Shown: positions 1 through 64,000 of the stretch, in pieces
How the letters are laid out: each line of letters opens with the position of its first letter
How positions within the stretch are numbered: the stretch's first letter is position 1
Origin: a virus
Lineage: Duplodnaviria; Caudoviricetes
DNA length: 64,000 nt
Virus record (IMG/VR): IMGVR_UViG_3300037424_002164
Span: 23,780 to 87,779 of that record
Strand: one strand, 5' to 3'
Made by a program: the position numbers and the translations under genes
The notes under the pieces: generated by a model
What the model saw: only the letters and a program-made list of their open reading frames with translations
Databases searched by the model: none
What the model was told of the DNA's origin: nothing

Positions 1-144
1 CCTCTGCAAGCAGCGGGGGCTGAAGCTCGGGACCGCGCGGGGCTGCTGGATACGGGCGTTTTACTTCGGCGCGAAGTCCGAAAGCTGGCTGAAGAGGCTC
101 GAGGCGCAGGATCAGATCGGTGAGGAAGCGATGGAGGCGGCGGG

Positions 145-1875
145 GTGAGCTACCAGATCCTCCAAGGCGACGCCCTCTCCGTGCTACGCACGCTGCCGGC
201 TGAGTCGGTGCACTGCGCGGTGACCAGCCCGCCCTACTTTGGCCTGCGAGATTACAAGATCGAGCCGCTGGTGTGGGATGGGGAGCCGGGGTGTGGGCAC
301 GAGTGGGATGCCCACTATAAACCTCCGCCGGGAGGCAAGAGTGCGGCTTCGAGCGGGCTGCATGGAGCGCAGACTAGCGCCACTTATCGAGATCGGCTGG
401 AAGAACAGCATCAGATGAAGGGAATCACGACGCACTTCTGCCAGTGTGGTGCATGGCGCGGCTCCCTTGGCCTGGAGCCCACCATCGAGTTGTACGTCGA
501 GCATCTGGTGTCGGTGTTTCGCGATGTGCGGCGGGTGCTGAGGCCGGAGGCAACGTTGTGGCTCAACCTCGGCGACTGCTACGTCACCAACCCGCACGGC
601 GCCGGCTCGACGTTCGACCCGAAGTATCCCGGTGGCCGCGATCGCTCGGAGGGATTCCGGGCGAATCGCACGAACACGCCGGGGAACCTCGGCCTCAAAT
701 CCAAGGACCTCTGCGGCGTGCCGGAGCGCGTAGTGCTCGCCTTGCAAGCGGACGGCTGGTACTGGCGATCGCGGATCCCCTGGGTGAAGCACAACGGAAT
801 ACCGGAGAGCGTGGACGACCGGCCCACGAGCATGGTTGAGTACCTGTTCCTGCTATCGAAGTCCGAGCACGCCTACTACGACCGGGAGGCGGGGCGGATC
901 CCCAGCAACGGCAACCGCGGCGGTGGACGTCAGCGCGCGGCATTGCTCGGCGACCAGCGATACGTTCGCATGGCCGCCCCCAAGGACACGGACGGCCGCA
1001 CTGGACGCCACGCGGAATTTCAGCCCAGCTCCCGTGCGCGCCGCAACAGCGACTGGCTCTTCTCCTCCCTCGAAGACTACACCCGAGACTTCCAGGGCAT
1101 GCTCCTCGACGGCGCCGGCGACCCGCTTGCCATGATCGTGAACCCGCAGCCGTTCTCGCTCGAGATGTGCGACGCCTGCGAGACCTGCTACGACCGCCGC
1201 GACTACCGGCAGCTTCCCGCGGTCCTGACCTGCGGAGACTGCAAGCGCACCTGGGACGAGACCGGCCCCAAGCTGTCTCGTGTTTGCTCCTGTGGGTCAG
1301 CAAATGTGCGCCACGTTCGGGTCTGCGCCTGCGGCGCCCGCACCTGGGTGTCGCACTTCGCGACGTTCCCGGAGCGGATCGTCTCGCCGTGCATCTTGCT
1401 CGGATCGAGCGAGCACGGCTGCTGCGTGACGTGTGGGGCGCCGTATGAGCGGGTGGTCGAGAAACCCAACAATGGGGACCTTCATCCGCGTCCAGACCTC
1501 AAGGCCGCCGGCGTACATCGGCTCGCGCACACGGAGAGAAGACGGGTGCAGGTCAAAGGAACGCGGGAAGGGGAGCAGTTCTCGCAGACCAGGATGCTCA
1601 TGGGAACCTACGCGGCCCGGGAAGCTGGAGGAGAGCACGACAACCCGTTTCCCGCGCCTCACACCGCCGGCTGGCGGCCGACGTGTTTCCATCCCATGTT
1701 CCCCGCCAACGAGCCGGTTCCCTGCACGATCCTCGACCCCTTCGCCGGATCCGGCCGAGCCGGCCTGGCTGCGGTGAAGCTCGGGCGGAACTTTATCGGG
1801 ATCGAGTGCAGCGCTAAGTACGTGAAGATGGCCGAGTGGCAGGCGGCCAAGCTGAGCGAGGAGGCGAGACCGTGA
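145..1875 (+). CDS. DNA N4-cytosine/N6-adenine methyltransferase (beta class) with Cys-rich insertions
   Basis: N-terminal TSPPY catalytic motif, LWLNLGD, C-terminal ILDPFAGSG...GRNFIGIE SAM-binding motif. Confidence 0.92.
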   Translation: MSYQILQGDALSVLRTLPAESVHCAVTSPPYFGLRDYKIEPLVWDGEPGCGHEWDAHYKPPPGGKSAASSGLHGAQTSATYRDRLEEQHQMKGITTHFCQCGAWRGSLGLEPTIELYVEHLVSVFRDVRRVLRPEATLWLNLGDCYVTNPHGAGSTFDPKYPGGRDRSEGFRANRTNTPGNLGLKSKDLCGVPERVVLALQADGWYWRSRIPWVKHNGIPESVDDRPTSMVEYLFLLSKSEHAYYDREAGRIPSNGNRGGGRQRAALLGDQRYVRMAAPKDTDGRTGRHAEFQPSSRARRNSDWLFSSLEDYTRDFQGMLLDGAGDPLAMIVNPQPFSLEMCDACETCYDRRDYRQLPAVLTCGDCKRTWDETGPKLSRVCSCGSANVRHVRVCACGARTWVSHFATFPERIVSPCILLGSSEHGCCVTCGAPYERVVEKPNNGDLHPRPDLKAAGVHRLAHTERRRVQVKGTREGEQFSQTRMLMGTYAAREAGGEHDNPFPAPHTAGWRPTCFHPMFPANEPVPCTILDPFAGSGRAGLAAVKLGRNFIGIECSAKYVKMAEWQAAKLSEEARP

Positions 1876-2183
1876 ACCGAAACCAAGACATGAAGGCGCC
1901 CAAGCGTATCCAGCGCAAACGGACACTGGGATGGAAGATGCCAGAGGGGGCGGTTTATGTGGGACGCCCGTCGAAATGGGGGAACCCTTTCCGTCGTGGG
2001 GACTGTAGCGCCGAGGTGGTCGTGTCGTGCTTTCTCTCGTACATAGAAGGGAATCTGGACATCATCGACTCCGTGAAGCGGGAACTGCGTGGCAAAGACT
2101 TGGCGTGCTGGTGTCCGCTGGATCAGCCATGCCATGCCGATGTGCTCCTGGAGATTGCAAACTCACAACTGAGAGAGGTCTAG
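1872..2183 (+). CDS. DUF4326 family protein
   Basis: VYVGRPSKWGNPF and LRGKDLACWC...CHADVL motifs; GTGA overlap with the MTase stop. Confidence 0.88.
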   Translation: MNRNQDMKAPKRIQRKRTLGWKMPEGAVYVGRPSKWGNPFRRGDCSAEVVVSCFLSYIEGNLDIIDSVKRELRGKDLACWCPLDQPCHADVLLEIANSQLREV

Positions 2184-2186
2184 AAC

Positions 2187-3203
2187 GTGAACCGAACCAA
2201 GATCGAATGGGCCCAGTTCACGGTGAACCCTCTCCGCGCGCGAGACAAGGAGACCGGGAAGGTGGGCCACTTCTGCGCGCGGATCTCGCCTGGCTGCAAA
2301 CACTGCTACGCCTCGCGGCTCCAATCCCGGTTCGGCACGCCCGATTTCAGCGCATTAAACCGCGACAAGGTTGAGTTGTTCCTGGATGACGCCGTGCTCC
2401 AGCGGGTGATCCGCCGGCGCAAGCCCGCGACGATCTTCTGGTGCGACATGACGGATATGTTCTACGAGGGCTACCCGGACGAGTGGATCGACCGCATCGC
2501 GGCGACTTGCGCGCTTACTCCACAGCACCAGCATCTGTGGCTCACAAAGCGGACGGAGCGGGCGCGGAAGCACCTGAACGCCCCTCACGCTTGGGATTAT
2601 GCGCGTCCAACAGGGATGAAGCATATCGATTGGCCGCTACCCAACGTGTTCCCCGGCTTCTCTGCCGAGGACCAGCCGCATTTCGACCAGCGCTGGTCCG
2701 ACATGCGGCACCTGGCCGCGGCGGGGTGGCAGGTGTGGTGTTCGTACGAGCCGGCGCTCGGGCCTGTGGATATGGGCCGGGCGTTGGGTTTATGGTGCGC
2801 CGCGTGCGGGGTTGGAAAATGCGCAGTGGACGAGCAAGGCGACGCCTATTGTACAGGGTGTCGAGAGGAATGGATTGATCCGTTTTTCTCTGGCGTCGTC
2901 GCCGGCGGCGAGAGCGGCCCGGGTGCGCGGCCTGCGCCTCCCGAGTGGTTCCGATCCGTGCGCGATCAGTGCGAGGCGGCGGGGGTGCCGTTCCATTTTA
3001 AGCAGTGGGGCGAGTGCATGCCGATATTCCACGGCATCAACCCATCCGAGAACGACCCGAAATGTCGTATCAGTGACGGGTTTACGTTCCCACGCGATCA
3101 GGGCCAGAAGATTGGGCAGCATATGTGGCGCGTCGGCAAGCGCGCCGCCGGCCGCCTGCTCGATGGGCGCGAGCACAACGAGACGGCGTGGGGGAAGGCG
3201 TGA
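2187..3203 (+). CDS. Phage Gp37/Gp68 (DUF5131) family protein
   Basis: TKIEW, ISPGCKHCYA, IFWCDMTDMF, LTKR, SYEPALG, VAGGESG, PFHFKQWG. Confidence 0.9.
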   Translation: MNRTKIEWAQFTVNPLRARDKETGKVGHFCARISPGCKHCYASRLQSRFGTPDFSALNRDKVELFLDDAVLQRVIRRRKPATIFWCDMTDMFYEGYPDEWIDRIAATCALTPQHQHLWLTKRTERARKHLNAPHAWDYARPTGMKHIDWPLPNVFPGFSAEDQPHFDQRWSDMRHLAAAGWQVWCSYEPALGPVDMGRALGLWCAACGVGKCAVDEQGDAYCTGCREEWIDPFFSGVVAGGESGPGARPAPPEWFRSVRDQCEAAGVPFHFKQWGECMPIFHGINPSENDPKCRISDGFTFPRDQGQKIGQHMWRVGKRAAGRLLDGREHNETAWGKA

Positions 3204-3394
3204 ACCACGACACCATCAGCCGAGACGAAGATTGCGCCTGCGAATGCCATCTGCGAGATGAGTTGGACCGCGATGAGCCGGAGGACTTTGAGGCTAATGA
3301 GTTTGACGGGGTGATCGAGGGGGTGATCTGTCCCGAGTGCCACGCCCGTATTGGAGAGGGGGATTCTCATGATTCCGAATGCCCATATGCCTGA
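3200..3394 (+). CDS. Small acidic Cys-rich hypothetical protein
   Basis: GTGA-coupled to the upstream gene; CACECH and CPECH motifs. Confidence 0.5.
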   Translation: MNHDTISRDEDCACECHLRDELDRDEPEDFEANEFDGVIEGVICPECHARIGEGDSHDSECPYA

Positions 3395-3854
3395 GACGGC
3401 TGCTGTGACCGAGCGCCCGATCATCCTAAACGCCGAGGCCGTTCAGGCCATCCTAAAGGGGCGCAAGACCCAGGAGCGGCGGGTGGTGGAGCCGCAGCCG
3501 CATAAGAGCACCGCTTACTACCTAGCGCTCCTCTGTCCCTTCGGCGTTCCCGGCGATCGCCTTTGGTTGCGGGGGCCGACCACCAGACCCCCGTGGGCCG
3601 AGCGCATCACGCTGGAGTTGACCGCCGTGCGCGTCGAGCGACTTCAGGACATCAGCGAGGCCGACGCGATCGCGGAGGGATATACGCGTTCTGCCGTAGA
3701 AGATGATGGATCGCCGCTTGGGGCGGCATTGGCTGGCGGGGTGTGGACCGCCAAATTCAATTTCATGTTCGCGTGGGACCACCGCAACGCCAAGCGCGGC
3801 TTTGGGTGGACGGACAACCCGTGGGTGTGGGTGCTCGAATGGAGGCGATCATGA
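3387..3854 (+). CDS. ASCH/PUA-like phage protein
   Basis: ERPIILNAEAVQAILKGRKTQERR ... RITLELTAVRVERLQDISEADAIAEG ... NPWVWVLEW pattern; start uncertain (3369 or 3387). Confidence 0.75.
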   Translation: MPETAAVTERPIILNAEAVQAILKGRKTQERRVVEPQPHKSTAYYLALLCPFGVPGDRLWLRGPTTRPPWAERITLELTAVRVERLQDISEADAIAEGYTRSAVEDDGSPLGAALAGGVWTAKFNFMFAWDHRNAKRGFGWTDNPWVWVLEWRRS

Positions 3855-4159
3855 TGGGCAAAGACGAGGCCGATTTCTTCCGCGCGAAGTTGCTGCCGAT
3901 CATCCGCGACGCGGCGAATGACCACGGCGGGAACCCGATGGACCGCAACCCGCTGCGGTCGCTGCTCCGGCAATTGATCGAGTACGTCGAGTATTTGGAG
4001 GCCGAGAACAAGCGGCTACAGACGGACAAGGAGCGTCTGGATTGGCTAGCATCGGAAGTGAATGGCTGGGCTAAAGCCTACCGCCGATGGACCGGTGAGC
4101 CGCCGTTTCCTGAGACGTTGCGTGCCGCCATCGACGCGGCGCGGAAGGGGCAAGGGTGA
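3851..4159 (+). CDS. Hypothetical phage protein (coiled coil; DKERLDWL...LRAAIDAAR)
   Basis: ATGA coupling; C-terminal motif common in phage accessory genes. Confidence 0.65.
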   Translation: MMGKDEADFFRAKLLPIIRDAANDHGGNPMDRNPLRSLLRQLIEYVEYLEAENKRLQTDKERLDWLASEVNGWAKAYRRWTGEPPFPETLRAAIDAARKGQG

Positions 4160-4205
4160 GACCCATTCTGGGAGAGGCTTGGGGAACCCTTGCGGAGGCC
4201 AAGCG

Positions 4206-4565
4206 ATGACCATAGGCTGGGAGGTCGCGGTGCCGGCGATCCTGGCTACCTGGCTACTGCTCTACTTAGCCCAGCGCGCGGCGCAGGGGAGTCAACGCCG
4301 GACGCTGTGCATCGACTGCGCGCATTTGGACCCTGAGTCACAAGACGAGCCCCCTGAATCACGATGGATGTGCGCCGCGCCGATGTTCACCGAAGTGAAC
4401 TTCCTGACAGGCGGGCCGAGGAGTCAGCGCTTATGCTCGTGCATCAACACAAAGGGGAAATGCCCCGGGTTCAAGGCCAAGGCGCGACGCCCCCACCCTT
4501 GCAATAGGGAGATCCTGATCTGGCCCCACGCTTGGATCAAAAAGCGGAAGGGCGCGAAACCATGA
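4206..4565 (+). CDS. Hypothetical membrane-anchored Cys-rich protein
   Basis: N-terminal hydrophobic stretch, CIDC and further Cys; ATGA-coupled to the next gene. Confidence 0.55.
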   Translation: MTIGWEVAVPAILATWLLLYLAQRAAQGSQRRTLCIDCAHLDPESQDEPPESRWMCAAPMFTEVNFLTGGPRSQRLCSCINTKGKCPGFKAKARRPHPCNREILIWPHAWIKKRKGAKP

Positions 4566-4852
4566 CACGCCGCGGACTACTCGCAGCCCTGGGAGGCTTT
4601 GCTCTCGATCCTGAGCGGCTCCTGTGGCGGCCGGGAGCGAAGCTGATCTCGATTCCCGCTTTGATTCCCTCGTTTCCTCCCTCGGTTCGCGTACGATGCA
4701 CCCAGGGCGTCCTCGAGGTGGCTTGGCCGCCGGGTTCCTGGACGGCGCTCGGGCCGCTCAACTTGCGCAAGGCCCTTGCGCTTCGAATGGCTGACGGGCC
4801 GATCAACTTTCCCCTTTCGCTTCGGAAGACTGACTGGGCGAGGCTTCACTGA
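4562..4852 (+). CDS. Small protein with twin-arginine-like leader (MTRRGLLAALGG)
   Basis: ATGA coupling; RR plus hydrophobic leader. Confidence 0.55.
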   Translation: MTRRGLLAALGGFALDPERLLWRPGAKLISIPALIPSFPPSVRVRCTQGVLEVAWPPGSWTALGPLNLRKALALRMADGPINFPLSLRKTDWARLH

Positions 4853-5085
4853 GCTGCCGCCGCCGGCTTTCTCCGCTTGGGGCACTTGGGTAGGCGAGGT
4901 CAAAATAAAGTTTCCGCCCCCCCCCCTCCCGGCGTATCGTTTTGTAACACGGGGGAAGCCTGCCGGAACGTTGCCCAGTCGTGCAAAAACCTGTGGAAAG
5001 TAAGGAAAACCAGTACTTCCGCCCTGCTGGAATACGGTTTTACCCAATAACGACGGCCTTCGCGCGCATTCTGAAATTGCGCCCC

Positions 5086-5113
5086 TGGACCAAAAGGTAA
5101 AGGTTTTGGTCCA
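5086..5113. promoter_or_regulatory. 28-bp inverted repeat, candidate serine recombinase (res/att-like) site
   Basis: TGGACCAAAA-ggtaaagg-TTTTGGTCCA with central AA; third half-site TTTTGGTCCA at 5186-5195. Confidence 0.5.
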
Positions 5114-5202
5114 AGGTTCAGGGCCAAACGGTACCGTATGGAATCAACACGTTACAAGCACAGAATGCGCAACCGCGAGAAGGGGTTTTGGTCCAGCCTT
5201 TT

Positions 5203-5799
5203 TCAGGCTGTTTTGAGGTCGTTTGTTGACTCAAGCAACCGTTCGACGGTACCGCGGCCCACGCCAAGTTGCGCGGCGATCGCGCGCTGCGAGAAGCCCG
5301 CGCGGTGCAGCTTCCGCGCGCGCTTCTGATCGAGCGACACGTTCGGCCGTCCGATCCGCACGCCCTTGTGCTGCGCGGCCGCCATCCCCGCCTTGACGCG
5401 CTCGCGGATCATTTCGCGCTCGAACTCCGCCACCGCGGCCAGGATGTGCAGCAGCAGCCGGCTGGTCGGGTTCGTCTGGTCGGTGTCGAGCGATTGCGAC
5501 GTTGCAATGAACCGGATGCCCCAGGAGTTGAGCTGTCCGAGCTGCTCGGAGAGATTGAGCACCGAGCGCCCAAAGCGGTCCAGCTTCCAGACGCACACGG
5601 CATCGAAGCGGTGTTCCGCCGCGTCTTGCATCACGTGATCGAGTTCTGGACGGCTGGCCTTCGCCCCGCTCCATCCGGTATCGACGTACTCGCCGGCGAT
5701 CGTCCAGCCTCTCCGGCCGCAGTACTCGCGCAGCTCGCGGAGCTGCATTTCACAGTGCTGGTCGATCGTGGATACCCGGGCGTAGATGGCGCAGCGCAC
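5203..5799 (-). CDS. Small serine recombinase (resolvase/invertase family) with C-terminal HTH
   Basis: IYARVST catalytic Ser, DTGWSG..ASRPEL, VWKLDRFGRS, AEFEREMIRERVKAG..AA...G..IGRP. Confidence 0.95.
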   Translation of the reverse strand: MRCAIYARVSTIDQHCEMQLRELREYCGRRGWTIAGEYVDTGWSGAKASRPELDHVMQDAAEHRFDAVCVWKLDRFGRSVLNLSEQLGQLNSWGIRFIATSQSLDTDQTNPTSRLLLHILAAVAEFEREMIRERVKAGMAAAQHKGVRIGRPNVSLDQKRARKLHRAGFSQRAIAAQLGVGRGTVERLLESTNDLKTA

Positions 5800-6081
5800 T
5801 CATTAAGGTTATCGACACTTGGGAGGGGACACGCACAAAGCGGTATACTCGGAATCAAAGTGGCTGCCCTTAGAATCGCGTTGGGATGCGCGGGGGTTTT
5901 CCTTTCCCCTCGGCGCCCCACGGTTGGCTGTTGCTTTTGAATCACTCCTCCCTCTAGGGGCGCCGGCTCCTCGGTGGATCGGCGCCCTTCGAGTGTACCC
6001 TCTGCACGGCTTGAATGACTCGCGGGGGGTTCAGTTCCGGATGCGGCCCCACCAGCCAGCGCCACAGCAGCCTCAGCAGGA

Positions 6082-6225
6082 TCACGGCTGGATCTCCGGC
6101 CAGGTGGCCAGGATTGCCTCCTCGAGCTCACGGCGCATGCGCTCCGGCTCGTGTTCCGCGAGCAGTTGTTCGAGGACTCCATCCAAACCGAATTCGTTCA
6201 GCATCTCACTGAGGCGCGGATCCAT
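6082..6225 (-). CDS. Small hypothetical protein
   Basis: ATG with upstream AAGGAG; within the leftward operon. Confidence 0.4.
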   Translation of the reverse strand: MDPRLSEMLNEFGLDGVLEQLLAEHEPERMRRELEEAILATWPEIQP

Positions 6226-6457
6226 GGACTCGCTCCTTTCTCCGTGCGGCGCCGCGCGCTCGAAGAGCCTCATCCGCCGCCCGCCGGGCCCCCAAATAAA
6301 ACAGTTGCCCCACTGTAAAGCGGTACCGCTCGCCCTTGTGGCCTTCTCCCTTCAGCCGAACGAGCACGGTCCCCGTGGGCTCAAGAACCACCACGACATG
6401 CCGTCCCCGGATGCTGCTGAAACTCTCGCGGACCACGGGTTTGGTGAGCAACGTCAT
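6206..6457 (-). CDS. Hypothetical protein
   Basis: ATGA-coupled to the upstream gene. Confidence 0.55.
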   Translation of the reverse strand: MTLLTKPVVRESFSSIRGRHVVVVLEPTGTVLVRLKGEGHKGERYRFTVGQLFYLGARRAADEALRARGAARRKERVHGSAPQ

Positions 6458-6936
6458 CCGAACACCTGCCGAGGTGCCGGCACCAGCGGGTTGGCGATCC
6501 CTTCCCGCAGCTTGTCTGCCATCTCGTAGGCCCTCGCCCCGATGTCGTTCATAGACGACAGCCGGTCTTCGTGCCAGAGCGCGCGCCACTTCTTCCGCTT
6601 CTCGGGATCGTCGATCAGATCCAGCCCCGCCATGTAAGTATTGCGGTCCTCTTCATGTCCGATGATGCAGGACTCGAAGCAGGCGGCCAGCTCAACCCTC
6701 TTGACCGGATCAGTGGTTACCCGATCAACTACCGCTTCCAGCCCTTCGCCGAAATGTCGCTGACACCATTCCTCCGCTCCGCCGAAAAGGAACAGGGGGA
6801 CCTCCTCCCCATCCCCATGAAGGGGCATGAAGGAGTACTGTCCGCTCCCCAAAAACAGACAAGCGACCAACGCTACGTCGAGAGACTGAGCCTCAATTGT
6901 GTACGAATCGCTCATGTTGATGATGTCGTAGAGCAT
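6454..6936 (-). CDS. Hypothetical protein
   Basis: GGAGG SD before ATG; protein-like composition. Confidence 0.65.
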   Translation of the reverse strand: MLYDIINMSDSYTIEAQSLDVALVACLFLGSGQYSFMPLHGDGEEVPLFLFGGAEEWCQRHFGEGLEAVVDRVTTDPVKRVELAACFESCIIGHEEDRNTYMAGLDLIDDPEKRKKWRALWHEDRLSSMNDIGARAYEMADKLREGIANPLVPAPRQVFG

Positions 6937-6938
6937 AG

Positions 6939-7892
6939 CTATTCCTCCACCGTACCGCCGAACTCCCGCTCGCACTCGGCCCAGTAGGCGCAACTCGAGC
7001 GGCTGCAAAACATGGACCCCCGGTTCGGGGTGTACAACCCGGAGCGCATCGCCTCCTGCGCGAGCGGGTAGATCACGTCGATGTGCCGCAGATCCGCGTC
7101 CGTCACCCGGTAGGCTGACGAGTGAATCTCCGGCGCGGATTTTGTCGGCCGGCCATCCCTGCCCCTGGTTTGGATGAGCGTGTCAATGCCCACCTGGCCG
7201 CTGGCTCCCGGCGTCAGCCGTGCGTAGGTGGCCACCTGGCGGGCGTAGTCGGGCCGGATTCCCGGGGGCTTTTTGATGGAGGTCTTGATGTCTACGATCC
7301 GGCCGTTCGAGTTGAGCAGGTCGACGTAGCCCTGGACCTTCACGCCTCCGATCAGTCCGGTCACCTTGCGCTCGACGGCCACCGGGGTGATTGCCGGCGC
7401 CTTCTCGACCAGGTACTTCTGCGCCAGCACGGAGCCGGTCAGAGCCAACTCCTCCGGATCGTCGTCCGGGGCGAAGCGGGCCGAAGCAGCCTCCGTCTTC
7501 CAGCCCTCCGCGTAGATGCCCAGGAATTCCTCGCGCTCGAGATCCTGGCCCGACTGGATCTTCAGCCGAAAGTTCTCAGCCAGGGCGTGGTGGACGGCCC
7601 TTCCCATGGCCCGCCTCGCGTCCGTGACGTCGGGCAACCCCCGAAAGTACTTGAAATACCAGCGGGCGTTACAGTCCAGGAAGGTGTTGGTTTGGGAGGG
7701 GCTCAGGACCTCGGCCACTTCAAGGTTGAGCGCCGGTTCCGGCGATGCGCACGGCGTGATTGTTGCCGTTTTCCCGGTTCCGCGGCCGAATTCCGGCAAT
7801 AAGGGCGGGGTGCTTATTGCCGTTTCGCCCTGCCACCAGGTGGCGAGGCGGGCCATAAGGCCCGCCTGCCCGTTCGTGCCGTTGGCGATCAT
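6939..7892 (-). CDS. PD-(D/E)XK nuclease superfamily protein (RecB/Cas4-like phage exonuclease)
   Basis: LSPSQ..FLDC..RWYF, GRAVHHAL, VERKV, GYVDLL, IVDIKT, QVATYA, C-terminal C..CAYWAEC. Confidence 0.9.
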   Translation of the reverse strand: MIANGTNGQAGLMARLATWWQGETAISTPPLLPEFGRGTGKTATITPCASPEPALNLEVAEVLSPSQTNTFLDCNARWYFKYFRGLPDVTDARRAMGRAVHHALAENFRLKIQSGQDLEREEFLGIYAEGWKTEAASARFAPDDDPEELALTGSVLAQKYLVEKAPAITPVAVERKVTGLIGGVKVQGYVDLLNSNGRIVDIKTSIKKPPGIRPDYARQVATYARLTPGASGQVGIDTLIQTRGRDGRPTKSAPEIHSSAYRVTDADLRHIDVIYPLAQEAMRSGLYTPNRGSMFCSRSSCAYWAECEREFGGTVEE

Positions 7893-8554
7893 TGACGGTC
7901 CCCAATGAAGCGGGTCCGTACATTTTTCCCCGCATCGATGTAAAGGACTGCGGCCGCCTGCCGCAAATCCTCGCCGGTGAACTGCACCGGAAGGCTCTTG
8001 GTCGCAGCAGCGTCCCGCGCGGCCACCAGGACGTCGATCGCGTCCAGGTAGCACCGGAGCAACTCGGCCTTGGGATCCCAGTACGGGACACCGTTCGCCA
8101 CCGCGTGGCCGTTGCCGGCGCCGTTGTGGCCGTTGCCGGAGCCGTTGGGCTTTCCGTTGACCTTGCCGTTCCCTGATGATGGGGTAGAATCGGTGTTGTC
8201 CATGACTGGGGCGGCCGGCTTGGTAACCGTTTCCCGCCGAGACGGCTCGGGCCGGCCTGCCTCGTCCTGCCATCGCGGATCGGGATCCACCCGACTAACT
8301 TTCCATTCGATTCCCCGGCGGTTTCCGGCTTTGACTTCGGCTTTAGTGACGGAAATCCGCTGGCCCGGCTCGATGCCGAGTTCGCGGATCCGCTCCGCGC
8401 AGATGGGCGGCAGGTACATAGTGGTCTCGCCGTTCGGGGCCGACTTCAGGCTGAACATCACCTGCGGCCCGTAGTTTCCTTCCGCTTCCTTCCCGTCGCG
8501 GTAGGCTAACGCTACTTCGACGGGCACGTTGGTTTGAAATCGCAACACGCTCAT
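7889..8554 (-). CDS. Hypothetical protein, possibly ssDNA-binding/recombination (OB-like N-terminus)
   Basis: Coupled upstream of the nuclease; low-complexity NG-rich linker. Confidence 0.6.
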   Translation of the reverse strand: MSVLRFQTNVPVEVALAYRDGKEAEGNYGPQVMFSLKSAPNGETTMYLPPICAERIRELGIEPGQRISVTKAEVKAGNRRGIEWKVSRVDPDPRWQDEAGRPEPSRRETVTKPAAPVMDNTDSTPSSGNGKVNGKPNGSGNGHNGAGNGHAVANGVPYWDPKAELLRCYLDAIDVLVAARDAAATKSLPVQFTGEDLRQAAAVLYIDAGKNVRTRFIGDRQ

Positions 8555-8585
8555 AGTAGGTTGTTTCCTTTCTGTTGTTTCAACT

Positions 8586-8864
8586 TCAGTACTGTGATTT
8601 CGGCAGTCGACGAATCGCCGCGTCCAATTGCCGCACCTTCTCCCGCAGTGGGGCCGCGTCGTCCGCGGTCCGCCGGTCCAAGATCCGGCCTATGTCTCCC
8701 CGGAGCGCCGCCAGTTGGATGGCGACTTCCGAGACGGCCTCGGTCAGCATGACGATCAGCTCGCCCGGGATCTCACCCGGGTCGATTTCCCCGACCAGGT
8801 GTTGCCCTTCCTGGCGCATCGACTCCTGCCGTGCCACCAGTTCGTTCAAGTCCCTCGGTTTCAT
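8586..8864 (-). CDS. Hypothetical coiled-coil protein
   Basis: ATGA coupling. Confidence 0.55.
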   Translation of the reverse strand: MKPRDLNELVARQESMRQEGQHLVGEIDPGEIPGELIVMLTEAVSEVAIQLAALRGDIGRILDRRTADDAAPLREKVRQLDAAIRRLPKSQY

Positions 8865-9193
8865 GCGATCTTCCTCCCTTTCGCCAGCTCCCAGGCGTCG
8901 TTCAAGCCCGCGATCGCGGCCTCGAAGCTGATCTCGAACCGCAACTCGAACGCGCGGCGGCCAATGACATGCACCGCCTCCCGTCCCTCCTGGTGGTGTT
9001 TCGCGCAAAGCGGTACGGCGCGGTGGTCGTTGCGCGGCCGGCCGACGTGGTGGGCTTCGACCCACCTGGAGCAGTTCGGATGCTGGACGATGCAGCCGAG
9101 GCCGTGGAGCCAGCGCAGATAAGCGCGGTCCTCGACAGCGCCGCGCCGGGGTTTGAGCGATTGCCGGCGGATCGGGGTGTAGCGGCGGATCAT
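8861..9193 (-). CDS. HNH-like nuclease (DUF968/Ref-like)
   Basis: YLRWLHGLGC, EAHHVG, AVPLCAKHH, F..RF motif pattern. Confidence 0.8.
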   Translation of the reverse strand: MIRRYTPIRRQSLKPRRGAVEDRAYLRWLHGLGCIVQHPNCSRWVEAHHVGRPRNDHRAVPLCAKHHQEGREAVHVIGRRAFELRFEISFEAAIAGLNDAWELAKGRKIA

Positions 9194-9760
9194 GATTTTC
9201 CTCCCTCCCAGTTCCATAGACCAAGAGAGCCTTTTGCTGGAATTGGTTTAAGCAGGGGCTTTACGTCAACCAGAATCCAGGCGTACCGTCCACGCCCGTA
9301 GTCGCCGAACTCCCGCTCGTGGAGGTTTTCGGCCAACAGATACGTCCATTCCCTGAGAATCCCCGCTGGCGCTCCATCGGCCGCGTACATCCATTCGCTA
9401 ATCCGGACGCAATCCGCCAGCTTGCACGTCGCCACGACACAGCCCAGGGGCTGTCCAACGATATCCGGCCATAGACGGCTGGCACCATGAACGCGCATCG
9501 CCTCGTAGACGACTGGCTCCTGAGCGAACTGCCGAGCTTCTTTGGGATATCCCTTCGCCGCATGGATCGCCAGTGGCCCACGGTGGGGGGTTCCCCAACT
9601 CCTGGTCTCGATTGTTTTGGCACCGATCGCCACCAACGTGGCCCACGGCTGTGTAAGGGTGAGCGCTTTCATGGGACCTCCACTTCGCGCAGCTCGGCCA
9701 CAAAGCACCTCCCCCAAGATCCAGAACAACGGCGGATCGGGGTGTAGCGGCGGATCATGA
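9166..9760. repeat. Perfect 30-bp direct repeat (9166-9195 and 9731-9760) flanking the ASCH gene
   Basis: GGCGGATCGGGGTGTAGCGGCGGATCATGA present at both positions. Confidence 0.95.
9190..9672 (-). CDS. ASCH domain protein
   Basis: MKALTLTQPWATLV..GAKTIETRSW...GPLAIHAAK ... PAKGSLGLWNW. Confidence 0.9.
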   Translation of the reverse strand: MKALTLTQPWATLVAIGAKTIETRSWGTPHRGPLAIHAAKGYPKEARQFAQEPVVYEAMRVHGASRLWPDIVGQPLGCVVATCKLADCVRISEWMYAADGAPAGILREWTYLLAENLHEREFGDYGRGRYAWILVDVKPLLKPIPAKGSLGLWNWEGGKS

Positions 9761-9946
9761 GTGCCTCCTGTCGATGTGGCGGAACTTCTCCACGAGTTTC
9801 TGATGCACCCGTGTCCACTCATCCACATTGATGCCGAAGCCGCGGTCCCCAACGCCTGGGTATTTCCAATGCACGCTAAGCAGGTAAACGATGTGTCTCA
9901 CTTCTGATTGCGTGAACTTCAGGTCGGTGGGCCGCGGTTTAGCCAT
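9755..9946 (-). CDS. Hypothetical protein
   Basis: GAGG SD; operon coupling. Confidence 0.5.
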   Translation of the reverse strand: MAKPRPTDLKFTQSEVRHIVYLLSVHWKYPGVGDRGFGINVDEWTRVHQKLVEKFRHIDRRHS

Positions 9947-10082
9947 TGAGCACCTCCCCGAGTAGCCAGAACAGCACAATAAACGCGACCAGCACGATTC
10001 CGGTGAGCGCGTCGCCCAGCCACATCTGCCAGCGCATCCGGCGCGCTCGGCCAACAGTTGAGTTCCGCATGAATTGGGTCAT
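9939..10082 (-). CDS. Small single-pass membrane protein
   Basis: ATGA coupling; hydrophobic ALTGIVLVAFIVLFWLL. Confidence 0.55.
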   Translation of the reverse strand: MTQFMRNSTVGRARRMRWQMWLGDALTGIVLVAFIVLFWLLGEVLNG

Positions 10083-10303
10083 GCCGCATCCTCGATTTCC
10101 GGCTCGTAGGGATCGAAGCCTTCCAGGGCCTGTGCGAGGTTGTCGCAGACCGTATGCCGGAAAATCGGCGGCTGCTCGACGCTGGGCTGGTCCGGAGTCA
10201 CCGGCTGGCCGCACTCGAAGCACAGGCGGTCGATCCGCTCGGGCAGCTTGGGCACGGGCATCAGCCGGTCCAGCGCGTCAGAGAGGGCGTGTAGGGCGTT
10301 CAT
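10079..10303 (-). CDS. Hypothetical protein (CFECG)
   Basis: ATGA coupling at both ends. Confidence 0.6.
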   Translation of the reverse strand: MNALHALSDALDRLMPVPKLPERIDRLCFECGQPVTPDQPSVEQPPIFRHTVCDNLAQALEGFDPYEPEIEDAA

Positions 10304-10596
10304 GAGGCCAGCCCCTTTCCGGACAGGGCGGCCGCGCGGAGCAGATCGTGCAGCTCATCCTGGAAGCAATCGAAGCCAGGGTTGTCGAGGTTAGGGGACC
10401 ACTTGCAAAGGAATTTCGAGAGCAGTTCCCCGAAAGTGGGCGGCGCCGGCGCGCGTTCCAGGGTTCGCAGGCTGGCCGTGGCCACATGTACAGAGTTCTG
10501 TACAGCGTCCCAGGCGAGCAGCAGTGCCCGGAGGTCGGCCAACCCCGCTTCTTGAAGCGCCTTCGCTTCGGCGCGGTAGTCGCGTTCAGGCTGCAT
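10300..10596 (-). CDS. Hypothetical protein
   Basis: Operon coupling. Confidence 0.55.
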   Translation of the reverse strand: MQPERDYRAEAKALQEAGLADLRALLLAWDAVQNSVHVATASLRTLERAPAPPTFGELLSKFLCKWSPNLDNPGFDCFQDELHDLLRAAALSGKGLAS

Positions 10597-10879
10597 GGGG
10601 GGTCTCCAGGCACGCCAGGCAACTGGCGCAGTCGGCGCACACCTCGCAGAGAAGGGCGCGGCAGATGGAGCAGCGGTGCTCCAGGTATGGGAGTTCGGCT
10701 CCGCAGCCGGCGCAGAGCCAGGTCCGGACCGGCGTCTTCTCTCCGGTTGCCGGCCATTCGTCGATGCGTTCGCGCGCCTCGCGCGGGGCGTCGGCGCGTT
10801 CGAGGGCTTCCTGCTGGCGCAGGTAGCTCGCCTCGGTGAGGTGGGTCAGCTTCCAGGTGTCGTAGGTGGTTGGCATCAT
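10586..10879 (-). CDS. Cys-rich zinc-finger-like protein, first gene of the leftward operon
   Basis: CAGC, CSIC, CEVCADCASCLAC; AAGGAG SD. Confidence 0.65.
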   Translation of the reverse strand: MMPTTYDTWKLTHLTEASYLRQQEALERADAPREARERIDEWPATGEKTPVRTWLCAGCGAELPYLEHRCSICRALLCEVCADCASCLACLETPHAA

Positions 10880-10925
10880 TACCATGGCTCCTTCTATCTT
10901 TCGCAAGTATGCATCTGACAGCCCA

Positions 10926-10954
10926 ATGATAACCTGCGCAAGTTAGCATGTCAA
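10926..10954 (-). promoter_or_regulatory. Sigma70 promoter (PL-like) with palindromic operator in the spacer
   Basis: TTGACA-17 nt-TATCAT on the minus strand; TAACCTGCGCAAGTTA near-palindrome overlapping the spacer. Confidence 0.8.
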
Positions 10955-10972
10955 GGGATTTTTTCATTTCCT

Positions 10973-11001
10973 TTGCTTTCTTGCGTCCGTGGGCATATAC
11001 T
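10973..11001 (+). promoter_or_regulatory. Sigma70 promoter, probably leaderless
   Basis: TTGCTT-17 nt-TATACT, then 8 nt to ATG 11010. Confidence 0.7.
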
Positions 11002-11009
11002 GAGGTTCG

Positions 11010-11207
11010 ATGCCTAGCAGAAAAACATCACGTGCGGCGGCGGAGATGGCGAAGGCCCGGGCCGCCAGCATGTCTCCAGAACGACGCCGCGAAATCGCTG
11101 GCATCGCGGGCCGCTCCCGGATGACGAGGCTGACCAAGGCGCGCCGGATCGAGATTGCGAAGAAGGCGGCGGCGGCGCGGTGGGGCGTCAAGAAGACCGC
11201 GGGCTGA
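11010..11207 (+). CDS. Small basic putative DNA-binding protein (ARA..MSPERR.EIA..AA.ARW type)
   Basis: Internally duplicated motif; directly downstream of the promoter. Confidence 0.75.
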   Translation: MPSRKTSRAAAEMAKARAASMSPERRREIAGIAGRSRMTRLTKARRIEIAKKAAAARWGVKKTAG

Positions 11208-11214
11208 GGGCATC

Positions 11215-11802
11215 GTGAGACTCTGGCATCCCAACCGCCTGCAATGGGTCGTCATCTGGGCGACGTTTCTCACTGCGAGCCACCTCTCGCTGGATCTTAA
11301 GTTGTCTGATTGGTTGCCGGAATCCGGTCGGTCTTGGGGATTGTTCGCCTATTTAGATCGAGCAGACCGGACACCTAAAGGCCGCAACCATCTAAGCGTG
11401 GTAATTCTGGCGACGGGCGGCTTGATTTTGTGGCACTTTTCGGGGAGGAAGCGGCCGAAAGAGGTAGGGGCGGGATCAGCCGGAGGTTGTGCGAGTCTCC
11501 GAAAGCGCTGCGAGCTACTGTTGCAAGCAAACAAAGCTCTGGATGCGCTCCGGGATTCCGAGGAGGGTACGGCGGACACGGAAGAAATCCAACGGCTTCA
11601 GAATATCCTCGACAGCTTGACACTGCAGGCGATGAAGGAGCAGCCGCCCCCAGAGAGTGAAGCCAAAACTGGCGGGTTGTTCGGCCTCATCGTGTTGATA
11701 GGGATTTTTATGTTGCTTTGGATGGTTACGGACACACCCGAGAGGCGAACAAGCCATCCCGTCTTCGGCGCTCCCGCCTTCCGGCCCGCTCGGGGGTTTT
11801 GA
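11215..11802 (+). CDS. Three-TM membrane protein ending in FGAPAFRPARGF
   Basis: GTG start with GAGGG SD; three hydrophobic segments. Confidence 0.65.
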   Translation: MRLWHPNRLQWVVIWATFLTASHLSLDLKLSDWLPESGRSWGLFAYLDRADRTPKGRNHLSVVILATGGLILWHFSGRKRPKEVGAGSAGGCASLRKRCELLLQANKALDALRDSEEGTADTEEIQRLQNILDSLTLQAMKEQPPPESEAKTGGLFGLIVLIGIFMLLWMVTDTPERRTSHPVFGAPAFRPARGF

Positions 11803-11857
11803 CCCGTGGACCAGCGGAGGAAGCAGGGCCAAGGGGAAGAAGGATCAAAGGGCATAA

Positions 11858-12423
11858 TGGACGCGAAACTCAAAGCGAAACTCACAGAGGCTATCGAGAA
11901 GGCCTACGAACGCAGAGACAAACTCCAAATGCGGTACAGTTTGCGTACCAAAAAGGGCGCACAAAACGTACCGTTTTCTGTACAGAAACTGTACCATTTG
12001 CTTCACGTCGAGGCCCGGCGCAACATGGTGCGCGCCCGACTCTGGCGGAAGATCGAAACGGCGCTCGCCCAGGATAGCGTCGAACGCCTGATCGGCGAAT
12101 TCATCCGCAAGCACCAGCGCTCCGCCGAAGACGAGGCGCAGCTCCGCCTTCCCGGATTTGAATATTTGCCGGCGCGCATCCGCGCTGGAAGGCAGTCGCT
12201 GATATTCGCCAGAGCCACGGTAGCCCAGTTCCTGGCGTACAAGGCGCGTTACGAGCAGCGGGCCGAAAAAGATCAGCGGGTGATGGATGAGTTGCGGCGG
12301 CTGGCTGAGAGCGTGGGCCGATTCGCCGACGGGCATCCCGGCCTTACGATTGCCGAGGCATTGGAGCGGGCTCAAGGAACCGGCGGCGCGATCCGCCTTG
12401 TGGTTGCGGGGGCTGACCGCTGA
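11858..12423 (+). CDS. Hypothetical protein
   Basis: ATG start; protein-like helical sequence. Confidence 0.65.
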
Positions 12424-12456
12424 ACAGGATGGTCCCAGTCGTAAGGAAAGGAAGCC

Positions 12457-13500
12457 ATGAATCGTTCGACGTTCTCAAGTATCGGAATCCCAGTCCTTTT
12501 GCTGTTCGTGTTCGTATCCGCTTTCCCAACCCAGGCCCAGACCTGCATCGGCGAGGTGAAGCCTCTCAAACCCATCAATTGCCAGAATGCGGCGCCGGCC
12601 TGCCTGTGCGACGAGCTGGGCCTGAACTGCCGCTGGATCTGGTCTTGCACTCCACGGGGTTACGACTCCACCACTTCACGGGCGGAGGAGCCGTCACGGC
12701 CAGCCGGAGGCATCGATGCTCGCATCCCGCTGATGGTGCAGCCGCCGCAGGCTGGCAACAGCGGCCTGGACATCCTTCTTCAATACGCGGTCGCTGAACG
12801 CCTTAGCGAACCGCGGACTCCGCCACCTCCTGTGCATCCGACAACAGGCGCAGAATGGAGGGCCGTACTGGCCGCAAAGTCCGTGTACCTGGTCAATGCC
12901 AGCCATGACGGTGGACTCTTTGAAGGTCTCTATGGGCGGCTCCAGAAATGGGGACGGTGGGGCGTGGTCCAGGACGAACGCGACGCCGACCTCATCCTGG
13001 CACTGTCGGATGGCTACGAGTTCAACAAGCCGCGCTATCTGGCGGTTCTGCACCCGAGGACCAGGGCCCGGCTGTTTTTCGTCTCATGCGAGCGCCGAGT
13101 CACGGCGGGTTACACCGCCGGCGTGCTGGTCAACCGGCTGCGCAAGCGAATCGAGGCAATTAATAAACGCCCCATCGTTCCGGTGGCCGACAAGGATCTG
13201 GCGGCAGTCGGGACGAACGCTGCCCCTCCGGTTCCTGAGCGTTGGGCTTCAATGGTCGCGGTCGCGCGGGAGCGTTACGGGGATTGGGATGCGGCAACCA
13301 AGAGTGCCGAGACAGAGAGGCTGGCCATCACACCTGCCATGACGCAGGCCGTTTTCGGGTCGCAACTCGGCGCGGATTTGGTCTACTGGCTCGCGAAGCA
13401 CCCCGAGGAATGCCGGCGGATCGCGGCGTTGTCTCCAACTTCCGCCGCCATGGAGTTGGGCAGGATCGAGGAGCGACTTGCGGCAGTGGTAGGGAAGTAG
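12457..13500 (+). CDS. Secreted chimeric protein: signal peptide, 6-Cys domain, central domain, scaffold-like C-terminal domain
   Basis: AAGGAAAGG SD; MNRSTFSSIGIPVLLLFVFVSAFPTQA leader; TPAM/HPEEC/ELGRIE motifs shared with the scaffold. Confidence 0.8.
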   Translation: MNRSTFSSIGIPVLLLFVFVSAFPTQAQTCIGEVKPLKPINCQNAAPACLCDELGLNCRWIWSCTPRGYDSTTSRAEEPSRPAGGIDARIPLMVQPPQAGNSGLDILLQYAVAERLSEPRTPPPPVHPTTGAEWRAVLAAKSVYLVNASHDGGLFEGLYGRLQKWGRWGVVQDERDADLILALSDGYEFNKPRYLAVLHPRTRARLFFVSCERRVTAGYTAGVLVNRLRKRIEAINKRPIVPVADKDLAAVGTNAAPPVPERWASMVAVARERYGDWDAATKSAETERLAITPAMTQAVFGSQLGADLVYWLAKHPEECRRIAALSPTSAAMELGRIEERLAAVVGK

Positions 13501-13504
13501 AACC

Positions 13505-13729
13505 GTGGCCCATCTCGTCGAACTCATTTTCACCACGGAGATTGCTGGCAGCGGAGTCGAAGGGGATCCGATCCGCTGTCGCCCTCAACTTTGGACGAAG
13601 GACGGCCAGTTGGTCGCGGAGAGCGACCCGGCCACAGGCAAAGGGTTCTTTAACTGGACGGTGAACCTGGGGCCGCCGCCGCACATCCTCAGCCAGCCAC
13701 CGCCCGCGCCGCCACCCGATCATAAATAG
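13505..13729 (+). CDS. Small hypothetical protein
   Basis: GTG start 4 nt after the upstream stop. Confidence 0.5.
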   Translation: MAHLVELIFTTEIAGSGVEGDPIRCRPQLWTKDGQLVAESDPATGKGFFNWTVNLGPPPHILSQPPPAPPPDHK

Positions 13730-14150
13730 CCAGCAGCACCAGCCTCTGCGCCTCCCGGTCCAGCTTCTCGATCTCGTGGTCGACAGACGTCATAACCCGC
13801 GCCGCGGCGCCTGCCGGGTCCACCAAGACCGGTTGCGGCGGATCGAGCGCGCGCTTCGCGATCGGACCCAGGTCCACCGTCCAGTCCCGATTGACGGCCG
13901 ATGTCCTGGCGAGCTCCCGCCACTCGCCGGCAACATGCTGCCAAAGGATATACAGCATCGGCCGCCGGCGATGACCCCAGCCAAGCCCGACCTGGCCGGC
14001 GCATTCCAGGACGAGGCCGGACGCCGGCATCTGCTCCGCCGGGATCTCGGCCCCAGGCGCCAGCAGCTCGCCTTCAAAGTCCCAGCCGCCCCAGATCCGG
14101 TCGGTTTTCATTGCCCGGATGAGCTTCAAGTACGTGATTGCATTCCGCAT
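13689..14150 (-). CDS. Hypothetical protein
   Basis: Protein-like sequence; divergent from the 14334 operon. Confidence 0.6.
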   Translation of the reverse strand: MRNAITYLKLIRAMKTDRIWGGWDFEGELLAPGAEIPAEQMPASGLVLECAGQVGLGWGHRRRPMLYILWQHVAGEWRELARTSAVNRDWTVDLGPIAKRALDPPQPVLVDPAGAAARVMTSVDHEIEKLDREAQRLVLLAIYDRVAARAVAG

Positions 14151-14226
14151 CGCCGTGCGGGGAAGGTGGACCGTGGGGCGAACGGCGTCGCTATCCGGTC
14201 TCGGGGGGGGGGTCACACTCTGATAG

Positions 14227-14252
14227 TGCGTAGCGGCTACGCATCGTGTCAA
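14227..14252 (-). promoter_or_regulatory. TTGACA -35 box with perfect inverted-repeat operator
   Basis: TGCGTAGC-G-GCTACGCA (14227-14243) next to TGTCAA (14247-14252); -10 box weak. Confidence 0.55.
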
Positions 14253-14296
14253 CTGTGGAACGATTCGGTACTTTGGTAATTTTCCCCCCGTACCTC

Positions 14297-14325
14297 TTGC
14301 CTAGCAGCTTGGCATGTATGATACT
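14297..14325 (+). promoter_or_regulatory. Sigma70 promoter, probably leaderless
   Basis: TTGCCT-17 nt-GATACT, then 8 nt to ATG 14334. Confidence 0.55.
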
Positions 14326-14333
14326 GGGAAGCG

Positions 14334-14474
14334 ATGGCTAGGAAAAAGGTACTCGTGGACGTCAGGGAGAGCGGAAAGAAGGGCGGCTTGGCGCGGGCCC
14401 GGAACCTCACCCCTGAAGAGCGTAAGCTGTCCGCGCGCAAGGCTGCCCAGGCGCGCTGGGGGAAGAAACGGTGA
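14334..14474 (+). CDS. Small basic protein (GKKGGLARARNLTPEER...ARKAAQARW), paralog of 11010-11207
   Basis: 46-aa ORF read by hand; GTGA-coupled to the next gene. Confidence 0.75.
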   Translation: MARKKVLVDVRESGKKGGLARARNLTPEERKLSARKAAQARWGKKR

Positions 14475-14713
14475 CCAAAGCCGCCACCATCCTTGCACTC
14501 AAGGCCGAGATTGAACTCCTGCGGCGCGAGCTTCAGGCTCTGTTGCGCGAACGCCAGGGGTGGTCGGAGACAGCGACCTATCTGCGGCTCCGGAATGAGG
14601 AACTGGAAGCTGGCGCTCGGAACAATGCTTCGAAGCTGAAGACTCTCCAGCGGGAGAACCGGAAGCTGAAGGCGCTGGCCAGGCGGAAGCCCAAGAAGGG
14701 AGCAGGGCATTGA
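14471..14713 (+). CDS. Coiled-coil hypothetical protein
   Basis: Coupled at both ends. Confidence 0.6.
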   Translation: MTKAATILALKAEIELLRRELQALLRERQGWSETATYLRLRNEELEAGARNNASKLKTLQRENRKLKALARRKPKKGAGH

Positions 14714-15321
14714 TTCCCCCGGAAGAAGCGAAAGCTGAAGAACAGCACCACGACGCCGAGATTGAGAACGGGATTCGGACTCTCTGCGAGGCTTTGGCCG
14801 AGGCCGGGCGCCGGTTGGTGGAGAAGGAAGCCGCGCGCCGGCAGTGGGAGGAAACGGCGATTAGGCAGATGCAACTCATCAAGACGATCGAGACGGAGGT
14901 TTCTGGGTTGGGGTCTTTGATCCCGGAGCATCTGCGCATACCGTGTCCCGGCCCCGTCATTCCGGGCATCCGGTACGGAATCACGAAGATGCGCGAAGAA
15001 CTTGATGCCGCAAGGAGTATCGGCTTCGATCCAGCCCGCCCGGACGGCGGGATTCAGCAGCTCGTGGCAGAGAAGATAGCGGCCGAGGGCCGGCTGAAAG
15101 CGATCATCAAGCACCACTTGGCGATTGCATCCTTCGAGCGTGATGGCCAGACGATCTACCAGGTTTACGAGCCGGGCTTCGGGAATTCGGAAAAGCGGGC
15201 CTATTTCGGAACTCCCTATGACGAGGATGATGTCCTTGTGACGGGACCAGACCCCTACGCCGCCCTGGACGCGGCGATCGAGAAGGCGGAGAATCCCGTA
15301 AAGCGGGGAACTCGCGAATGA
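14710..15321 (+). CDS. Hypothetical protein
   Basis: Coupled at both ends. Confidence 0.6.
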   Translation: MIPPEEAKAEEQHHDAEIENGIRTLCEALAEAGRRLVEKEAARRQWEETAIRQMQLIKTIETEVSGLGSLIPEHLRIPCPGPVIPGIRYGITKMREELDAARSIGFDPARPDGGIQQLVAEKIAAEGRLKAIIKHHLAIASFERDGQTIYQVYEPGFGNSEKRAYFGTPYDEDDVLVTGPDPYAALDAAIEKAENPVKRGTRE

Positions 15322-15533
15322 GCGACGAACCTAAACCGATGCCCGTGAAACTCCACATCCTGGAACCGATCTGCCAAATGAAGTCGCACGAAGCTCGGAT
15401 GACGGAGGCTGAGGCTCGACTCATTCTGTCCGGTTGGCTCCGGCGGCCGCATCAGTATCTGGAAGACAGAGCTCGGGCAGTGCTTGAGGAACTGGCAGCA
15501 ATGAAGAAGCCAAAACTGGACAAAGCCGAATGA
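15318..15533 (+). CDS. Small protein sharing its N-terminus with the downstream ATPase
   Basis: MSDEPKPMPVKLHI versus MSAEPKPMPIRLHI. Confidence 0.6.
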   Translation: MSDEPKPMPVKLHILEPICQMKSHEARMTEAEARLILSGWLRRPHQYLEDRARAVLEELAAMKKPKLDKAE

Positions 15534-17383
15534 GCGCCGAACCTAAACCGATGCCCATCAGACTCCACATCGCCGAAGACCTGAGCCTGCCGCTCGAGGC
15601 CGTCACCCAGACCTTCGCGATCCTGGCGAAGCGGCGCGCCGGCAAGAGCTTCACTGCCCGCAGGTTCGCCGAGCAGCTCCACCATGCTGGTCAGCAAGTC
15701 GTCATAGTGGACCCCAAGGGGGACTGGTGGGGAATTCGTTCCTCAGCCGACGGCAAGGCGCCGGGTTTACCCTTCGTGATTCTCGGTGGCGAGCATGGCG
15801 ACGTGCCGCTCGAAGCCGGCGCCGGTTCCGTGGTGGCGAAGCTCGTAGTCGAGGAGCGGGTCAGCGTCCTGCTCGATCTTTCTCATCTACGGAAGTCCGA
15901 GGTCGCGCGGTTTATGGGAGGCCCAATGCCTCCGAGGGCGGGGGAGGAAGGTTTTCTGGAGGTTCTCTACCGGCTGAAGGCCCGCGAGCAGTATCGCACG
16001 CCGGTGATGCTCGTGATCGACGAGGCCGATGCCATCGCCCCGCAAAGGCCCATGAAGGGAGAGGAGCGCATGCTTGGTGCGGCCGAGGATGTCGTCCGCC
16101 GCGGTGGGCAGAGGGGTATCGGCTGCATGATGGTGAGCCAACGTTCGGCCGTCCTAAACAAGAACCTGTTGACCCAGCTCCAGGTGCTGGTCGCGCTGCG
16201 CACCATCTCTCCGCAGGATCTGGGGGCGATAGACGCATGGACCGACGTGCACGGGACTGAGGCAGAGCGCAAGACGCTCAAGGCCAGTCTGCCGGCACTC
16301 CCGACCGGCGACGCCTGGTTCTGGTCTCCCGGTTGGCCGACCGCGGAAGGCATCTTCAAGAGGGTTCACGTCCTGCCGATCAAGACCTTTGATTCGGGAG
16401 CCACTCCGGAGCCTGGCAAGAAACGGATCGAGCCGAAGAACCTGGCGGACATCGACCTGGAAACCCTGAGCCGGCAGATGTCGGCCACCATTGAGCGTGC
16501 CAAGGCGGATGACCCGCGCGAGCTGCGCAAACAGATTGTCACGCTTCAGGCGGAACTTCGGAAGAAGGGGGTTACGGCGCCGGCTCCGGATCCGGACGCG
16601 ATCGAGCGGGCAAAGGCGGAGGGTTACGCCGCCGGCGTGAAGGACGGGCGGGCGGACACGGATATCATTGCTGAGCACTGGGAGCGAGCGGCAGCGTTGA
16701 TCGGACAGGCGGAGTCGGTCATGAGCAGCGCGTTCACAGCGGTGATTTCCTCCCGGAACCAGCCCAAGCCGGTATTGTCAATGCCCGCCCCTGCGCAGGT
16801 TGTCAACCGGCCGGGAGTAGGCAACTCGCCGCTGACAATTGCGGAGCGCAAACTCGCCGCAGAGCGGCTCAAATCGGTAGGGGAGCAGATCAGTTTCGCG
16901 CGGGTCGTTTCCAGAGAGTTCGAGCGCAGCAACTCCGGCCTGCGGCGGATGCTGATCGCCCTGGCGCAGCGGAATGGCCTGAGCGCCCGGCAGCTCGGAG
17001 TCCGGGCGGGGATGTCCAGCTCGAGTGGAACGTTCGGCACGTATATGGGAAAAGCGCGGTCGGAAGGCTGGATCACGGGCAGCCGGGATCGGCTGGAAAT
17101 CACCGAGGCGGGTCGGAAGGCTCTGGGATCATACGATCCCTTGCCGGAGGGCAGGGAACTGCTGGCCTACTGGCTCGGAGAGTTGGGCGGGGGCGCGGCG
17201 CGGATGCTCGAAGAGCTGGTAAAGCGTTACCCGCGCGCGATGACGGCCGAGGAAGTGGGCGAGGCGGCTGGAATGTCCGCGGCGAGCGGCACGTTCGGAA
17301 CCTACCTCGGGAAACTGCGGACGCTGGAGCTGGTCCACGGCGGGCGCTCGGATCTGAAGGCGAGCGAGGAGTTGTTTGGATGA
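15530..17383 (+). CDS. HerA/FtsK-like P-loop ATPase (DUF87-type) with two C-terminal winged-helix repeats
   Basis: Walker A AKRRAGKS, IVDPKGDW, Walker B LVIDEAD, RRGGQRGIG.MM.SQR; repeated AGMS..SGTFGTY.GK. Confidence 0.85.
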   Translation: MSAEPKPMPIRLHIAEDLSLPLEAVTQTFAILAKRRAGKSFTARRFAEQLHHAGQQVVIVDPKGDWWGIRSSADGKAPGLPFVILGGEHGDVPLEAGAGSVVAKLVVEERVSVLLDLSHLRKSEVARFMGGPMPPRAGEEGFLEVLYRLKAREQYRTPVMLVIDEADAIAPQRPMKGEERMLGAAEDVVRRGGQRGIGCMMVSQRSAVLNKNLLTQLQVLVALRTISPQDLGAIDAWTDVHGTEAERKTLKASLPALPTGDAWFWSPGWPTAEGIFKRVHVLPIKTFDSGATPEPGKKRIEPKNLADIDLETLSRQMSATIERAKADDPRELRKQIVTLQAELRKKGVTAPAPDPDAIERAKAEGYAAGVKDGRADTDIIAEHWERAAALIGQAESVMSSAFTAVISSRNQPKPVLSMPAPAQVVNRPGVGNSPLTIAERKLAAERLKSVGEQISFARVVSREFERSNSGLRRMLIALAQRNGLSARQLGVRAGMSSSSGTFGTYMGKARSEGWITGSRDRLEITEAGRKALGSYDPLPEGRELLAYWLGELGGGAARMLEELVKRYPRAMTAEEVGEAAGMSAASGTFGTYLGKLRTLELVHGGRSDLKASEELFG

Positions 17384-17667
17384 CAGACATGGACAACAGG
17401 ATTAAGTTGTACCCGGAGCCGGAACCCGGCGTCGAAATAACGGTTCGCTACGAGGGCCCGGTGCGCAAGATCACCACCGTGTTCTTCTTCCCCAACGGAG
17501 CCATAGCCTGCTGCGACGAGCGCGGCGAGCAAGTCGTAGAGTGGCAGACAAATCTGCTGTGCGATCATCTCCGGAAGATGCGGGAGGCAGGAGTTATCGA
17601 CAAGTCCACCAAACTGAACGTGGCGGGCGAGGAAATCACCGCCGGAGAATACATACCGTGGGAGTGA
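17380..17667 (+). CDS. Hypothetical protein
   Basis: ATGA coupling. Confidence 0.6.
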   Translation: MTDMDNRIKLYPEPEPGVEITVRYEGPVRKITTVFFFPNGAIACCDERGEQVVEWQTNLLCDHLRKMREAGVIDKSTKLNVAGEEITAGEYIPWE

Positions 17668-17867
17668 ATCTACATTGGCGGCCGGTTAAGGGAGGGAAGG
17701 AAGTCGGCGGCGGTGCGATTCGTGAGCTGCTTATGGATAGGAAACGATTCTGGGATGCTTCCGACGTTCCATATCTGCAAGGCCTGCGCGATGGGGGAGT
17801 GGACGGCGCGGCTGAGTTGATCGAGGCGATCAAGAAGCACCAAGAGATCGAATTGTACGTCCAGTGA
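17664..17867 (+). CDS. Hypothetical protein
   Basis: GTGA coupling. Confidence 0.55.
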   Translation: MNLHWRPVKGGKEVGGGAIRELLMDRKRFWDASDVPYLQGLRDGGVDGAAELIEAIKKHQEIELYVQ

Positions 17868-17877
17868 TGGTACGGAA

Positions 17878-18111
17878 GTGAACTCCCGGCAGCAGGCGGC
17901 CATGCTCTTGCGCATCTTTGCGAAGCTGGCCACAGTTCCCTTCATCCGTGAGAAGCTGCGCCGGGCAGCGGATTACGTGAAGGCAACCGAGGCGATCGAG
18001 GACCCGGTACAGCTCGGGGGCATGCTGTTTATGGACAGCTTCGACACTGAGCGGACCAGGCGGAAGACAGAGGAATTGTGGGATGCTCCTCCCATGGCCG
18101 GAGGACGATAA
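17878..18111 (+). CDS. Hypothetical protein
   Basis: Fills the operon gap. Confidence 0.45.
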   Translation: MNSRQQAAMLLRIFAKLATVPFIREKLRRAADYVKATEAIEDPVQLGGMLFMDSFDTERTRRKTEELWDAPPMAGGR

Positions 18112-18122
18112 TAGAGGGAGAT

Positions 18123-18515
18123 ATGGACCTGAACCGTGAACAAATCGCACGCATTGCACACGAGACGAACCGTGCGTATTGCGAATCGATAGGCGACCTG
18201 AGCCAACTTCCTTGGGACGCCGCACCGGAATGGCAACAGCAGTCTGCCCTGAGCGGGGTAACTTTCCACCTCGAAAACCTGGCGGCAGGCGTAGAGCCAT
18301 CCCCGTCCGCAAGTCACGACGCCTGGCTGAAGGACAAAGCTGAGGCGGGCTGGACCTACGGCCTGGTGAAAGACGTGGAGAGAAAACGGCATCCGTGCTT
18401 CGTCCCCTACGACCAGCTCCCCGCTGAACAGAGGATGAAGGATTATCTGTTTGCCGCTATCTGTGGCGCCTTCTTTCGATGCCACTCGATTGCGACGATG
18501 AGCAGCTCGGGATAA
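18123..18515 (+). CDS. RyR domain-containing phage protein
   Basis: IARIAHE, SHDAWL..K..AGWTYG..KD...KRHPCFVPYDQLP..Q..KD. Confidence 0.88.
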   Translation: MDLNREQIARIAHETNRAYCESIGDLSQLPWDAAPEWQQQSALSGVTFHLENLAAGVEPSPSASHDAWLKDKAEAGWTYGLVKDVERKRHPCFVPYDQLPAEQRMKDYLFAAICGAFFRCHSIATMSSSG

Positions 18516-18522
18516 AAGCAGG

Positions 18523-19068
18523 ATGGAGATTTCGCGCAGGAACTTCGTAGCGGCAGTGATCTCTGCGGCAGCGGGCTATCACCTGCCCAAGGCCTTGGGT
18601 GCCTATCAGCCAGGCTGGAAGCCTCCCATCGGCGTGTGGCTCCCCCATGAGCTTCATGCCTTCATCCACGAAAGACTCGGCAGCATCGATCTTCGGATTG
18701 GAGGAGAGACCCGGTACTTTGCCACCGACATCGACACCTACAACCCTCTCACGAGGGCGGTGTCACCGGCGAGCCAGATCCTGATGGGCTGCTATGTTCG
18801 CTACCAGTCCCTGGCACATCTTCCGGCTGACATGAACCAAGCTGAGCACGCCGCCTGGAAAATGCTCGGAACGTTTTCGGTGATCGGCCCGGATGAACTC
18901 GGCCCAGGCAATGGACTCACTTGGTATTCGATGAAATTCTCCGAGGTAGCCTGCGAGTCCGACTCCGATGATGTCGAGGTCGTTTCTGGTGACCAGGTGG
19001 TAGTCTGCGAGTTCGACGATATCTATGTCTCTGGTGACCCGGTAGCGATGGAGCGATTCCGATCTTGA
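18523..19068 (+). CDS. Tat-leader protein, paralog A
   Basis: MEISRRNFVAAV leader (S-R-R-x-F consensus). Confidence 0.7.
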   Translation: MEISRRNFVAAVISAAAGYHLPKALGAYQPGWKPPIGVWLPHELHAFIHERLGSIDLRIGGETRYFATDIDTYNPLTRAVSPASQILMGCYVRYQSLAHLPADMNQAEHAAWKMLGTFSVIGPDELGPGNGLTWYSMKFSEVACESDSDDVEVVSGDQVVVCEFDDIYVSGDPVAMERFRS

Positions 19069-19075
19069 GGTGTTG

Positions 19076-19669
19076 ATGGAGATTTCGCGCAGGAACTTCG
19101 TAGCGGCGGTGATCGCCGGGATCGCGCTCCCCAGGCTGTCCAAAGCCCTGGGCGACTACGATCCGCACTGGCAGATGCCGATCGGTGTCTGGCTGAGACA
19201 CGAGCTCCACGTCTTCGTGCATCCGAAGCACGGCAGCATGGAGCTGCGGATTGACGGGCGCACCCGGTACTACGCCACGGACATCGACACCTCAAAGGAG
19301 GGCATGCGGCCGGCCAGCCACTTCCTGGTAGGGTGCGACGTTCGCTACGGTCAGCGGTACCGAGACTATTCCGGATACTGGAGCCCCGCAAGAATGGCCG
19401 CAAACCGGTTGTTCCTGACTTTCGGGGTGCTTCAGCCTAGGGATCTCGGACCGGGCGGCGGGATCGACTGGAAATTCATAATACCGGACCTTCCGGAAAA
19501 GAACCTCTGCTCCATGGAAAACATCTACGTGGCCGGCGATCAGCCGCATCGGAGGATGACTCTCTCCACGCTCGAGCGGGGCGCGTGGGCCTACATGACC
19601 TACGAATGCGCCCCACAGCCGATCGTGGACTTGAGCCAGTGGCGAATAGGCGGGTTGGACAGGGTCTAG
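19076..19669 (+). CDS. Tat-leader protein, paralog B
   Basis: Same leader; PIGVWL.HELH.F.H...GS..LRI.G.TRY.ATDIDT shared with A. Confidence 0.7.
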   Translation: MEISRRNFVAAVIAGIALPRLSKALGDYDPHWQMPIGVWLRHELHVFVHPKHGSMELRIDGRTRYYATDIDTSKEGMRPASHFLVGCDVRYGQRYRDYSGYWSPARMAANRLFLTFGVLQPRDLGPGGGIDWKFIIPDLPEKNLCSMENIYVAGDQPHRRMTLSTLERGAWAYMTYECAPQPIVDLSQWRIGGLDRV

Positions 19670-20028
19670 TCCAGCTCCAGGTAGCTGGTCACCCGCCACC
19701 CGTCGTAGTCCGGCCAGCGGCCCTGCGGATCGTGGAACTGCCCGTTCTCGTAGTAGACCCAGTGCCAGCGCCGGTTGCCGTTTTGCCTCATCACCAGCAG
19801 GGCGCGCCGGGGGTACTCCGGCCGGGCCCGTGAGATGGCATGGCAGCGGTCTACGGACCTGACACCCAGCCGGCGCAGAGCGGCGATGATCTCGCGGGTG
19901 CTGGTGCCCCCACGCCGGCCGTGCCCCACCGCCTCAATCGCCTTCGTGAGCGACACGCCGGCGGCCATGGCCACGCAACACTGGCCGCACAGGCTGCTGT
20001 CGATGGGCTGGCGCACGAGAACGGTCAC
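19666..20028 (-). CDS. Peptidase C39-like (papain-fold) protein
   Basis: Q...LCG.CC.AM, GTS, HWV, DP (Cys-His-Asp). Confidence 0.7.
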   Translation of the reverse strand: MTVLVRQPIDSSLCGQCCVAMAAGVSLTKAIEAVGHGRRGGTSTREIIAALRRLGVRSVDRCHAISRARPEYPRRALLVMRQNGNRRWHWVYYENGQFHDPQGRWPDYDGWRVTSYLELD

Positions 20029-20504
20029 GAGCTCTCCTGGATGTAGCCCGCCGGCGGGTTCTGGTTCAGCCAGATAGCGGTTTCGGCCTCCCTGCGGCCG
20101 TCGAGCACGTGCGGAACGCCGCCCGCCCAGTGCCAGCGCTTGATCTCGGAGGGAACCGCCGCCTTGTCTCCGGCGTTGAGCTTCCGGAGCAGGGTCGAGG
20201 CTCGCAGCGCGCTGGTTCCTACGTTATAGGCGAACGAGACCAGCGCATCGTACTCGTGCTGCTCGAGCGGGACAGCCACGATTCCGTTTACCACCTTGGC
20301 TACCGCCCGCACTTTGACACGCAGGCGGTGCGCCGCCTGTTGTTTCGTAAACACCCGATCGCGGTAGAACTCGATTTCCTCCGCGGTGAGCTGCGTTCCG
20401 TAGCCGATCGCCCGCTTCGAGGAGCCGGGCGGGTCCGGGTACATCCTGGCCCGGAAGCCCTCGGCGAGCTTCAGGAAGGAGATGATGTTCTCGGACGGAA
20501 TCAT
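20025..20504 (-). CDS. Endolysin, GH24 phage lysozyme family
   Basis: EG....Y.D, IGYG, DALVSFAYNVG, STLLRKLNAGD, W..AGG..L.GRREAE. Confidence 0.92.
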   Translation of the reverse strand: MIPSENIISFLKLAEGFRARMYPDPPGSSKRAIGYGTQLTAEEIEFYRDRVFTKQQAAHRLRVKVRAVAKVVNGIVAVPLEQHEYDALVSFAYNVGTSALRASTLLRKLNAGDKAAVPSEIKRWHWAGGVPHVLDGRREAETAIWLNQNPPAGYIQESS

Positions 20505-20546
20505 GGTTTTGGGGGACAAGCAAAGACGGTAAAGGACGGTACAAAC

Positions 20547-23500
20547 TCAGAAGCCGGCGGCTGGCTTGAAGGCTGGAGTGCCGAAGGTCTTACGTTTGGT
20601 CGTTCGTTGTCGCTCCAGGGCTTTGGCGCGCCTGTCCTGGTTGCTGGCTCTCGCGACTAAGCCCGGAGCGAACAGATCCAGGGATTGGCGGAGGTATTTG
20701 TTGCCCTGGGAGTACTTTTCCGCCGGGTCCAGGAAGCCGGTAGACTCGCCGAGGGTCTGGCCTACGTCGCCAAAGAAGCTGTTCAGCTCCATGCCGGCGG
20801 CGCGCATCCGCGCCCCCATCGTCGGCCATCCCGCGGGCGTATTGGGATCGACTGACGGGAAGAACTGCGGGTTCAGCCGGCCTGCTTGATCGCGGAAACT
20901 GGTCAGGTAGGTCTCTTTGAGGAAGACCCCGGTGAATACGGAGCGGGGCACCGGGCCGAGGCCCGGGTGGACGAGTGCGTTCAGGCTGTCGCGCTGGGCC
21001 GCCTCGAGTTGCTGCCCGAAATTCCCTCCCAACTGACGTGTTTCGAATGCCCCCGTAAGCCCCAGGGCGCGGGCGCCACGGCCGACCAAGGGGTTAAAGG
21101 CATTGAAGCTCAAATAGCCAGTTTCCGGTCCGTCGCCCCAGAGCGCCCGGCCGAGCTTGGAGTAGCGGTACTTATCGAGAGGGCCATTGCCCCCGCCCAC
21201 CGGAAGCTGAAATAGCTTGGCGCGCCTGTCTTCGGTGGGATATTTGCCCGTGAGCAGCTTCGAGGCGATGACCCAGAACGCGAGCAGCCCGAGCGCGCCC
21301 GCGGTTAACAGGTACATCAGGCGCAGCGCCCGCCAGCCTTTGGGCATCGGCCCCAATCCGGTCCAGGCGTTGACGCCGTTCGCCAGCGCAGTCGATCCGG
21401 CCGTGAAGAACGGAGCGATGCCCCACTCCTTCAAGGCGCGCTCGATCTCGCTCCACAACTCCGGCGTGTAGTTGCCGAGCTGGTTCACAAAGAGAGACCG
21501 CTCTCCGGCTTGGCTTTCCTCGGGGAAGAGCGCCTTGGCAATGTCCCACATCACGATACGCGCCCGCGCATCGAGTCCCTTCGGGCCGTAGAGCATCGGC
21601 CCCAGCGTGAGGGGGAAGTGTTTCAGCGTGGCTCCAGTGGCTTCGGCGTACTTGCGGCTGTAGGTCTGCGATCCATACTTGGAGGGCACTCCTCCGATAT
21701 CGGCCACTTCCAGCAGCTTTTCCAGATTTTCCGGCGTTGTGGGGTCGGTCTGGAGCAGCACCTTCCACACCACCGCCAAGGACTTGACCAGCGGCACGGA
21801 CACCGCTTTGTCGGCGAGGGTAGGACCCAGAAACGGCGTGTTCGAAACGAGCGCGCCCAGCACGTTGCGTGCGTGAAACACCATATCCAGGGGGCCGATC
21901 AGCGAGAGGGTGTTCAGGGTTCGGACGATTTTCCGCGACGGATCGGCCGAGTGAGGTTGGTGCTCGAGGATCGGCTTGAGTTCGCGATGCAGCCACGCCG
22001 GCAAGATGTCCATGCGGGTCTTCAGGGGAATGGTCTTCTTATCCTTGATAAGAGTTCGCGCTTCGGAAACCGGCACCTGAACGCCCGTGTACTCGACGCC
22101 ATTCCAGACGATGGTGTCCTGCCCTTGCTCAGCCGGCTGGAGCAGCCCTTCCTCTTCTAGCACCTTCAACAGGGCAGCCCGGTCGTTGGCGCGAATGGCG
22201 CGGCTCAGCCGTTCCTGGAAGGCTTCCATCCCGACGTCGTAGCCTTCCGCCAGGCCGGTCGCGAATTTGTTGGCGGCGTTTTTCGGCTTCTTGTAGGTCA
22301 CGCGCGAACCGAAAAACCCGGGATTGCGGTCGAACGGAATCAAGGGATAGTAGGTATCGAGCGGCCCCAGAGAGTCAGAAAACACACCTTCATTCAGGGC
22401 GTGGTTCTGCGCCATCGGCGCTTCGACCAGGCGCTTGTAGGCCCGCAAAGCGTCCTGCACTTGCGGATCTGAAGTCACCCTGTCGTACCAGCGCGGCTCC
22501 ATCACTTCGGCAACGTTCGCCGCGGCGTCGGAGAAGGTCTGCCCCAGAAACTCCCGCAGGGTGTCCCAGTCCGCTGCTTCATCCAGGGCCGCCGCGGTTT
22601 CAACTACATCCTGCGGGATCCCGCGCTTCCCCTGAATCGCGCTCAGCAGACCGGCAAACTCCTCTTTGAACACTTCCTGGAGCTGGGTGTCCTCCATTGT
22701 CGAGATTTGTTCGGCGAATCGTTCCCAGCGTTCCCGGATACCGCGGAGCCTCGACTCGATCAGCGCCAGGCGCAACTCGGGCCAGGTGAAATCGGAGCCT
22801 TTGAGCGCATCGAGGATTGTTGGAACAGCCGCGCGCAGGATGACCCTGGACTTGGCGTTGGATGAGGCGGTGCGGAGGGCTTCCCGGTGCACGCGGGCGC
22901 TGGCGCGACGGGTCTGGCCGAGATTGCGGCGATAACGGGTTTCCAGTGGTCCGAACACCCCGCGCAAGCCGCCGTAGTTTACTTCGGCGCTTTCCTCCCC
23001 GAATCTCTCGGACAGCCATTCGCCGATGGAAGCCAGGTCCATGTCCCCGGCTTCGCCGCGCCAGAAGGATTCAACCGGCCTCACCTTGCGCAGGCTCCAG
23101 TCGTTCGCCTCCAGATCCTCGGTGTCGTAGACCATGCTCCGGGCTGCCGTATCGACGTAGAGCGAGTCCGCACCCTTGGCGGCCCGCTCCACGGCCTGGC
23201 GGAGCCGGGAGGGATCGACCGCCTCGAGGCCCTGGATCTCGATCCCATTGCCGCGCGTGCGGATGTAGCCCGAGCGAAGGAGCTGGTCCTTATTCTTGCC
23301 GCGGAAACGGCTCAGATTCTGGTGCTCGGCCTCGGCGCCGAGGGGGATCACTTCGCCTTCCGGAGTGACCCAGAAGCCAGCGGTGCCGCGGCGGGGGGCT
23401 ACTGCTTGGGTGGCGGGGAGGTCGGCGGCTTGGCTTCCTCGGGCGGGAACACCTTGTCGAACTCCTCCGAGTAGTTCCCCCGGAGCTTCGCGCGCGCCAG

Positions 23501-26500
23501 GCGCATAGCCCGGCTGGTAGCCCTGGCGTCGAGCTTCGGCGGCTTTGGTTCGGGTTTCATCGAGGACTCCATTCAATTGTGACGCAATCCGCGGCAGCCG
23601 GGAGACAATTTCTCCCCCGTGCCGCTCGATCAGATAATCCAGATACCGGCTGAAGAGCTGCTTGGCCTCGTCGCGCGAAATGCCCATGCGGGCCCAGCCG
23701 CGCGGCCCTTGCGCCAGGTGCGCGCCGATCTCGGCGGCCATGGCATGCATCTCGTACTCGCTGGTGATCCGCGGGTAGCCCGTTTCGGTGAGTCCCCGAA
23801 GCGCCCGGCGGGCGAGCTGGTCTTGGAGGAATGACTCGGCGTCAATGTGTTCGACGCCAGCCTTCCCCTCGCCGCCTGCCTCCTGTGTCTGGAACCAGTG
23901 GAAGCGCTCGTGCTTGATGCGCTCCCGAAGCCTCTGCCAACTGTCTCCCGGGCGGTGGCCGACGATCAGCAGGGGCCGGAAGTCCGACACTCCCGCTTCC
24001 AGCTCCGCGGCGATCGCTTCAATCTTCGCGCGCGCCTCGGGCGAGACGTTCGGTGCGACTTGGCGCAGCGTGTCCACCATCCGCAGGACGCTCGTGGTGG
24101 TGAAGTGCATCCCGGCCCAGGTTTGCTGGTGTTTGGGAAGCACCGCTTTGAGCAGGTTGAGCGCGTTCTGGTCGGCCCACAGGAAGCGGGGCTCGGTTTG
24201 ATCGTGCAGGAATAGCTTCGGATCGGCGGCCGCCAGCTTTTCGAATTGCGGATAGTAGGTGGGCGGGTGCTCCGGGAGGGAGTCTTCCTCCAGGGAGGCG
24301 AGATCGCCCTGGGGTGGATTCTCCGCCGGGGGATTTTGGGTCGCGTCCACCTTCGCTCTTAGCCGTTCGAGCGATTCCTCTGGGGTCTCGTCCGGCGCCT
24401 CGAATTTCTCCTGGAACCGCTCGAATTTCTCCTTGAATCCCTTGGGCATCACGGCCCAGTTCCAGTCGAGTGAAGCCTCAGCCTGGCGCGCGAACGCAAC
24501 CGCGTGGTAGTCCTGGTGGAAAAAGTTTCCCATCCGCTTGCCGCTGGGAAGGTGGATGACCTCGTACGACTTACCCTTGGTCACTTCCCTGACCCCAAGG
24601 TACTTGCCGACGACGCGCACCTGGACCGGGTACTTGCCGTAGTCGCTCGCTGCAAAGATCCGCCGGGACGGGAACCAGTCCGCATGCATCGAGGTGGTTG
24701 GATCCAGGCGCATCGGCCGCAGGGGATCCCGCCGGTTCGCCTCTTGTTCCTCGTCCGCGCCGAGCGCTTGCCGGTCATTCGCTTCCGCGCCGAGCTGGTC
24801 GGATAGTTCCTGCTGCCGGCGGAGCATCGTGCGGAGCTTCTCTTCACCCTTGAACGGCTGGCCAAGCCTGCTTTCGAGCTCCACCTGCTGTTTCTCGAGT
24901 CGGCGCAGTTGATCCTTACCGTGTTGCAGGCTCTCTTCGAAGCCGCGCAGATGGTTGTCGGCCGATGCGATGGTGCCGGCGGGGTTGGCGTCATAGTTGA
25001 CGCTGACCCGGTAGGTGCCGGAAGCCGCCCGCAAACGAAGTTGCGGCGCACTGAAGTACTTGAGCTCAAAGCGGCTCTCCATCTTGTCCCATTCCACATG
25101 GACCTGAGTCGCCCGGGAAAGGTCCAATTCCTTCAGACCAAAGGCATCTCGTTTATGGATGTCGTGCCAGTTTTGTTGGAATCCTTGTGCCGTTACCTGG
25201 TAGTACAGCCACTTGTTGTCCGGCGTCATCTCGCGAGCGAAAAGGAGGTTGGCGCCGACACTCTGGTCGGTCTTGGAATGCCTGACCCCAAGTTCGGCGA
25301 AATGTGGCGTGGCCTCGAGCGGAATGCCGTGGTACGTCGTTTCGATTGACTGCGGTTCGGTGATGACTCCGACCTTTTTCAGGCGCTCGATGAGGATCGG
25401 GGCGCCCTCGGCCCGAATTTCCTTCTCCTCGTAGCGCTTCCCGTCGATGACCAGCGCACTGTCGGAGTTCCGCGCGGCAATGTCGGTGGTGAAATTCTCG
25501 ACCCGCTGTCTCGCTGCTTTGGTCTCCTCCGGCAGGGTTGCGAGGGTTTGGGAGATCGTGGCCTGTTCGGTCAGCCAGGTTCCGCGCATGATCTCCGCCT
25601 TCAACACTTCCTGGTCGAGGATGATCTTCTCCCGCACCAGCGGGTTGCCGGAGGATACGGCCTTCGCCTGCTCGTAGCTCATCACCGCGGGCGAAAGCTC
25701 CTCGATCCGGCGTACTGCCGGATCTCCGTTCATGAACTGCTGGATCGGTTTGGCCTTCGCCGAAACCGTCTCCCACATGAAGGCGTCGAACGTTCCTTCC
25801 GTCATGTAGCGGTAGATGCGGACCGGGATCTTGTGCTCGTCCCAGAGTTTGTTGCCCTGGCGTTTGATCCGTCCGTCGCGCTGCTCGATGTCGCGCGGGC
25901 GCCACGGAGCGTCCAGATGGTGGTTGGCGATCAGCCGTTCCTGCACGTTCATGCCCGCGCCCATCTTTTCGGTCGATCCGATCAAAACGCGCACGTCTCC
26001 GCGATTCACCCGCTCGTAAAGCAGGAGCTTCTGTATGTCGGTCTTGGCGTCATGGATGAAGGCAACCTGTTCCGGCTTGAAGCCTCGCGCGATCAGCTTC
26101 TGCCTGATCTGGCCGTAGACCGTGAATATCTCCCGCTGCTCGTCGGTGGTCACGACTTCTTCGGTGACTTCCTCCTCCTTTTCGTCGTAGAGCGTCTCCT
26201 CTTGGTCCGCGACGTTGGCCACTTCCTCTGCGGCTGCCGGTTTCGCTCGGGTGACTTTCTCCGACTTCGGGGTGGAGAGATCCAGGAAGACGAGTTGCGC
26301 GGCGCGATACTGGCCGAATTCCTTGTTGATGGCGACGATGTTGTCGATCGCTTTCGCGACTTTGCTGACCGGCTCCTCTTCGGCCAGCGGATCGACCAGC
26401 CGCATATCGAGCGAGGCCTTGCGCCCGTCGCTCGAGAGTTTCAGCATGTTGTCGATCGAGGGGTCCTTGATAACGCCGTTGCGGATGTCGTCGGCACGCT

Positions 26501-29500
26501 TGCCAATCTCCAACACGTAGGCCTTCTGCGCCGCCGATGCCGGCGCGACGACGTCGATCGGGCCGCCCTGGTAGACGGCGGGGGTGGGCAGGTTGAGCTT
26601 TTCCGCGGTCTGGATATCGGCCGCCAGCCGGAACATATTCATCAGCTCCGGAGCGTTGTGAAACTCCGCGAACCGGCTGCGCGAAATGAAGCGGCCGCCT
26701 TCAGGGGCTACCTCCATCTGGGTGCGGACTTTTCCGAACGTCTTCGCCCAGGCGTCGAACTGGTCCAGGCCCTCGCGCTCGAGATACTGGGGAATGAGGT
26801 ACCGCATCATCGTCCAGATTTCGGCGATGCTGTTCGACACCGGGGTGCCGGTGGCAAACACCAGGCCGCGATCGCCGCCGTGCAACTGGGAGACGTACCG
26901 GGTTTTGAGAAGCATGTCGGTGGCGCGATCGGCGTCGGAGTTCGGCAAGCCGGCCACGCGGTCCATCATGGTCAGGTAGCCCAGGTTCTTGAAGAGATCC
27001 GCTTCGTCCACGAAGAGCCAGTCCACGCCCAGCTCCTCAAAGGTCACCCCGGTATCCTTCTTTTCCCGCTTCGTTCGTTTCTCGATCTTCGCCTCGAGTT
27101 GCTTCTTGCGCCGGACGAGCTGCTTCACCGTGGGGTCTCGGCCCGCTTCGCCCTTCTGCTTGCCCTTGCTGAAGGTTTCAATGGCCGCCTCGAGTTCCGC
27201 GACCTGCGCATCCATGAATTCCTTGAATGTCTCGTCCTTCACCGCGAGTAGCTGGAAGTGCGTGTGCCCGACGATCACGGCATCATAGTTTCCGGTGGCG
27301 ATCCGGCTCATGAGCTTCCGGCGGTTCTGCTTGTCAAAGTCCTTTTTCGTCGGCACCAGAATCTGGGCGCCCGGGTAGGCCAGCAGGAAGGCGTCTTTCC
27401 ATTGCCCAACCAGGTGATTTGGCACTGTAATCATCGGCTTGCGGGCGAGACCCAGGCGGCGCAGCTCCATGGCCGCCATGGTGATTTCGAGCGTCTTGCC
27501 GGAGCCAACCACGTGAGCGTAAAGCGTGTTGCCGCTTTGTATCGTTCGCCATACGGCTGTCTTCTGGTGGGGATCGGGGTCCTGATTGCGCAGCCAGGTC
27601 CGGTTCAGCCCTGGAAACGTCTGGTGGGAACCATCGAACTCGCGCAGTTTGAGATTGTTGCGTTCTTCGTTGTACTTGCCTTTCAGCCGGTTCGCTCGTT
27701 TGGAATCGGACCAGAGCCATTTGCTGAACTGATCGACAAGCGCCCGTTGCTTTTCCACTGCCTCGATGGTGGCCTCGGCATTTTTCACCATCACTGTTGT
27801 CGGGTAGCCGCCGGCGGTATACCCCACCTCCTCATCGCGGGCCACGGGCATCTTCCCGTTGATGGCGAACTCCAGCAACTCCATGCCGGAGAAATACGCG
27901 GTGCCGTAGTCCACGCTGTTGGCGACGCCTTTGTCGCTGAAGGTGTATTGCGGGCGGATCGCGAAGCTGCCGGTGAGCGGGACGTACTTCACCAGATCGG
28001 TGGCGCGCGCCTCGGACTCCTCGACCCGGAGCACTTCCCGCAGGAAGTCGGAGTAATCGGTGTCCGGGATCCATGTCGCCCCGAGCGGCGCATCGATGTC
28101 GCCGATGTCGAGGTCCCGCGGCTGGATTGCTTTCAGTGCTTCGACGTTGGGCAGGAATTGGGGGTCCTCTCCGGCGGCAAACTCAGCGTCCCGCAGTTTC
28201 TTGCGCACGTTGCCGGAGAGGTATTCGTCCCTGGTTTCCCAGCTCTTCGTGATGGGGTTCCGGTAGATTTTGCCGCCCAGTTCCTGGCGCAGCTCCTCCG
28301 GCGTGCGGCCGGTCAACTCCTGCATCCGGCTCCAGTCGAGCCGCCCGAGATCGTTGAGCGAGACCGCCAGCGCCTCGGCGCCGGTTTCGACGCTGGTGAT
28401 GCGCGGCGGTTTCTGAATCGTCCGCTCGCGGAACATCGCCCGCTTGGTGGCGGTCTTGGTGTCTTTGTTGTAGTCCTCGAGTGCGGTGAGCAGCGGCCAG
28501 TCCGGATCCTCCCCAAAGACCAGGGAATTGCCGTTGCCATTCACCGGGCCGTGCCGTTTGACGAAGTGGTCGTAAACTCGGTTCAGGGCTTTGCGGGCGG
28601 CGAGGATCTCTTTCTCTTCGAATTCGTGGCGCTGGGTTCGGATGACCTCCCGCGCGGCTCCGCGCAACTCGATCAAGGCTTTGGCGCGATCGAGCTTCTT
28701 TCCCTTGAGAGGCAGTGGCCGGAAATAGGCGCCCTCCCGCCGGACCAGCGCGCCGTCGACGTAGGCGATCTGGCCGTCCTTCATGAACTGCGCGTCGGGG
28801 TAGTTTTCAACCAGGTTGTCGCGCGCGCCGGAAGGCTGCTGCTCCCAGGACGGGATAACGCCCTCGGGCAGGCGGGCGAGCATCTTGTCCAGCTTGTCGA
28901 GCGAGAATTCGCCAAACAGCTCGGGGTAGCCGCGGCGATACTGCGTGCCGGCGCCCATCTTGCCCATCATCATTTCAGGGTGCCGGTGGAAGTACTCGTT
29001 GACGTCCACCTTGAACCCGTCGTCCGTGTCCAGAGTCCGTGACTCGACCCACTTCTCGTCGGAAACGGGGACGCCTTCGGGAATCCGCCGGCGTAACGCG
29101 ATGATGTCAACCGTCACCGAGGTACCGGCGTTGGCCAGGAAGGTGTCGCGCGGCAGCCGGATCGCTCCCAGCAGCTCGGCCCGCTCGTTCACCCAGCGGC
29201 GGAAGGCCGGAGCTTTGGAATCCATCGTGTAGCGGGACGTGATGACGAGCATCACTCCGCCCGGGCGCAACTTCTCGACCGATTTGGCGATGAAGTAGTT
29301 GTGGATGTTCTCCGTCAGGTACGGAGTGCGCCGGAACGCCGCATCGTTGACTCCGACGTTGCCAAAGGGCACATTGCCGATCACCAGGTCGAAGTAGCCG
29401 TCCGGCAGGTTCGTTTCCTGGTAGGGCTTGATGACGATGTTCGAGCCAGGGTAAAGCGCCCGCGCCATGGCGCCGGTGAGAAGATCCATCTCGACGCCGG

Positions 29501-32500
29501 TCCGCCCGGTGCCGGGCGTCAGATCCTCCGGCATCATCATGAAGAAATTGCCGCTGCCCATCCCGGGCTCGAGCAGGGAGCCGCCCGCGCGGAATCCGAG
29601 GCGGCGCGCGGCATCCCACATGGTTCGGGCCAAGTCCCGGCGGGTGTAGTGAGCGTTGATGGTGGATTCCCTAGCGGCCTCGAATTCCTCCGGCGTCAAC
29701 AGGCCCTCAAGCTCCTCGCGGATCCCGGCCCACTCGCGCTTGTAGCCGAAAATGCCGTTGGCCAGCTCCGAGTCGCCCCAGCCGACGTACTTGGCGATCG
29801 CCTGCTGCTCTTCGATGGTGGGGGCGCGGTTCTCCGCCTGAACCTGCTTGACGATACGAATGGCCGCGAGGTTGTTCTGGGCTTTGGTGCGGGCGCCGCC
29901 CCGTTCAGCCTGGGCGGCCTGTTCAGGGGTTAGGCGGAAGTCTCCATCGATAGACCGAGGTTCGACGGCGTCAACTCGAGGTTGGGCTGCTCCTCTTCCT
30001 CCGGGAGGCGATACCACTGGTGGTCGGCCAGTTCGACTACCTTCTCCCAGCTCAGGCCCTGCTGCGTCAGGCTGACCCGTAGCTCCACGGTCAGAAACGC
30101 CGCCACGAGCACCAGGCGGTAGAGCACTTTCGCCTTCTCCATCTCCGCGCACATCTTCGGGCGGAACTCCTGCCAGTGTTTCAGGACCGCCTGGGCGAAG
30201 GGCGTCTCCTCCACCTCTTTGTGGGCGGCCGGCTCCGGCAGTTTCCGTGCCTGTTCGAGGGTGAGTTCGGCGGTCTCCGGCATCGGGTTGCTCCGCCTCC
30301 ATTATGCTCTTTTTTTCGGACTCGGGAGCCGTGATTTGATCGGGTTCAGCGGCTTCGGGTACCAAGGGTTCTACCGCTGCTTCAGGGGACGGAAGCCCTG
30401 CTTCCTTCCCCTCGACCCCTTCCTTCCTTTCGGACAGCGGCTTGGCCGTGTACTCCTCGTCGTCCCAGAAGTAGTTGGGGGCCTGGTTTTCGAGGCGGGA
30501 TTCGGCGGCATCGGCCGCCATCCAGCGGGACATCAGTGAATCGCCCGCGTGGTCGGCTTCTTCCTTGGTCGCGAAGAACTGGCCGTTGGGCGTCCACTCG
30601 TTCTTGACCTTGACGTAGACGCGGTAGCTTTTCGCGGGCGCCTTTACCGACTGTTCGGGGCCGCCCGTGTCCTTCCGGAGATCCCGGGCATCAAACGGCA
30701 CGTATTCGATGGTCTGTGTGGCTACATCAGGTGCACCTTCACCAGCGGGATGCGCGCGGACACGGTACTCGGTCTCGCTCACCGACGTGATGTAGCCGTA
30801 CTTCTCCTGGCCGCTCGCGTGTGTCCAACGGATGGTGTCTCCCTGGGAGAATCGGCGGGGGCCGGGCTCTGGGCGAGGGGTAGCCGGTGCCTCGGGTGCT
30901 TTCTTTTCCTGCGCTGCCTTCAGCGCCTGGGTGCCGGCAGGGTTGCGAGCGAAGGATATATTTCCCCCTTCCTCTGGCCCGCGGCGAATCAAACCCAAAC
31001 GCAGCAGTTGGGCGAGTCCGTTATTGAAGGCATCCCGCGTGAGGTTTTCAATATCGGAGGCAACCGATTCTTCAAGGCTGCCGCTTTGAGTGACGCGGTT
31101 GGTTTCGAGGTTTCTGATGATGGAACGCTCGATAACACTAAGCTGAGCGGCTTCAGGGGCACTTGGCGTCTCTGTCGTGGGCTGCCCATGGGGTGTCGCA
31201 ACGATCTTCCGGCTGATCCGCTGCACATCAGGGAGCTTGTCGGCGTCGATGATCCACGCCTTCTGTTCTCCGTTCCACCTTCCTCCCAGCTTCTTGATCT
31301 GATTCCGGTGGACGTAGGTGTCGCCGGTGAGGGCGTACTGCCCTGCCTCGGGTGTTTCTTTCCTTGTTGACTCGCCCGCCGGGAGCGCTTCGGGGGCCGG
31401 TTGACCGCTCGCCATCCGGGGTTCCGTCTCCGTCTTGGCGGACGTACCCGGGCGTGCCGGGGGTTGAGCGGGTTTTTCTCCCTGTCCTGCCGCCTCCTGC
31501 TTCGGGGCTTCAGTCTTCGCCTTCTCCTCGACCTTCTCAACCCTGCTCACGTGGACCGGACGGAACATCCCGAACCTCTGATCCGGCTCCTCACCGATGA
31601 ATACAGTAAAGCCCTCAACGCGACTGACGTAACCTTCCCGAGTCTTTCCTTCCTTGTCGGTCCAGCGGACGTGGTCATTCTTCTGGAACCGCAACTCCGG
31701 AGACTTCAATTCCTGAACGACACCGCCGCCCGGAAGTTTGTGGGTGACAACCGGGTCTGGAGCGGGCGCAGGCTTGGCAGGCTCAGCCGGTGAGCCCTTC
31801 AACTCGATCTCCGTCTGCTTCCCGCTCTTGTCGGAGAACACGATGCGGTCGAGCGTGATCTCCTGGCCGGTGATCCCGGGGATTTCCTTGCCGGTGTACT
31901 GCTTGCCTTTGCCGTCTCTCAGGTAGGCGATGGTCGCGTGCGGCTTATAGCCCGGGTGCGTCTCGGTGTTCGGCAGCGCGTCTGCGATCTTCTCGTTGAG
32001 CCGCGCCAGGTCCGGAGACTCGACGTCCACCTTGAGTACGTCGCCGTTGTCGGTGCCGGCGAAGATCGAGGTTTTACCGAGCTTCAGTTTAACCGGCGGC
32101 TCATTGGCGATCAGTTTGCGAACGGCTTCCGGCTCGCCGCCGTGCAGGCCGTACTTGATGGTGATGTGCGGCTGGGTCTCGCGACCCTTCGCGGCTGATT
32201 CCCCACCGTACTTGGCGCCCGCTTCAGATGCCAGGTGCTCATCCGGGATGGTTTCGCCAAACGCAAGGATCCTTGCGGCAATCGGCCCTTGCAGGTTGAC
32301 TTGCGTGGACGCATAGTCGAACTGTTCCTTTTCCTCCGGCTTCACGCCCCTCATCCGGTCGGTTTCGCCCTCGATCCAGTTGCTCGCGTCGTCGTACAGC
32401 TTCTGGGCGTGGGGTACGATCCAGTCTCCGAACTCCTCGGAGAGTGCCGTGGTGAACCGGCCCATGCGGTGGTGGCCGGCGAGAATCTTGTGGGCCGCAA

Positions 32501-35500
32501 CCGTCTTCAGGTCCGGCCATAGTTCCTTGAGATCCTCGGGGATCCCCGTGTCGGCCGGCTCCTCGATCGAGGCCAGGTCGCCCTCGGTCCCACGGCGCCG
32601 CTTCAGCGCTTCTTTGATGCGCGCGCTCGCGGCCGCGGCGTCTTTTTCGAGGCGCGTGCGCAACTGCTCGGAGATTTCCTGGTCGGAGAGCTTGACGGCG
32701 GGTTTTTCTGGTTCTGTCCGGGGCTTCCCGGCGGGCGCAGGTTTTCCTAGTTGACTAGGAATTTCCTGTTTGGCTGCTGCTGGCGGGGACGCAACCGCTG
32801 GTTCGCCGCTTGCGGCTCCGAAAGCAGACTTCCCCGCGGCCCCTTCTTCCTTTGCCGCAAACCCCACCCGCTCCACCGTCAGCTTGCCCGGCTCGGCGTC
32901 CCTGGCTTGCTCCTTGATCGCTCCGCGCACCCGCTCGCCATAGGCCCGGACTTCGGCTTCCTCGAGCCCGGTTGCCTTGGCCACAAACGCCACGTAGTCG
33001 GCGTCCCGCTTCGAAGGGGTCTTTTGTGCGGTGATGTAGGCGGCCCGGTCGACGTCGCTGGCGAATTCGATCTCGAAGGACTTGTTGCCGTAGTTGTAGC
33101 GCGGCATCGCGCCGGAGAGATGGCGGGGCAGCTTGCGCTCAGGCTCCTGGGCTACGGGGGTGACTTCGTCCGGATCGAGTGTGACGACGCCGGCGGCCGC
33201 GGGCGGGGCGGCTCTCTGTCGGTAGTCTTCGACCCATTTGGAGAATTCGCGTTTGTCGTCCATGCTGGGGATGCCCAGCTTGTTGCGGACTACCCGGACC
33301 AGTCGGGCTCGGTCCATTCCCTCGAATCCGGCGTCTCCTACGTTTTTGAGCTTGTCTCCAAGCCGTTCGGCAACCTGTTTTGCCGTCAGTTCACTGGCGC
33401 TCAGCCGTTCTACTTCGTCAACAATGCCAAGCCGTTGGGCCAGTTCAAAATCCCGGTCAATCGCCTCTTGGAGCCACGTCTTCTCGCCAGTCTGGATCGG
33501 CACCGGCTTCCCCGCCGCCTCAGCCAGCTTCTTGCGCCCGCCTTCGACCCGCGCCCGGAATTCCTGGAGCATCGCCTTGTCGCGCCCCGCTTCGACCCCC
33601 TCGGTTGCCGTCTCTGGCTCGGCAGCGGAAGGTTTGGCAGGCGGCGCGAATGGTTCATCCTTCCAGTACGTGGGAGCTGTCACCAGCTCGATACGCTCTG
33701 CGCCTGCGGCTTGCGCCTCCTGAAGTGTCCGGTAGTACGGACTCCACTCGCCCTTGATCTCGCCCTGGTATACCTTCCCTTCCGGAGCGACAGCCGGAGT
33801 CGTGGAGGAAACAGGGGGTGCGGGGGGAGAAACCAGGGGTTTCGCCCCTTGCGGCTGCGGCTTCCCTTGCGCGTCGAGTACCCCCTCCTGTTTCATCCTC
33901 CGGACAAGCGCCGCCCCCTGGTGCCGGGGAATCTTTAACTCCGTCCACAGCGCCTTGTCGGTGACGGGCCCGGTGGCCGCCCGGGCAAACTCAACGGCTT
34001 TCTGGTACGACTGCTCGGCTGCTTCCGTTTCCGGGCTGACCTGGGATGGGGTGGCAGGAGGCTCCGCAACCTGTTGAGGCGGCGTGACCGGCTTTTGGGG
34101 CGGCTGGGTAACGGCTGGTTGCCCGGTATCACCTGATACCGGAGGCGCCAGGAATTGCTGTTCGAAGTCGGCCAGACCCAGAGTGCCCCGGATCTTGTTG
34201 CCGGCTTTCATCTCCTTCTCGAAGAAGACCCGGCCCTTTTTGACCTCGAGCACGCGGGTGACCCCCGAGGGGGTCTCGAAGGTTGCGCCTTTGGTGATTT
34301 CGGGGGCGACGGCTTCTGATTCCGCCTGGGCCGGCCGCTCGGCCTGTGGAAGCTGGGTCCCTTCGCGTCCGAGTTTCGCCCGCTGCTTCTGGATGTCCGA
34401 GATCCGGGAGTCGGCCTCTTTCATGACCGCTTCGGCGTAGATGTCCCGGGTTCCTTCGTTGCGCGCCTGATCGGCGATGGATTGGGCCTCAGCGCGGTCC
34501 GCTACGGCTTGCGAGTAGTCCAGGTCCAGCCGCGTCGCGGTTTCTTCCGGCGTTCCTGCTCCGCCGCGCTGTTCAATGCGCGTGCGAATCGTCTCGGCGC
34601 TCCCGGCCGCAAGCCGTTTGCCGGTGGCCTCGTCGATGAGTACCCATTGCGGCCGGCCCCGGCCCTGCGCTCCAGCCGGTGTCGTCGCGCCCTCAAAGTG
34701 GATGCGGACTGCTGTGCCGTTCAGATCGAGCTTGATGTCCTCGCCGAAGATCTTGCCCCAATCCTCGGTGGCGATCTTCTGAGCTTGCTCGCTCCAGGCT
34801 TGCGCCGCCAGACGCTGGCCGCTCTTCGTAAGCGCGGCCGTTTCCTCGACGGCGGTTTTCAGGCGCACCTGGCGGGGCGCGCCGCGCGCGGGGATCTCTC
34901 CGACCGGATATGCCTCTGCCGCGGTACGCCCCGCCTTTACCGCTCCCGCGGCGGCGAGCGCCGCTATGGCCGCGCTGCCGAGCGCTGCCGCTCCGTGTTC
35001 CGTGGCGGCAATGTAGTCTCCCCGCTTCGCGGCTTTCCAGGCCGCGTCTCCCTCCAGAATCGTCCCATTGCCGGCGAGCACGGCGAACCCGGCCGGGACC
35101 GCCGCCATGGTGGCGACGTCAGCCGCCTTCATGACGACCGGGGAGCCTTTCAGCAACTTCACGGCGACGGGAAGGTTGACGACTCCGCGCAGGAGATTGG
35201 TCGCGCCCGCGCCCAGCGCCACCATACCGGCGCTTTCCATGCTGGTCAGAGGTTCGACGGCACCCGTCAGGCCGCGCTCTGCTGCGATGAGTCCTTCGAG
35301 CGGATTCCCCTGCGCCTCCTCGGCCGTGGGCAGCAGCAGCGACGGCCGCACGATCGGTTCTCCCATCGGCCGCGCGTACTTGTTGGTGATGTTGGTCTCG
35401 ACGAAGTGTTTGCCGAATCGTTTCAGCCCTTCCGGGATGGTGTATTCCGGGCGAATCGAAACCTCAACTCCCGGCACCCCCGGCGTTCCAGTCCGCTCCG

Positions 35501-37202
35501 CGCCCGGCGGCACCTTCAGATCCGCGTACCGCTGGAGGTTCTCGTTGAACAGCCCGAGGCCGGTGTTGTAGTCCTCGATGTCCGCTCCATGCTGCGCAAC
35601 GGCATTTTCCAGTTCGGCGATAACCAGGTTGTGCAGCTTGACCTTTTGATCGAATGCGGCCAGTTGCTCGGGGGGTGAGTCCGGACCGATTTGCTGGGCT
35701 TCCGCCTCGATCGCGGCTTTCCGCGCCAGGGCCTCCTCGCCCTGCGCCGTCAGCGTCAGGCGGATTACGCCGAGATGGTCCCGCTTGGATTCAAGCTCGG
35801 CTTCGCTCGGAATCGGAACGGGCTCGACCTCGGCGGGGTCGAACTCGACGGTCGCCGCTTGCGCCGGGATTTCCGGGATTGCAGGTAGCGCTAGTTTCCG
35901 GATTTTGGCGGCGGCTTCAGGATGCGTTTTTCCGAGACTCCCCAGAAAGTCCGCGAGAAAAGCGTTCCGCTGTTCCAGCGTGATACCTGGAACGTCTTCG
36001 GGGCGGAATGCGGCCATGTAGGATGGAGCTTCCAAAAGTTGTGAGAGCTTATCCACCCCACGACCCTCTTTGGCGAGAACCCCCATGATCTCGGGGTGCT
36101 TTCCCGCCATCGTCTTGTAGAGGTTCTCGATTGCCTCGGAACCCGCTGGATCTAGCGGATCTCCGAGTGTCTGATCGAGCAGGTTGTGCACCGTCTCGTG
36201 GAGGACCAGCCGGCGCTGTTCGTCCGGGTTCTCTGCCGGGTTGATGTAGATCGCTCCGCGGCCCTTGGGGATCTTGAGCCCCGGAAACTTGTCGGTGATG
36301 AGTTTCGCGTACTCCGGCACCGGCTCTCCGTACCCGGTGAGTCCAACGCCCGGTTGATCGACCTCCGGAATGTCCTTCGTTTCCGCGAAGATGATGGGAG
36401 CGCGGGTGTGGCGGCTTTCCGCGTAGGTCGGCAGGTTGCCGGCGAAGGAGTCGCGCGTGGTCGGCTTCAGCTTGATACGACCAGATTCGTAATCCTTGTG
36501 GAGCTGCTCGGCGTAAGAAGTGGCGGCATTGGCATCCTGGAAGATGCCCAGGTGCTTGCCGGTCTTGTGGTATTCCTCCTCTGCCGCTTTTCTGCTGAGG
36601 AAACGGCCATCGGGCGTAACCCTCGGAACCAGGATTTCCTTGCCGTCTTCCTCGAAACTGGTCGAGTCGACGGTGCTGGTCTTCCCTGGCTTCTCGGGAT
36701 TCGGAATCGCTGGCTGGGAAGCCAGGTCAATGTTGCCCGGGGTGAGAAGGCCCGGAATCGGAGCGACATCGGCCGGGTCGAACTCCTGGGGACCGGTGCC
36801 ATTGCTCTTGCCGGTGATCTTCTCCACGTAGTCCCGCGTTTCCTTGGGCCACGGATCGCCCCGGGCCACCCGTGTGGGCCCGAGATTGTAGGCCGCGGTC
36901 GCTTTGACGGGATCGTTATTGAACCGCTTGAGCAGGTCGCGGTAGTAGCGCGCGCCGGCGTCGATGTTCTGTTCGAGGTTGTTCGGATCGATTCCGTACT
37001 CCTTCACGGCGGTATCGGGCATGAGCTGCATCACCCCGATCGCGCCCTTGGGCGACACCCTGGACTGATCGAAAGCGCTCTCCTGCTGCGCCATTTTGAC
37101 GAGGTGATCCGGATCGAGGCCGTAGGTTTGGGCGGCCTGGCGCACAAGCGTCTCGATGTCGGTTTCGACCTCGGAGGGGTCGAGCAGCAGGTATTCGGGC
37201 AT
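20547..37202 (-). CDS. Giant polyvalent ejection protein (gp16 position): SLT transglycosylase, two HExxH domains, 2H phosphoesterase, DarB-like N6-adenine MTase plus SNF2-type helicase
   Basis: 5551 aa; QES/GAIGVMQLMP/AAYN (SLT); HITI and HATI (2H); LEPGMGSGNF and VIGNVPFG (MTase); HVVGSGKT, VDEAD, ATGTP, PWRP..IEQR.GR..RQGN (SF2). Confidence 0.93.
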   Translation of the reverse strand: MPEYLLLDPSEVETDIETLVRQAAQTYGLDPDHLVKMAQQESAFDQSRVSPKGAIGVMQLMPDTAVKEYGIDPNNLEQNIDAGARYYRDLLKRFNNDPVKATAAYNLGPTRVARGDPWPKETRDYVEKITGKSNGTGPQEFDPADVAPIPGLLTPGNIDLASQPAIPNPEKPGKTSTVDSTSFEEDGKEILVPRVTPDGRFLSRKAAEEEYHKTGKHLGIFQDANAATSYAEQLHKDYESGRIKLKPTTRDSFAGNLPTYAESRHTRAPIIFAETKDIPEVDQPGVGLTGYGEPVPEYAKLITDKFPGLKIPKGRGAIYINPAENPDEQRRLVLHETVHNLLDQTLGDPLDPAGSEAIENLYKTMAGKHPEIMGVLAKEGRGVDKLSQLLEAPSYMAAFRPEDVPGITLEQRNAFLADFLGSLGKTHPEAAAKIRKLALPAIPEIPAQAATVEFDPAEVEPVPIPSEAELESKRDHLGVIRLTLTAQGEEALARKAAIEAEAQQIGPDSPPEQLAAFDQKVKLHNLVIAELENAVAQHGADIEDYNTGLGLFNENLQRYADLKVPPGAERTGTPGVPGVEVSIRPEYTIPEGLKRFGKHFVETNITNKYARPMGEPIVRPSLLLPTAEEAQGNPLEGLIAAERGLTGAVEPLTSMESAGMVALGAGATNLLRGVVNLPVAVKLLKGSPVVMKAADVATMAAVPAGFAVLAGNGTILEGDAAWKAAKRGDYIAATEHGAAALGSAAIAALAAAGAVKAGRTAAEAYPVGEIPARGAPRQVRLKTAVEETAALTKSGQRLAAQAWSEQAQKIATEDWGKIFGEDIKLDLNGTAVRIHFEGATTPAGAQGRGRPQWVLIDEATGKRLAAGSAETIRTRIEQRGGAGTPEETATRLDLDYSQAVADRAEAQSIADQARNEGTRDIYAEAVMKEADSRISDIQKQRAKLGREGTQLPQAERPAQAESEAVAPEITKGATFETPSGVTRVLEVKKGRVFFEKEMKAGNKIRGTLGLADFEQQFLAPPVSGDTGQPAVTQPPQKPVTPPQQVAEPPATPSQVSPETEAAEQSYQKAVEFARAATGPVTDKALWTELKIPRHQGAALVRRMKQEGVLDAQGKPQPQGAKPLVSPPAPPVSSTTPAVAPEGKVYQGEIKGEWSPYYRTLQEAQAAGAERIELVTAPTYWKDEPFAPPAKPSAAEPETATEGVEAGRDKAMLQEFRARVEGGRKKLAEAAGKPVPIQTGEKTWLQEAIDRDFELAQRLGIVDEVERLSASELTAKQVAERLGDKLKNVGDAGFEGMDRARLVRVVRNKLGIPSMDDKREFSKWVEDYRQRAAPPAAAGVVTLDPDEVTPVAQEPERKLPRHLSGAMPRYNYGNKSFEIEFASDVDRAAYITAQKTPSKRDADYVAFVAKATGLEEAEVRAYGERVRGAIKEQARDAEPGKLTVERVGFAAKEEGAAGKSAFGAASGEPAVASPPAAAKQEIPSQLGKPAPAGKPRTEPEKPAVKLSDQEISEQLRTRLEKDAAAASARIKEALKRRRGTEGDLASIEEPADTGIPEDLKELWPDLKTVAAHKILAGHHRMGRFTTALSEEFGDWIVPHAQKLYDDASNWIEGETDRMRGVKPEEKEQFDYASTQVNLQGPIAARILAFGETIPDEHLASEAGAKYGGESAAKGRETQPHITIKYGLHGGEPEAVRKLIANEPPVKLKLGKTSIFAGTDNGDVLKVDVESPDLARLNEKIADALPNTETHPGYKPHATIAYLRDGKGKQYTGKEIPGITGQEITLDRIVFSDKSGKQTEIELKGSPAEPAKPAPAPDPVVTHKLPGGGVVQELKSPELRFQKNDHVRWTDKEGKTREGYVSRVEGFTVFIGEEPDQRFGMFRPVHVSRVEKVEEKAKTEAPKQEAAGQGEKPAQPPARPGTSAKTETEPRMASGQPAPEALPAGESTRKETPEAGQYALTGDTYVHRNQIKKLGGRWNGEQKAWIIDADKLPDVQRISRKIVATPHGQPTTETPSAPEAAQLSVIERSIIRNLETNRVTQSGSLEESVASDIENLTRDAFNNGLAQLLRLGLIRRGPEEGGNISFARNPAGTQALKAAQEKKAPEAPATPRPEPGPRRFSQGDTIRWTHASGQEKYGYITSVSETEYRVRAHPAGEGAPDVATQTIEYVPFDARDLRKDTGGPEQSVKAPAKSYRVYVKVKNEWTPNGQFFATKEEADHAGDSLMSRWMAADAAESRLENQAPNYFWDDEEYTAKPLSERKEGVEGKEAGLPSPEAAVEPLVPEAAEPDQITAPESEKKSIMEAEQPDAGDRRTHPRTGTETAGAGRPQRGGGDALRPGGPETLAGVPPEDVRGDGEGESALPPGARGGVSDRGATGQPDAAGPELGEGSRTGRPPVVSPPGGRGAAQPRVDAVEPRSIDGDFRLTPEQAAQAERGGARTKAQNNLAAIRIVKQVQAENRAPTIEEQQAIAKYVGWGDSELANGIFGYKREWAGIREELEGLLTPEEFEAARESTINAHYTRRDLARTMWDAARRLGFRAGGSLLEPGMGSGNFFMMMPEDLTPGTGRTGVEMDLLTGAMARALYPGSNIVIKPYQETNLPDGYFDLVIGNVPFGNVGVNDAAFRRTPYLTENIHNYFIAKSVEKLRPGGVMLVITSRYTMDSKAPAFRRWVNERAELLGAIRLPRDTFLANAGTSVTVDIIALRRRIPEGVPVSDEKWVESRTLDTDDGFKVDVNEYFHRHPEMMMGKMGAGTQYRRGYPELFGEFSLDKLDKMLARLPEGVIPSWEQQPSGARDNLVENYPDAQFMKDGQIAYVDGALVRREGAYFRPLPLKGKKLDRAKALIELRGAAREVIRTQRHEFEEKEILAARKALNRVYDHFVKRHGPVNGNGNSLVFGEDPDWPLLTALEDYNKDTKTATKRAMFRERTIQKPPRITSVETGAEALAVSLNDLGRLDWSRMQELTGRTPEELRQELGGKIYRNPITKSWETRDEYLSGNVRKKLRDAEFAAGEDPQFLPNVEALKAIQPRDLDIGDIDAPLGATWIPDTDYSDFLREVLRVEESEARATDLVKYVPLTGSFAIRPQYTFSDKGVANSVDYGTAYFSGMELLEFAINGKMPVARDEEVGYTAGGYPTTVMVKNAEATIEAVEKQRALVDQFSKWLWSDSKRANRLKGKYNEERNNLKLREFDGSHQTFPGLNRTWLRNQDPDPHQKTAVWRTIQSGNTLYAHVVGSGKTLEITMAAMELRRLGLARKPMITVPNHLVGQWKDAFLLAYPGAQILVPTKKDFDKQNRRKLMSRIATGNYDAVIVGHTHFQLLAVKDETFKEFMDAQVAELEAAIETFSKGKQKGEAGRDPTVKQLVRRKKQLEAKIEKRTKREKKDTGVTFEELGVDWLFVDEADLFKNLGYLTMMDRVAGLPNSDADRATDMLLKTRYVSQLHGGDRGLVFATGTPVSNSIAEIWTMMRYLIPQYLEREGLDQFDAWAKTFGKVRTQMEVAPEGGRFISRSRFAEFHNAPELMNMFRLAADIQTAEKLNLPTPAVYQGGPIDVVAPASAAQKAYVLEIGKRADDIRNGVIKDPSIDNMLKLSSDGRKASLDMRLVDPLAEEEPVSKVAKAIDNIVAINKEFGQYRAAQLVFLDLSTPKSEKVTRAKPAAAEEVANVADQEETLYDEKEEEVTEEVVTTDEQREIFTVYGQIRQKLIARGFKPEQVAFIHDAKTDIQKLLLYERVNRGDVRVLIGSTEKMGAGMNVQERLIANHHLDAPWRPRDIEQRDGRIKRQGNKLWDEHKIPVRIYRYMTEGTFDAFMWETVSAKAKPIQQFMNGDPAVRRIEELSPAVMSYEQAKAVSSGNPLVREKIILDQEVLKAEIMRGTWLTEQATISQTLATLPEETKAARQRVENFTTDIAARNSDSALVIDGKRYEEKEIRAEGAPILIERLKKVGVITEPQSIETTYHGIPLEATPHFAELGVRHSKTDQSVGANLLFAREMTPDNKWLYYQVTAQGFQQNWHDIHKRDAFGLKELDLSRATQVHVEWDKMESRFELKYFSAPQLRLRAASGTYRVSVNYDANPAGTIASADNHLRGFEESLQHGKDQLRRLEKQQVELESRLGQPFKGEEKLRTMLRRQQELSDQLGAEANDRQALGADEEQEANRRDPLRPMRLDPTTSMHADWFPSRRIFAASDYGKYPVQVRVVGKYLGVREVTKGKSYEVIHLPSGKRMGNFFHQDYHAVAFARQAEASLDWNWAVMPKGFKEKFERFQEKFEAPDETPEESLERLRAKVDATQNPPAENPPQGDLASLEEDSLPEHPPTYYPQFEKLAAADPKLFLHDQTEPRFLWADQNALNLLKAVLPKHQQTWAGMHFTTTSVLRMVDTLRQVAPNVSPEARAKIEAIAAELEAGVSDFRPLLIVGHRPGDSWQRLRERIKHERFHWFQTQEAGGEGKAGVEHIDAESFLQDQLARRALRGLTETGYPRITSEYEMHAMAAEIGAHLAQGPRGWARMGISRDEAKQLFSRYLDYLIERHGGEIVSRLPRIASQLNGVLDETRTKAAEARRQGYQPGYAPGAREAPGELLGGVRQGVPARGSQAADLPATQAVAPRRGTAGFWVTPEGEVIPLGAEAEHQNLSRFRGKNKDQLLRSGYIRTRGNGIEIQGLEAVDPSRLRQAVERAAKGADSLYVDTAARSMVYDTEDLEANDWSLRKVRPVESFWRGEAGDMDLASIGEWLSERFGEESAEVNYGGLRGVFGPLETRYRRNLGQTRRASARVHREALRTASSNAKSRVILRAAVPTILDALKGSDFTWPELRLALIESRLRGIRERWERFAEQISTMEDTQLQEVFKEEFAGLLSAIQGKRGIPQDVVETAAALDEAADWDTLREFLGQTFSDAAANVAEVMEPRWYDRVTSDPQVQDALRAYKRLVEAPMAQNHALNEGVFSDSLGPLDTYYPLIPFDRNPGFFGSRVTYKKPKNAANKFATGLAEGYDVGMEAFQERLSRAIRANDRAALLKVLEEEGLLQPAEQGQDTIVWNGVEYTGVQVPVSEARTLIKDKKTIPLKTRMDILPAWLHRELKPILEHQPHSADPSRKIVRTLNTLSLIGPLDMVFHARNVLGALVSNTPFLGPTLADKAVSVPLVKSLAVVWKVLLQTDPTTPENLEKLLEVADIGGVPSKYGSQTYSRKYAEATGATLKHFPLTLGPMLYGPKGLDARARIVMWDIAKALFPEESQAGERSLFVNQLGNYTPELWSEIERALKEWGIAPFFTAGSTALANGVNAWTGLGPMPKGWRALRLMYLLTAGALGLLAFWVIASKLLTGKYPTEDRRAKLFQLPVGGGNGPLDKYRYSKLGRALWGDGPETGYLSFNAFNPLVGRGARALGLTGAFETRQLGGNFGQQLEAAQRDSLNALVHPGLGPVPRSVFTGVFLKETYLTSFRDQAGRLNPQFFPSVDPNTPAGWPTMGARMRAAGMELNSFFGDVGQTLGESTGFLDPAEKYSQGNKYLRQSLDLFAPGLVARASNQDRRAKALERQRTTKRKTFGTPAFKPAAGF
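23399..23560 (-). CDS. Candidate nested out-of-frame small gene inside the giant gene
   Basis: MKPEPKPPKLDARATSRAMRLARAKLRGNYSEEFDKVFPPEEAKPPTSPPPKQ; GGAG 6 nt upstream of the ATG. Confidence 0.4.
   Translation of the reverse strand: MKPEPKPPKLDARATSRAMRLARAKLRGNYSEEFDKVFPPEEAKPPTSPPPKQ
29930..30283 (-). CDS. Candidate nested out-of-frame gene (TnpV-like pattern) inside the giant gene
   Basis: 117-aa helical protein; GGAGGCGGAG SD 7 nt upstream; host frame is low-complexity here. Confidence 0.6.
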   Translation of the reverse strand: MPETAELTLEQARKLPEPAAHKEVEETPFAQAVLKHWQEFRPKMCAEMEKAKVLYRLVLVAAFLTVELRVSLTQQGLSWEKVVELADHQWYRLPEEEEQPNLELTPSNLGLSMETSA

Positions 37203-37298
37203 GGGCGTGGGAAAAGAAGATAGAACAAAAGGGGCCGCAGACCCTGACGTTTTACTAACGTGTTTTTGACGCCCTGCGGAGGCGCACTACCCGAGACC

Positions 37299-38714
37299 TT
37301 AGATCGGCTCGGCCTGGATCTTGCCGTTTACGACGCTCTTGACCCGGTAGAGTTTGCCGCCGGGTCCACGGACGGTCTGCCCCTCGGCGTAGGTCACGCC
37401 TTTGACCGTCCATTTCTTGGCGGTTTTCGGTTGACCGGGCGCAGCCGGAGCGGAGGGTGCGGGTTTCGCCGGCGGTTGTGAAGCCGGCTGTCCGTTCGTG
37501 GGTTTCGCGGTGGCTGGCATCGCAGCCGCCGGAGGAATCACTGGCTGGGGCGGCGCACCCTCACTTACCTTCGAGAGCGGAACGCCCTGGGGCGCAGAGA
37601 ACTCCCCGACCTTGGCCTTTTCCCGGATCTTCTTCTGGGCGGCCTGGAGGTCGGCAACCTGCTTCGTTGTTTCGTCTAGCTGCTGCTGGAACACGCGCTG
37701 CAACTCGGGGGTGGCGATGTATTCCTTGACCTCTTTGCCTTCCGGGTCGAGGGCATTGAAGCTCCTGGCTTCCTTGCCTTTCGCCTCGGCGTTCAGCTTC
37801 ATCAGGCGCCCGAGGCGTTCCCGCTTGCGATGCAACTCCTGTTCTTTTCCCTGGAGCCCGTCGTGCTCCTTCATCGCGTCGTCGAGTTCCTTCTTGCCGG
37901 CCTGTGACTTCGTCCAGTCGAAGCGCTCGCCGGCAAGCGTACCCTCTCCTCCCGCCTTCGACTTCTTGATGGGCTGCCCGGAGGGAGTTTTGGCCTCCAC
38001 GGAGGTTCCGGTGGCCGGGCTTACCAGGTACGTGCCCTCCTCGGTGGACATCTCGAAGGGCCTTCCGCCCCGCACTTCCTCGTCGGACTTCGCCTTTACG
38101 CCGGGCATTTCGGCTTGGTGCTTCTCGGTCTTCTGCGAGCTTTCCAGGTCCTTGATGCCCGCTTCGTGGATCTGCACCGCTGTCATGGCCTGCTTCGCAA
38201 TCTGTCCGATGGCAGCCTGTGTCTGCTCGTTCCAGCCCTTCGCGCGCCATTGCTCGGCCTGCTCGGGGGTGATGAGCTGTTTCTGGACAGCGCTGTCGAT
38301 GCCACGCAAGTATGAGGGCTCGTCGGTGACCGAGGCGGCGATCGAACCCAGTAGCTCCGCTTTCGCCTTCGCATTCTCGATTCCAGCCTTGCCCAGCGCC
38401 AGATTCTCTTTGCGCGAATCATCCACGGTCTTGATGATGGCCAGTTGCCGTTTCTGCGACACCTTGCCGGCCACCTTTTCGGGGAGTTTGTACAGGTCAC
38501 CCTTTACTTCTTCGAACGCCTGGCGCACAACTTCGTCGTCGGCCTCGTCCTGCTTGCGCTCGCGCAGCTTCTGCTCGTGCTCCTGGAACTGGATCTCGTT
38601 CAGCTTGTTCCGGTCGAGCAGGGCCTTGAAGGACACCGCCCGGCCATAGGCCTCCATGGGGTCTGGGACCTGGATCGGACGCACTTGCAGGGGAATACTG
38701 GGATCAATGGGCAT
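37299..38714 (-). CDS. Ejection/DNA transfer protein (P22 gp20-like position)
   Basis: Helical Q/K/E-rich protein between the gp7-like and gp16-like genes. Confidence 0.7.
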   Translation of the reverse strand: MPIDPSIPLQVRPIQVPDPMEAYGRAVSFKALLDRNKLNEIQFQEHEQKLRERKQDEADDEVVRQAFEEVKGDLYKLPEKVAGKVSQKRQLAIIKTVDDSRKENLALGKAGIENAKAKAELLGSIAASVTDEPSYLRGIDSAVQKQLITPEQAEQWRAKGWNEQTQAAIGQIAKQAMTAVQIHEAGIKDLESSQKTEKHQAEMPGVKAKSDEEVRGGRPFEMSTEEGTYLVSPATGTSVEAKTPSGQPIKKSKAGGEGTLAGERFDWTKSQAGKKELDDAMKEHDGLQGKEQELHRKRERLGRLMKLNAEAKGKEARSFNALDPEGKEVKEYIATPELQRVFQQQLDETTKQVADLQAAQKKIREKAKVGEFSAPQGVPLSKVSEGAPPQPVIPPAAAMPATAKPTNGQPASQPPAKPAPSAPAAPGQPKTAKKWTVKGVTYAEGQTVRGPGGKLYRVKSVVNGKIQAEPI

Positions 38715-38758
38715 TTTGATTACACCTCGTCAGAGCGCTTTCAGTTATGGTGTGAAGT

Positions 38759-39010
38759 ATGGAGCGGCTCGTCGATTACCAGGGCAATCCCGTCGTCCGT
38801 GACGGCCCCTGCCCGGAATGCGGGGGAAACTGCGCTCCTGAGTGCGGGATGCATCCGGCGGGCTGCACTTTTGGGGGGTTCTCCTGCGGATATTGGCTTG
38901 CAACCGACGACTGTCCGCTCGATCACCCGAACATTCACTGCCACGGTCCCGGCGATCCTTGTCCGCTCGATGATACGTCGGCCTTCTGGAGGGGAACAAA
39001 GCCTCAGTAG
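38759..39010 (+). CDS. Small Cys/His-rich protein (9 Cys, 4 His), antisense to the late operon
   Basis: Fills the gap between 38714 and 39004; CPEC, CAPEC. Confidence 0.45.
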   Translation: MERLVDYQGNPVVRDGPCPECGGNCAPECGMHPAGCTFGGFSCGYWLATDDCPLDHPNIHCHGPGDPCPLDDTSAFWRGTKPQ

Positions 39011-40275
39011 ATGTACGCCGCCGGCCCCACATCTGCCGCAAACGTCGTCGGCGCCGTCAGGCTCGGCATGGTCCCGAACGATCCCGCCGTCGAGTTGGTG
39101 AGCACGTCGATAAAAGTGCTCGCGGCCACGGTACGCAACCGGTCGGTGGTTCCATTGAGCTGGCCGCAGACCCAGTAGCGCGCCGGCCCCACGGCAGCGT
39201 AGGTGGCGGTGAACGCGATTTCCTGGAAGGCGTTCGCCCCGGAAGTAGTGGTTCCGGCCAGGGCGCTGTTTGCCAGCACGGACCCGCCGGCGGATCCGTA
39301 CAGCGCGACGATCCACTTGTCTGTCCCAACCGTCCCGCCGTTCAACACCCCAATCCCGGTGAGCGTCATGTTGCGCGGCAGGAACGCCTCCGCGCAGTAG
39401 AGCGTTCCGGCGACCGGCGTGGTGCTGGTTCCGAAGGAAGCGTAGGCTACGCTCCCGATGGAAACCGTGGAATACCTGCTCCGTCCGGTGTGGAAGACCC
39501 CGGAGGTTGGGGTGACGACGCCGGCGGCCGAGACGCTGGCGACAACCGACCCGCCGCTGTTCTTCCATTCCTGGAGATTGGCGGTTTGCGCAGCCGCGCC
39601 CTGAACCGTAGCCGGTACGACACCGGCGGAGGTGGCCCGGTGCGTGGCCTCGTAGCTTCCCATCAGCCCGGCCGCGGTGACGTAGAACTTGGCACCGGCC
39701 ACGTCCAGCGTGTTGGTGCACGTGTTGGTCAGCAGGCAGAGCCTGTCGTTCGAGTCGTCCCAGAAGAACTTGGCGTTATCCTGGGCATAGACCCCACTTG
39801 TGGTCGCGAACGCAACGGAACCCGGCGTGAAGGCGATTCTGCTGCCGGTTCCTCCTTCTGCCGGCCGTACGGGCAGCCCCTGGCCGGCGAGATATCCCCG
39901 GTAGGCCACGTTGATGGCCGGATTCGTCCCGCCGCTCAGGACCGAAAGGTTCACGGTGATGAACGAGTACGTCGCATCCGGCAGGGTGACACTCCCGTTC
40001 AGCGTGCACGTGTTGGTCGACGCCGTGGACCAGGTGATCGCGTCCAGGCTCGATTCGATCAACAGCGTGCAGCCGGCCGGCGCGCCCGAGACGGTCCACT
40101 CGAAAACATGGTTTGTGATGCCGAGGCCTCGGACGTCGGAGAAGATCGGAGACTGGCCGGTGGCCGTCTGGGCCCGGAACATCTGCGCGTAGATGGCGCT
40201 GGTCACCGCCGAGGTTTGCGCGTCGAGCGCAGCGCAGAAAAGAGCCGCGCACAGAAAGGCTTGAACTGTTCTCAT
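39004..40275 (-). CDS. Signal-peptide-bearing beta-rich protein (tail/fibre-like)
   Basis: MRTVQAFLCAALFCAALDA|QT leader; Thr/Gly/Ala-rich. Confidence 0.75.
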   Translation of the reverse strand: MRTVQAFLCAALFCAALDAQTSAVTSAIYAQMFRAQTATGQSPIFSDVRGLGITNHVFEWTVSGAPAGCTLLIESSLDAITWSTASTNTCTLNGSVTLPDATYSFITVNLSVLSGGTNPAINVAYRGYLAGQGLPVRPAEGGTGSRIAFTPGSVAFATTSGVYAQDNAKFFWDDSNDRLCLLTNTCTNTLDVAGAKFYVTAAGLMGSYEATHRATSAGVVPATVQGAAAQTANLQEWKNSGGSVVASVSAAGVVTPTSGVFHTGRSRYSTVSIGSVAYASFGTSTTPVAGTLYCAEAFLPRNMTLTGIGVLNGGTVGTDKWIVALYGSAGGSVLANSALAGTTTSGANAFQEIAFTATYAAVGPARYWVCGQLNGTTDRLRTVAASTFIDVLTNSTAGSFGTMPSLTAPTTFAADVGPAAYIY

Positions 40276-40340
40276 GTTGCACCTCATCCGTATGGGTTTC
40301 CGAAAGTAGTCGCTCTCCGGGATCGGAACCTTGGGGCTCA

Positions 40341-41435
40341 TCAGCCGCCTCCGAAGTAGTTGCTCTGCGGCACCGGAATTTTTGGGTTCATCAACTGGCT
40401 CAGCAGCAGCGCGTTCATAATTGAGCCCGTTGCTCCGCCGATCCCCTGCGCCCAGGCATTCGCCGAGCCGACCTGGCCTGCGGCCTTGGCATTCGCTCCG
40501 CCGGTGAGCGCGGCGGCCGCCGATTCGGCTCCCCGCATGCGCAGGTTGCCAGCTCCCTCGGCGCCTCCCATCAGGAAGCTGCCCGAGGTCCGCGCGCCCT
40601 CCATGCCGTAGCCGCCCTTCAGCGCAGCGCCCGACATCAGGTTGTTCACGGCCGTGCTCCCGTACCATTCCCCGAGCTGGTTGGCCTGGCCGGTGGCGGT
40701 TTGCCCGACCGAGGTCAGGCCCATCAGCCGCTGGTAGCGCGCGGCGTTTTCCTGCTGGAAGCGATCGAAAGCGTTTTGATACTCCTGGGAGGCCACGCCC
40801 TGCGAATAGCGGGTCAGGGATTTTAGCGTGCCGCCGCCGAGCACCCGGCCGCGCGCGGAGGCCGAGCGTTCGAGCGCCTTCTGCCCTTCCTGCATCCGGA
40901 AGTCGTATCCGGGGTCTTCCTGGTAATCGGCCATCCCGAAGCGGCGGTTGAATTCGCCGCCCGGCGCCATCAGGTCGGAGACCTGGGCGACCGCGCCCTT
41001 GCCGGCTTCGAGGTACGGAGTGAGGTTCTCCTGGCCGGTGTCGTAGACGCCCTGGAGCTTTTCCTGGCCCTGTTCGGTGGCTTCGGAGACCCCGCCCATC
41101 GCGGTCTCGGTGGCGGTTTTGACATCGCCTGAAGCTGTCTGGCCGGCCTGCTCGACGGCGGTGGCGCCTTTTTCGCCCGCCTCGGTGGCGATCTTACCGG
41201 CCTCGGCGGCCGCGTCCGACTGCGTTTCGGCGGCGCTCTTGGCCGCCTTCGATCCGATGACGGAGCTGGCGATCGAACCGCCGGCTCCGATGGCGGCCGC
41301 GGCGATGATGGCGGCGGTCGTCCCGATGAAGTAGGCGCAGTGTCCCGTGTGGGGACGAAGCGCGGCGGGTCTTTCTCCCGCCATCGCATCCAGGCCCGCC
41401 AGAACCTCCGCCCGGTACAGTTGGCGAGAAGTCAT
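40341..41435 (-). CDS. Ejection/DNA transfer protein (P22 gp7-like)
   Basis: Ala/Gly-rich; DPGYDFRMQEG.KAL..SASARG..L.G.TLK.L..Y.QG.ASQEYQNA motif. Confidence 0.82.
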   Translation of the reverse strand: MTSRQLYRAEVLAGLDAMAGERPAALRPHTGHCAYFIGTTAAIIAAAAIGAGGSIASSVIGSKAAKSAAETQSDAAAEAGKIATEAGEKGATAVEQAGQTASGDVKTATETAMGGVSEATEQGQEKLQGVYDTGQENLTPYLEAGKGAVAQVSDLMAPGGEFNRRFGMADYQEDPGYDFRMQEGQKALERSASARGRVLGGGTLKSLTRYSQGVASQEYQNAFDRFQQENAARYQRLMGLTSVGQTATGQANQLGEWYGSTAVNNLMSGAALKGGYGMEGARTSGSFLMGGAEGAGNLRMRGAESAAAALTGGANAKAAGQVGSANAWAQGIGGATGSIMNALLLSQLMNPKIPVPQSNYFGGG

Positions 41436-41899
41436 AAAAGCTCCTTGTGATAGTTCACTTCGACGGCTTCAAACCCCAGCCGCCGGTAGATCCTGTCCAG
41501 CCGTTCCGGCATCACGTCGAGCAGGCGCGCCATGCGCAACTGCACGCAGCCTTTGGCTCGCGCCCATTGCTCGAACGCCCGCAGGAGATCGAGGCCGCGC
41601 CCGCGTGCGCCGGGCCGGACGAACCAGAAAAACTCGGTCGCGATCGGATCGCCCGAGTAAATATCCGGGACGGCCACGCCGCCCAGCGTGCCTTGAATCT
41701 CCCCGGCGGCATTCGTGAGCACGAACACAACACCCGTGCCCGAGGAGACGAGGCCCGTCCAGACGGTCTGGAACAGCTCCATGTCGAAGCGCTTCAGAAA
41801 TCTGGAGGCCGCGTAGAACTCGCGCGCGCAGTCTTCGAGCTGCGAGAGCTCCGCGATCGGAAGCTCGCGAACAACTACGCTCTGTGGTGAAGGCATCAT
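41432..41899 (-). CDS. GNAT acetyltransferase-like protein (P22 gp14 position)
   Basis: EFFWFVRP..RGRG..LLRAFE.WAR.KG; YRRLGF. Confidence 0.85.
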   Translation of the reverse strand: MMPSPQSVVVRELPIAELSQLEDCAREFYAASRFLKRFDMELFQTVWTGLVSSGTGVVFVLTNAAGEIQGTLGGVAVPDIYSGDPIATEFFWFVRPGARGRGLDLLRAFEQWARAKGCVQLRMARLLDVMPERLDRIYRRLGFEAVEVNYHKELL

Positions 41900-42168
41900 C
41901 TGGGTGGAAAGAACGGCCGGCGGTAGAACACCCGCGGGCGGCGCAACTCGGGTACGAAGCCCATCGGCCAGCCCACCTCGATCACACCCTGGCAATACCG
42001 GATGTCATTGGGCGGGAACTTGCCGTACTCGATGTCGTTCTGCGTGTCTTTGATCTCAGCGGCCGGCGGCTCCGGCTTGCCGTACTCGATGGCGTGGTGC
42101 GTCGATCTGAGACCGCCCCCTTCTTTGAGATGGCTCAGTATCTCGAGGGCATCCTGGATAAAACGCAT
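41896..42168 (-). CDS. Hypothetical virion-module protein
   Basis: ATGA coupling. Confidence 0.6.
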   Translation of the reverse strand: MRFIQDALEILSHLKEGGGLRSTHHAIEYGKPEPPAAEIKDTQNDIEYGKFPPNDIRYCQGVIEVGWPMGFVPELRRPRVFYRRPFFPPR

Positions 42169-42170
42169 GG

Positions 42171-43133
42171 CTATCCGGTCGCTTGCGCCCCAACTTCCAT
42201 GGCGCTGACTTCGGCTTTGGTGAAATCGACTGCGGTGAACGGACTCAGCCGGTAGGCCTCAAGCCCGTAATTGGTGGCCGCCGTCTTCTCGATTCCGAGC
42301 ACGTCCACGCCGCCGGATCGAAGCAGCGTCTTGTACTTGGTCAGCGTTCCCGGAACGACGTACAGGCACGCCTGGACACCTTTGATCTCGTCGTCGATCG
42401 AGGCGGGGTAATCGTGAGACTCGTTTTGCCCGGTCGCCGTGGCTTCCAGGTAGTCGGCCACGTTGGGAACCGCCTCGTCGATCAGCACGTAATGCGCCCC
42501 CGCCGTGCTCGGGGTGAAGTCGGCGTGGAACCCGTCCGCGTCAGCGAACGATGCCAGCACGTGGCAGTCCCCCAGAAGCTCGCCGTCCGTGATCCAGAGA
42601 TCGTCGTGGGCGTGGATGAAGCGCACCTTAGCGAAGGCACCGCTGATGTATTGGAGATTGTCGATCGATCCGCTCAGTACCGACTGCTCATTCACACGCG
42701 CGGCGTAGGTCAGCCGGTAGAGGATGGGCGGCCCGATGGCAAGGATCGAGACGTCGGCGTAGAGCTCGATAAAATACCACTGGTTCAGGTTCAGGACCGC
42801 AGAGGAGGGGTCGCTGGCCACCCCGAATGATCCGGCACCGCATTGCACCCTCCCATCTCCGTAGGGCTTCAGCGTCGCCATATCGTTTCCGTTGCCGTCC
42901 TGAAAGCTGATGAACGGATTCCCGCCGATCGTGGAAGGCTTCATCGCGCGCCCGAGCGCGAGGGTGGATTGCGCCGCCGGCAGCACCCACGTCGCCGCCG
43001 GAGGCTGCCCGGTGATGCCGTTGCCGTGTCTGCCCCCGGCGGTGATGCCCGCGAAGCCCGACAGGGAGGAATAGCCTTTCGTCGCGAGGTCCGCGTAGTG
43101 GTTGTAGCCGTCGGCGAAGATGAGCGTGCTCAC
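42171..43133 (-). CDS. Concanavalin/LamG-like virion protein, paralog A
   Basis: FADGYNHY; NQWYFIEL; shares blocks with 43130-44140. Confidence 0.7.
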   Translation of the reverse strand: MSTLIFADGYNHYADLATKGYSSLSGFAGITAGGRHGNGITGQPPAATWVLPAAQSTLALGRAMKPSTIGGNPFISFQDGNGNDMATLKPYGDGRVQCGAGSFGVASDPSSAVLNLNQWYFIELYADVSILAIGPPILYRLTYAARVNEQSVLSGSIDNLQYISGAFAKVRFIHAHDDLWITDGELLGDCHVLASFADADGFHADFTPSTAGAHYVLIDEAVPNVADYLEATATGQNESHDYPASIDDEIKGVQACLYVVPGTLTKYKTLLRSGGVDVLGIEKTAATNYGLEAYRLSPFTAVDFTKAEVSAMEVGAQATG

Positions 43134-44140
43134 AGGGTACGCTCCAGGCCGTACTGCATGGCGTTGATCTCCGCGGCGGTCCAGGCGACGCCGCTAAACA
43201 CGCTGAGCTCGTAGCCTTCTCTGAAATACAGGTAGCTCAGGTCGGACGGGTAGAACTGCCCGCCGGTGTAAATGGTGCCTCCGCCATTCTTGAGGCGTGA
43301 TTGGATCCGTCCCGTTCCGGCATCGCTCTTTTTCGTGCAAAGAAGGGTCTGGATGACCTTGATCGGGAAGGAGCCGAGGTCTTCATAGTGATGCAGCTCC
43401 TGGAGTCCGACCGTTCCTGCCAACAGGTAGGTAGTATCGTCGTCGGGATCGTGCTCGTTCACCCGGTTGTAGTGAACCGTGCCGGCGTTCGGGGTCCAGC
43501 CGTTCTCGTCGCCCTCCGCGTTCGGCCGGATCACGCCGATGAATAGATCGCCCAGGAAGCCCGTAGGGACGCAATAGACGTCGTCGATCGTTGCCTGCGA
43601 TGATCCGCCAGGGCCCGTAAGGGACAGGATGTTCATCTTACCGTTGAAGGTGGCGGCCATCGACCTGGTGAAACTTCCCGAGAGAATCGTGTCCTCGTTT
43701 ACACGGGCCTCGTAGTCGAAGCGCCAACTCGTTCCACCGAGCGAAACGATCACACCCTTGAGCTCGAGGTAGTACCACTGGCCGATGTTCATCACGAAGC
43801 TGGAAGGGGATGATGACAAACTGCCCGAGGTGACCTTCAACCTGCCGTCTCCGTAATGCTGGATCGCGAAGGACCCTGTCCCTGCATCAGGAACGCTCCA
43901 GAAATACATCGGGACGCCGCCGAATGCCTGGGTCTTGTAGGCCACCCCGGCGTAGAAACTGCTGTACTCGAGACCGAACGTTTTGTGTAGCTCAATGCCG
44001 CCGACTGCATTTCCGAACAGCCAGCCGTTGTTGTTTCGTCCTCCGTTTGTAGTCTGGCCGCCTCCGCTGGTCCACTTGCGCGTGACGTGGCCACCGGCGT
44101 AGTGGTCGAAGCTGTCGATAAACGGAAGTGCTTCTGACAT
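43130..44140 (-). CDS. Concanavalin/LamG-like virion protein, paralog B
   Basis: FIDSFDHY; GQWYYLEL; shares blocks with 42171-43133. Confidence 0.7.
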   Translation of the reverse strand: MSEALPFIDSFDHYAGGHVTRKWTSGGGQTTNGGRNNNGWLFGNAVGGIELHKTFGLEYSSFYAGVAYKTQAFGGVPMYFWSVPDAGTGSFAIQHYGDGRLKVTSGSLSSSPSSFVMNIGQWYYLELKGVIVSLGGTSWRFDYEARVNEDTILSGSFTRSMAATFNGKMNILSLTGPGGSSQATIDDVYCVPTGFLGDLFIGVIRPNAEGDENGWTPNAGTVHYNRVNEHDPDDDTTYLLAGTVGLQELHHYEDLGSFPIKVIQTLLCTKKSDAGTGRIQSRLKNGGGTIYTGGQFYPSDLSYLYFREGYELSVFSGVAWTAAEINAMQYGLERTL

Positions 44141-44154
44141 TGCGGTTCCGGAGA

Positions 44155-45828
44155 CTAGGTCTGCACGACGACGGTGATGTGCTGCGGGACGCTCGAATCG
44201 CCGCCCTGGGTGGCGGTCAGGACGGCGAAGGTGAGCCAGGCGTCTGCTTCGAGCACGGGTGGCGGCCAGGCTTTGGCGGCGGCTTCGGGGTCCCAGTAGA
44301 ACAGCGCCTGCTCGCAGTAGGGCATCCGGCGCTCGGTGGGAGGATTTTCCTGCGACGTGGCCCAGATGACGCCCTCGACGGTCCCCTGGTCCGCGCTGGC
44401 GATGTCGGCGACGCCGGCGACTTTCTGCCACACCAGGTCTTCGAGGTCTTCCCAGGGCTGGCCGGCGTCGTGAAGCGGGAGGCCGTCGATGCGCGCCGCG
44501 GCGTACAGAATCTTCATCCTCACCTTGAGCGGCTCGGCGGTTGCCGTATTGGTGGCCGCCAGGCCGATAAAGGCGTACATCGTGCGGATCGAAGCCCAGT
44601 CCTGGATGCGGATGGGCAGCAGCGGGAAGAACTGCGCGACGGTGATGTCGCCCTTCTCCTCGAACCAGTAAGCCGCTCCGACGTGGGTTCGCAGGCCGGG
44701 CGCGGCCGGAAGCTGCTTGGGATCGCTATCCGTGTAGGCGTAGCTGGTGTTCGTCCCGGTCCACGGACCGACTCCGAAGGCGTTTTCCGCTGCCACGTAG
44801 ACCGCGACCACGGCGGAATGCGGGAGAGTGATGTCCCAGCGGCGGGGAACCCCGCTGTAGCGGTTGGGCACCAGCGCCGGATCGAAGCCGAAGTTGGGAT
44901 CGGTATTCTCGTCGGTCAGGTAGCTGTTCTCTTTGATTTCATAGGTGAAAAGCGACGTTTGCGCCCGGTACAGGCGCACGGCGGCATGGGACTCCATGTA
45001 GCTTTCGAATGTCGCCCGCCGGGGAGACTCCGAGCCGGGCCAGTGCCGGCGGATCGTCCAGGCTCCGGTATCGGGGGCGATCGCCGTGATCTGCCCGACC
45101 TCGTAGCGGCGCCGGAAGCTGTCCGCCGTGTAGGCGGCCAGCGGCTTGTCTCCGGGGGGATCGCTCACCGTGAGCTGCTTGGCTCCGGAGGCGATGCTCA
45201 CTACGGTGTAGGCCATGCCGTCGATGGTGATGGTCTGGCCGGCCTCCATGGCGTCGAACAGGTCGCCGCTCACCCAGGCGATGGTTGTTCCGGAGACGGA
45301 GACAATCCCGGTCAGGGCGGCCCCGCGCGCCGGGTCGTTCCAGGCCACGTAATCCCCGACGGACCAGGGCTCGACGTAGGGCGGGATGGTGGTTCTCGGG
45401 ATGGACAGCACCGGCGCCAGGATCTGGAGCGGGTCCGTGGTCCCGTCGACCGCCCCGATCGAAGCCCAGACATCCCTGGTTTCGGTCTCATCGATGAAGC
45501 AAACGACGGCATGGAGCTTGCGGACGCTCGCCGCCGCGCCGGTGGTGCGAAGGATGGCCAGTATCCGCTCAAAGAACAGAATCCAGTTGCGCGTCAGGTC
45601 GGCGCCGCTCTCGAGCGGAGCGTCCTGGACGCCCTGCGCGCCCTGCATTTTCCTCTCGTCGGGTAGGCGGCTCTTGAACATGGGCGTGCGGATCGGGACT
45701 ACCGGGATGTTGCTCAGGCTGCCCCGTGGGCCGGTGTCGCCCCAATCCGCCAGGCTGATGTCTTTGATCGAGAGCATTCCGTAGATGTCCACGAAGGGCG
45801 TGAAGGTGACGGCCGAGGGGAGGGGCAT
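44155..45828 (-). CDS. Tail-associated protein (gp26-like position)
   Basis: N-terminal W..FFERI motif; position after gp10. Confidence 0.65.
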   Translation of the reverse strand: MPLPSAVTFTPFVDIYGMLSIKDISLADWGDTGPRGSLSNIPVVPIRTPMFKSRLPDERKMQGAQGVQDAPLESGADLTRNWILFFERILAILRTTGAAASVRKLHAVVCFIDETETRDVWASIGAVDGTTDPLQILAPVLSIPRTTIPPYVEPWSVGDYVAWNDPARGAALTGIVSVSGTTIAWVSGDLFDAMEAGQTITIDGMAYTVVSIASGAKQLTVSDPPGDKPLAAYTADSFRRRYEVGQITAIAPDTGAWTIRRHWPGSESPRRATFESYMESHAAVRLYRAQTSLFTYEIKENSYLTDENTDPNFGFDPALVPNRYSGVPRRWDITLPHSAVVAVYVAAENAFGVGPWTGTNTSYAYTDSDPKQLPAAPGLRTHVGAAYWFEEKGDITVAQFFPLLPIRIQDWASIRTMYAFIGLAATNTATAEPLKVRMKILYAAARIDGLPLHDAGQPWEDLEDLVWQKVAGVADIASADQGTVEGVIWATSQENPPTERRMPYCEQALFYWDPEAAAKAWPPPVLEADAWLTFAVLTATQGGDSSVPQHITVVVQT

Positions 45829-45877
45829 TCAGATTTCCGGCTTTCCGGCTTTCCTGGTTTCTGGCTATGCTGAGAGT

Positions 45878-46177
45878 GTGGACCGCAGAGTTTTTTTCGG
45901 GCTGATCGTTGCCGCCATCACGGGACGGAAGCTACAGGAAGCTGGGCCGCGAGTACTCGCCGTAGATCCCGTTCGTCGGGTTGTGCTCGTGGGGCTGGAC
46001 GGGTCTCGCAGGGTAGTGACGATTACCAGCGAAGCTCTGTATTCGAACAGCGTCGGAATGACCTTCCATTCCGTGCGCGAGAACCTGCTCCTCCACCGAG
46101 AGCGGAACCAAAGTCAATTGGCCCGTGTATTGAGTGAGAGGATCCAACATCATCATCCCGATGCGGCTCAATCCTGA
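45878..46177 (+). CDS. Small protein with RR leader (MDRRVFFGL), paralog A
   Basis: GTG start; leader shared with 46182. Confidence 0.5.
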   Translation: MDRRVFFGLIVAAITGRKLQEAGPRVLAVDPVRRVVLVGLDGSRRVVTITSEALYSNSVGMTFHSVRENLLLHRERNQSQLARVLSERIQHHHPDAAQS

Positions 46178-46181
46178 AAAC

Positions 46182-46460
46182 ATGGACCGCAGGGCGTTTG
46201 TCGGTCTGGTTGCCGCCGCTGTCACCGGCCGGAAGCTGCCGGCTCGTCTTGGGCAGGGGCTCGGCTGCCTGCCCCCGGGTTCGGTTGTGACTTGCAACAA
46301 CAGTGTGGTTGCATTTGTCACGGAGTTCGACATCACCTCGGCCGACCTGCGTTTGAGCATCGACCAGTTCACGAAGCGCTTCGTGGCCCCGGCCATCGCC
46401 CAGCTCAGCCCGCCACGGGCTTGGCGAGCTTTACCACCGGCTTCTCCATCAGCTTCGTGA
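46182..46460 (+). CDS. Small protein with RR leader (MDRRAFVGL), paralog B
   Basis: ATG start 4 nt after paralog A. Confidence 0.5.
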   Translation: MDRRAFVGLVAAAVTGRKLPARLGQGLGCLPPGSVVTCNNSVVAFVTEFDITSADLRLSIDQFTKRFVAPAIAQLSPPRAWRALPPASPSAS

Positions 46461-46626
46461 TCTCGCGCTTCGTCTCCTCCGGGAGCAGCGGCCACACGAT
46501 CGGCTTGAACAGCGCCCAGCCGACCAGGGCTTCGGCCTGCCGCAACTCGGGCGACTTGCCCTCGATGATGTTGTTGATGAGGCGCAGAGCCTCGGTGATG
46601 AGCGAGACTACGATGAGCGGGGTCAT
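46405..46626 (-). CDS. Small hypothetical, possibly membrane-associated
   Basis: AGGAGG SD upstream. Confidence 0.55.
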   Translation of the reverse strand: MTPLIVVSLITEALRLINNIIEGKSPELRQAEALVGWALFKPIVWPLLPEETKREITKLMEKPVVKLAKPVAG

Positions 46627-46637
46627 TCAAATCCTCC

Positions 46638-48095
46638 TTATGGCGCACAAGCGACGCTGGCAGTGCCGGAATAAGCGGAGTCGCCGGCCGTGTTGTACGC
46701 CCGGACGCGGTAGGTGTAGGAATTCGGGCTGGTCCCGGTATCGCTGTAGCTGGTTGCGCTGACGGTCGCGATCTGCGAGAAGTTGGCGCAGCCAACCCCG
46801 GTGCAGCGCTCGACCTTGAAGCCGGTCTCGTTGTTCGCGTTGTCGGCCCAACTCAGTCCGATCTGGCACACAACGGACCCGGCCAAGCCGCTGGGGGCTG
46901 CCGGTGGCGTCAGGTTGCTCACCGTAACGGCGTTGGAGTCCGTCGCGGTGTTCCCGGCGGCATCGAAGGCGGAGGCGCTCGCCGTATGGCTGCCGGACGT
47001 TGAGCCGGCCGTGTCCCACGAGCAACCGTAAGGGCTGGTGGTATCTGAGCACTTCAGCGTGCCGTCCACCTTGAATTCCACCCGCGCCACCCCGACGTTG
47101 TCGCTGGCCGTAGCTGTCATGCTCACCGTTCCCGACACCGAGGCACCCTCGGACGGAGCGGTCAGGGTCACGCTCGGCGCGGCGGTGTCGCCGCCACCCC
47201 CGGAACATGCCGCCGCGGCCGCTACCGCCCTGCTCGCATTCAGCCGCCCGTACCCGTAACTCGTGTCATAGCCTGGGACTCCCAGGTCGTCGGCGGACTG
47301 CTGCAAGAGATTCACCAGGGCTGTGCCCGCGCAGTTGGGATTGAGCGTCTTTACTAGCGCCGCCACCCCAGCCGCATACGCCGCCGCGAACGGCGTCCCC
47401 GTGTTGCTCCCATAGCTGTTACCGCGAACGGTCGAGATCGTGTACGCGGGAGCGGCCAGGTCCACATATGGCCCGGTGTTGGAGTAGAGGAACATGCCGT
47501 CCATTGTGGAAGTCCCGCTCAGCGTCACCATGCTTGGGCTGTTCGGGGTGCTTGCCAGCAGCCCGTCATTGCCGGACGGCACGAACACTGTTCCGCCGGC
47601 CGCCACGAACGCCGCCGCCGCGGTCTCGACGGTTGCCCTCCCGGTAACCGGGTAGCCGATGACCGCAATGCGCACCCCTTTGTCCTTCGCGTACAGCAGC
47701 GCCTGGGCGATGAGAGAGTCTGTTGCCGAGTTGCCCGAGTTGGACACCTTGAGCGGCATCACCTTGCAGTTCCAGCACGTGCCCGCCACGCCCCGAGCAT
47801 TGTTGGTCAGGGCCGCTACAGTGCCCGCCAGGAACGTCCCGTGATTGGCCGTGTCCGTGGTGTTGGAATTGTTGTCCAGGAAGTTCCAGCCAGGGACAAT
47901 GTTCGCCGCCAGGTCCTCGTGTACGGAGTCTACGCCGGTGCTAACCACCGCGATGGTGATCGCGCCGCCTTTGGTCACGTCCCAGGCTGCCGGAGCCTTG
48001 ATATTCACGAACATCCATTGACTTGGAAAGTTCGGGTCGTTCGGGTTGACCGCCAGAAGCGGCAGGGACAGCATGAGGAAAAGAAGTGTTTTCAT
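46638..48095 (-). CDS. Secreted S8 subtilase homolog (thermitase-like) plus Ig-like and FN3 domains; catalytic Asp and Ser substituted
   Basis: Signal peptide; VVSTGVD, NHGT, SGND, GTPFAA; YGYGRLNA; C-terminal Big and FN3 patterns. Confidence 0.88.
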   Translation of the reverse strand: MKTLLFLMLSLPLLAVNPNDPNFPSQWMFVNIKAPAAWDVTKGGAITIAVVSTGVDSVHEDLAANIVPGWNFLDNNSNTTDTANHGTFLAGTVAALTNNARGVAGTCWNCKVMPLKVSNSGNSATDSLIAQALLYAKDKGVRIAVIGYPVTGRATVETAAAAFVAAGGTVFVPSGNDGLLASTPNSPSMVTLSGTSTMDGMFLYSNTGPYVDLAAPAYTISTVRGNSYGSNTGTPFAAAYAAGVAALVKTLNPNCAGTALVNLLQQSADDLGVPGYDTSYGYGRLNASRAVAAAAACSGGGGDTAAPSVTLTAPSEGASVSGTVSMTATASDNVGVARVEFKVDGTLKCSDTTSPYGCSWDTAGSTSGSHTASASAFDAAGNTATDSNAVTVSNLTPPAAPSGLAGSVVCQIGLSWADNANNETGFKVERCTGVGCANFSQIATVSATSYSDTGTSPNSYTYRVRAYNTAGDSAYSGTASVACAP

Positions 48096-48099
48096 TTGG

Positions 48100-49728
48100 T
48101 TAACTCGTTCCTTTCGTCAGATCGGCAAAGGCATCGATCCAACTGTGTTGAATCGCTGCGGTCGAGCGTATCCGGAATGTGCGATCGCGCGCCTCTCCCA
48201 GCCGGCGCCAGATGAAGCGTGTAGTGAAAGCTCCGATTGCCCCCCCGGTTAAGGGGATGGGCGTGGACCAGGTGTGTCCTCCGTCATCGGACCAGCTCAG
48301 CTCGAAAACCGCGTCAGCGACTCCGGAGCCGCTTTCGACGGAGAGCTGCAAGCGGTGGTAAAACAGCCGCAGCTCCTCGTCTACGAGGTGCGGCCCTTGC
48401 CGCAGGCGTTCGATCGGCGCTCCCGCATCGTCGAAAAACGAGGGAGACATCTCATAAATCGCGCCGCTCGTGTAGTCTCCGACCAGGTGTTTGCCCCACG
48501 CATAGACAAAGCCGTGTGCGCGGCCCAGGTGGCGCCCGGCGCCCGAGGTGCGCTCGTGCCAAAGTCCGGTGGTGGCGTCATAGACCCAGGTTTTGTCCGC
48601 CGTCGGGAAGTTGATCTGCCAGAACTCGTGGCCGTCCATGCGGAACGTGAACCCGATCGCGTCGGCGATGGAGGCATAGGTTCGCCAGGCCTGCTCGACG
48701 GCGTGCGTAGAGACGCGCACGGGCACGAAGCCCTGCGCCCGCCAGGCCGTGAGCTGGCCGCGCGAGTCGCCGCCGAGCCAGGCGACCCCGTTGGCCAGCC
48801 GCACGACGCTCCACGGGGCCGCGCAGCCCTGGTGGATGAACGCCCCAAGATCCCGCTCGAACGGGAAGTCGCTGTTTCCCGTGTTGCGCCAGACTTCGGT
48901 GGTCTCCGTGCCCAGGAGCCACAATTCCTCATGGTCCGCGATGATCGAGGCGATGTTGTCCGGGTAGCCTTCCTTGATGCCAAAGTCGATCGGGTCCCAC
49001 TCGAGGCCGTTGTAAAGCGCTGAGATATTGAACTGCTTAGAATCCGGGCGCGCGGCGATGAAGTAGCCGTCCAGGAACGCGCCGGTCTTCACGGTGAGCG
49101 GCAGCAGCGGAGCCTGGTAGGCCACGCCGAGGTTCATTCCCGCTGTCGCCGTGAGTGTGGCCTGCTTGCCGTCTCCCCGAACGCTGGCGACGGTGAACAG
49201 GGTGGTCAGCAGTATCCCCCCAACGAGGGTATTGATGAGGATTGTCTGGCCGACCATCGGCAAATCGAACGTGTCTCCGGACACCCAGTCGATCGTTGTC
49301 CCGTTGGTGTTGACGATTCCGTTCAGGGTTCCCAGGGTGATCGGCACCATCGCCGTGCCGGTGTCGATGTAGCCCATTCCCGCCGAGACGATGAAGAGCT
49401 GGTTGCCGTTCGGAAACATCTGGACCGGGGAGTGTCCGGCGTCGTCGCCGATGTCGCCACGGTCCTGGAACGTTCCGTTCTGGAACACCTCGTAGCTGCG
49501 GGATCCCCCGGCGGCGAACAGCCTGTGCTCGTTCACCCAGATCCCGCGGACCGGGGAGGTGGGGAGCATGGAGAACAGGCTCAGCCCGGGCGAGCCGCGG
49601 AGCCGCATCGGGGAGGCCGTGGCGCCGGTTTCCCCCACCTCGCTGTAGAGGTTTACCGTCCGGTCGGCCGACCAGTCGGGACTGTCGGTGGTGTAGGAGC
49701 CGCCGGTGAACAGGGGGATGCGTGGCAT
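48100..49728 (-). CDS. Tail hub / packaged DNA stabilization protein (P22 gp10-like)
   Basis: DGYFI, FGIKEGYPDNI, TEVW.N.G..DFPF, WVYDA.T.LWHER, WSDDGG.TWS, WRRLG..RDR.FRI. Confidence 0.9.
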   Translation of the reverse strand: MPRIPLFTGGSYTTDSPDWSADRTVNLYSEVGETGATASPMRLRGSPGLSLFSMLPTSPVRGIWVNEHRLFAAGGSRSYEVFQNGTFQDRGDIGDDAGHSPVQMFPNGNQLFIVSAGMGYIDTGTAMVPITLGTLNGIVNTNGTTIDWVSGDTFDLPMVGQTILINTLVGGILLTTLFTVASVRGDGKQATLTATAGMNLGVAYQAPLLPLTVKTGAFLDGYFIAARPDSKQFNISALYNGLEWDPIDFGIKEGYPDNIASIIADHEELWLLGTETTEVWRNTGNSDFPFERDLGAFIHQGCAAPWSVVRLANGVAWLGGDSRGQLTAWRAQGFVPVRVSTHAVEQAWRTYASIADAIGFTFRMDGHEFWQINFPTADKTWVYDATTGLWHERTSGAGRHLGRAHGFVYAWGKHLVGDYTSGAIYEMSPSFFDDAGAPIERLRQGPHLVDEELRLFYHRLQLSVESGSGVADAVFELSWSDDGGHTWSTPIPLTGGAIGAFTTRFIWRRLGEARDRTFRIRSTAAIQHSWIDAFADLTKGTS

Positions 49729-49759
49729 CGGTTCTCTTTGCGGGACTTTCTGCGGGCGG

Positions 49760-50149
49760 CTACCGAGCGCTCAGACGCTTGAGCGTGACCAGGGCATTAC
49801 TGATGGCTACGATGGCTTGTTCCACGGCCACATCTTTCGGAGTGCCCACCTTGAACTCATCGAAAGGCGCCATGTGGAGGTGCAGCAGCTCGTGGACGAG
49901 CGTAACTTCCATGTCCTGGGGCCACAGGCAGGTTTTGTCCCAATCCACCGGGTCCAGCAGGCGGATGAAGGCGGAGCGCCTCTTTATGACCCATTCACAG
50001 CGGCCTTGAATGCCCTCGGGGAGATCGAGCCCGTTGCCGCGGGCGATCTTCACCTTGATCTGCCAATCCTGGAGCCTGAGTGTTCGCTGCCATTCGAGGC
50101 ACAAGGCTTCGGCCTGCTCCAGAGTCAGATGCACCGGCCCTTCCATCAC
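49760..50149 (-). CDS. Small zincin-like protein (HELLH)
   Basis: TLVHELLHLH motif. Confidence 0.65.
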   Translation of the reverse strand: MMEGPVHLTLEQAEALCLEWQRTLRLQDWQIKVKIARGNGLDLPEGIQGRCEWVIKRRSAFIRLLDPVDWDKTCLWPQDMEVTLVHELLHLHMAPFDEFKVGTPKDVAVEQAIVAISNALVTLKRLSAR

Positions 50150-50433
50150 AGGTTCACGCCGAACAGGATTCTCGACCGCTCGATTTTCTGCCCCGAGCCC
50201 ATGGTGATTTTGGTGAGCAGCTCGTGTTTCGCTCCAAGAGCGATGCCCGAGACGCGGGCGGTCGAGCGGGTGGAGGTGTTGACAGGGGCTCCAATCACCA
50301 GCGCGGGCGTCCCCGCCGGCGAGATCACGTTCGATGACCAGATCGCGCTGGCGACGGTGTCGTTCTCGACGTCCCAGTACATATCACGCTCATCGCCGGG
50401 ATCGACTTCGATAACGTTGGGGTTCATGCCCAT
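50146..50433 (-). CDS. Small Ig/beta-sandwich virion protein
   Basis: ATGA coupling; beta-rich. Confidence 0.6.
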   Translation of the reverse strand: MGMNPNVIEVDPGDERDMYWDVENDTVASAIWSSNVISPAGTPALVIGAPVNTSTRSTARVSGIALGAKHELLTKITMGSGQKIERSRILFGVNL

Positions 50434-50541
50434 GGGGTCATCCTCTTTTAGGCCCTTGACAGAATCGTCCGCTTGGGCTGATAATCATTCAATTGCTGGA
50501 CGGTTACTGTCCGCTGAATTGGAGTTCAGCGGCCCGTGGCG

Positions 50542-50637
50542 TCACCTTGGCCGATGCGACGCGAGCGCTGCTACCACCAGCACCAGCAGCACGACGATCG
50601 CCCACGGCAACACTTCCACTCTGATAAAAGGCTCCAT
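50542..50637 (-). CDS. 31-aa single-TM peptide
   Basis: MEPFIRVEVLPWAIVVLLVLVVAALASHRPR, 3 nt after the upstream stop. Confidence 0.4.
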   Translation of the reverse strand: MEPFIRVEVLPWAIVVLLVLVVAALASHRPR

Positions 50638-50640
50638 TCC

Positions 50641-50880
50641 CTACATCCCCGTGCGAACCGGTATCTTTCCCAGCCGGTAGGGCGCCGCCTGGATTGTTCC
50701 AAGCCGTTGACCGGCGGCGTTGACGAGCCCGAGCGGAAGCAGTGCGTTCGCAAGACCAAGGCGCACGGGCGCGGCGTCAATGAGCCCGAGGAACACGGAA
50801 GCCTGGCCGGGCGTAATGACTTCCGGCGGAAGGTGATCCCACAGGTCGTCGTCCCAGAGGAATTGGTCGAAGCCGCCCAT
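50641..50880 (-). CDS. Hypothetical protein
   Basis: Operon spacing. Confidence 0.5.
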   Translation of the reverse strand: MGGFDQFLWDDDLWDHLPPEVITPGQASVFLGLIDAAPVRLGLANALLPLGLVNAAGQRLGTIQAAPYRLGKIPVRTGM

Positions 50881-50884
50881 TGTC

Positions 50885-52069
50885 TCAGGCGATCAAGCGC
50901 TGATAGTCGAGCCCGCCCTCAGAGAACGACCCGGCCGTGATGGCGGCCAGAGTCGCCTGATTCTGGAGCGCGTCAAGCTCCGCCGGCGTTCCATTCGGCG
51001 CGGCGTTGTAGTCCACGTAGGCGAATAGCTGCCGCGAAAAACTCGCGGACTGGAAGGCGAACTGCTTCCAGTGGCCCGTGCCAACCATGGCCGCCCGGAA
51101 GTCGATGTCGAGAGCCTGGAAGAAGCTGTAGACATTCCGCGAGAAAGTGATGTCGTTCAACAGCACGCCAACCTCGCTATCCCGCGTCTTGTTGACCCAG
51201 GACTCCGAGCAGCCCAACTGCTTTCCGGCGGCTCTGGCTATCTCGCAGAGCGCGATGAATCGTTGCCAGAAACTCCCGCCCGTTCCGGCCAGGTTGACCG
51301 GGTACACGTGGACGTCGATGAGGTTCAGGTCCGGTAGCGCCACCAGTGCCTGAACGTGCTCGACGTACTTCTGAAACCAGGAGCCACAGCCCGCCCCGAC
51401 CACCATGGTATTGAGGCCCGCGCTGTCGAGCGCCGCCAGGAACTCCGAGACCATCGCCACGTCCAGAGAGACGTTGACCAGGTTGCCTTGCCCGGTCATG
51501 GCGGCCTCATTGTCCGGTTCACTTTGCAATATCAGAAAGTCGTTCGCCGAGAGGCCCAGGTTACCGGCGACTTCGAGGATGTTGGCCTGCCGGCCTGCTT
51601 TGTACGCGGACCAGTCAAGTGTCGCGTAATAGCCCGCGACGTTCCACGAGGAGCCCCGCGAGATCTCCATGTGCTGAGACTGGGCGATAACTTTCATTCC
51701 ACGGGCGTGGATGTCCGAAACGAGGAGCGCGTACCTGGTCCTGTAGGCGGCCAGGCGGTTCAGGTCGTACCCGTTCGGCACCACCCACCCCGACCAAAAC
51801 GCTTCAGAGAGGATCGGGAAGCCGAGTTGGAACTTCACCGACTTACAGCCCAACTGGGCCAGCCGATCCAGGTACGGCAGAACCGACTGCGTGTAGTACG
51901 ACATCGACAGCAGGTTCTTGTAGTTGTCCGCGGGGACGCACTCGGCGCCGAAAGACGCCGGAGCGTATTTCACTCCATCCCAGTTGTCGGCAACCGTCGC
52001 CTTGAATTGTCCGATCTGCCGGCGTAGCTGGAGGTAGAGATCGAGGTACTGCTGCGGGATGCCTTGCAT
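50885..52069 (-). CDS. Putative glycoside hydrolase-like TIM-barrel protein
   Basis: SEPDNE, DVHVY and CSESW fit a clan GH-A layout; family uncertain. Confidence 0.55.
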   Translation of the reverse strand: MQGIPQQYLDLYLQLRRQIGQFKATVADNWDGVKYAPASFGAECVPADNYKNLLSMSYYTQSVLPYLDRLAQLGCKSVKFQLGFPILSEAFWSGWVVPNGYDLNRLAAYRTRYALLVSDIHARGMKVIAQSQHMEISRGSSWNVAGYYATLDWSAYKAGRQANILEVAGNLGLSANDFLILQSEPDNEAAMTGQGNLVNVSLDVAMVSEFLAALDSAGLNTMVVGAGCGSWFQKYVEHVQALVALPDLNLIDVHVYPVNLAGTGGSFWQRFIALCEIARAAGKQLGCSESWVNKTRDSEVGVLLNDITFSRNVYSFFQALDIDFRAAMVGTGHWKQFAFQSASFSRQLFAYVDYNAAPNGTPAELDALQNQATLAAITAGSFSEGGLDYQRLIA

Positions 52070-52393
52070 TCAGGGTTGCTCCGTCAGCGGGCTCAGCGTG
52101 ACCGCGAAGTGGGTGGCCTCGGCCGCCGTGATTTCCGCCGTCACGACCGGAACCGTGATGATGTTCTCGCCCGGCCCAAGCCGCGCGTCGGCACTGACCA
52201 GGACGTCCGCCGTTCCCGGCAGCAGGGCGCGGACATGCGCCGTCACTGGTCCGGTCTGGGTAACTTCCAGCCTGGACGCGGCGCTCGATACGATTGTGAG
52301 CGGCCCATCCACTTCAGCCGGGCGCTCCTTGTCGTCAAGCGGGGTGTCTACGGTCAAATCGAACTCCTGGATGTCGGTCATGGTCAGTTGCAT
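52070..52393 (-). CDS. Ig-like virion protein
   Basis: AGGAGAGG SD; beta-strand pattern. Confidence 0.6.
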   Translation of the reverse strand: MQLTMTDIQEFDLTVDTPLDDKERPAEVDGPLTIVSSAASRLEVTQTGPVTAHVRALLPGTADVLVSADARLGPGENIITVPVVTAEITAAEATHFAVTLSPLTEQP

Positions 52394-52458
52394 TGCTGTT
52401 GTCCTCTCCTTTGTCCAGAGGCCGTCCCATAGGGATTGGTCGAAGCCGACCATGGGTC

Positions 52459-52848
52459 TCAGGCGTCGCGCGTTATCAGCTTGATGTGCCGGTAGGCGAC
52501 TGTCCCCATCGGCCACGCGATCCCCTTGGCCACCGAAACGCCGTCCCACAGCCTTCTGGCTTCCCTGTAGCTCAGCCGGGAATCGACCAGGTAGCGATCG
52601 GGCAGCGGAACCGGATGCTGGCCCGCGCCCTTGTAGACGGCCACTTTCTCCCCGGGCCGGGCGCGGCCGTACAACCAGGCGAACCGGCGCGCCAGCGATC
52701 GGGACGGAAAGCACAGCAGTCCGCCCACCGGAGCGCGCGTCCAGTAGCCAAGCACGTAGCCGACGGTCAGCCCGGAGGCGTCCTTGAGCGAGACGGCCTC
52801 CTGCGATCCGGCCGGCCGCGCGACTTTCCAGATCGTGCGCGGCTTCAT
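52459..52848 (-). CDS. Hypothetical basic protein
   Basis: ATGA coupling. Confidence 0.55.
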   Translation of the reverse strand: MKPRTIWKVARPAGSQEAVSLKDASGLTVGYVLGYWTRAPVGGLLCFPSRSLARRFAWLYGRARPGEKVAVYKGAGQHPVPLPDRYLVDSRLSYREARRLWDGVSVAKGIAWPMGTVAYRHIKLITRDA

Positions 52849-53183
52849 GCTCTGACCACCTCGACGACGTTCGAGGCGCCCGGGTCCGCCGGCAGCTCGC
52901 TCGACAGGTCCTTGATGCCGGTCCCTGGCACCGCGACGATCTGATACTTCTCTCCGAGGCTTGATGCCTCGTCCTTGCCGAACTGAACCATCGCCGACCA
53001 CATGAGTCCGGAGCCGACGAAGTTCACGTTCTGCTGTGGCCACCACAGGCCGTTGCGATCGCGGACGAGGACCTGCATGGGCAACCCAATCTCCGAGGCG
53101 GCGCCGAATATCAGTTGCCGCCAGCGGACGCGGTATCCCTGGGGGGGAAGGAGGATCATGATTTGTGGAAGCTGCTGTGCCAT
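52845..53183 (-). CDS. Hypothetical protein
   Basis: AGGAG SD; coupling. Confidence 0.55.
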   Translation of the reverse strand: MAQQLPQIMILLPPQGYRVRWRQLIFGAASEIGLPMQVLVRDRNGLWWPQQNVNFVGSGLMWSAMVQFGKDEASSLGEKYQIVAVPGTGIKDLSSELPADPGASNVVEVVRA

Positions 53184-53195
53184 CTCTGGCTCCTT

Positions 53196-54329
53196 TCAAA
53201 GGTCTACCGAGTCTTCGTTCCTGAGCTTGAAGTACTCCCGCAGGTCGTCTCGCAGTCTCCAGTTGCGGTCGGTCAACTGCAAAACCCCCTGCATGTCGTA
53301 CTTCAGGTCCGCCTGGGGATCGAACTTGTTCGAGATCAGAATCTTCCAGCGGTCCTGATAGCGCCTGTATTGCTTCGAGCCGTGCCAGGCGTGCAAGATC
53401 GTGCCGGGCATGAACCCCACGTTGCGCTGGATGTACTGCTCGGCGCGGCGCTGCCACTCAAGCCAGTAGGCCATGTAGTTGGGATGAATGCCGGGCTGAA
53501 TCGTTTTCTCAACGCCCCCGATCAGCGCGTAGGCCATGTGCCGGTCGGCGCTTCCGAGCACGGAAATGTCGCCCAGGCCGCCCAGGTCGTTGATTGCCGA
53601 ACGCCGCGCGGCCCAGGCGTAGCCGGTGTGCAGGATGCCTGTCCCCTGGTCTCCGTTGTAGGGATGTGGCGGATGCGGAGGATGTGGAGGGTGCGGCGGA
53701 TGCGGTGGATGTGGCGGGTGCGGCGGATTTGGGTTCGGCTTCGGATGTTTGCGGTCCAGTTGTTCGAGGACGTGCCGGTTGCGCATGTAGCTCGCGAACA
53801 ACGACGTGTAGGTCGCGATCGGCTGGAAATCCGGCCCCAGGTCGGTGGCGTGCGACCACATCTGGATGATCTTGTAGATTTGCAGTTGGTGAATCGTTTC
53901 GACCGCCCAGTCCGGGCGGGTGAATACGATGTCGGCGTCCACCCAGGCCACGTACTCGTAGTCTTCCGGCAGCCAGCTCATCGCGACGTTGATGAGGTTT
54001 TCCTTGTGCCACAGAATCGAGGGCGATCGAAGCTGGATGTGCTGCGGGTTGTCCGGGCTGGTGATTTCGAAGTGCCTGTCTCGCAGCGCCATCTCGACGG
54101 TGTAGAGCACCGCCCCGGCGTCGGCGCACTGTTTCTCGAAGGCCTGATAGAGCCCGTAGCGGCTTTTGTACCGAAACGGGTTTGTGATGGCCGTGATGAC
54201 GTACAGCGGGCTCGAGACCGGCTGCACGTGGGACTGCCGCTGGCACGGATGCACGGCCAGATTGGGCTCGACAACGGTTCGCTCCGCTCGTCGGCTCTCC
54301 AAATGCTTGCGAGGGGTTGTATAAATCAC
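53196..54329 (-). CDS. GT-A-fold glycosyltransferase-like protein with (PPH)7 insert
   Basis: WHKENLINVA, YVAWVDADI (DxD), GYAWAARR, G..LH.WHG. Confidence 0.72.
   Translation of the reverse strand: MIYTTPRKHLESRRAERTVVEPNLAVHPCQRQSHVQPVSSPLYVITAITNPFRYKSRYGLYQAFEKQCADAGAVLYTVEMALRDRHFEITSPDNPQHIQLRSPSILWHKENLINVAMSWLPEDYEYVAWVDADIVFTRPDWAVETIHQLQIYKIIQMWSHATDLGPDFQPIATYTSLFASYMRNRHVLEQLDRKHPKPNPNPPHPPHPPHPPHPPHPPHPPHPYNGDQGTGILHTGYAWAARRSAINDLGGLGDISVLGSADRHMAYALIGGVEKTIQPGIHPNYMAYWLEWQRRAEQYIQRNVGFMPGTILHAWHGSKQYRRYQDRWKILISNKFDPQADLKYDMQGVLQLTDRNWRLRDDLREYFKLRNEDSVDL
53661..53726 (-). repeat. Codon-degenerate 9-bp tandem repeat encoding (Pro-Pro-His)x7
   Basis: Read directly. Confidence 0.95.
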
Positions 54330-54342
54330 GGTCTATTCCTTT

Positions 54343-54789
54343 TCAGTTTTTGAACCACTGGATCACGACGGCCAGGATTCCGATAATCGTTCCGATGGCC
54401 CCCAGGCCCAAAGCGAGTCCCTGAGCCCTGGCGCTTTGCTCCCGAAGCTGGCGGATGTCCGCTTCGGCCTTTTCCCTCCAGGCGTCAATCTCGCCTTTAC
54501 TGGGGATGCCTGCAATCGATTCCCGCAATGTGCGGATCTGCGCTTCCATTGCCTGCTGCGACATGGCAACTTCCGGTTTACGCGCAAACTCAGCGTTCTG
54601 GTCGATCAGGGTGGCCCGGATTTCGTTCATCCCGACCAGGCGCTTGTCCATCGACTCAGCGAGCGACCTGGCGGCGTTTTCGAAAGACCGGAATCTTTCG
54701 GCGACCGCCTTTTCCAATGCCTCGATCTTTTCCACGCAGCGCTCGAAGCGCTCCTTGAAGATCGCCTCCAGGTGGGCCCGGTCTGTCAT
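54343..54789 (-). CDS. Coiled-coil protein with C-terminal TM (holin/XhlA-like)
   Basis: GLALGLGAIGTIIGILAVVIQW C-terminus. Confidence 0.65.
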   Translation of the reverse strand: MTDRAHLEAIFKERFERCVEKIEALEKAVAERFRSFENAARSLAESMDKRLVGMNEIRATLIDQNAEFARKPEVAMSQQAMEAQIRTLRESIAGIPSKGEIDAWREKAEADIRQLREQSARAQGLALGLGAIGTIIGILAVVIQWFKN

Positions 54790-55142
54790 GGAATCTCCCG
54801 GTCCGGCGTTGTTCCTGGAAGCAGCGGCTCGACCGCGGGGGGAAGCGTGGCCAGCTCAGTCAGCGTTTCCAGGTTCTCGGGTGTCTTGGCGGCCGGCGGA
54901 GTCAAAGAATCCGAGCGCGTCTGCGTTACCGTCACCGTCTCGACGTGCGCGTCGCCTGTTTTCTTCAGAGGGTCGAACAACAGGCGGATGTTGATCGAAA
55001 AGGTGTGGAGGGTCTGGAAGATCCAGATGTACACCGGCTTGGACAGCACCGTGGGGCGCGGCAGGGACTGGACCGCCGCCATGTAGAGAATCCAGCAGCC
55101 TACGACCCACAGTGGGATTTTTGTGTTCAGGAATTGTTCCAT
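54786..55142 (-). CDS. Holin-like membrane protein
   Basis: Two N-terminal hydrophobic segments and a charged tail. Confidence 0.55.
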   Translation of the reverse strand: MEQFLNTKIPLWVVGCWILYMAAVQSLPRPTVLSKPVYIWIFQTLHTFSINIRLLFDPLKKTGDAHVETVTVTQTRSDSLTPPAAKTPENLETLTELATLPPAVEPLLPGTTPDREIP

Positions 55143-55174
55143 TTTGGGGCGCTTTTTACTCCGGCGCTGGTGGG

Positions 55175-55738
55175 TTAGGGCTCGGCGTTCGCTCGGGCCG
55201 CGTCCAATGTGCTCTGAGCGGCGGAGACGGCGGCCTGTGCGGTGGCAAGCGCGCCGCCCGGTGTTTCGTTGATGAACTGCTGGAACCACGGCTTCAATTG
55301 CTTCACGAAAGCCTGCACGTCGTCCCTGTACCTAGGCTTCGACGTGGGGTTGCCGTTCGCGTCGGGAGGTCCCGATTCGAGCGCCGCCGCCCAGTTGCGC
55401 AAGCTGGCCACGCTGTCAGGTGAGATGGTCTTCTGGTCCCACAGAAACACGTCGAGCCCGCTCACGTGCGCCTTGTTGTTCGTGCCCTGCGCGTTGCGGC
55501 CCTGCCCGGTCGGACAGACGTTCAGGTCGTTCCCGGTCTGGGAGCACACGCGGATGATCTCGCCCTCCACCGCGATGAAGAATGGATACGGTGGCGTCCA
55601 GGACTTGTCCGCGACAGGGACTGTCATCTGGGAATTGGTCATTGCCGCCGTGGTGGTGGTGCGGTTGCTCTTTACCGTCACTTCCATCTGCTGCCCAAAG
55701 GCCGCTGCTGCGAAAAGGAGAAAGGTTAGTGTTCTCAT
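55175..55738 (-). CDS. Signal-peptide protein with tail-type beta domain
   Basis: MRTLTFLLFAAAAFG|QQ; EGEIIRV...GRNAQGT...H. Confidence 0.75.
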   Translation of the reverse strand: MRTLTFLLFAAAAFGQQMEVTVKSNRTTTTAAMTNSQMTVPVADKSWTPPYPFFIAVEGEIIRVCSQTGNDLNVCPTGQGRNAQGTNNKAHVSGLDVFLWDQKTISPDSVASLRNWAAALESGPPDANGNPTSKPRYRDDVQAFVKQLKPWFQQFINETPGGALATAQAAVSAAQSTLDAARANAEP

Positions 55739-55741
55739 TGC

Positions 55742-58459
55742 TTACTCGATATACACCGTTGCCGCGAGGCTCACGTTCGTCGGGTTTGTGGCCCACGTCG
55801 GCGTGACCCACTTGAACTCGAAGTAATCCCCGGCGGCGACCGCGATTGACAGCCCGGTGTTGCTGAAGGTGGTCGTGTTTGCGTCGTTGATGATCGCGGA
55901 GGAGATTGCGGTGTCCGTTGTGTCGTTCAGGCGGAACGATAGCGTGCTGGTCTCAGTGGTCCCGCCGACGGTCTGGATGAAGGTGCCATAGATGGTCTTG
56001 ACCGTCCCGGCTTTGGGGATGTAAACCCGCCGAGTCGCAGCGGAGGTAGCGATGGTCAGCGGTGACATGCCCGCGTACAAGGTGGCGGGGTCCGTGATGC
56101 TGGCGGTGTTGCCGCTGAACACCTGGAGCACGTACCCAAGCGGTGCGCCACAGGAGAGCGTGCCGCTGGCGTTGATCCCGCTGGCGAAGGCACCGGCCGA
56201 GCAGTCGGCTGGATCTGCGGCGAGGGCGGTGGCGGTGCTTGCGTTGCCCGTGAGAGCGGCGGTCACCGTTCCGGCGGTGAGGTTGGCATCTCCGCTGTCA
56301 TCGGCCAGCCGCACCTGAAGCGTGGTGGTGGAGCGCTTGAGCGCGGGGAAGCTGGAGGTGGTGCCGCCGAATTGGAGGCGATCGAAGTCAGTCACGGCAG
56401 CATTGGTAAGTTCAATCACCCCATTAGAGGGAGACAGCATAACCGATCTACTCGACCACTGAAAGTTCCCCGTGCTCGTAGACCTAAAATACCCACCATC
56501 CATGCCACTTTGCGCGTAAATTTTCGCGGGACGACCGGAGGCCGCTGCCCCAATATCTCCGCCCGCATCCGTCGCCCACAGCAAGCTGCCCGTCCCGTTC
56601 ACCGTGGGGGCCGAGCCGCTCCCCGCGATGCCAGTGTCGTTGAACGTAACCGCCGTGCCGCTCGTCGAGATGCGCCCCGTGCTCGAAGGAGTGCCGCCCG
56701 CCGTCGTGCGGTACACGTCGTAGTAGCTTGCGCCTGTGACCGCGCTCCACGACAGCGCGTTGTAGTTGGTGGCGCCGAGCGTTGCGGCCCCGGTCGCCGT
56801 GGTGCCCTCCGCGCCTGCCGCCGTGACGGTTGTGCCGTCAGCGAGCTTGGCGACAATCTTGTAGCCCCATGCGGTTCCGGCGGGAGTACCGGGGCCGGTG
56901 GGCGTGACCGTGGGCGTGCCGGGGGTGGCGAGCGATTGCATCTGGATGCTGCCGAGCTTGAGACCGGCCCATTTGCCTGACGCGGAGGACGCGCCGTTGT
57001 TTACTTCCAAGATTCCGGCGGCGTTGCGAAGAAAGCCCACATCACTCGTAGTACCAATCACACCAGAAGACCAATTGAGAGCAGCGGTGCTTTTGAACTG
57101 CCACGTCGGAGCGCTCCCGCCTTTCAACTGCACAATGTAGGTCCCGGCAGATGAGTATCTAAGGTCGCCAGCAGACGGCATGGCAAAGCCTGAGTTCGTG
57201 CTGCCCAAGAATGAGTACGCTGGCACACCCTCGGTTCCAGCAAGAGCTTGCATTTGCCCGCTCGTGAGCCGCAGGCTTTCCGTCAACACGCTGGGTGCAG
57301 CATTTGTGGCCGTGTAGAAAGACACCCGCGTCGGCACACGCGTCCCGGCAATTGTGCCCTCCGACACCACATCCATCCCGCCCATGTTCAAATAATTCGA
57401 GCCGTCATACCCCGCGCCCCGGAAGCTGCCGAGAACCTTGCCCGTCGTGATGATCGTAGGTGCGGCGAATGTTCCACCAGATGCTTGGAGAACGATCTGC
57501 GGGCCAACGAGATCGGCGCTGTCCCGCGACCACACGAGATTGGCGCTCTCCGCCAGCGACCCCGCCGGGCTGATGTGCGGGATGCGCCCGAGGGTGGTGA
57601 GCGATGCCGCGCCGAGTACTGGGCCAGACGGTGCGCCGCTCAGGTTCGCGTAGGGGAAGCTGCCCGTCGTCACGGTGCCGAGCGTCGTGATGTTGGTGCT
57701 ACCGGCCCAGGTGGACAGCGCCGTGTTCTCGACGCTCCCGAGGCCGACGGCTGTCTTGTCGAGCGTCTGCCACGACTTGTCCCCGCGCCAGTACTGCCCG
57801 GTCGTTCCGGACGTGATCGTCGGCTCTTTCCCGCCGAGCGCCGAATTCAGGTCCGTCTGGTCGGCCAGCGTGCCGGTAATCGCGCCCCACGCTACGCCGC
57901 CGCCAGCGACGGTACAGCCCTCAACCGCCCCGGCGGCGTCCACGCCGAGCGGATAATTACCGGCCGCGCAGTTGGCTCCGTTGGCCGCCAGTGCGGTAGC
58001 CGTGCCGGCGTTGCCCCCGGCAGGCACCACGTTCGCCAAGTTCACTCCCAACTGCGTTTCAATTGCCTGGATTTCCTCTCGGACGGCATTGTGGTGCCAC
58101 GCCGAAACGTACGCCGAAACCGTGGAGACGGCGTTGTGGTACGCCGCGACGCTCCCGTCGAAGCCCCGGCCATCGACGTTGGGACACGAACTGTAGCCCA
58201 CGGTGAGGGTGTTTCCCGACACCAGACAGATTGAAATGCGCTCGTTGTCGATGGTCACCATCGAGTTGGTCAGAAAGGCCGCGCCGTTGGCGACCGCTAT
58301 CGTGGTGGCCGTCTGATTGATGTCGCCGGTGAGCGTGCTTTGCGCCCGGTTCGCGGCGACTTTCAGGTGGTTGTCGCCCGCAACCGCAGTAGGAAACTGG
58401 GCGGTCTGGGCGCACAGCAGGCCAGCCGAGAGCAAGACAACCGTGAGAAGTCGTTTCAT
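55742..58459 (-). CDS. Tail fibre/adhesin-like protein with signal peptide
   Basis: MKRLLTVVLLSAGLLCA|QT; WG.ITGTLADQTDL and GTTGQYWRGDKSWQTL fibre motifs; FN3-like segment. Confidence 0.8.
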   Translation of the reverse strand: MKRLLTVVLLSAGLLCAQTAQFPTAVAGDNHLKVAANRAQSTLTGDINQTATTIAVANGAAFLTNSMVTIDNERISICLVSGNTLTVGYSSCPNVDGRGFDGSVAAYHNAVSTVSAYVSAWHHNAVREEIQAIETQLGVNLANVVPAGGNAGTATALAANGANCAAGNYPLGVDAAGAVEGCTVAGGGVAWGAITGTLADQTDLNSALGGKEPTITSGTTGQYWRGDKSWQTLDKTAVGLGSVENTALSTWAGSTNITTLGTVTTGSFPYANLSGAPSGPVLGAASLTTLGRIPHISPAGSLAESANLVWSRDSADLVGPQIVLQASGGTFAAPTIITTGKVLGSFRGAGYDGSNYLNMGGMDVVSEGTIAGTRVPTRVSFYTATNAAPSVLTESLRLTSGQMQALAGTEGVPAYSFLGSTNSGFAMPSAGDLRYSSAGTYIVQLKGGSAPTWQFKSTAALNWSSGVIGTTSDVGFLRNAAGILEVNNGASSASGKWAGLKLGSIQMQSLATPGTPTVTPTGPGTPAGTAWGYKIVAKLADGTTVTAAGAEGTTATGAATLGATNYNALSWSAVTGASYYDVYRTTAGGTPSSTGRISTSGTAVTFNDTGIAGSGSAPTVNGTGSLLWATDAGGDIGAAASGRPAKIYAQSGMDGGYFRSTSTGNFQWSSRSVMLSPSNGVIELTNAAVTDFDRLQFGGTTSSFPALKRSTTTLQVRLADDSGDANLTAGTVTAALTGNASTATALAADPADCSAGAFASGINASGTLSCGAPLGYVLQVFSGNTASITDPATLYAGMSPLTIATSAATRRVYIPKAGTVKTIYGTFIQTVGGTTETSTLSFRLNDTTDTAISSAIINDANTTTFSNTGLSIAVAAGDYFEFKWVTPTWATNPTNVSLAATVYIE

Positions 58460-58476
58460 CGAAGGTTGGGCTCCTT

Positions 58477-59274
58477 TTAGCCGGTCCGCCAGTCCCAGCG
58501 CTTCCCGACGCCGAGCAGCGCCGGATCGCAACGGAGCTCGAGTGTGGGACTGTTCAGCGCCTTAATCGCGGCTTTCGACTTAACCGCTGTGTCAAGCACG
58601 AGCGGCGAGACGACGGCGTTGATGTGGCGCGGCGCCAGTTCGAGCGCCAGGTTGTACTGGATCGCCCGCAAGTACCCCGGATACATGGCGAAGGGGTCTT
58701 CGACCGTCTGGAACTGAAGCAGGGTCTGCCAGAGGTAGAGGGCAATCTGATTCGCCGTTGTCGGAAGCGGCCACAGGTAAATGGTTCCCGAGCCGATCGA
58801 AAGCCCCTGGTCGTAGTACAGCTTCGCCGGAATCGTGGATTCTACGCTCTTGACGGGCAGGGCCTGCCATTGCTCGATCGTCAGGATTTCCATGGGCAGC
58901 TCGATCGGCTGCGAGGGGTTGTTCGTGTCGATCAGCCCCGCCTTTTCGATCCGCGAGGGCCGCTCGTTCACCATGAAGTCGCCGGAAGGCCCGATGGTAT
59001 AGTCCTGGTCCCCGGCGGTGAGTGTGAACACGTTGCGCAACAGGGCCGGAACGACCAGGCGCTCCGTGTTCCAGGAGTCGATCATGGCGTTGAGCGCGGC
59101 CAGCGATTCGGTGATGATCTCCGGCTGCGAGCCGTGCCCGGCGCGCGCGGCGACACGGATGAGGCGCAGCGCCGGATAGATGATGTCCGAGCCGACCGTG
59201 ACTCCCGGGCCTCCGTACAGGCTGGAGTTCCAGGAGGCCGTCTGCGGAAACGCCGAGGCGGGCGGGGTGCTCAT
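58477..59274 (-). CDS. Head-tail adaptor (P22 gp4-like), paralog 3
   Basis: ALRLI...LNAMIDSW; YT.G..G; LYY; LWP.P; GY..AI.YNLA.ELAP. Confidence 0.85.
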   Translation of the reverse strand: MSTPPASAFPQTASWNSSLYGGPGVTVGSDIIYPALRLIRVAARAGHGSQPEIITESLAALNAMIDSWNTERLVVPALLRNVFTLTAGDQDYTIGPSGDFMVNERPSRIEKAGLIDTNNPSQPIELPMEILTIEQWQALPVKSVESTIPAKLYYDQGLSIGSGTIYLWPLPTTANQIALYLWQTLLQFQTVEDPFAMYPGYLRAIQYNLALELAPRHINAVVSPLVLDTAVKSKAAIKALNSPTLELRCDPALLGVGKRWDWRTG

Positions 59275-59957
59275 GCTCGCTCCTTGGGCGGAGGCGCCTG
59301 GCGAACAGGGGGCATGTTCTCCGGCTGGTTCGGCCCTTTCGCCGCGTTCAACGCATTCAATTCCGCGATTTCCGCCTTGGACTGCGTGGCGATGCCCAAA
59401 ACCTCCTGGGAGATTTGCCGGTTGAATTCCGGGGCCAGGTCGATCGCCAGGTTGTAGCGCACGGCGCGCTCGTAGCCCGGCGGCAGGGCCACCACGTCGG
59501 CCAGGGTCGCGAAAGTCGCCAGCGGTTGCCAGCTTTGGAGCTCGAGCGTCGGCGTGCCGGACGGTTTGGGCCAGAGGTACAGCGTTGACAGCGGGCTGGC
59601 GTAATCGTTGTAGAGCTTGAGCGGCAGCAGCGCCGAAACGGCGTCTTCCCGGATTTTGTCCCATTCCAGGGAGTCGATCAGCTCCAGCGGATAACGCACG
59701 CCCGTGAGCAGGATGCTGGCGCTTTCGAGGTAGGCGGGCCGGGGCACGTTGATGACCCCGCCCGTGCCGATCGTGTAGGTTTGCGTTGTGGCCGTAAGCA
59801 CGTGCGTGTTCCGGCGGATGGCGTAGACCGACAGCCGCTCCGTCGTCCAGCTCTGGAGCAGGTTGTTCAGCGCTTCGAGCGCCTGTGCTCCCGGCGTGAC
59901 GATGGACGGCACGCCGATCAGGCGCAGACTGGCGGAGATCAGCTCAGATGCGGTCAT
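59271..59957 (-). CDS. Head-tail adaptor (P22 gp4-like), paralog 2
   Basis: Same motif set. Confidence 0.85.
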   Translation of the reverse strand: MTASELISASLRLIGVPSIVTPGAQALEALNNLLQSWTTERLSVYAIRRNTHVLTATTQTYTIGTGGVINVPRPAYLESASILLTGVRYPLELIDSLEWDKIREDAVSALLPLKLYNDYASPLSTLYLWPKPSGTPTLELQSWQPLATFATLADVVALPPGYERAVRYNLAIDLAPEFNRQISQEVLGIATQSKAEIAELNALNAAKGPNQPENMPPVRQAPPPKERA

Positions 59958-59960
59958 GGG

Positions 59961-60626
59961 TTAACCCTCCACTGGCGCAGGAACTGGCGGGAGTCCGTTG
60001 CCGACGTTCAGTTGCGCGATCGCGGTTCGCGAGGAACCGGCGACCGAGGCGATGGCGGCATCGACCTGCCGGCCGTATTCGGGAGCCAGCAAAATGGCCA
60101 GGTTGTACTCGATCGCCTGCTGGTAGCCTGGCGGTAAGTCGAAAGTGTCGGTCAGGGCCGCGAACCCGGTAAGCTGCTGCCAGGAAAACAGCTCGAGCGT
60201 CGGCGTGCCGGACGGTTTGGGCCAGATATGCAGCAACGACAGCGGGTAGGCGTAGTCGTCGTAGAGCTTGAGGGGCACGACGGCGGATATGGCTTCCTCG
60301 ACTATCTCGCCCCACTGCTCGGGAGTTAGCAGTTCGAGCCCTGTGGCGAGCCCGTTTGACTGAATGATCGACGCCTGCTCGATCTTGACGGGCCGCGGGA
60401 CGTTGAACGCCCCGCCGGTGCCGATTGTGTACGTACCGACACCGGCGGAGAGCGCAAGCGTATCCCGCCTCTGCATGTAGATGTTGATCCGCTCGATGGA
60501 CCAGTTGGACAGCATCAGGTTGAGCCGGGCGAGAGCGTCGGCTCCTTCGGAGGCATTCGGGGTCTCGCCCTGTGCCAGCTCGCCGATGAGGCGCAACGAG
60601 GCTTTGACAACATCTAGAACGGTCAT
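59961..60626 (-). CDS. Head-tail adaptor (P22 gp4-like), paralog 1
   Basis: Same motif set. Confidence 0.85.
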   Translation of the reverse strand: MTVLDVVKASLRLIGELAQGETPNASEGADALARLNLMLSNWSIERINIYMQRRDTLALSAGVGTYTIGTGGAFNVPRPVKIEQASIIQSNGLATGLELLTPEQWGEIVEEAISAVVPLKLYDDYAYPLSLLHIWPKPSGTPTLELFSWQQLTGFAALTDTFDLPPGYQQAIEYNLAILLAPEYGRQVDAAIASVAGSSRTAIAQLNVGNGLPPVPAPVEG

Positions 60627-60641
60627 AGAGAGGCTCCTGGG

Positions 60642-60911
60642 TTACTTCTTGGCTGGCGGCTTCGCCGGGGCCTTTGGCGCTTCAGGCACAACCGCCTTCG
60701 GGGCCGGCGGCGTCGGCTTGGGCGCTTCGGTCTTGGGCGCTTCGGGCTTGTGCGGCTCCTTCTCTACGTGCGCCTTTGGAGCCGGTTTGTCGAACGCGGC
60801 GGGCGTGTCGGCCCAGTCGGCGCCGAGGGCCACTTCCGCCTCGGCATTCTGGACGATCTGGCTTCGGCCGTCGGCCGCGTACTTCCATTTCGGAAACTCT
60901 TTGAAGGACAT
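60642..60911 (-). CDS. Small protein with Pro/Lys/Ala-rich tail
   Basis: FPKWKY...IV.N.E.E.ALG..W.D.P motif; AGGAG SD. Confidence 0.7.
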   Translation of the reverse strand: MSFKEFPKWKYAADGRSQIVQNAEAEVALGADWADTPAAFDKPAPKAHVEKEPHKPEAPKTEAPKPTPPAPKAVVPEAPKAPAKPPAKK

Positions 60912-61008
60912 CGGTGCTTTCTCCTCTTTCGGTTGGGTTTTGGTGGAACAACGCGGGGGGCGGCCCCAGGGCAGGGAACGCCCCAAAACGGTACAGCCGG
61001 AGAAGGGG

Positions 61009-61974
61009 CTAAGGCAGGTAAACCCAGTCCAGAACGACGGTGCCGGTTGCGGTCACGTCGCAGGCCGCGGCCCAGGTGTCCGCCAGGTTGAAGTGGACGG
61101 TGTGCGCTGCGGCGGCCTCGATGGAGAGGACCTGGCCGGAAACCGTCTTTAACTCGGCGGTGGCGGTCAGGTCGTTAAACGTCTGGCCGGTCATTATGTT
61201 TTCGAAAGTGGCGGTGCCATCGAGGGTGGCAACCACTCCCGAGCCGATGACCGTTCCGAGTCCTCCATCCGGAGTGTCGGCGTCACAGGCGGCGCCGCTG
61301 CCGGTCAGCGCCACGTTCATGTAGGCGCCCCGGACGACCACGGCTCCCGCCGGCAGGGTGTAAAGCAGCTTCCCGAAACCCAGAGCGGCCGCGCCTGTCG
61401 AGGAGCCGATCGCCAGGTTGGTAAAGGTCAGCTTGGTGACGTGCTGGCGGGCGGTGCCGTATTCGGCCGCCGTGACTCCTGTTTCGGCGGCTCCCACGTG
61501 CAGGCCGGTGGTTCCTTCCGCAAGCGAGCTGAGCGTCCACTGGCTCGACGTGCAGGTCCACACGTTGCCGGTGGGGATCACGACGCGCGGCAGCACCACC
61601 TCGGCGGTCGAGGTGCAGCTTCCGGCCGGATCGTAATGGAAGTAGTAGTCGGGCGGGCCGACGTACACCGTTGCGCCCGAGGCGTGGGAGCTGATGCGGC
61701 TGCCTTCGTAGCCCCGTTGCACGGTAATGTTGGTGCCGCTGACTGCCAGCACCGCGAGCGCTTCCTTGTCGGCGAACAGGATCGTGCGGACCTGTTGGGT
61801 GCCGGAGGGCGCGCTGATGCCGGTGGCGCTGGCGACGCTCAGCGTAGTGTCGGTGGCGTTGAGGGCAACCGAGAGAGTGGTCGACGTCATCGTCGTCTGC
61901 GGAAAAGCCAGGCAGGCGAACAGGCAGAGCGAGGCGACGACGCCTATGAATCGGGTCGGGAAAGTCCTTGTCAT
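61009..61974 (-). CDS. Signal-peptide-bearing beta-rich protein immediately after the coat gene (decoration-like)
   Basis: MTRTFPTRFIGVVASLCLFACLAFP|QT; AAGGAG SD. Confidence 0.8.
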   Translation of the reverse strand: MTRTFPTRFIGVVASLCLFACLAFPQTTMTSTTLSVALNATDTTLSVASATGISAPSGTQQVRTILFADKEALAVLAVSGTNITVQRGYEGSRISSHASGATVYVGPPDYYFHYDPAGSCTSTAEVVLPRVVIPTGNVWTCTSSQWTLSSLAEGTTGLHVGAAETGVTAAEYGTARQHVTKLTFTNLAIGSSTGAAALGFGKLLYTLPAGAVVVRGAYMNVALTGSGAACDADTPDGGLGTVIGSGVVATLDGTATFENIMTGQTFNDLTATAELKTVSGQVLSIEAAAAHTVHFNLADTWAAACDVTATGTVVLDWVYLP

Positions 61975-62066
61975 TGTCTTGAGTTCTCCTTGGGGAAATG
62001 GTTTTGGGTAAGGGCGGGACGGCCACCTGACCGCCCCGCTCGAAGGGGGTTTGGTTAAGCCTGCGC

Positions 62067-63293
62067 TTAACTCCCGATACGGACGGCCAGTTCCGGCCGC
62101 AGCGCCGCCCAGCCGAACAAAACATCCAAGCGGCAGGGGAATTTGTCGGTGTTGATGTCGTAGGCGCGGACCAGTCTGATGCTGATGCCCAGATCGGGAT
62201 CCGCTGCCCGGGCCGCCATGTCAACCCCGTTGGGGAGAGGCAGATCGGCGGTCGCGAGGGTGAAAGCGTCCCGGTGGAAGGCGAGGCCTTCGCGGAAGGT
62301 GAGACCGGAAACGGTGTTGAAGTTCGCCGCGGCCTTGCCGAAGACGCTGATGAGCGCTCCGCCGGCCGGGGAGGCGGTAACGGTCTGCGAGTTGCCCGTC
62401 GGGGTGATCGCCGGGAAAATCGGGATGGTCATGACGCCGGCGCCGTCCGCCGCGGCGTTGGCGGTCACAACGAAGTCCTGGAGCGATGCGACATCCAGGC
62501 GGTTTTGCGGGTTGACCTTGTTGACGCCGACGATTTGGAGAACATCGCCTTTCTTCACTGTTGCGAGGGCGCCCCAGGCTCCCGTCAGGAGCGAGCTGCC
62601 GATCTGCCCGGCTCCGGTCACCGTGGGGGTGCCGGTGACCGCGCCGACCACATGCGACGGCGTGTTCTGGTCCATGGCCCAGGTGAAGCCGGCGGCGATT
62701 CCCATCGTGCCCTTCTCGTACTGCTGCTTGATCTGCTCGCTCGACTGGAACAGGCCGGTCAAGGCGTTCACAATCGTCGCTTGCATCAGGGGATTGATGA
62801 CGATGTAGCGGTTGCCGTCCATCGGAGTCGCGTTGTCGTCGAGCTTCACGCCCGCCTGGAGGTACGTCAGCAGCGCGTTCGGGACGGTCCCGGGCACGCC
62901 GACGTAATCCGCGACCTGCTTGTAGAGCAGCAGGCCTTCCAGGTCGATCTTGTTGGCGATCGCGGCGATCGCCGGGCCGATGAAGCGCTTCGAGAAGTTG
63001 TCGATCGACAACAGCAAGTCGGCCGACGTGAAGTTGATGTCCACGCCGAATTGCGTGGTCAGGGTGACAGGCACCGAGGACTCGGTAGCGTCTTCGACGC
63101 TCAGCGCCGTTCCGGTCCGCCCGATGTACCGCGGCGGTTTGCGGACGTTCAATGTGGTCCCGATCTTGGCGCCTTCCACTCCGAACTTGTCGGAGTACTC
63201 GCGGTTGACCCGCTTGGTGAAGTTGAGTTGGTTACGAAGCGAGTAGAGCGCCTCGTTGGTAATCATTGAGATGGTGAGCAGAGTGTTCGCCAT
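62067..63293 (-). CDS. Major capsid protein, P22 gp5 coat family
   Basis: MANTLLT, R.Y.D.F...GAKIG.TL.VR.P, F..RFI.PA...IAN.ID, R.DVL.GW..LRPE.AVRI. Confidence 0.95.
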   Translation of the reverse strand: MANTLLTISMITNEALYSLRNQLNFTKRVNREYSDKFGVEGAKIGTTLNVRKPPRYIGRTGTALSVEDATESSVPVTLTTQFGVDINFTSADLLLSIDNFSKRFIGPAIAAIANKIDLEGLLLYKQVADYVGVPGTVPNALLTYLQAGVKLDDNATPMDGNRYIVINPLMQATIVNALTGLFQSSEQIKQQYEKGTMGIAAGFTWAMDQNTPSHVVGAVTGTPTVTGAGQIGSSLLTGAWGALATVKKGDVLQIVGVNKVNPQNRLDVASLQDFVVTANAAADGAGVMTIPIFPAITPTGNSQTVTASPAGGALISVFGKAAANFNTVSGLTFREGLAFHRDAFTLATADLPLPNGVDMAARAADPDLGISIRLVRAYDINTDKFPCRLDVLFGWAALRPELAVRIGS

Positions 63294-63408
63294 GGTGTTC
63301 CTCCGCCTCCCGGCGGTGGTGGGGCCTCGCCTTTGGGCGCGACCCCTTTACCGCCCCACGCCTGTCTCACGACGGTCGCGGAGCGAATGTCTGGTCAAAC
63401 CAGGCGCA

Positions 63409-64000
63409 TCACCCGTTGGGGTGATCTTTGCGCCACTGCGCGTACTCGGCAGGCGACATCTCGCCCGGGGACTTGATGGGAGTTCCGGACTTCGTGCCTG
63501 GAGGCCGCACCGGTGGCGGCGCGCCGCTCGGTTTGGGGGGTTTCGGGGTTTCAGGAGTTGCGGGAACTTCGGGCGTAACAGGTGCGCTGAGTGCGGCTTC
63601 GATCCGCCCGATTTCTCGGGCGGCGGCGCGCACGGCGTCCCCCACCTGCTTGGGAGTGGGCTTCTCCGGAACGGAGGTCGCGGCTTCGATCCTCTTGCAT
63701 TCCTCCGGATGGGAGGCCAGATAGTAGAGGATCTCGGGGCCTTGCTCGGACTCGAAGATTTCCTGGTGCATCGCCGGTGTGGCGACGAGGCCGTTCTGCT
63801 CGGCCTGCCTGGTCATGTCGTCGTAGTCCGGATGGGCCGCCTTGGCGGTCTCGACCTTGTCGAGCCACGCTTCGACCACGGGCTGTTGCTCGCGCCGCAG
63901 ACGCTCCTCCTCGTCTTTCGCCTGGATCTGCGCCTTGAGGGCGTCGATCTCGGCGCGAAGAGGCGCGTTGGCGCGCTTGGCGGTCCATTCCTGGTGAGCC
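63409..64000 (-). CDS. Capsid scaffolding protein, 5' part beyond the window edge
   Basis: Upstream of the coat gene; HPDY, GPEILYYLASHP, EIGRIEA, C-terminal MS.AEY..WR coat-binding motif. Confidence 0.85.
   Translation of the reverse strand, partial: AHQEWTAKRANAPLRAEIDALKAQIQAKDEEERLRREQQPVVEAWLDKVETAKAAHPDYDDMTRQAEQNGLVATPAMHQEIFESEQGPEILYYLASHPEECKRIEAATSVPEKPTPKQVGDAVRAAAREIGRIEAALSAPVTPEVPATPETPKPPKPSGAPPPVRPPGTKSGTPIKSPGEMSPAEYAQWRKDHPNG

Follow-up and report, generated by a model that had tools for sequence, protein, structure and literature searches.

The window, by which we mean the whole 64,000-nucleotide stretch of DNA analysed here, comes from a DTR virus genome of 87.6 kb, rated 100% complete, of a podovirus with a P22-type portal; the portal, scaffold, coat and ejection genes of this genome are all of the P22 type. 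As the initial annotation had proposed, the window contains a plus-strand operon, which comprises five open reading frames, A to E (Table 1), separated by gaps of 4-50 nt and associated with Shine-Dalgarno-like sequences; the layout of the open reading frames also confirms that it runs opposite to the late genes. The divergent promoter region contains TTGACA-17-TATCAT (11/12 match) in the leftward direction and, read directly from the sequence, TTGCTT-17-TATACT in the rightward direction, the latter 8 nt ahead of the A start codon, ATG. The operon is accessory, with a sigma-70-like promoter, and its GC3 is below that of the neighbouring genes. A contig joint from the sequencing runs (11187>16180) was discarded as unreliable, one of its sides comprising 21 letters.

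Table 1. Positions of the operon, its genes and the related segments in the window
Feature	Position	Strand	Description
Divergent promoter region	10906..11009	.	separates the leftward early operon from the A-E operon
Operon A-E	11010..13729	+	five open reading frames
A	11010..11207	+	65-aa basic protein with two ...RR.EIA.KAAAARW repeats; phrog_2384, unknown function
B	11215..11802	+	195-aa predicted inner-membrane protein, three hydrophobic helices (hydropathy)
B C-terminal motif	11764..11802	+	FGAPAFRPARGF + stop; 9/12 identical to the C-terminus of the giant
C	11857..12423	+	soluble helical protein, 188 aa (205 aa if the start is GTG 11806)
D	12457..13500	+	347-aa secreted chimera (predicted)
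D signal peptide and six-cysteine module	12457..12666	+	signal peptide, residues 1-28, cleavage ~TQA/QTC; Cys module, residues 29-70
D 'gp20-like' motif	12712..12750	+	IDARIPLMVQPPQ; chance level
D middle alpha/beta domain	12847..13176	+	residues 131-240, pLDDT 73-89
D scaffold 'base'-like six-helix domain	13228..13491	+	residues 258-345; D ends 2 residues after
E	13505..13729	+	74-aa protein; phrog_14088 (unknown function), E 2.9e-8
Giant C-terminal motif	20547..20585	-	FGTPAFKPAAGF + stop; end of the 5551-aa ejection protein (20547-37202)
N-terminal motif of 471-aa protein (37299-38714)	38670..38708	-	IDPSIPLQVRPIQ; likened to gp20 in the initial annotation
Scaffold segment paralogous to the D domain	63577..63882	-	the phage's own scaffold (tblastn)

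A is a paralogue of the product of 14334-14474, and an A-like gene lies upstream of a B-like gene at the three loci where this could be read, namely the window, the metagenome contig L003 and the related phage L004. No relatives of C were found, with a weak match to phrog_9129 and none among GenBank phages, and E also has no match among GenBank phages.

B likely starts at GTG 11215, which is preceded by GAGGG 5 nt upstream; TTG 11155 was set aside in favour of this start. The protein begins with a conserved hairpin of two transmembrane helices (residues 1-85), continues through an orphan linker to a third transmembrane helix at about residues 153-171, and closes with a tail of 24 residues. A search with HMMER yielded 31 relatives, with E-values down to 8e-18, and every match was confined to residues 1-90. 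In the family alignment, Q10, W11, H23, G42, Y46, L47 and W73 are invariant, B fits the hairpin pattern PNRLQWxIIW...H...WGLxxYL...LLxWQ, and a conserved basic stretch follows the second helix. In many members of the family, the hairpin is followed by one more helix and a tail that varies; P0057, P0065, P0052 and P0040 have related aromatic tails, and the basic-aromatic tails of other members differ in sequence from that of B. Searches with B against Pfam, PHROG, PADLOC and NCBIfam (E <= 0.01-0.1) returned no family, the structure atlas gave no usable match, and no related loci were found when viral contigs were searched with the B-family alignments or with P0052, or genome contigs with alignments A5 and A7. 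Judging from the shared hairpin, B is a member of a hitherto unnamed phage family of inner-membrane proteins. Under the positive-inside rule, the tail of B would be periplasmic; this topology is uncertain, the tail itself carrying four Arg and the third helix of the FGSF...GKF subgroup being basic on both sides.

The likeness between B and the C-terminus of the giant gp16-like ejection protein, to which the initial annotation had drawn attention, is real and involves the last 12 residues of each protein. This pair ranks first among 73,153 anchored pairs of C-terminal 12-mers, the runner-up having 7/12 identities, and the motif occurs only twice in the six-frame translation. The tail of B is closer to the giant of its own phage, with which it is in exact register at the C-terminus, than to the tail of any other member of the B family. 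The DNA encoding the motif is identical at 25 of 36 bases and, beyond the motif, the genes for B and the giant show no DNA similarity, which rules out a recent intragenomic DNA copy. The giant itself carries an SLT domain at its N-terminus as well as 2H, methylase and SNF2 modules; its C-terminal region of 550 aa is conserved and common to 30 giants. Twenty-eight of these end near ...LRQQRTGTR without the 13-residue tail, and the only other giant homologue with a like tail is P0015 (...VPDFSKASGF); to judge from these termini, the tail of the giant is an add-on. A strain variant of low depth retains the last eight residues of this tail, and a search of viral contigs with the C-terminus of the giant alone yielded no related loci. 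A sorting signal of the PEP-CTERM, GlyGly-CTERM or LPXTG type was rejected by reasoning, as motif, helix and basic cluster come in an order that does not suit such a signal.

The second envelope component is D, for which we predict a signal peptide with a hydrophobic core at residues 11-19; together with the three helices predicted for B, this agrees with the earlier suggestion that two genes of the operon encode membrane or secreted proteins, here one of each. The A/Q(S/T)C site and all six cysteines are conserved in the relatives P0002 (57%) and P0003 (40%, without the middle domain), which come from contigs of 1.2-1.5 kb, and another relative, P0004, consists of the signal peptide and the middle domain only. 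The solved folds nearest to the middle domain are those of the periplasmic lipoproteins PelC, GNA1162 and LptE (Foldseek prob 1.0, E 1.6e-3, TMt 0.37-0.41), but these scores are weak and the identity is 9-14%. Moreover, whereas PelC, LptE and GNA1162 have a lipid anchor, D has no lipobox, its site reading TQA/QTC with no L-[AS]-[GA]-C. In the structure atlas, the neighbours of the middle domain are hypothetical proteins of Acidobacteriota; for D, the atlas gave only clusters from this phylum that fell below the threshold. The stretch is present in two sediment DNA sequencing runs and in no listed RNA run; the phage, which is uncultured, originates from sediment and probably infects an acidobacterium.

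The C-terminal domain of D is related to the scaffolding protein, as had been claimed; like the tail match of B, this likeness is genuine and unusual. In tblastn, residues 258-345 match the phage's own scaffold with 42% identity (E 9e-17); in Smith-Waterman alignment the pair scores 188, whereas shuffled sequences reach 36 +/- 6, and the domain matches PHROG 8865, 'head scaffolding protein' (1.7e-10). Folded alone, it reaches a pLDDT of 86.5, and its top four PDB matches are the P22 scaffold entries 9KYW, 9KYV, 9KYX and 9KYY; a wider PDB search with the domain gave generic helical matches only (Z < 5), and a homologue search with the last 93 residues of D alone retrieved only D itself. In both sequence and predicted fold, the domain resembles the second base segment of P22 gp8 (PDB 9KYV/9KYW; PF09306; phrog_8865), and the shared part covers the helix through which the gp8 base dimer forms (PMC12005531). 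Unlike gp8, D lacks the column, the C-loop and the coat-binding hook, carries a signal peptide, a Cys module and an alpha/beta domain upstream of the base domain, and is encoded outside the portal-scaffold-coat block, in the early operon. The scaffold gene of the phage (63409-63999) wraps around the contig end, encodes 357 aa in all and lies about 50 kb from D. The domain of D is without the insert of 11-14 residues that marks the lineage of this scaffold and, in sequence comparison, the domains of D, P0002 and P0003 are a clade of their own, an exported lineage separate from the scaffold of the phage. The description of these segments as copies of the phage's own is therefore not upheld, given the separate lineage of the D domain and the lack of DNA-level similarity. 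By analogy with P22, where the base domain dimerises and touches the portal wing (PMC12005531), the domain most likely makes D dimerise; neither the portal wing nor the base domain itself, its known partners in P22, gains access to the periplasm. In the literature searched, we found no paper that describes a scaffolding-protein domain with a signal peptide.

These observations allow the mechanism put forward in the initial annotation to be assessed. Under that proposal, a prophage-expressed cassette displays B and D as decoys that copy segments of this phage's ejection and assembly proteins and poison the trans-envelope channel of an incoming phage. The predicted location of both proteins in the envelope and the reality of the tail and scaffold-domain likenesses agree with it, and so does the correctly cited precedent of P22 SieA, an inner-membrane protein that targets the ejection-protein conduit and is escaped through mutations affecting the C-terminal portions of gp16 and gp20 (PMC10883804). 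In addition, PMC12005531 cites a requirement for the scaffolding protein in the loading of gp16 and gp20 into the P22 procapsid. However, a lysogeny cassette behind a cI-like promoter is unsupported because the genome is complete, with terminal repeats, and encodes no integrase of the tyrosine type and no cI-type repressor, a cI-type HTH being absent. The third likeness that had been invoked, between the 'gp20-like' motif of D and the N-terminal motif of the 471-aa protein, is at the level of chance, its score of 37 being equal to the shuffle mean and reached by 94 of 200 shuffles. Furthermore, the domain of D corresponds to the base and not to the column, the part of gp8 at which PMC12005531 locates the ejection proteins, and belongs to the exported clade described above. 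The decoy mechanism is thereby weakened for D, and we consider the proposal as a whole very unlikely.

The comparison with five related records bears on this proposal and on the relation between B and D. The related phage L004 keeps A, a tail-less B of 81 aa and a convergent gene of 187 aa, and is without C, D and E. In the relative G001, the giant has the tail, and there is no B-family gene in 66.5 kb; the complete genome G002 has neither the tail on the giant nor a B-family gene. Parts of the operon are thus variably present among relatives that are otherwise syntenic. From the pattern in G001 and G002, it follows that the tail of the giant has a role without B, and the strict co-variation of motif pairs that the decoy proposal called for is not seen in these five records. 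The contig L003 encodes a B-type protein fused to a D-type linker and the start of a base domain. The alignment of its B-like tail with D, P0002 and P0003 extends to W..VAAAR.RY, and in none of the three comparisons did any of 500 shuffles attain the observed score. The fusion ends with the contig after 16 residues of the base domain. Therefore, B and D are linked, and we infer from this fusion that they may act together; the complex predicted for D(131-347) and B(166-195) scored 0.02, which carries no weight for or against.

The same comparison bears on an explanation by generic roles, in which the tail would act as a linear basic-aromatic motif with affinity for a component of the host envelope or for the membrane interface, the base domain would be a mere dimeriser, and the operon would serve some other end, for example to mask receptors from the periplasmic side, to remodel the envelope or to time lysis. 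Similar basic-aromatic tails of different sequence in other B-family members, the tailed giant of G001, the resemblance of the middle domain of D to proteins located under outer-membrane channels (PelC, LptE) and the fact that self-association is the main known activity of the base domain (PMC12005531) all fit these roles. They do not account for the tail of B matching its own giant above any other tail in the family, and the lysis genes are elsewhere, the endolysin being encoded at 20025-20519; we regard this explanation as rather unlikely. Alternatively, B and D could serve the cycle of the phage itself, for example, if a single factor of phage or host origin, be it a C-terminal protease or a ClpX-like unfoldase of the phage, handled both tails. 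ClpX-type unfoldases recognise C-terminal tags, the phage encodes a ClpX-like AAA+ protein (L001:5091-6191), and the tail is at the extreme C-terminus of both B and the giant. However, D is exported and the tail of B is predicted to be periplasmic; in addition, relatives with the structural genes in common do without C, D, E and the tail of B, which are therefore not core functions. We consider such a role very unlikely.

We are highly confident of the anatomy of the locus, and the gene structure, the two homologies, the family relations and the uneven distribution among relatives are established. The function is less certain, and the reading that we tentatively favour, while holding it to be somewhat short of probable, is an accessory envelope operon that, through the domain-shuffled proteins B and D, excludes further phages of the same kind. 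The operon would place two phage proteins in the host envelope, both of them products of domain shuffling, and D would combine a disulfide-rich module, a host-like periplasmic domain with the PelC/LptE fold and an exapted scaffold base domain. The envelope of the infected cell would be altered such that further phages of the same kind fail to deliver their DNA. By analogy with known systems, superinfection exclusion as such appears to be a possible, although doubtful, function. Tail mimicry, whereby the tail of B would compete with that of an incoming giant for its inner-membrane docking target, is an unlikely mechanism. We further consider it decidedly unlikely that a base-domain lineage moved outside the cytoplasm, either secreted (D, P0002, P0003) or anchored through a B-type protein (L003), constitutes, together with the giant motif in B, a new type of superinfection exclusion through periplasmic mimics of internal virion proteins.

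Early or prophage-encoded envelope proteins that block receptor use or DNA entry of later phages include Llp of T5, Cor of phi80 and N15, and Imm and Sp of T4. Of these, Llp and Cor are FhuA-targeting lipoproteins, in contrast to D, which lacks a lipobox. We found no homology of the operon proteins to Llp, Cor, Imm or Sp, none of which, to our knowledge, contains domains of virion proteins, and no known exclusion or defence family in Pfam, PHROG, PADLOC or NCBIfam matched the operon proteins. SieA and B are alike in being small multi-helix inner-membrane proteins, by prediction in the case of B, of podoviruses with a P22-type portal, and B carries the C-terminal motif of a giant that occupies the position of gp16, one of the two proteins to whose C-termini escape from SieA maps. 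No sequence relation was detected between SieA and B, which was compared through the family databases. SieA is expressed from a prophage, whereas the genome that encodes B shows no lysogeny module, and no mimicry has been described for SieA. For the study of how the trans-envelope DNA channel of podoviruses is assembled and how SieA-type proteins block it, B, with the terminal motif of a channel protein, offers a concrete, mutable handle on the channel step. D, in turn, suggests that modules of capsid assembly can find a second use in the envelope, and even if the decoy idea fails, the operon is still a clear case of accessory genes built from virion, host and orphan parts. The giant resembles multi-enzyme ejection proteins, with an SLT head like that of T7 gp16 and methylase and helicase modules like those of P1 DarB; the tail present in B, found in only 2 of the 30 giants, sets it apart.

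Residues 258–345 of D, the exported protein encoded by the fourth gene of the operon, are related to the phage scaffold (tblastn E 9e-17; Smith-Waterman score 188 versus 36 +/- 6 for shuffles) and match phrog_8865 (1.7e-10) and, weakly, positions 210–247 of PF09306. Further matches are proteins annotated as scaffolds in EBPR podovirus 1, DSL-LC05 and Xanthomonas phage PBR31, all three encoded between portal and coat. The scaffold domain proposed in the initial annotation is thus borne out, and it can be refined: folded alone (pLDDT 86.5), it has P22 gp8 entries as its four best PDB matches (TMq 0.53–0.58, about 25% identity), with another chain of 9KYV ranking sixth (TMq 0.63), and on the P22 domain map it is the 'base' domain. 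In P22, base dimers are formed through this domain, which also rests against the wing of the portal; the ejection proteins lie at the column's inner end, and the hook binds the coat (PMC12005531). D, in contrast to gp8, has neither column nor hook. No description of an exported scaffold domain was found in the literature searched.

The domain is not a segment of the phage's own scaffold, as had been assumed. D and its relatives P0002 and P0003 form one clade (support 0.925; mutual identity 57–62%), and the scaffolds of this phage and of the related phage G001 form another (support 0.958). An insert of 11–14 residues is common to these two scaffolds and that of P0005 but is missing from the D-type domains, which resemble the un-inserted EBPR1 type. 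Thus, the sequences indicate that the exported domain is an older, separate lineage that does not follow the resident scaffold. The gp20-like motif reported in D is attributable to chance: when D is aligned locally with the 471-aa protein likened to gp20, the top alignment falls on precisely this motif, with a score (37) equal to the shuffle mean.

The remainder of D points to the periplasm, given the conserved signal peptide, cleavage site and six cysteines, a middle domain whose closest folds are the periplasmic lipoproteins PelC, GNA1162 and LptE, and a bacterial relative (P0004) consisting of a signal peptide and a D-type middle domain and nothing more. In both sediment runs, all that several contigs of other organisms share with the window is a 40-base stretch (13116–13156) encoding the conserved YTAGVLVNRLRK motif of the middle domain; homologues of this domain therefore seem to be common among bacteria sharing the habitat.

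The likeness between the C-termini of the membrane protein B (...HPVFGAPAFRPARGF) and the giant ejection protein (...RKTFGTPAFKPAAGF) withstood scrutiny. Among 73,153 anchored pairs of C-terminal 12-mers from the ORFs of this genome, B and the giant are the top pair (9/12), followed by one pair at 7/12 and eleven at 6/12; the tail pattern occurs at exactly two sites across all six frames, the ends of these two proteins, and no DNA likeness extends beyond the motif region. Among giant homologues, 28 of 30 end near ...LRQQRTGTR, the tail being restricted to this phage and P0015 (...VPDFSKASGF); a strain variant present at low depth in the source sample retains ...AFKPAAGF. The giant's C-terminal 550 residues are conserved (36–53% identity) in 30 proteins of 3,100–6,900 aa with varying enzymatic middles (methylases, SNF2, 2H, phosphoglycerate-mutase-like, DnaJ and others), a picture of a putative constant channel module with swappable cargo. 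Separately, within 40275–40390 (minus strand), a 13-residue motif both ends the phrog_598 ejection protein (MNPKIPVPQSNYFGGG*) and begins the next protein (MSPKVPIPESDYF), whose ATG overlaps the preceding stop (TGATG at ~40341); a signal-peptide-like stretch, MRTVQAFLCAALFCAALDAQ, lies 20 residues past this N-terminal motif.

A full HMMER search yielded 31 relatives of B, every match being confined to residues 1–90, a hairpin of two helices in which Q, W, H, G, Y, L and W are invariant; beyond it, B is an orphan. Many relatives are extended by a third helix and a tail, which is basic and aromatic, ending G-K/R-F/W, in some (P0057, ...SFGSFRGNAFNSPFGKF; P0065, P0052, P0040) and contains P-x-SF-x-PD in others (P0039, P0041, P0053 and metagenome contig L003). 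Because the members with two helices terminate in a highly basic segment, the hairpin is predicted to be N-in, C-in, so that a third helix would place the tail in the periplasm; this prediction is clear for the SFxPD group and less clear for B itself, with four Arg in its tail. On L003, an A-like gene precedes a B-like three-helix protein whose tail (...PESFVPDQPLSAIAPTDAHLLEAWKTKVAAARERY), cut by the contig end, aligns with the linker and first base-domain helix of D, P0002 and P0003 (scores 55, 58 and 72, reached by 0 of 500 shuffles) and yields no alignment with true scaffolds. In P0003, SFIPD immediately precedes the base domain. B and D thus appear to be linked, the D-type domain occurring in secreted form or attached to a B-type anchor, with the periplasmic side predicted in both cases.

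Genes A to E are consecutive, with small gaps and Shine-Dalgarno-like sequences; the likeliest start codons are GTG 11215 for B (GAGGG 5 nt upstream) and ATG 11857 for C. The GC3 of B to E (0.65–0.73, versus ~0.8 in neighbouring genes) fits accessory genes. The operon converges head-on with a conserved 187-aa gene, on whose far side there is another divergent region, containing an A paralogue.

Features of the operon, its surroundings and the late genes (L001, same genome outside the window)
Feature	Position	Strand	Remarks
A	11010-11207	+	first operon gene
B	11215-11802	+	membrane protein
D	12457-13500	+	fourth operon gene
E	13505-13729	+	fifth operon gene
187-aa gene	13689-14252	minus	no family match; overlaps E by 41 nt
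A paralogue	14334-14474		
Other A-type genes	L003:159-857; L004:9421-9651, 11545-11847		
HerA/DUF87-type ATPase	15530-17383		617 aa; rightward early operon; best PADLOC match mad8, E 8e-16
Giant	20547-37202	minus	5551 aa; SLT, 2H, methylase, SNF2 modules
Giant, last 550 residues	20547-22202	minus	
471-aa protein	37299-38714	minus	late gene
phrog_598 ejection protein	40341-41435	minus	late gene
Coat protein, adaptors, Hc3		minus	late genes
Endolysin	late block	minus	
Scaffold	63409-63999	minus	wraps contig end; 357 aa in all
Terminal repeat	G000:C1 1-127 and 87653-87779 (window 63874-64000)		127 bases
Portal, P22-type	L001:918-3038	minus	PF16510, E 1e-171
Sigma-70 region-2 proteins	L001:3210-3878, L001:11947-12549		two
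ClpX-like AAA+ unfoldase	L001:5091-6191		AAA_2 + ClpB_D2-small

The window covers the final 64 kb of an 87,779-bp contig. Since the two ends of this contig are identical over 127 bases, it represents a complete genome, circular or terminally redundant, of 87,652 bp, with the scaffold gene crossing the junction; in the database, it is listed as a 100% complete virus record that has direct terminal repeats. Phage DNA is present in two sediment metagenomes. The reading as a prophage lysogeny cassette is not supported, given this completeness, the failure to find a tyrosine integrase or cI-type HTH in the phage record (the sole recombinase is a 198-aa resolvase-type protein) and the lack of any RNA run among the sequencing runs holding the phage stretch. 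'Accessory operon' is the best term for the cassette, which lies behind a sigma-70-like promoter. A DnaA N-terminal domain occurs in a further phage protein encoded outside the window.

The variable parts of the operon behave like accessory genes among relatives. In this phage, the tailed giant accompanies a tailed B-family gene together with C, D and E. In G001 (66.5 kb; coat 74% identical), the tail is on the giant only, and no second tail-bearing protein, B-family gene, C, D or E was found. The complete G002 (87.7 kb) has neither a tailed giant nor a B-family gene. L004, a fragment of G004, has no giant tail, an 81-aa B-like hairpin only and no C, D or E, and retains the 187-aa gene (56% identity), again flanked by the B-like gene and an A paralogue. 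In the proposed test of co-variation, the B and giant tails did not strictly co-occur among the only five readable records.

These features fit an envelope-directed accessory operon, in which an anchor from a protein family (B) would be combined with the orphans C and E and with D, itself a host-like periplasmic domain joined to a scaffold dimeriser put to new use. Its proteins match no known defence or exclusion family in Pfam, PHROG, PADLOC or NCBIfam. Superinfection exclusion is, tentatively, the most plausible job for such early phage membrane and periplasmic proteins. Work on SieA identifies the C-terminal parts of gp16 and gp20 as the sensitive point of such channels (PMC10883804). As a register-exact match to the terminus of the giant, the tail of B would compete for the docking site of the giant's tail, a concrete hypothesis. 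For the base domain of D, known base-domain biology argues for self-association rather than capture of ejection proteins.

The A-type small basic proteins share a repeat, ...(S/T)PE.R.EIA.KAA.ARW, with phrog_2384 (unknown function) as their sole match. An A-type gene is the first behind each of the two divergent promoter regions, and such genes lie upstream of B-like genes in three phages.

Follow-up and report, generated by a model that had tools for sequence, protein, structure and literature searches.

The accessory operon

The window analysed here is a stretch of 64,000 nucleotides of phage DNA (bases 23780-87779 of one contig). An operon at 11010-13729 encodes a 65-aa basic protein, a membrane protein, proteins of 205 and 347 aa and a 74-codon ORF. 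The first gene (11010-11207, + strand) specifies the basic protein, which is rich in Arg and Ala, ends in an ARW motif and has weak relatives. The gene that follows at 11215-11802 (+) encodes the membrane protein, which has 195 aa and three predicted helices; an independent gene call gave the same product (P0073). The longest ORF of this gene begins with TTG at 11155; GTG at 11215, 8 nt past the upstream stop, is the likely start. The gene for the 205-aa protein (11806-12423, +) starts 4 nt past the stop of the membrane gene, and the gene for the 347-aa protein lies at 12457-13500 (+). Just upstream of the operon, a divergent control region holds a strong, leftward sigma-70-like promoter (10926-10954, - strand; 11/12 match). 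None of the four operon proteins was matched in PADLOC, NCBIfam or Pfam. The 65-aa, membrane and 205-aa proteins had no match in PHROGs either, and the ESM Atlas gave no usable match.

Small Arg/Ala-rich proteins ending in ..AA.ARW.KK are encoded twice in this phage, at 11010-11207 (+) and at about 14322-14474 (+). They are also found in related phages and, on bacterial contigs, beside genes of the membrane family described below. The relatives (L006, L008, L016, L018, L020) are weak, with phmmer E-values of 0.004-0.16.

A Sec-type signal peptide can be read from the sequence of the 347-aa protein, whose PHROG matches are to the scaffold families phrog_8865 and phrog_648. Residues 258-345 are 42% identical to the scaffold of the phage itself (BLASTP, E = 4e-20). 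The head scaffold gene is split by the contig ends, with its C-terminal part at 63409-63999 (-) and its N-terminal part at genome positions 1-609. Judged by this similarity, it is beyond doubt that the scaffold-domain copy in the operon represents re-use of a virion part. The N-terminal part of the 347-aa protein is Cys-rich, and a scaffold domain has no obvious role outside the cytoplasm. A single scaffold gene is found in the related phage G001 (IMGVR_UViG_3300031812_000001), as opposed to scaffold plus paralogue here. A second resemblance to a virion protein had been proposed, between IDARIPLMVQPPQ and the N-terminus of the 471-aa protein of the ejection module. The match is real (8/13), and the N-terminal peptide of the 471-aa protein is conserved in G001 as well, but its significance did not hold up: at 28.8 bits it ranked 5 in a systematic scan of protein termini, within the noise. 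We have consequently dropped this peptide copy in the secreted neighbour as support.

No counterpart of the operon proteins was found in G001, the only relative examined in full (66,473 bases; CheckV completeness estimate 79%). The core of the membrane protein was found neither in G001 nor in the other 14 related loci, which are partial and were examined over at most about 10 kb on the downstream side of the giant ejection gene. We therefore regard the operon as accessory.

A membrane anchor with an orphan C-terminal half

An AF2 model of the membrane protein, built from 28 relatives (mean pLDDT 73), has helices at residues 8-25, 43-52, 54-76, 92-115, 122-141 and 154-172. Three of these (8-25, 54-76 and 154-172) are long and hydrophobic; a Kyte-Doolittle analysis at a threshold of 1.6 picks up only the third. 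Residues 173-195 are modelled as coil, and the pLDDT of the tail is 54-65. The sequence-only reading had proposed three transmembrane (TM) helices, an N-in topology and a periplasmic tail. The AF2 model agrees with the three helices. The N-in orientation finds support in homologues with long N-terminal extensions, one of which carries a zinc ribbon (P0049), since such extensions would place the N-terminus in the cytoplasm. From this and the number of helices we infer that the tail after helix 3 probably faces the periplasm. This placement is reasonable, with the qualification that, by the positive-inside rule, the four Arg residues of the tail speak mildly against it.

A phmmer comparison with 1.8 billion representative proteins retrieved 30 relatives, every one matching residues 1-90 only. 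Over this two-TM core the protein is 37-57% identical to a family of homologues (P0030-P0059; alignment A1) with seven invariant residues (Q10, W11, H23, G42, Y46, L47 and W73). The C-terminal half, comprising the coiled-coil hairpin, the third helix and the tail, had no homologues in the same scan and sets the phage protein apart from this family. Word-indexed searches gave 0 matches with the single sequence and only 4 with alignment A1, and no member of the family was found in IMG/VR with alignments A2 and A3. All other members that could be placed come from metagenome or MAG contigs that are non-viral and of Acidobacteria type. As far as we can tell from reading ORF translations, one member presumably adjoins SbcCD-like genes and another an IS-type transposase gene, and a third resides in what we take to be a recombinase/ParB/secretion-ATPase island of an Acidobacteria MAG.

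Towards their C-termini the family members are mutually unrelated, with parts that include extra TM helices and beta-rich domains; N-terminal extensions are of zinc-ribbon or coiled-coil type. By its sequences, this looks like an unannotated, polymorphic family in which a two-TM anchor carries variable heads. The C-terminal extensions of P0032, P0034 and P0046 have a motif in common, F.(V/I)(S/T)PE(E/D)(F/I)L, which suggests that other linear motifs may be displayed on the same anchor. In a distant three-TM subfamily on bacterial-looking contigs, proteins end in aromatic and Gly residues (..SFGSFRGNAFNSPFGKF, ..NAFTAPPGKW and ..SSYGRW). The likeness of these endings to the tail described below hints at a possible cellular reader of such tails, the similarity being of low complexity and gapped. 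The closest homologues of the core, P0030-P0032, are without any such tail.

The phage and its giant ejection-type protein

The virion genes are those expected of a short-tailed phage of P22 type. Portal, TerL and scaffold genes are present on the same strand. A gp10-like protein is recognised by phrog_578 (E = 2e-111), and the podophage sequences that it matches in tblastn are annotated as packaged DNA stabilization protein. A gp7-like DNA ejection or DNA transfer protein is encoded at 40341-41435 (-; phrog_598, E = 8e-33), with tblastn matches annotated as ejection, injection or transfer proteins. The gp20 position is taken by the gene for the 471-aa ejection-module protein (37299-38714, -), which had no PHROG match and no match in the phage collection. 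It is located directly upstream of a giant gene at 20547-37202 (-) encoding a 5,551-aa virion protein of ejection type, and its orthologue in G001 likewise directly precedes the giant gene. The order gp7-like, 471-aa and giant is thus kept in G001. We accordingly class the genome, from its gene content, as that of a P22-like podophage with gp7/gp20/gp16-type ejection genes. Because the scaffold gene spans the ends of the contig, the 87,779-bp record is probably complete and circularly permuted or circular. Two cases of internal paralogy were observed in the virion module, between 58477-59664 (-) and 59961-60626 (-) (34% identity, E = 4e-34) and between 44155-45828 (-) and 48100-49728 (-) (33% over 115 aa, E = 2e-9).

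The giant protein begins with an SLT domain (E = 9.9e-21) and contains a 2H phosphoesterase (2_5_RNA_ligase2, E = 1.1e-9), an Eco57I-type N6-methylase (E = 2.6e-5) and a Helicase_C match that is weak and below the Pfam cut-off (E = 6e-4). Its SLT head and the position of its gene assign it to the place of gp16 in P22 and T7. It combines an N-terminal lytic transglycosylase, a position at the end of the ejection module and several enzyme domains of anti-defence type. It resembles the ejection proteins of P22 gp16 and T7 gp16 type and the polyvalent proteins of phages and conjugative elements (Iyer et al., J Bacteriol 2017, PMC5512222) in its SLT head, its gene order and its string of 2H, methylase and helicase modules. 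It differs from these in its length of 5,551 aa and in a C-terminal GF tail that is rare, being present in 2 of about 40 homologues. The C-terminal domain of about 500 aa is conserved across all giant homologues. A strong TM-like helix, LMYLLTAGALGLLAFWVIASKLL, is found in this domain at residues 5292-5319, about 230 residues before the C-terminus. Such a helix would suit a protein that acts at the inner membrane, or inserts into it, once ejected.

Immediately downstream of the giant gene, a gene at 20025-20519 (-) appears by eye to encode a lysozyme of the GH24/T4 type (..EGFRARMYPDPPGSSKRAIGYG..). A putative late-operon endolysin thus follows the ejection genes here, compared with a sieA-type gene in P22.

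A common peptide at two C-termini

The membrane protein ends in FGAPAFRPARGF, encoded with its stop at 11764-11802 (+), and the giant protein ends in FGTPAFKPAAGF, encoded with its stop at 20547-20585 (-). In longer context, the + strand ORF 11155-11802 finishes in ...HPVFGAPAFRPARGF and the - strand ORF 20547-37202 (5,551 codons) in ...RKTFGTPAFKPAAGF, in both cases followed by the stop. As the sequence-only reading had noticed, the two peptides are identical in 9 of 12 positions at the extreme C-termini. Both abut TGA stops. The three mismatches are A/T, R/K and R/A, the first two of which are conservative. In six frames of the full 87,779-bp genome, the pattern FG.PAF.PA.GF occurs exactly at these two places, each time directly before a stop.

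It had further been claimed that five of the shared residues use different synonymous codons and that conservation is at the level of protein rather than due to recent copying of DNA. Both claims stand. The coding DNA differs in 11 of 36 bases, mostly clustered at synonymous sites, and five of the changes are silent ones at the third codon position of identical residues (P, P, A, G and F). When 11 base changes were placed at random, at least 9 residues were kept in 0.2-0.4% of simulations, which argues that, if one DNA copy was ancestral, it is the peptide and not the DNA that has been preserved. No long exact DNA seeds are found between the two tail-coding stretches. Any copying of DNA must therefore be old, and the peptide has nonetheless been retained.

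The distribution of the tail among homologues was analysed with the C-terminal domain of the giant protein, for which we collected 25 homologues from the protein collection and 15 loci from IMG/VR (two-sequence alignment A4). The domain was matched neither in the GenBank phage collection nor in the 401 Acidobacteriota genomes searched. Nearly all homologues finish in ...PGLV.NASNP.KRA....QQR and a few basic residues, and the giant protein of this phage runs about 13 residues further. Among the approximately 40 homologues, a comparable extension was found only in the G001 lineage (P0010 cluster). In an in-register MAFFT alignment, GRVPDFSKASGF of G001 and FGTPAFKPAAGF have P, F, A, G and F in common (P.F..A.GF, 5/12). 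The tail of the membrane protein is thus nearer to the giant tail of its own phage (9/12) than is the homologous tail of G001 (5/12). A maximum-likelihood tree of the domain, calculated with the tail columns left out, places the giant protein of this phage within a clade with 98/98 support that excludes G001, and 0 of 200 bootstrap trees unite the two. The well-supported branches force two changes. Because its carriers are not sisters, the tail is an add-on of patchy distribution that does not belong to the domain, and such patchiness is typical of what may be a short functional module.

Absence of the motif from homologues of either protein had been named in advance as grounds for rejecting the sequence-only reading. 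This is partly what we found: the GF tail is missing from about 38 of 40 giant homologues and is degenerate in G001. Together with the orphan C-terminal half of the membrane protein, this shows that the tail is no family-wide targeting signal. From the sequences compared, it is instead a lineage-specific add-on of the giant protein, with its counterpart encoded by an accessory gene that was seen in this phage alone. The peptide is located in a stretch predicted to be disordered, its conservation shows in the amino acids and not in the DNA, and its gains or losses are independent of the domain beside it. On these properties the pair qualifies as a predicted short linear motif shared by two proteins.

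Chance, and searches for the motif elsewhere

The probability of such a match was addressed in several ways. With shuffled tails of 830 stop-to-stop frames (at least 60 aa), 9/12 was reached in 2 of 300 trials. With shuffled tails of a crude set of 100 genes, 9/12 was reached in 0 of 5,000 trials and 8/12 in 8. Real pairs of frames within each of 16 other loci (n = 358,868) gave a maximum of 8/12 and none with 9/12. When matches were weighted by residue rarity, the tail pair scored 35.9 bits, the runner-up among 702,903 pairs scored 29.1 bits, and it is the three matched Phe residues that lift the tail pair the 6.8 bits above the rest. When the termini of 24 virion-module proteins were run along the complete sequences of all other ORFs, the tail pair was again the top outlier. 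It thus stood out clearly in each of these comparisons. For real gene pairs within one genome we estimate a chance probability of about 1e-4 to 1e-3, a value that is convincing for a single genome but not negligible at the scale of the scan of about 250,000 windows from which the match was selected.

The motif was searched for outside this genome. A proposed search across phages, carried out as a strict scan of IMG/VR for FG.PAF.PA.GF as a DNA pattern, returned 0 matches. None of 401 sampled Acidobacteriota genomes has PAF.PA.GF followed by a stop as a C-terminus; the sole match to the pattern in these genomes reads TGG instead of a stop, which is the level expected by chance. Sharing of a tail between the giant protein and another protein was found neither in G001 nor in the 14 other loci, where the background maximum is 4-5/12.

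Several known C-terminal signals were considered and rejected. A PEP-CTERM or PGF-CTERM sorting signal had no NCBIfam match at E <= 0.1, and the order of elements differs: the membrane protein has a TM helix, a basic stretch and then the 12 residues, while in PEP-CTERM the motif is followed by the TM helix and a basic cluster. An OMP beta-signal, a DegS YxF ligand, sliding-clamp or SSB-tip motifs and a look-alike of the FtsZ C-terminal peptide (xPAF-R/K) were likewise set aside, since they fail on order or spacing or have no model match.

Comparison with superinfection exclusion proteins

SieA of phage P22 is an inner-membrane protein with three predicted TM helices that acts on the ejection-protein conduit and blocks injection; the mutations by which phages escape it affect gp16 and gp20 in their C-terminal regions (Leavitt et al., mBio 2024, PMC10883804). 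Its authors weigh direct binding to the conduit against occlusion of an inner-membrane partner in the host such as YajC (PMC10883804). The membrane protein described here is similar in size (195 aa, compared with 162-164 aa), in its putative architecture of three TM helices and in belonging to a P22-like podophage. There are also clear differences. The two proteins have no sequence homology (the best BLASTP E-value is 0.034, over a coil segment), and the present protein has no PHROG match. The order of helices is different, with a soluble helical hairpin between helices 2 and 3 in the present protein. SieA has no terminal peptide in common with gp16, gp20 or gp7. Finally, sieA directly follows gene 16 in P22, whereas the membrane gene here is 8.7 kb away in a separate operon.

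HK97 gp15 and TP-J34 Ltp are membrane protein or lipoprotein exclusion factors that block DNA entry via an injected conduit protein (PMC10883804). Compared by description, they are alike in being envelope proteins encoded by phages, exclusion being predicted only in the present case. They differ in originating from long-tailed phages and in having the tape measure as target, and no copy of a target peptide has been described for them.

A model for the tail peptide

The sequence-only reading had suggested that the peptide may be a docking or targeting signal or a mimic, and a docking signal or a mimic would fit the genomic context. Our preferred, though tentative, interpretation is that the 195-aa protein is a SieA-like superinfection exclusion protein that acts by mimicry of the giant tail; we would put it somewhat below an even chance. 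We favour it because architecture and type of phage are like those of SieA and because a displayed peptide resembles competitive occlusion. The tail of the giant protein would be a short linear docking motif that acts at the inner membrane during DNA injection, with a host component or another protein of the conduit as its partner. The membrane protein would display a copy of this peptide on its disordered, probably periplasmic tail. The anchored copy could then occupy the docking site, such that phages with the same type of tail fail to complete the DNA conduit. The secreted copy of the scaffold domain is a possible second decoy in the same cassette. The sequences establish the starting points of this model: the match and its conservation as a peptide, the tail as an add-on, the operon as accessory and the scaffold domain as a paralogue. 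The topology, possible binding and exclusion as such are the inferred part.

Several observations count against mimicry of the tail. No sharing of tails is seen in relatives, so there is no support from co-variation. The tail has four Arg residues. G001 has a GF-type tail and neither the membrane-protein family nor the operon. As to a temperate lifestyle, the ORFs tested include neither a tyrosine integrase nor a repressor of cI type. P22 SieA, moreover, has no peptide in common with gp16, gp20 and gp7 and is no homologue.

The idea may be extended to the operon as a whole. The tail copy and the scaffold-domain copy would mean that virion parts have been re-used in envelope proteins twice within one operon. 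One possibility, which we consider less likely than not, is that 11010-13729 is a decoy cassette that places interaction pieces of the virion in the envelope and confers type-specific superinfection exclusion by self-mimicry. Ejection proteins of incoming phages of the same type would be captured or docked wrongly, and DNA entry would fail. The two-TM core would then be a reusable anchor with interchangeable baits on mobile elements of Acidobacteriota.

How SieA-type proteins recognise divergent ejection proteins was left as an open question in the 2024 SieA paper (PMC10883804). If the mimicry model is correct, the answer would be competitive occupation of the docking site by the terminal peptide of the ejection protein itself, and the 12 residues would be where a giant injected protein makes a functional contact. 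Provided that copies of this kind can be recognised from sequence alone, specificities of exclusion would be predictable from metagenomes.

Alternative explanations

The same features of the motif, i.e. the synonymous pattern, the bit-score outlier and the patchy tree, would also be expected if the tail were a docking or targeting motif used by both proteins with no role in exclusion, by which they reach one partner for the benefit of the phage. The partner could be a host periplasmic reader of C-termini of the PDZ or protease type, a complex in the inner membrane or a protein of the phage. As for the membrane protein, it might prepare or mark a site of entry or exit, or it might detect the ejection proteins of superinfecting phages and hold back lysis. 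RI of phage T4, which acts in lysis inhibition, is a model for this kind of sensing and delay. The aromatic/Gly endings in the distant three-TM subfamily hint at such a reader in cells, but their likeness requires a gap and is of low complexity, the nearest relatives P0030-P0032 do not have it, and the 401 Acidobacteriota genomes sampled contain no C-terminus of the PAF.PA.GF-stop type. We consider shared docking of this kind unlikely, if still a serious contender.

The match may also have arisen by chance or by compositional convergence of two disordered C-termini rich in G, A, P and R in a genome of 63% GC. We keep this as a live alternative because the first-stage scan covered so many windows: only 12 residues are involved, some false positives are to be expected among about 250,000 windows at the per-genome probability estimated above, and relatives show no co-variation. 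Against convergence are the 6.8-bit outlier due to the three matched Phe and the location of both peptides exactly at the C-terminus. In addition, one partner is a lineage-specific add-on of an ejection protein, with a related add-on in a non-sister phage, and the same operon carries an unambiguous copy of a virion domain. On balance we find coincidence quite unlikely. That scaffold copy demonstrates copying into this operon, which makes it conceivable that the tail is a relic, an old intragenomic copy of the 3´ end of the giant gene onto the membrane gene that is without function now. We regard a relic as improbable, since neutral drift with 11 of 36 bases changed only rarely keeps at least 9 residues in the simulations described above, and since the lack of long exact DNA seeds points to an old copy whose peptide has nonetheless been retained.

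Other genes in the window

A small serine recombinase is encoded at 5203-5799 (-), with a Resolvase N-terminal domain (E = 3e-43) and an HTH; it was the only recombinase seen among the ORFs tested. Two tandem paralogues at 18523-19068 (+) and 19070-19669 (+) are 46% identical (E = 1e-43) and both begin with a twin-arginine-like leader, MEISRRNFVAAVI... Exported proteins like this pair are unusual in phage.

Follow-up and report, generated by a model that had tools for sequence, protein, structure and literature searches.

What a piece of a head scaffolding protein is doing at the end of a protein that begins with an export signal is the question raised by one accessory gene of a phage with P22-type head genes. 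The gene lies in the window analysed here, a stretch of 64,000 nucleotides that corresponds to bases 23780-87779 of a complete virus record of 87,779 bp with 127-bp terminal repeats. An earlier note on this DNA, made from the letters alone, described the product (P0001 hereafter) as a secreted chimera that joins a six-cysteine domain, a motif similar to the start of a gp20-like protein and a capsid-scaffold domain, the last being either a co-opted decoy or a domesticated domain. In the following, the parts of P0001 are traced one by one, and the possibility that they serve to exclude incoming phages is weighed against other explanations of the same evidence.

The gene and its phage

The record encodes a P22-type portal (PF16510, E 1e-171) in addition to a P22-type coat and the phage's own head scaffold, which is 357 aa long when joined across the record ends. 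Leftward, the structural genes follow in the order 364-aa 'DNA ejection' protein (phrog_598), 471-aa protein, giant protein of 5,551 aa and lysozyme (Table 1). The host is probably an Acidobacteriota bacterium, because the nearest relatives of several phage proteins come from Acidobacteriota assemblies. A scan of the larger ORFs found no recognisable integrase, the tyrosine type included, and the only recombinase is a 197-aa serine recombinase. Expression from a prophage is not implied by this gene content, which was counted against a role in exclusion.

The P0001 gene belongs to a rightward accessory operon 50 kb from the head genes, and its operon partners encode a three-helix membrane protein (11155-11802) and two proteins of 205 and 74 aa. 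The GC1/GC2/GC3 values follow a coding-type pattern in every module, and homologues that extend over the full length have 57% and 40% identity. It is strongly indicated that P0001 is the product of a genuine accessory gene, carried by a complete phage whose head genes are of the P22 type. Equally well indicated is its composition: a Sec signal peptide, the six-Cys mini-domain, a copied N-terminal peptide of ejection protein B, an envelope domain and a copied scaffold base domain. A spanin identity was considered and rejected, as P0001 has the wrong build and its gene is not near the lysozyme gene.

Table 1. Positions of the P0001 gene, its modules and related features in the window
Feature	Position	Strand	Basis or remark
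Whole P0001 gene, 347 codons plus stop	12457-13500	+	Intact ORF, full-length homologues, coding-like GC1/GC2/GC3
Ribosome-binding site AAGGAAAGGAAG	12443-12454	+	3 nt upstream of the ATG at 12457; read from the sequence
Predicted signal peptide, residues 1-27, SPase I site after T-Q-A	12457-12537	+	Inferred from sequence features
Six-Cys mini-domain, residues 28-66 (C30, C42, C49, C51, C58, C64; W60, W62)	12538-12654	+	Family alignment, model
Motif copy GGIDARIPLMVQPPQ (residues 84-98) and following helix (103-116)	12706-12804	+	Profile HMM tests
Envelope-type alpha/beta domain (predicted), residues ~130-238	12844-13170	+	Structure model and structural neighbours
Scaffold 'base'-domain copy, residues 256-345; P0001 ends two residues later	13222-13491	+	BLASTP, PHROG, PDB profile, BFVD
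Lysozyme gene	20025-20519		
Giant protein, 5,551 aa	20547-37202		Encoded next to the ejection genes
Gene of the ejection-type protein, 471 aa	37299-38714	-	Directly after the phrog_598 'DNA ejection' protein
N-terminal motif of the 471-aa protein ('internal protein B')	38595-38711	-	HMM match, homologues
P22-type coat gene	62067-63293		PF11651, E 1.6e-43
Phage's own head scaffold gene	63409-63999	-	Between P22-type portal and P22-type coat; cut by the window end, wraps the record
Domain of the phage's own scaffold that matches P0001	63577-63882	-	BLASTP to P0001

Domain composition of P0001

The Sec signal and the six-Cys domain, both already claimed in the earlier note, are well supported. 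The predicted signal peptide consists of a basic n-region (MNR), a hydrophobic core of ~15 residues and A-x-A before Gln, and its character is kept, with diverged sequence, across all family members and in stand-alone Cys peptides. No lipobox was found in P0001, in which A-Q-T precedes C30, so that a lipoprotein identity is out, and A-x-A followed by Gln fits signal peptidase I. The six cysteines within residues 28-66 are conserved in the family, where four of the Cys and two Trp do not vary or hardly do so, and P0001 fits the family pattern of a signal peptide plus C..P.KP..(C)..C.C....C.W.W(C). C42 and C64 occur together in 21 sequences and are jointly missing from 5, and neither is ever found alone; because they are lost only as a pair, the pattern is that of a disulfide pair, and folding outside the cytoplasm is expected. 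The mini-domain is modelled as a beta hairpin with a pLDDT of 83-89, and no name for it was found in Pfam, NCBIfam or ESM Atlas. An envelope location is predicted from the signal peptide together with the cysteine pair and the envelope-type fold of the middle domain, and the product of P0001 is very probably exported to the cell envelope.

The six-Cys domain also occurs alone. A DNA-pattern scan detected it at many loci as a secreted peptide of 59-78 aa, namely in assemblies of Acidobacteriota, Myxococcota, Burkholderiales and Caulobacteraceae, in viral contigs and in ~50 metagenome contigs. Another setting is the C-terminal end of an exported Clp-type protease (L134), to which it is fused. 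The neighbours of the stand-alone genes are varied, and because ordinary host genes are among them, the six-Cys domain itself is not phage-specific, a point that was counted against an exclusion function.

A further module, the fourth and one that the earlier note missed, is an envelope-type alpha/beta domain in the middle of the protein, modelled with a pLDDT of 86 and a pTM of 0.78. Foldseek with this domain returned PelC (E 1.2e-4) and then LptE, TolB-N and small lipoproteins (E 1e-4 to 1e-2). VIA-align returned CsgG (Z 9.4, rmsd 2.9 over 98 residues), followed by a minor lipoprotein (Z 8.4), TraT (Z 8.3), TolB (Z 7.9) and PelC (Z 7.8), where Z scores of 7-9 may reflect a common fold only. 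All of the close structural neighbours are periplasmic or outer-membrane-associated, and the middle domain is predicted to adopt a CsgG/PelC/LptE/TolB-N-like alpha/beta envelope fold. Most proteins of the CsgG, PelC, LptE, TolB-N, LpoB and TraT types are lipoproteins. P0001 has the alpha/beta fold of its middle domain in common with the CsgG/PelC/LptE/TolB-N/LpoB-type domains and with TraT, which acts in plasmid surface exclusion, but the identity to them is only 10-18% and P0001 is without a lipobox. The domain stands alone behind signal peptides in several proteins (P0005, P0015, P0016, P0019 and others). It is missing from the homologue P0004 and from most other relatives in the family, and is therefore regarded as an insertion in the lineage of P0001.

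The alignment of the C-terminus with the phage's own scaffold, which the earlier note had read from the sequence, was borne out by pairwise comparison, with 42% identity over 102 columns for residues 258-345 of P0001 (BLASTP E 4e-20). A structural comparison, which it had also proposed, gave a consistent picture, since the model of the domain superposes on predicted scaffold structures at 1.6 Å over 83 columns, and the BFVD structure matches of the C-terminal domain are scaffolding proteins. The domain is modelled as six helices with a pLDDT of 92-97. Moreover, phrog_8865, 'head scaffolding protein', is matched both by P0001 (1.7e-10) and by the phage's own scaffold (1.8e-14), and the conservation profiles of exported copies and true scaffolds are correlated (r = 0.77), with the same positions conserved. 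The family profile also reaches the solved P22 scaffolding protein gp8 at residues 142-248 (E 0.0014), a link carried by the sequence profile only; Foldseek of the full P0001 model against the PDB returned nothing for the helical C-terminal domain.

In the domain map of gp8, residues 163-245 make up the second part of the 'base' domain, the part of the protein responsible for base dimers in the scaffold lattice, and residues 268-303 make up the coat-binding 'hook' (PMC12005531). P0001 stops 2 residues past the base domain and consequently has no C-terminal coat-binding helix-turn-helix, and the phage's own scaffold runs ~55 residues further, through a Pro/Ala-rich linker to a conserved end. 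That the shared part is the central base domain, not the coat-binding end, had escaped the earlier note. P22-type scaffolds (gp8; PF09306; phrog_8865, phrog_648) thus have a homologous central base domain with a matching helical fold, but P0001 differs from them in its signal peptide and two envelope-type domains and in the absence of the scaffold's N-terminal part; no counterpart of the 'column' helix of gp8 was identified in P0001. P22-type scaffold genes sit between portal and coat. The P0001 gene is found at 12.4 kb instead, with the portal-scaffold-coat block at the opposite end of the record, and a complete scaffold is encoded separately by the phage. P0001 as a working scaffold was ruled out by its predicted export, the missing hook and the distance of its gene from the head block. 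The base domain is a dimerising module, and the possibility of a purely architectural reuse was counted against an exclusion function.

The stretch that follows the Cys domain is conserved across the exported family (e.g. GIDTSIYRNLQPIQTPD, RIDPLIPLMVQPVPQ, GIDSTIPLGVKPPQIENP). Its likeness to the start of the gp20-like protein, as seen in the earlier note, is not significant when IDARIPLMVQPPQ and IDPSIPLQVRPIQ are compared pairwise (E 0.24); the likeness emerges from a motif HMM of six other family members, which was built with P0001 left out and matches the N-terminus of the 471-aa protein with E 3.1e-5. This N-terminus is also the best match of the motif HMM among 1,251 six-frame ORFs of the genome. 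A chance resemblance is contradicted by these profile tests. P0001 matches the motif, M-x-I-D-x-S-I-x-L-x-x-x-P-x-Q, but internally, at residues 84-98 after the Cys domain. Elsewhere it stands at the start of proteins: of P0155 and P0156, which are homologues of the 471-aa protein (MPIDTSIYRNIEPVQMPDPME, MIDPSIPLSGRQVQISPLE), of ~500-530 aa proteins (one cut by the contig end) encoded in six viral contigs ~7 kb downstream of the scaffold gene, and of a protein on a 4.5-kb metagenome contig (L237, E 4e-8). Furthermore, the motif profile matches the N-terminus of the 'putative internal protein B' of Xanthomonas phage PBR31 (MPIDASIPLQIQ, E 5e-6), a protein that contains a transglycosylase-type domain, which is a periplasm-acting part. 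The motif is seen in two variants, IPL.V.P and [IV]Y..[LI].P, and in the single pair of exported protein and resident ejection protein that could be compared the variants agree.

The 471-aa protein is an ejection-type protein, given its position after the phrog_598 protein and the N-terminal motif that it has in common with internal protein B of PBR31, and to this extent the label gp20-like was apt. P0001 is without the rest of the ejection protein, and the likeness marks a shared segment, not membership of the ejection-protein family. A tblastn search with the 471-aa protein against cultured phages gave no match, and word searches for it returned 3 proteins for the whole protein and 1 protein when limited by region.

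The motif region of P0001 (residues 73-101) is predicted to be disordered (pLDDT < 50), as is usual for linear binding motifs. In the full-length monomer model the motif is undocked from the scaffold-like domain, an observation that was counted against exclusion as the function. The motif HMM found no match in the protein of locus L275, and the group of P0018, P0027 and P0059 has at most a remnant of the motif, as judged by eye; these family members with no significant motif were likewise entered on the opposing side.

A family of exported proteins with a scaffold domain

P0001 belongs to an undescribed protein family. As a described defence or exclusion family it had no match in Pfam, PADLOC or NCBIfam, and PHROGs returned scaffolds only; the missing link to known defence factors was counted against an exclusion function. 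The same build, in which a signal peptide or membrane anchor is combined with the scaffold domain, recurs in diverged proteins, of which at least 15 were found. When 1.8 billion proteins were searched with a profile, 5,846 matches at E up to 0.001 were returned; among the matches listed, most are 260-380 aa long and have the domain in a central position, and at least 13 of the 150 best representatives have a signal peptide or membrane anchor together with the scaffold domain. Most of these contain the Cys domain and a coiled coil (P0007, P0008, P0010, P0018, P0021, P0027, P0033, P0045, P0059), others have different N-terminal modules (P0042, P0048) or a membrane anchor (P0009), and more fused genes were found at L126, L259 and L267. 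P0012 and L162 have kept the signal, the Cys domain and the motif, and a different C-terminal domain takes the place of the scaffold domain. When viral contigs were searched for related loci, alignment A1 found no relative and alignment A2 found true scaffolds only.

In a tree of the domain (83 columns, weakly resolved) the exported copies occupy at least four separate positions. P0008 clusters with the phage's own scaffold (SH-aLRT 94), with which it has in common an insertion of similar sequence at the same site. From these two observations, the scaffold part has been acquired more than once by exported proteins.

The loci of the family also point to mobile elements. At L275 the two halves of the protein are encoded by two neighbouring genes, both of which begin with a signal peptide of their own, and the pair lies at the end of a satellite-like island that also encodes an integrase, HTH_17, an AAA_25 protein of 744 aa and a small terminase of the Sf6 type, adjoined by host genes. 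The fused gene of L126 is located between host genes and DnaB-N/Prim-Pol (primase/helicase) genes. Islands of this kind are known reservoirs of anti-phage genes (PMC9122126). A scaffold of the type found in P0001 occurs elsewhere in none of the five assemblies that hold a family member, these assemblies being incomplete, and a sample of 401 genomes from the phylum of L126 yielded only 3 matches.

Entry exclusion and other explanations

Context and composition favour an anti-phage role of P0001 at the envelope, as far as this can be read from sequence. The reading that we prefer, with a rough probability of 0.4, is that P0001 blocks entry from within the periplasm, where it engages the ejection proteins of related phages as they arrive. 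After ejection, P22-type ejection proteins rebuild a conduit across the periplasm. In the P22 procapsid they co-assemble with the scaffold and are docked on its lattice (PMC12005531). P0001 would sit in the periplasm, perhaps under the outer membrane. As the ejection proteins dock on the scaffold first and rebuild their conduit in the periplasm later, it would be well placed there to bind or to join them. Through its copies of the scaffold domain and of the motif, it would interact with the ejection proteins brought in by phages of the same type, whether by capturing them or through the co-assembly of P0001 as a dead-end subunit. The DNA conduit would then fail, and superinfection would be excluded by a mimic of the partners in the phage's own assembly.

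Such a block of entry fits the cargo position of family members in satellite-like or integrative elements, the repeated uptake of the scaffold part and a possible second mimic in the operon. The latter is the membrane protein encoded at 11155-11802. Its C-terminal end is FGAPAFRPARGF and that of the giant protein, whose gene adjoins the ejection genes, is FGTPAFKPAAGF; these two ORFs are the only matches to the pattern among 27,764 six-frame ORFs. The membrane protein may accordingly be a second mimic in the operon of P0001, which fits entry exclusion. A wider proposal, held somewhat more tentatively, is that phages and satellites of several phyla export 'assembly-partner mimics', composed of a scaffold base domain and the terminal peptides of ejection proteins, which would recapture or poison incoming ejection proteins and exclude entry by mimicry of docking contacts. 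The fusion would then point to a contact between scaffold and ejection protein.

The main alternative, conceivable if somewhat unlikely, is that P0001 is instead an envelope accessory protein whose scaffold base domain only dimerises or multimerises and has no contact with virions. Its activity would in that case lie in the Cys and CsgG/PelC-like domains and might consist of, e.g., receptor masking, modification of an envelope machine or a benefit to host fitness. The base domain of P22 does form dimers (PMC12005531), and in other proteins the domain follows exported N-terminal modules of several kinds that are unrelated to one another (P0042, P0048 and the anchor-bearing P0009). The Cys domain, for its part, is found alone among host genes and on the exported Clp-type protease of L134, and the folds related to the middle domain (CsgG, PelC, TraT) form rings under the outer membrane. 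In addition, exported copies more often have a cysteine at the 'EC' position (10/16, compared with 17/127 of the others; Fisher p 4e-5, with each copy counted as independent), and such a cysteine could link dimers by disulfides. However, dimerisation leaves unexplained the ejection motif, both in P0001 and in the scaffold-less P0012 and L162, as well as the second mimic at the end of the 11155-11802 product and the re-acquisition from scaffolds of same-lineage phages, and the conserved surface positions match those of true scaffolds beyond what a generic dimer needs.

Satellites encode scaffold-like size-redirecting proteins, such as CpmB of SaPI and Sid of P4. P0001, or an unexported fraction of it, could similarly act as a cytoplasmic poison that co-assembles with the scaffolds of competing or helper phages, and the base-dimer positions kept in the exported domain, the presence of the L275 relative in a satellite-like island with a small terminase gene and the resemblance to those capsid-redirecting proteins are all in line with this. 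CpmB and Sid are likewise proteins of mobile elements that are related to, or act on, the scaffold system of a helper, but they are cytoplasmic, act on procapsids and have no signal peptide, whereas export features are conserved in the family of P0001. A poison scaffold is in fact quite improbable. Every family member has either a signal peptide or an anchor in the membrane, and the loss of cysteines in pairs is a sign of disulfides, whose formation takes place outside the cytoplasm. The fold of the middle domain is of an envelope type, the partner gene at L275 itself encodes a secreted peptide, and assembly of the phage's own heads would be poisoned too. The least probable explanation, and one that the earlier note had named as the case that would overturn its view, is that of a recombination relic or mis-called ORF without function. 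P0001 is a mosaic of pieces present elsewhere in the same genome, which illegitimate recombination could produce, but the gene has a good ribosome-binding site and an intact frame that is coding-like in all modules, and three of its modules yield confident models. The architecture is conserved in many diverged homologues, at 57%, 40% and lower identity and with invariant residues in each module, and on this ground the relic was rejected.

An entry-blocking P0001 would have known counterparts in SieA, T4 Imm, Spackle, HK97 gp15 and TP-J34 Ltp, which are likewise phage-borne exclusion proteins located in the envelope, the location of P0001 being a predicted one. TP-J34 Ltp is an exported protein that reportedly acts on an injected virion protein. 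P0001 nevertheless has no sequence relation to SieA, Imm, Spackle, gp15 or Ltp, and to our knowledge none of the known exclusion proteins has been described as built from the phage's own assembly and ejection parts. SieA blocks entry in P22, and since escape mutations lie in the ejection proteins gp16 and gp20, these are a target shown genetically (PMC10883804), whereas for P0001 ejection proteins are a plausible target only. A further difference is that SieA is an integral protein of the inner membrane and P0001 is not.

A natural fusion of an ejection N-terminal peptide with a scaffold base domain offers a candidate for the contact between scaffold and ejection protein, which bears on the recruitment of ejection proteins into procapsids and on the rebuilding of the periplasmic conduit in P22- and T7-like phages. 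If the exported proteins do block entry, they would represent a new design principle of superinfection exclusion, in which a phage's own docking parts are copied to the envelope. They would also form a new anti-phage family that is missing from PADLOC, Pfam and NCBIfam, and the recurrence of scaffold-like domains in the secreted proteins of mobile elements would be explained.

A minor observation concerns the start of the 471-aa protein. GAGGTG is found 8 nt before its ATG at 38714, and the public gene call begins 19 codons too late, so that the motif is lost from the annotated product.

Small secreted six-Cys peptides and the split form of the fusion

The six-Cys domain of the exported chimera P0001 also occurs in an undescribed family of small peptides that are predicted to be secreted from precursors of 59–78 aa, and that are found in Acidobacteriota, in other diderm bacteria and on phage contigs. 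Pfam, NCBIfam and the ESM Atlas contain no name for this family. In addition, the domain is joined to an exported Clp-type protease in a Korobacteraceae assembly (L134). A further arrangement is present on the contig L275, where a satellite-like island carries, in this order, an integrase, HTH_17, a 744-aa AAA_25 protein, an Sf6-type small terminase and two genes for exported proteins, the first encoding a product in which a signal peptide is combined with a scaffold base-like domain and the second, immediately after it, a secreted Cys peptide. These two adjacent genes are the fusion in split form.

Furthermore, a short repeat of the type (K/N)AG(L/I)..(E/D).(I/V)...(I/V) was found in the secreted proteins P0005, P0047, P0053, P0073 and P0033, where it co-occurs with the alpha/beta domain of envelope type and, in the case of P0033, with the scaffold-like domain. 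Because the repeat accompanies one or the other of these domains in secreted proteins, the combinations suggest a pool of exported modules that are being shuffled. The annotated 'putative structural protein' of Xanthomonas phage PBR31 has a signal-peptide-like N-terminus.

Features of the six-Cys loci, the ejection genes and the matching protein ends
Feature	Position	Strand	Detail
Exported Clp-type protease, six-Cys domain at C-terminus	L134:1689-2573	-	PF00574, E 8e-22
Six-Cys peptide genes, examples	L130:6844-7050; L155:1794-1994; L094:4109-4330; L089:12538-12744		about 60 further loci
Satellite-like island	L275:6063-12991		
PBR31 'putative structural protein'	L165 24674-25483		N-terminus MKKLIALFSLFCTSAFGA
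Segment absent from public call of 471-aa protein	38658-38714	-	19 codons, conserved N-terminal motif included
Weaker internal motif copy, 471-aa protein	38256-38306	-	residues about 137-153; GIDSAVQKQLITPEQ; second stretch in motif-HMM match
End of 364-aa ejection protein	40341-40380	-	…NPKIPVPQSNYF…
Echo in upstream part of next long, overlapping ORF (39004-40668)	about 40330-40370	-	…SPKVPIPESDYF…
C-terminal end of 3-helix membrane protein (ORF 11155-11802)	11764-11802	+	FGAPAFRPARGF
C-terminal end of 5,551-aa giant protein	20547-20585	-	FGTPAFKPAAGF

The ejection genes

In public annotation, the 471-aa ejection protein is represented by P0154, a call of 452 aa that begins 19 codons downstream and thereby loses the conserved N-terminal motif, which homologues of the protein retain; GAGGTG lies 8 nt ahead of the upstream ATG. 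The protein contains the motif twice, the internal copy being the weaker one. At the end of the preceding 364-aa ejection protein, the sequence is resembled by a stretch in the upstream part of the following ORF, and this echo looks like a duplicated gene junction.

Matching C-terminal ends

The membrane protein from the operon of P0001 and the giant protein share a C-terminal pattern that is matched only by these 2 of the 27,764 ends of six-frame ORFs from the genome and all fetched loci.

Follow-up and report, generated by a model that had tools for sequence, protein, structure and literature searches.

Within the linker of a giant phage gene lies a complete 117-codon open reading frame (ORF), written one base out of frame with its host, that very probably constitutes a genuine gene for a small, acidic, TnpV-like protein predicted to be all-helical. 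The ORF was identified in a 64,000-nt stretch (hereafter, the window) of a complete 87,779-bp virus record (IMGVR_UViG_3300037424_002164), where it occupies positions 29930..30283 (-), beginning with ATG and ending with TAA. It resides in the +1 frame of a 5,551-aa ORF at 20547..37202 (-), since (37202-30283) mod 3 = 1, and just before the methylase-helicase module of that protein. Stop to stop, the nested frame is only 6 codons longer upstream. At 30291..30300 (-), inside the host coding frame, is the Shine-Dalgarno (SD)-like sequence GGAGGCGGAG, whose GGAG ends 7 nt before the nested ATG. The initial annotation had proposed a nested gene here on the same strand and in a different frame, and this is supported by codon periodicity, homologs, predicted fold and conserved layout, although the evidence is comparative and computational. 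Our literature searches for TnpV, for polyvalent proteins with overlap and for nested genes with methylase-helicases found no paper describing the arrangement.

The enclosing gene appears to encode a polyvalent virion/ejection-type protein, with modules comprising an SLT lytic transglycosylase, a 2H phosphoesterase, a putative DarB-like N6-methylase, an SNF2 helicase and a membrane-spanning C-terminus. Its neighbors are phage head, head-closure and DNA-ejection genes. The methylase module (820 aa; 27471..29929 (-)) starts right after the nested stop, which falls exactly where the conserved methylase N-terminus begins (DFRLT...AIRIVKQ), and has 19 homologs at 39-62% identity. Notably, the Pfam hits of the methylase-helicase region are all just under their cut-offs, namely an Eco57I-like methylase at 23.9 bits (cut-off 25.3), SNF2 at 21.2 bits and Helicase_C at 20.9 bits, and the DarB-like designation is accordingly provisional, though Bcep22 gp75, annotated as “DarB-like,” matches the profile of this module at 4.4e-232. 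Over the 354 bases of the nested gene itself, the host frame reads as a low-complexity linker rich in Gly, Arg, Pro and Asp.

Evidence for the nested gene comes from the pattern of substitution in the overlap. Among 29 non-redundant loci, differences per site at nested codon positions 1/2/3 are 0.111/0.076/0.256 for pairs of 85% nucleotide identity or more, 0.152/0.118/0.336 at 75-85% and 0.266/0.172/0.471 at 65-75%, such that the wobble position is that of the nested frame. Correspondingly, amino-acid identity is 0.83/0.79/0.69/0.40 in the nested frame, compared with 0.69/0.59/0.42/0.26 in the host frame and 0.68/0.58/0.43/0.27 in the closed third frame; the host-frame protein is thus no better conserved here than an untranslated reading. 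Importantly, in both immediate flanks, the methylase downstream and the host N-terminus upstream, the wobble position is the third position of the host. Protein-level purifying selection in the overlap therefore acts on the nested frame, and the suggestion of the initial annotation that the host frame is of low complexity because it is constrained by the overlapping gene is supported. Nevertheless, the host frame is also maintained. Recoding each nested protein with local codon usage leaves the host frame open in 0.3-45% of trials, which gives 1.7 of 23 loci expected against 23 of 23 observed, and overall the host frame spans the nested gene without a stop in 147 of 160 loci, whereas the other frame does so in 2. 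The giant gene accordingly reads these bases as a linker whose sequence is free, but which must stay stop-free so that the upstream modules remain joined to the methylase-helicase. Comparative evidence here cleanly separates two kinds of constraint: sequence on one frame and mere openness on the other. By contrast, openness of the nested frame alone is not strong evidence, as it is expected, given the host protein and codon usage, in 13 of 23 loci.

Further support comes from the protein encoded by the nested ORF (P0001). It has 80 homologous cluster representatives, all small proteins of 76-226 aa, and neither of two searches found a long protein carrying the domain in frame, although the second of these constitutes only weak evidence. 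The AF2 model is confident (pLDDT 89.3, pTM 0.80) and predicts six helices (residues 9-91) followed by an acidic LPEEEEQP tail. With respect to initiation, an SD core of 4 nt or more is found at 14/29 non-redundant nested starts against 14.7% of control +1-frame positions (P 2e-5). Half of the nested starts, mostly in the Verrucomicrobiota class, nonetheless lack a recognizable SD, and no internal promoter or terminator was found around the nested gene on its strand, so expression must ride on the host mRNA. We infer that ribosomes start at the internal GGAG...ATG on the late mRNA of the giant gene and make the small protein separately.

The initial annotation likened the protein to TnpV-type proteins, and this is supported indirectly. 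P0001 itself gives no hit to Pfam PF14198 (TnpV) even at E <= 10, and searches of Pfam and PHROGs with P0001 alone returned nothing useful; PF14198 likewise has no hit in the phage's own genome. However, 20 of 73 relatives hit PF14198 (best E 1.8e-5), and two nested relatives, those of loci L018 and L071, score 35.1 and 28.1 bits, respectively, above the curated cut-off of 27 bits. P0001 in turn aligns to the L018 protein by BLASTP at E 9e-12, with 33% identity over 82 aa. Because its family assignment is transitive, we refer to P0001 as TnpV-like, a distant relative rather than a PF14198 member. Like TnpV of Tn4451/Tn4453-type mobilizable transposons, it is a small helical protein (roughly 80-125 aa) on a mobile element, but this clade carries its own HW.E.RPKM and W.(F/L)LP.EED.P motifs, and canonical tnpV is a free-standing gene beside a serine recombinase (PMC3158075). 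Other searches were less informative. Searching the phage and plasmid collections by tblastn with P0001 gave no match, though the protein of a relative found one Brucella plasmid. No convincing structural match emerged from Foldseek against the PDB (best E 2.7) or from VIA-align (best 2apl_A, Z 6.4 over 61 residues, below the level meaningful for helical bundles), the best match in BFVD was Q8W6J4_2 at E 0.029, and a sequence-profile search of the PDB found only designed helical repeats. The ESM Atlas gave only sub-threshold leads, including one Verrucomicrobiota cluster with 11% TnpV members at score 0.82.

Interestingly, the small gene and the methylase-helicase occur together in three layouts. 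In cyanobacterial loci L109, L128 and L155 they are adjacent and non-overlapping, the small gene ending 28 nt before the methylase-helicase start. In Verrucomicrobiota and others, the small gene is nested in methylase-helicases of about 1,720 aa, which start 40-70 nt before the nested ATG. Lastly, it is nested in giant proteins in phages. Whereas the initial annotation regarded the small gene as overprinted on the linker, the existence of free-standing and adjacent forms, together with selection on the nested frame, suggests that the direction is probably the reverse. We infer that a tnpV-like gene originally sat directly upstream of the methylase-helicase gene, as it still does in cyanobacteria, and that the methylase-helicase reading frame was later extended upstream across it, first as a short N-terminal extension and then as fusions to other polyvalent modules. 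Reading through in the -1 frame would have been the way to fuse without losing the small gene.

The initial annotation further proposed that the small protein could be a dedicated partner or regulator of the methylase-helicase. This is plausible from linkage, and it remains a tentative possibility, somewhat short of an even chance, that the TnpV-like protein works together with the DarB-type methylase-helicase as a bound partner, chaperone or regulator, with the overlap guaranteeing co-inheritance and co-expression. Co-folding of the methylase module with the nested protein offered only weak support: the score was 0.53 and that of the best of 3 controls 0.01, runs agreed in at least 88% of contacts, and the pLDDT of the partner was at least 77. 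The mark was reached by 58 of 80 solved complexes and 2 of 110 mismatched pairs, but at 0.60 or under it was reached by only 7 of those 80 and by both mismatches that passed, placing our result in a score band that is more often wrong than right without a good prior. A strictly dedicated-partner model is also weakened by the facts that canonical TnpV genes, whose function is unknown, sit in transposons without a methylase-helicase (PMC3158075) and that some family members found here (loci L092, L093, L119 and L156) have none within 6 kb. More speculatively, and with considerable doubt, TnpV-like proteins could be obligate partners (a bound subunit, packaging chaperone or activity switch) of DarB-type methylase-helicases across phages, conjugative elements and chromosomal islands of many phyla. 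Nesting would then be a selected device, with internal initiation on the giant mRNA fixing the ratio and timing of the two products and making the pair inseparable by recombination; the flexible linkers of many polyvalent proteins would be coding sequence for hidden genes, and TnpV, unexplained since the 1990s, would gain a function in anti-restriction or DNA establishment.

Of the alternatives, the one that survives best, though we consider it unlikely, is that the small protein is an Xis-like DNA-binding or excision accessory factor, or a regulator of element establishment, with no direct interaction with the methylase-helicase, the overlap being only a by-product of gene fusion in compact mobile elements. 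TnpV of Tn4451 was postulated to act in excision by similarity to lambda Xis (PMC3158075), and the TnpV genes without a nearby methylase-helicase are in keeping with this view. However, the element examined here is a phage whose giant gene lies among head and ejection genes, the small gene tracks the methylase-helicase through three architectures and several phyla, and the co-fold with the methylase module passed, albeit weakly. Much less likely is that translation starts at the nested ATG and that a -1 frameshift near its end yields a TnpV-methylase-helicase fusion alongside the free small protein, in the manner of IS3 OrfAB or the phage tail chaperones G/GT. The host frame is indeed the -1 frame of the nested gene, the nested stop abuts the methylase module, and the adjacent, same-direction layout in cyanobacteria is the usual starting point for such fusions. 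Yet this model needs the host frame open only near the slip site, not across the whole nested gene or into upstream modules, and no slippery motif was seen on reading the sequence. Moreover, in hosts of about 1,720 aa a conserved host-frame N-terminus (M..RR....QLDLF) with host periodicity lies upstream of the nested ATG, a pattern which argues that the host is translated from its own start. Similarly improbable is that the TnpV-like segment is an in-frame domain of the giant protein, reached through two compensating frameshifts (sequencing or assembly errors) or programmed +1 then -1 ribosomal frameshifting. The nested ORF does fill exactly the gap between two host modules, and the BFVD match Q8W6J4_2 (prob 1.0, TMq 0.58) lies inside a long viral protein; however, the same out-of-frame layout recurs in 147 of 160 independent loci from many assemblies, the nested frame is closed by a stop 6 codons before its ATG and ends in a stop, the host frame would not need to stay open and yet does, and no slippery heptamer was seen near either end. 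Finally, a chance shadow ORF, left open by a Gly/Arg/Pro-rich host segment in a 63% G+C genome, its homologs being shadows of a conserved host protein, is in keeping with a nested frame that, given the host protein, stays open in 8-87% of recodings across loci and with the many long alternative-frame ORFs of the window, but is contradicted by the codon periodicity, as well as by relatives that pass the TnpV cut-off, the confident predicted fold and the enrichment of SD cores.

Well-supported long same-strand nested genes are rare in bacteria and their phages, and gene callers discard them by design. Precedents for a complete small gene with its own start wholly inside a larger gene in another frame likely include lambda Rz1 within Rz (+1 frame) and comS within srfAB of Bacillus subtilis; in the present case the embedded gene appears to be the older, folded and conserved partner and the enclosing frame the unconstrained overprint, and the pair is conserved across several phyla, in phages and in chromosomal elements. 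Our results tie the orphan TnpV family to putative DarB-type methylase-helicases and suggest that a whole class of low-complexity linkers in polyvalent anti-defense proteins hides a conserved gene. A parallel may be found in P1 DarB and its small accessory protein Ulx, in which a virion-associated methylase-helicase is genetically coupled to a small protein of about 100-150 aa, both being reported as required for anti-restriction (as cited in PMC9144972 and PMC11437467). Ulx is not detectably homologous to the TnpV-like family (hhalign probability 0.3%), ulx is downstream of darB and does not overlap it, and our family profile found no hit among all ORFs of P1 darB or of Bcep22 gp75; in locus L014, however, the TnpV-like gene follows the helicase gene directly, as ulx follows darB. 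Bcep22 gp75 belongs to a Lessievirus, and JC1 gp69 is virion-associated by mass spectrometry (PMC9144972). The nested ORF of Bcep22 is only faintly similar to TnpV (E 0.045) and to this family (hhalign probability 27.7%), and it is left unannotated in the public record, as is the ORF in that of a Brucella phage-plasmid. Even so, this 106-codon +1-frame ORF, with a GAAGGAGG SD, sits in the low-complexity linker of gp75 just before the methylase module.

The minus strand of the window carries one giant ORF at 20547..37202 (5,551 aa), inside which, in the +1 frame, lies a 117-codon ATG ORF at 29930..30283 (-). Stop to stop, the nested frame is only six codons longer upstream, and the sequence before the ATG is GGAGGCGGAG followed by 7 nt. 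Over the same bases the host frame reads a Gly/Arg/Pro/Asp-rich stretch, and the nested stop coincides with the first conserved residues of the host's methylase module. Everything that the initial annotation had described here, namely a nested gene with a strong Shine-Dalgarno in the low-complexity linker just upstream of the methylase, is present. The genome itself is a complete 87,779-bp virus record with terminal repeats, in which the giant gene lies among the major-head, head-closure and DNA-ejection genes. The giant gene carries SLT, 2H-phosphoesterase, Eco57I-like methylase and SNF2-helicase signatures, and its methylase module matches Bcep22 gp75, annotated as a “DarB-like antirestriction protein,” at 4.4e-232. 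Initial annotation had also flagged a second short out-of-frame ORF, at 23399-23572 (-), in another low-complexity linker of the same giant gene.

The openness of the nested frame alone proves little as to whether it is coding. When the host protein was recoded with local codon usage, the +1 frame stayed open in 8-87% of trials, such that 13 of 23 loci would be expected to be open. However, four other lines of evidence are decisive. First, a phmmer search against 1.84 billion representatives found 80 relatives, all of which are small proteins of 76-226 aa and none of which is part of a long protein; a separate search for longer carriers likewise found none. Second, we collected more than 160 related loci from viral, metagenomic and genomic collections, with the caveat that the E-values of these locus scans are relative to the candidate sets only, and examined codon periodicity in 29 non-redundant overlaps. 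Differences per site at nested codon positions 1/2/3 were 0.111/0.076/0.256 at 85% nucleotide identity or more, 0.152/0.118/0.336 at 75-85%, and 0.266/0.172/0.471 at 65-75%. The wobble position is the third base of the nested frame, which is the first base of the host frame. Amino-acid identity in the nested frame was 0.83/0.79/0.69/0.40 across the bins, and the host protein is no more conserved than a non-coding frame. Importantly, periodicity switches back to the host frame immediately downstream, in the methylase, and upstream, in the host N-terminus. Third, AlphaFold2 with the 73-sequence alignment gives a confident predicted six-helix protein (pLDDT 89.3, pTM 0.80). Finally, Shine-Dalgarno cores precede 14 of 29 nested starts, against 14.7% of control positions (P 2e-5).

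That the host frame is also read through is supported by inference. Given each nested protein and local codon usage, the host frame would stay open in 0.3-45% of recodings, which predicts 1.7 of 23 open loci, but all 23 were open. Across all 160 loci with a complete small ORF, the host frame spans it in 147 and the remaining frame in 2, and in an independent set of species genomes the count was 70 of 78 against 0. Many of the metagenomic loci are near-duplicates, and we therefore also report clustered counts: the host frame spans the small ORF in 44 of 56 clusters below 85% identity and in 18 of 26 clusters below 60% identity.

With respect to family, the nested protein (P0001) alone has no Pfam hit. 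However, 20 of 73 relatives hit PF14198 (TnpV), and the nested relatives at two of the collected loci, L018 (35.1 bits) and L071 (28.1 bits), exceed the curated cut-off of 27 bits. P0001 aligns to the L018 protein at E 9e-12. Accordingly, we refer to it as TnpV-like, a distant relative rather than a strict PF14198 member. The clade has its own motifs, HW.E.RPKM and W.(F/L)LP.EED.P, and is acidic, with pI 4.1-6.4. No solved structure matches convincingly. The only structure-library hit with high Foldseek probability, BFVD entry Q8W6J4_2 (1.0, TMq 0.58, 96 columns, E 0.029), lies inside the second 1,093-residue piece of a long viral protein, and could be either an in-frame TnpV-like domain or a mis-called frame.

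Three main layouts recur among the loci. In Cyanobacteria (L109, L128 and L155), the small gene is free-standing and ends 28 nt before the start of the methylase-helicase gene, which begins directly with the methylase module. In methylase-helicases of about 1,720 aa, which come mostly from Verrucomicrobiota MAGs, the host ATG lies 40-70 nt upstream of the nested ATG and the whole small gene is nested in the N-terminal extension of the host. Interestingly, these proteins start with M..RR....(D/N)QQLDLF; QL[DNESQ]LF occurs in 116 of 126 such N-termini, just upstream of the nested start, and host-frame codon periodicity holds there. QL(S/D)LF is likely the consensus for binding the beta sliding clamp, so these enzymes may be clamp-tethered, although the giant protein of the window has no such motif. 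In the third layout, giant polyvalent proteins of phages and a phage-plasmid, the small gene is nested in the linker before the methylase module. These are the window, loci L001-L003, L018, L023 and L083, and Brucella pseudintermedia plasmid NZ_CP137607, a RefSeq-annotated phage-plasmid in which a clear nested family member (family HMM E 3.5e-23) lies at L087:8917-9315 (+) inside the “PLxRFG domain-containing protein” and is not called by PGAP. A few copies deviate from these layouts by following a helicase gene or by having no methylase-helicase within 6 kb. At L014:2322-2663 (+), the TnpV-like gene is free-standing and starts 3 nt after the stop of a helicase C-terminal ORF, giving the order helicase then small gene, as in P1 darB-ulx and the reverse of the usual order. 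One Verrucomicrobiota copy, at L115:5886-9121 (+), has its methylase-helicase broken into many frames, with the small ORF running on into methylase sequence, and is a decaying pseudogene of the module.

Taken with the selection pattern, these layouts point to an ancestral tnpV-like gene beside a methylase-helicase gene, the frame of which later extended across the small gene. The linker is thus the overprint, which reverses the wording of the initial annotation, where the small gene was said to be overprinted on the linker. This ordering is nonetheless an inference, made without a rooted tree. What the comparisons do show is sequence constraint on the nested frame and openness constraint on the host frame. 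Since no internal promoter or terminator was found, we infer that the small protein arises by internal initiation on the late mRNA of the giant gene.

An old suggestion of an Xis-like role for TnpV, the function of which is unknown, rests on weak similarity (PMC3158075). The persistent linkage to the methylase-helicase through three architectures suggests a partnership. Co-folding of the 820-aa methylase module with the small protein gave weak support for this idea: the score was 0.53 and the best of three controls 0.01. The mark was reached by 58 of 80 solved complexes and 2 of 110 mismatched pairs, but at 0.60 or under it was reached by only 7 of those 80 and by both mismatches that passed. 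Runs agreed in at least 88% of contacts, and the pLDDT of the partner was at least 77. The partner model remains tentative, and at best about as likely as not. The DarB of P1 also depends on a small neighbor, Ulx (as cited in PMC9144972 and PMC11437467). Ulx, encoded at L088:9995-10435 (-), is not homologous overall to this family (hhalign probability 0.3%), though it does share a short tail motif, W-H-L-L-P-V-P-E-E-V-D-D, with the W-x-(F/L)-L-P-x-E-E-D-x-P of the family (P0001 residues 86-102). This could be a convergent short linear motif for binding DarB-type proteins, or it could be chance.

Of the alternative explanations, a -1 frameshift fusion from the nested start cannot be fully excluded, but it does not explain why the host frame is open across the whole gene, nor why a conserved host N-terminus with host periodicity lies upstream of the nested start. 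Sequencing frameshifts, or a double programmed frameshift that would place the domain in frame, are contradicted by the recurrence of the layout in independent assemblies, by the stops that bracket the nested frame, and by the maintenance of the host frame. A chance shadow ORF is excluded by the codon periodicity.

Full-text searches, and the 2017 survey of polyvalent proteins, do not mention TnpV or any overlap there, and the public annotations of Bcep22 and of the Brucella plasmid do not call the ORF. The present analysis adds a separate, more divergent clade in a different phage lineage, the about 1,720-aa and non-overlapping architectures, and an explicit test of the two constraints. In the cultured phage Bcep22, a convenient experimental system, an unannotated 106-codon +1-frame ORF at L089:8338-8658 (+), inside gp75 (record AY349011, 47950-61758), is preceded by a GAAGGAGG Shine-Dalgarno and lies in the low-complexity linker just before the methylase module, but its similarity to TnpV is only faint (Pfam E-value 0.045).
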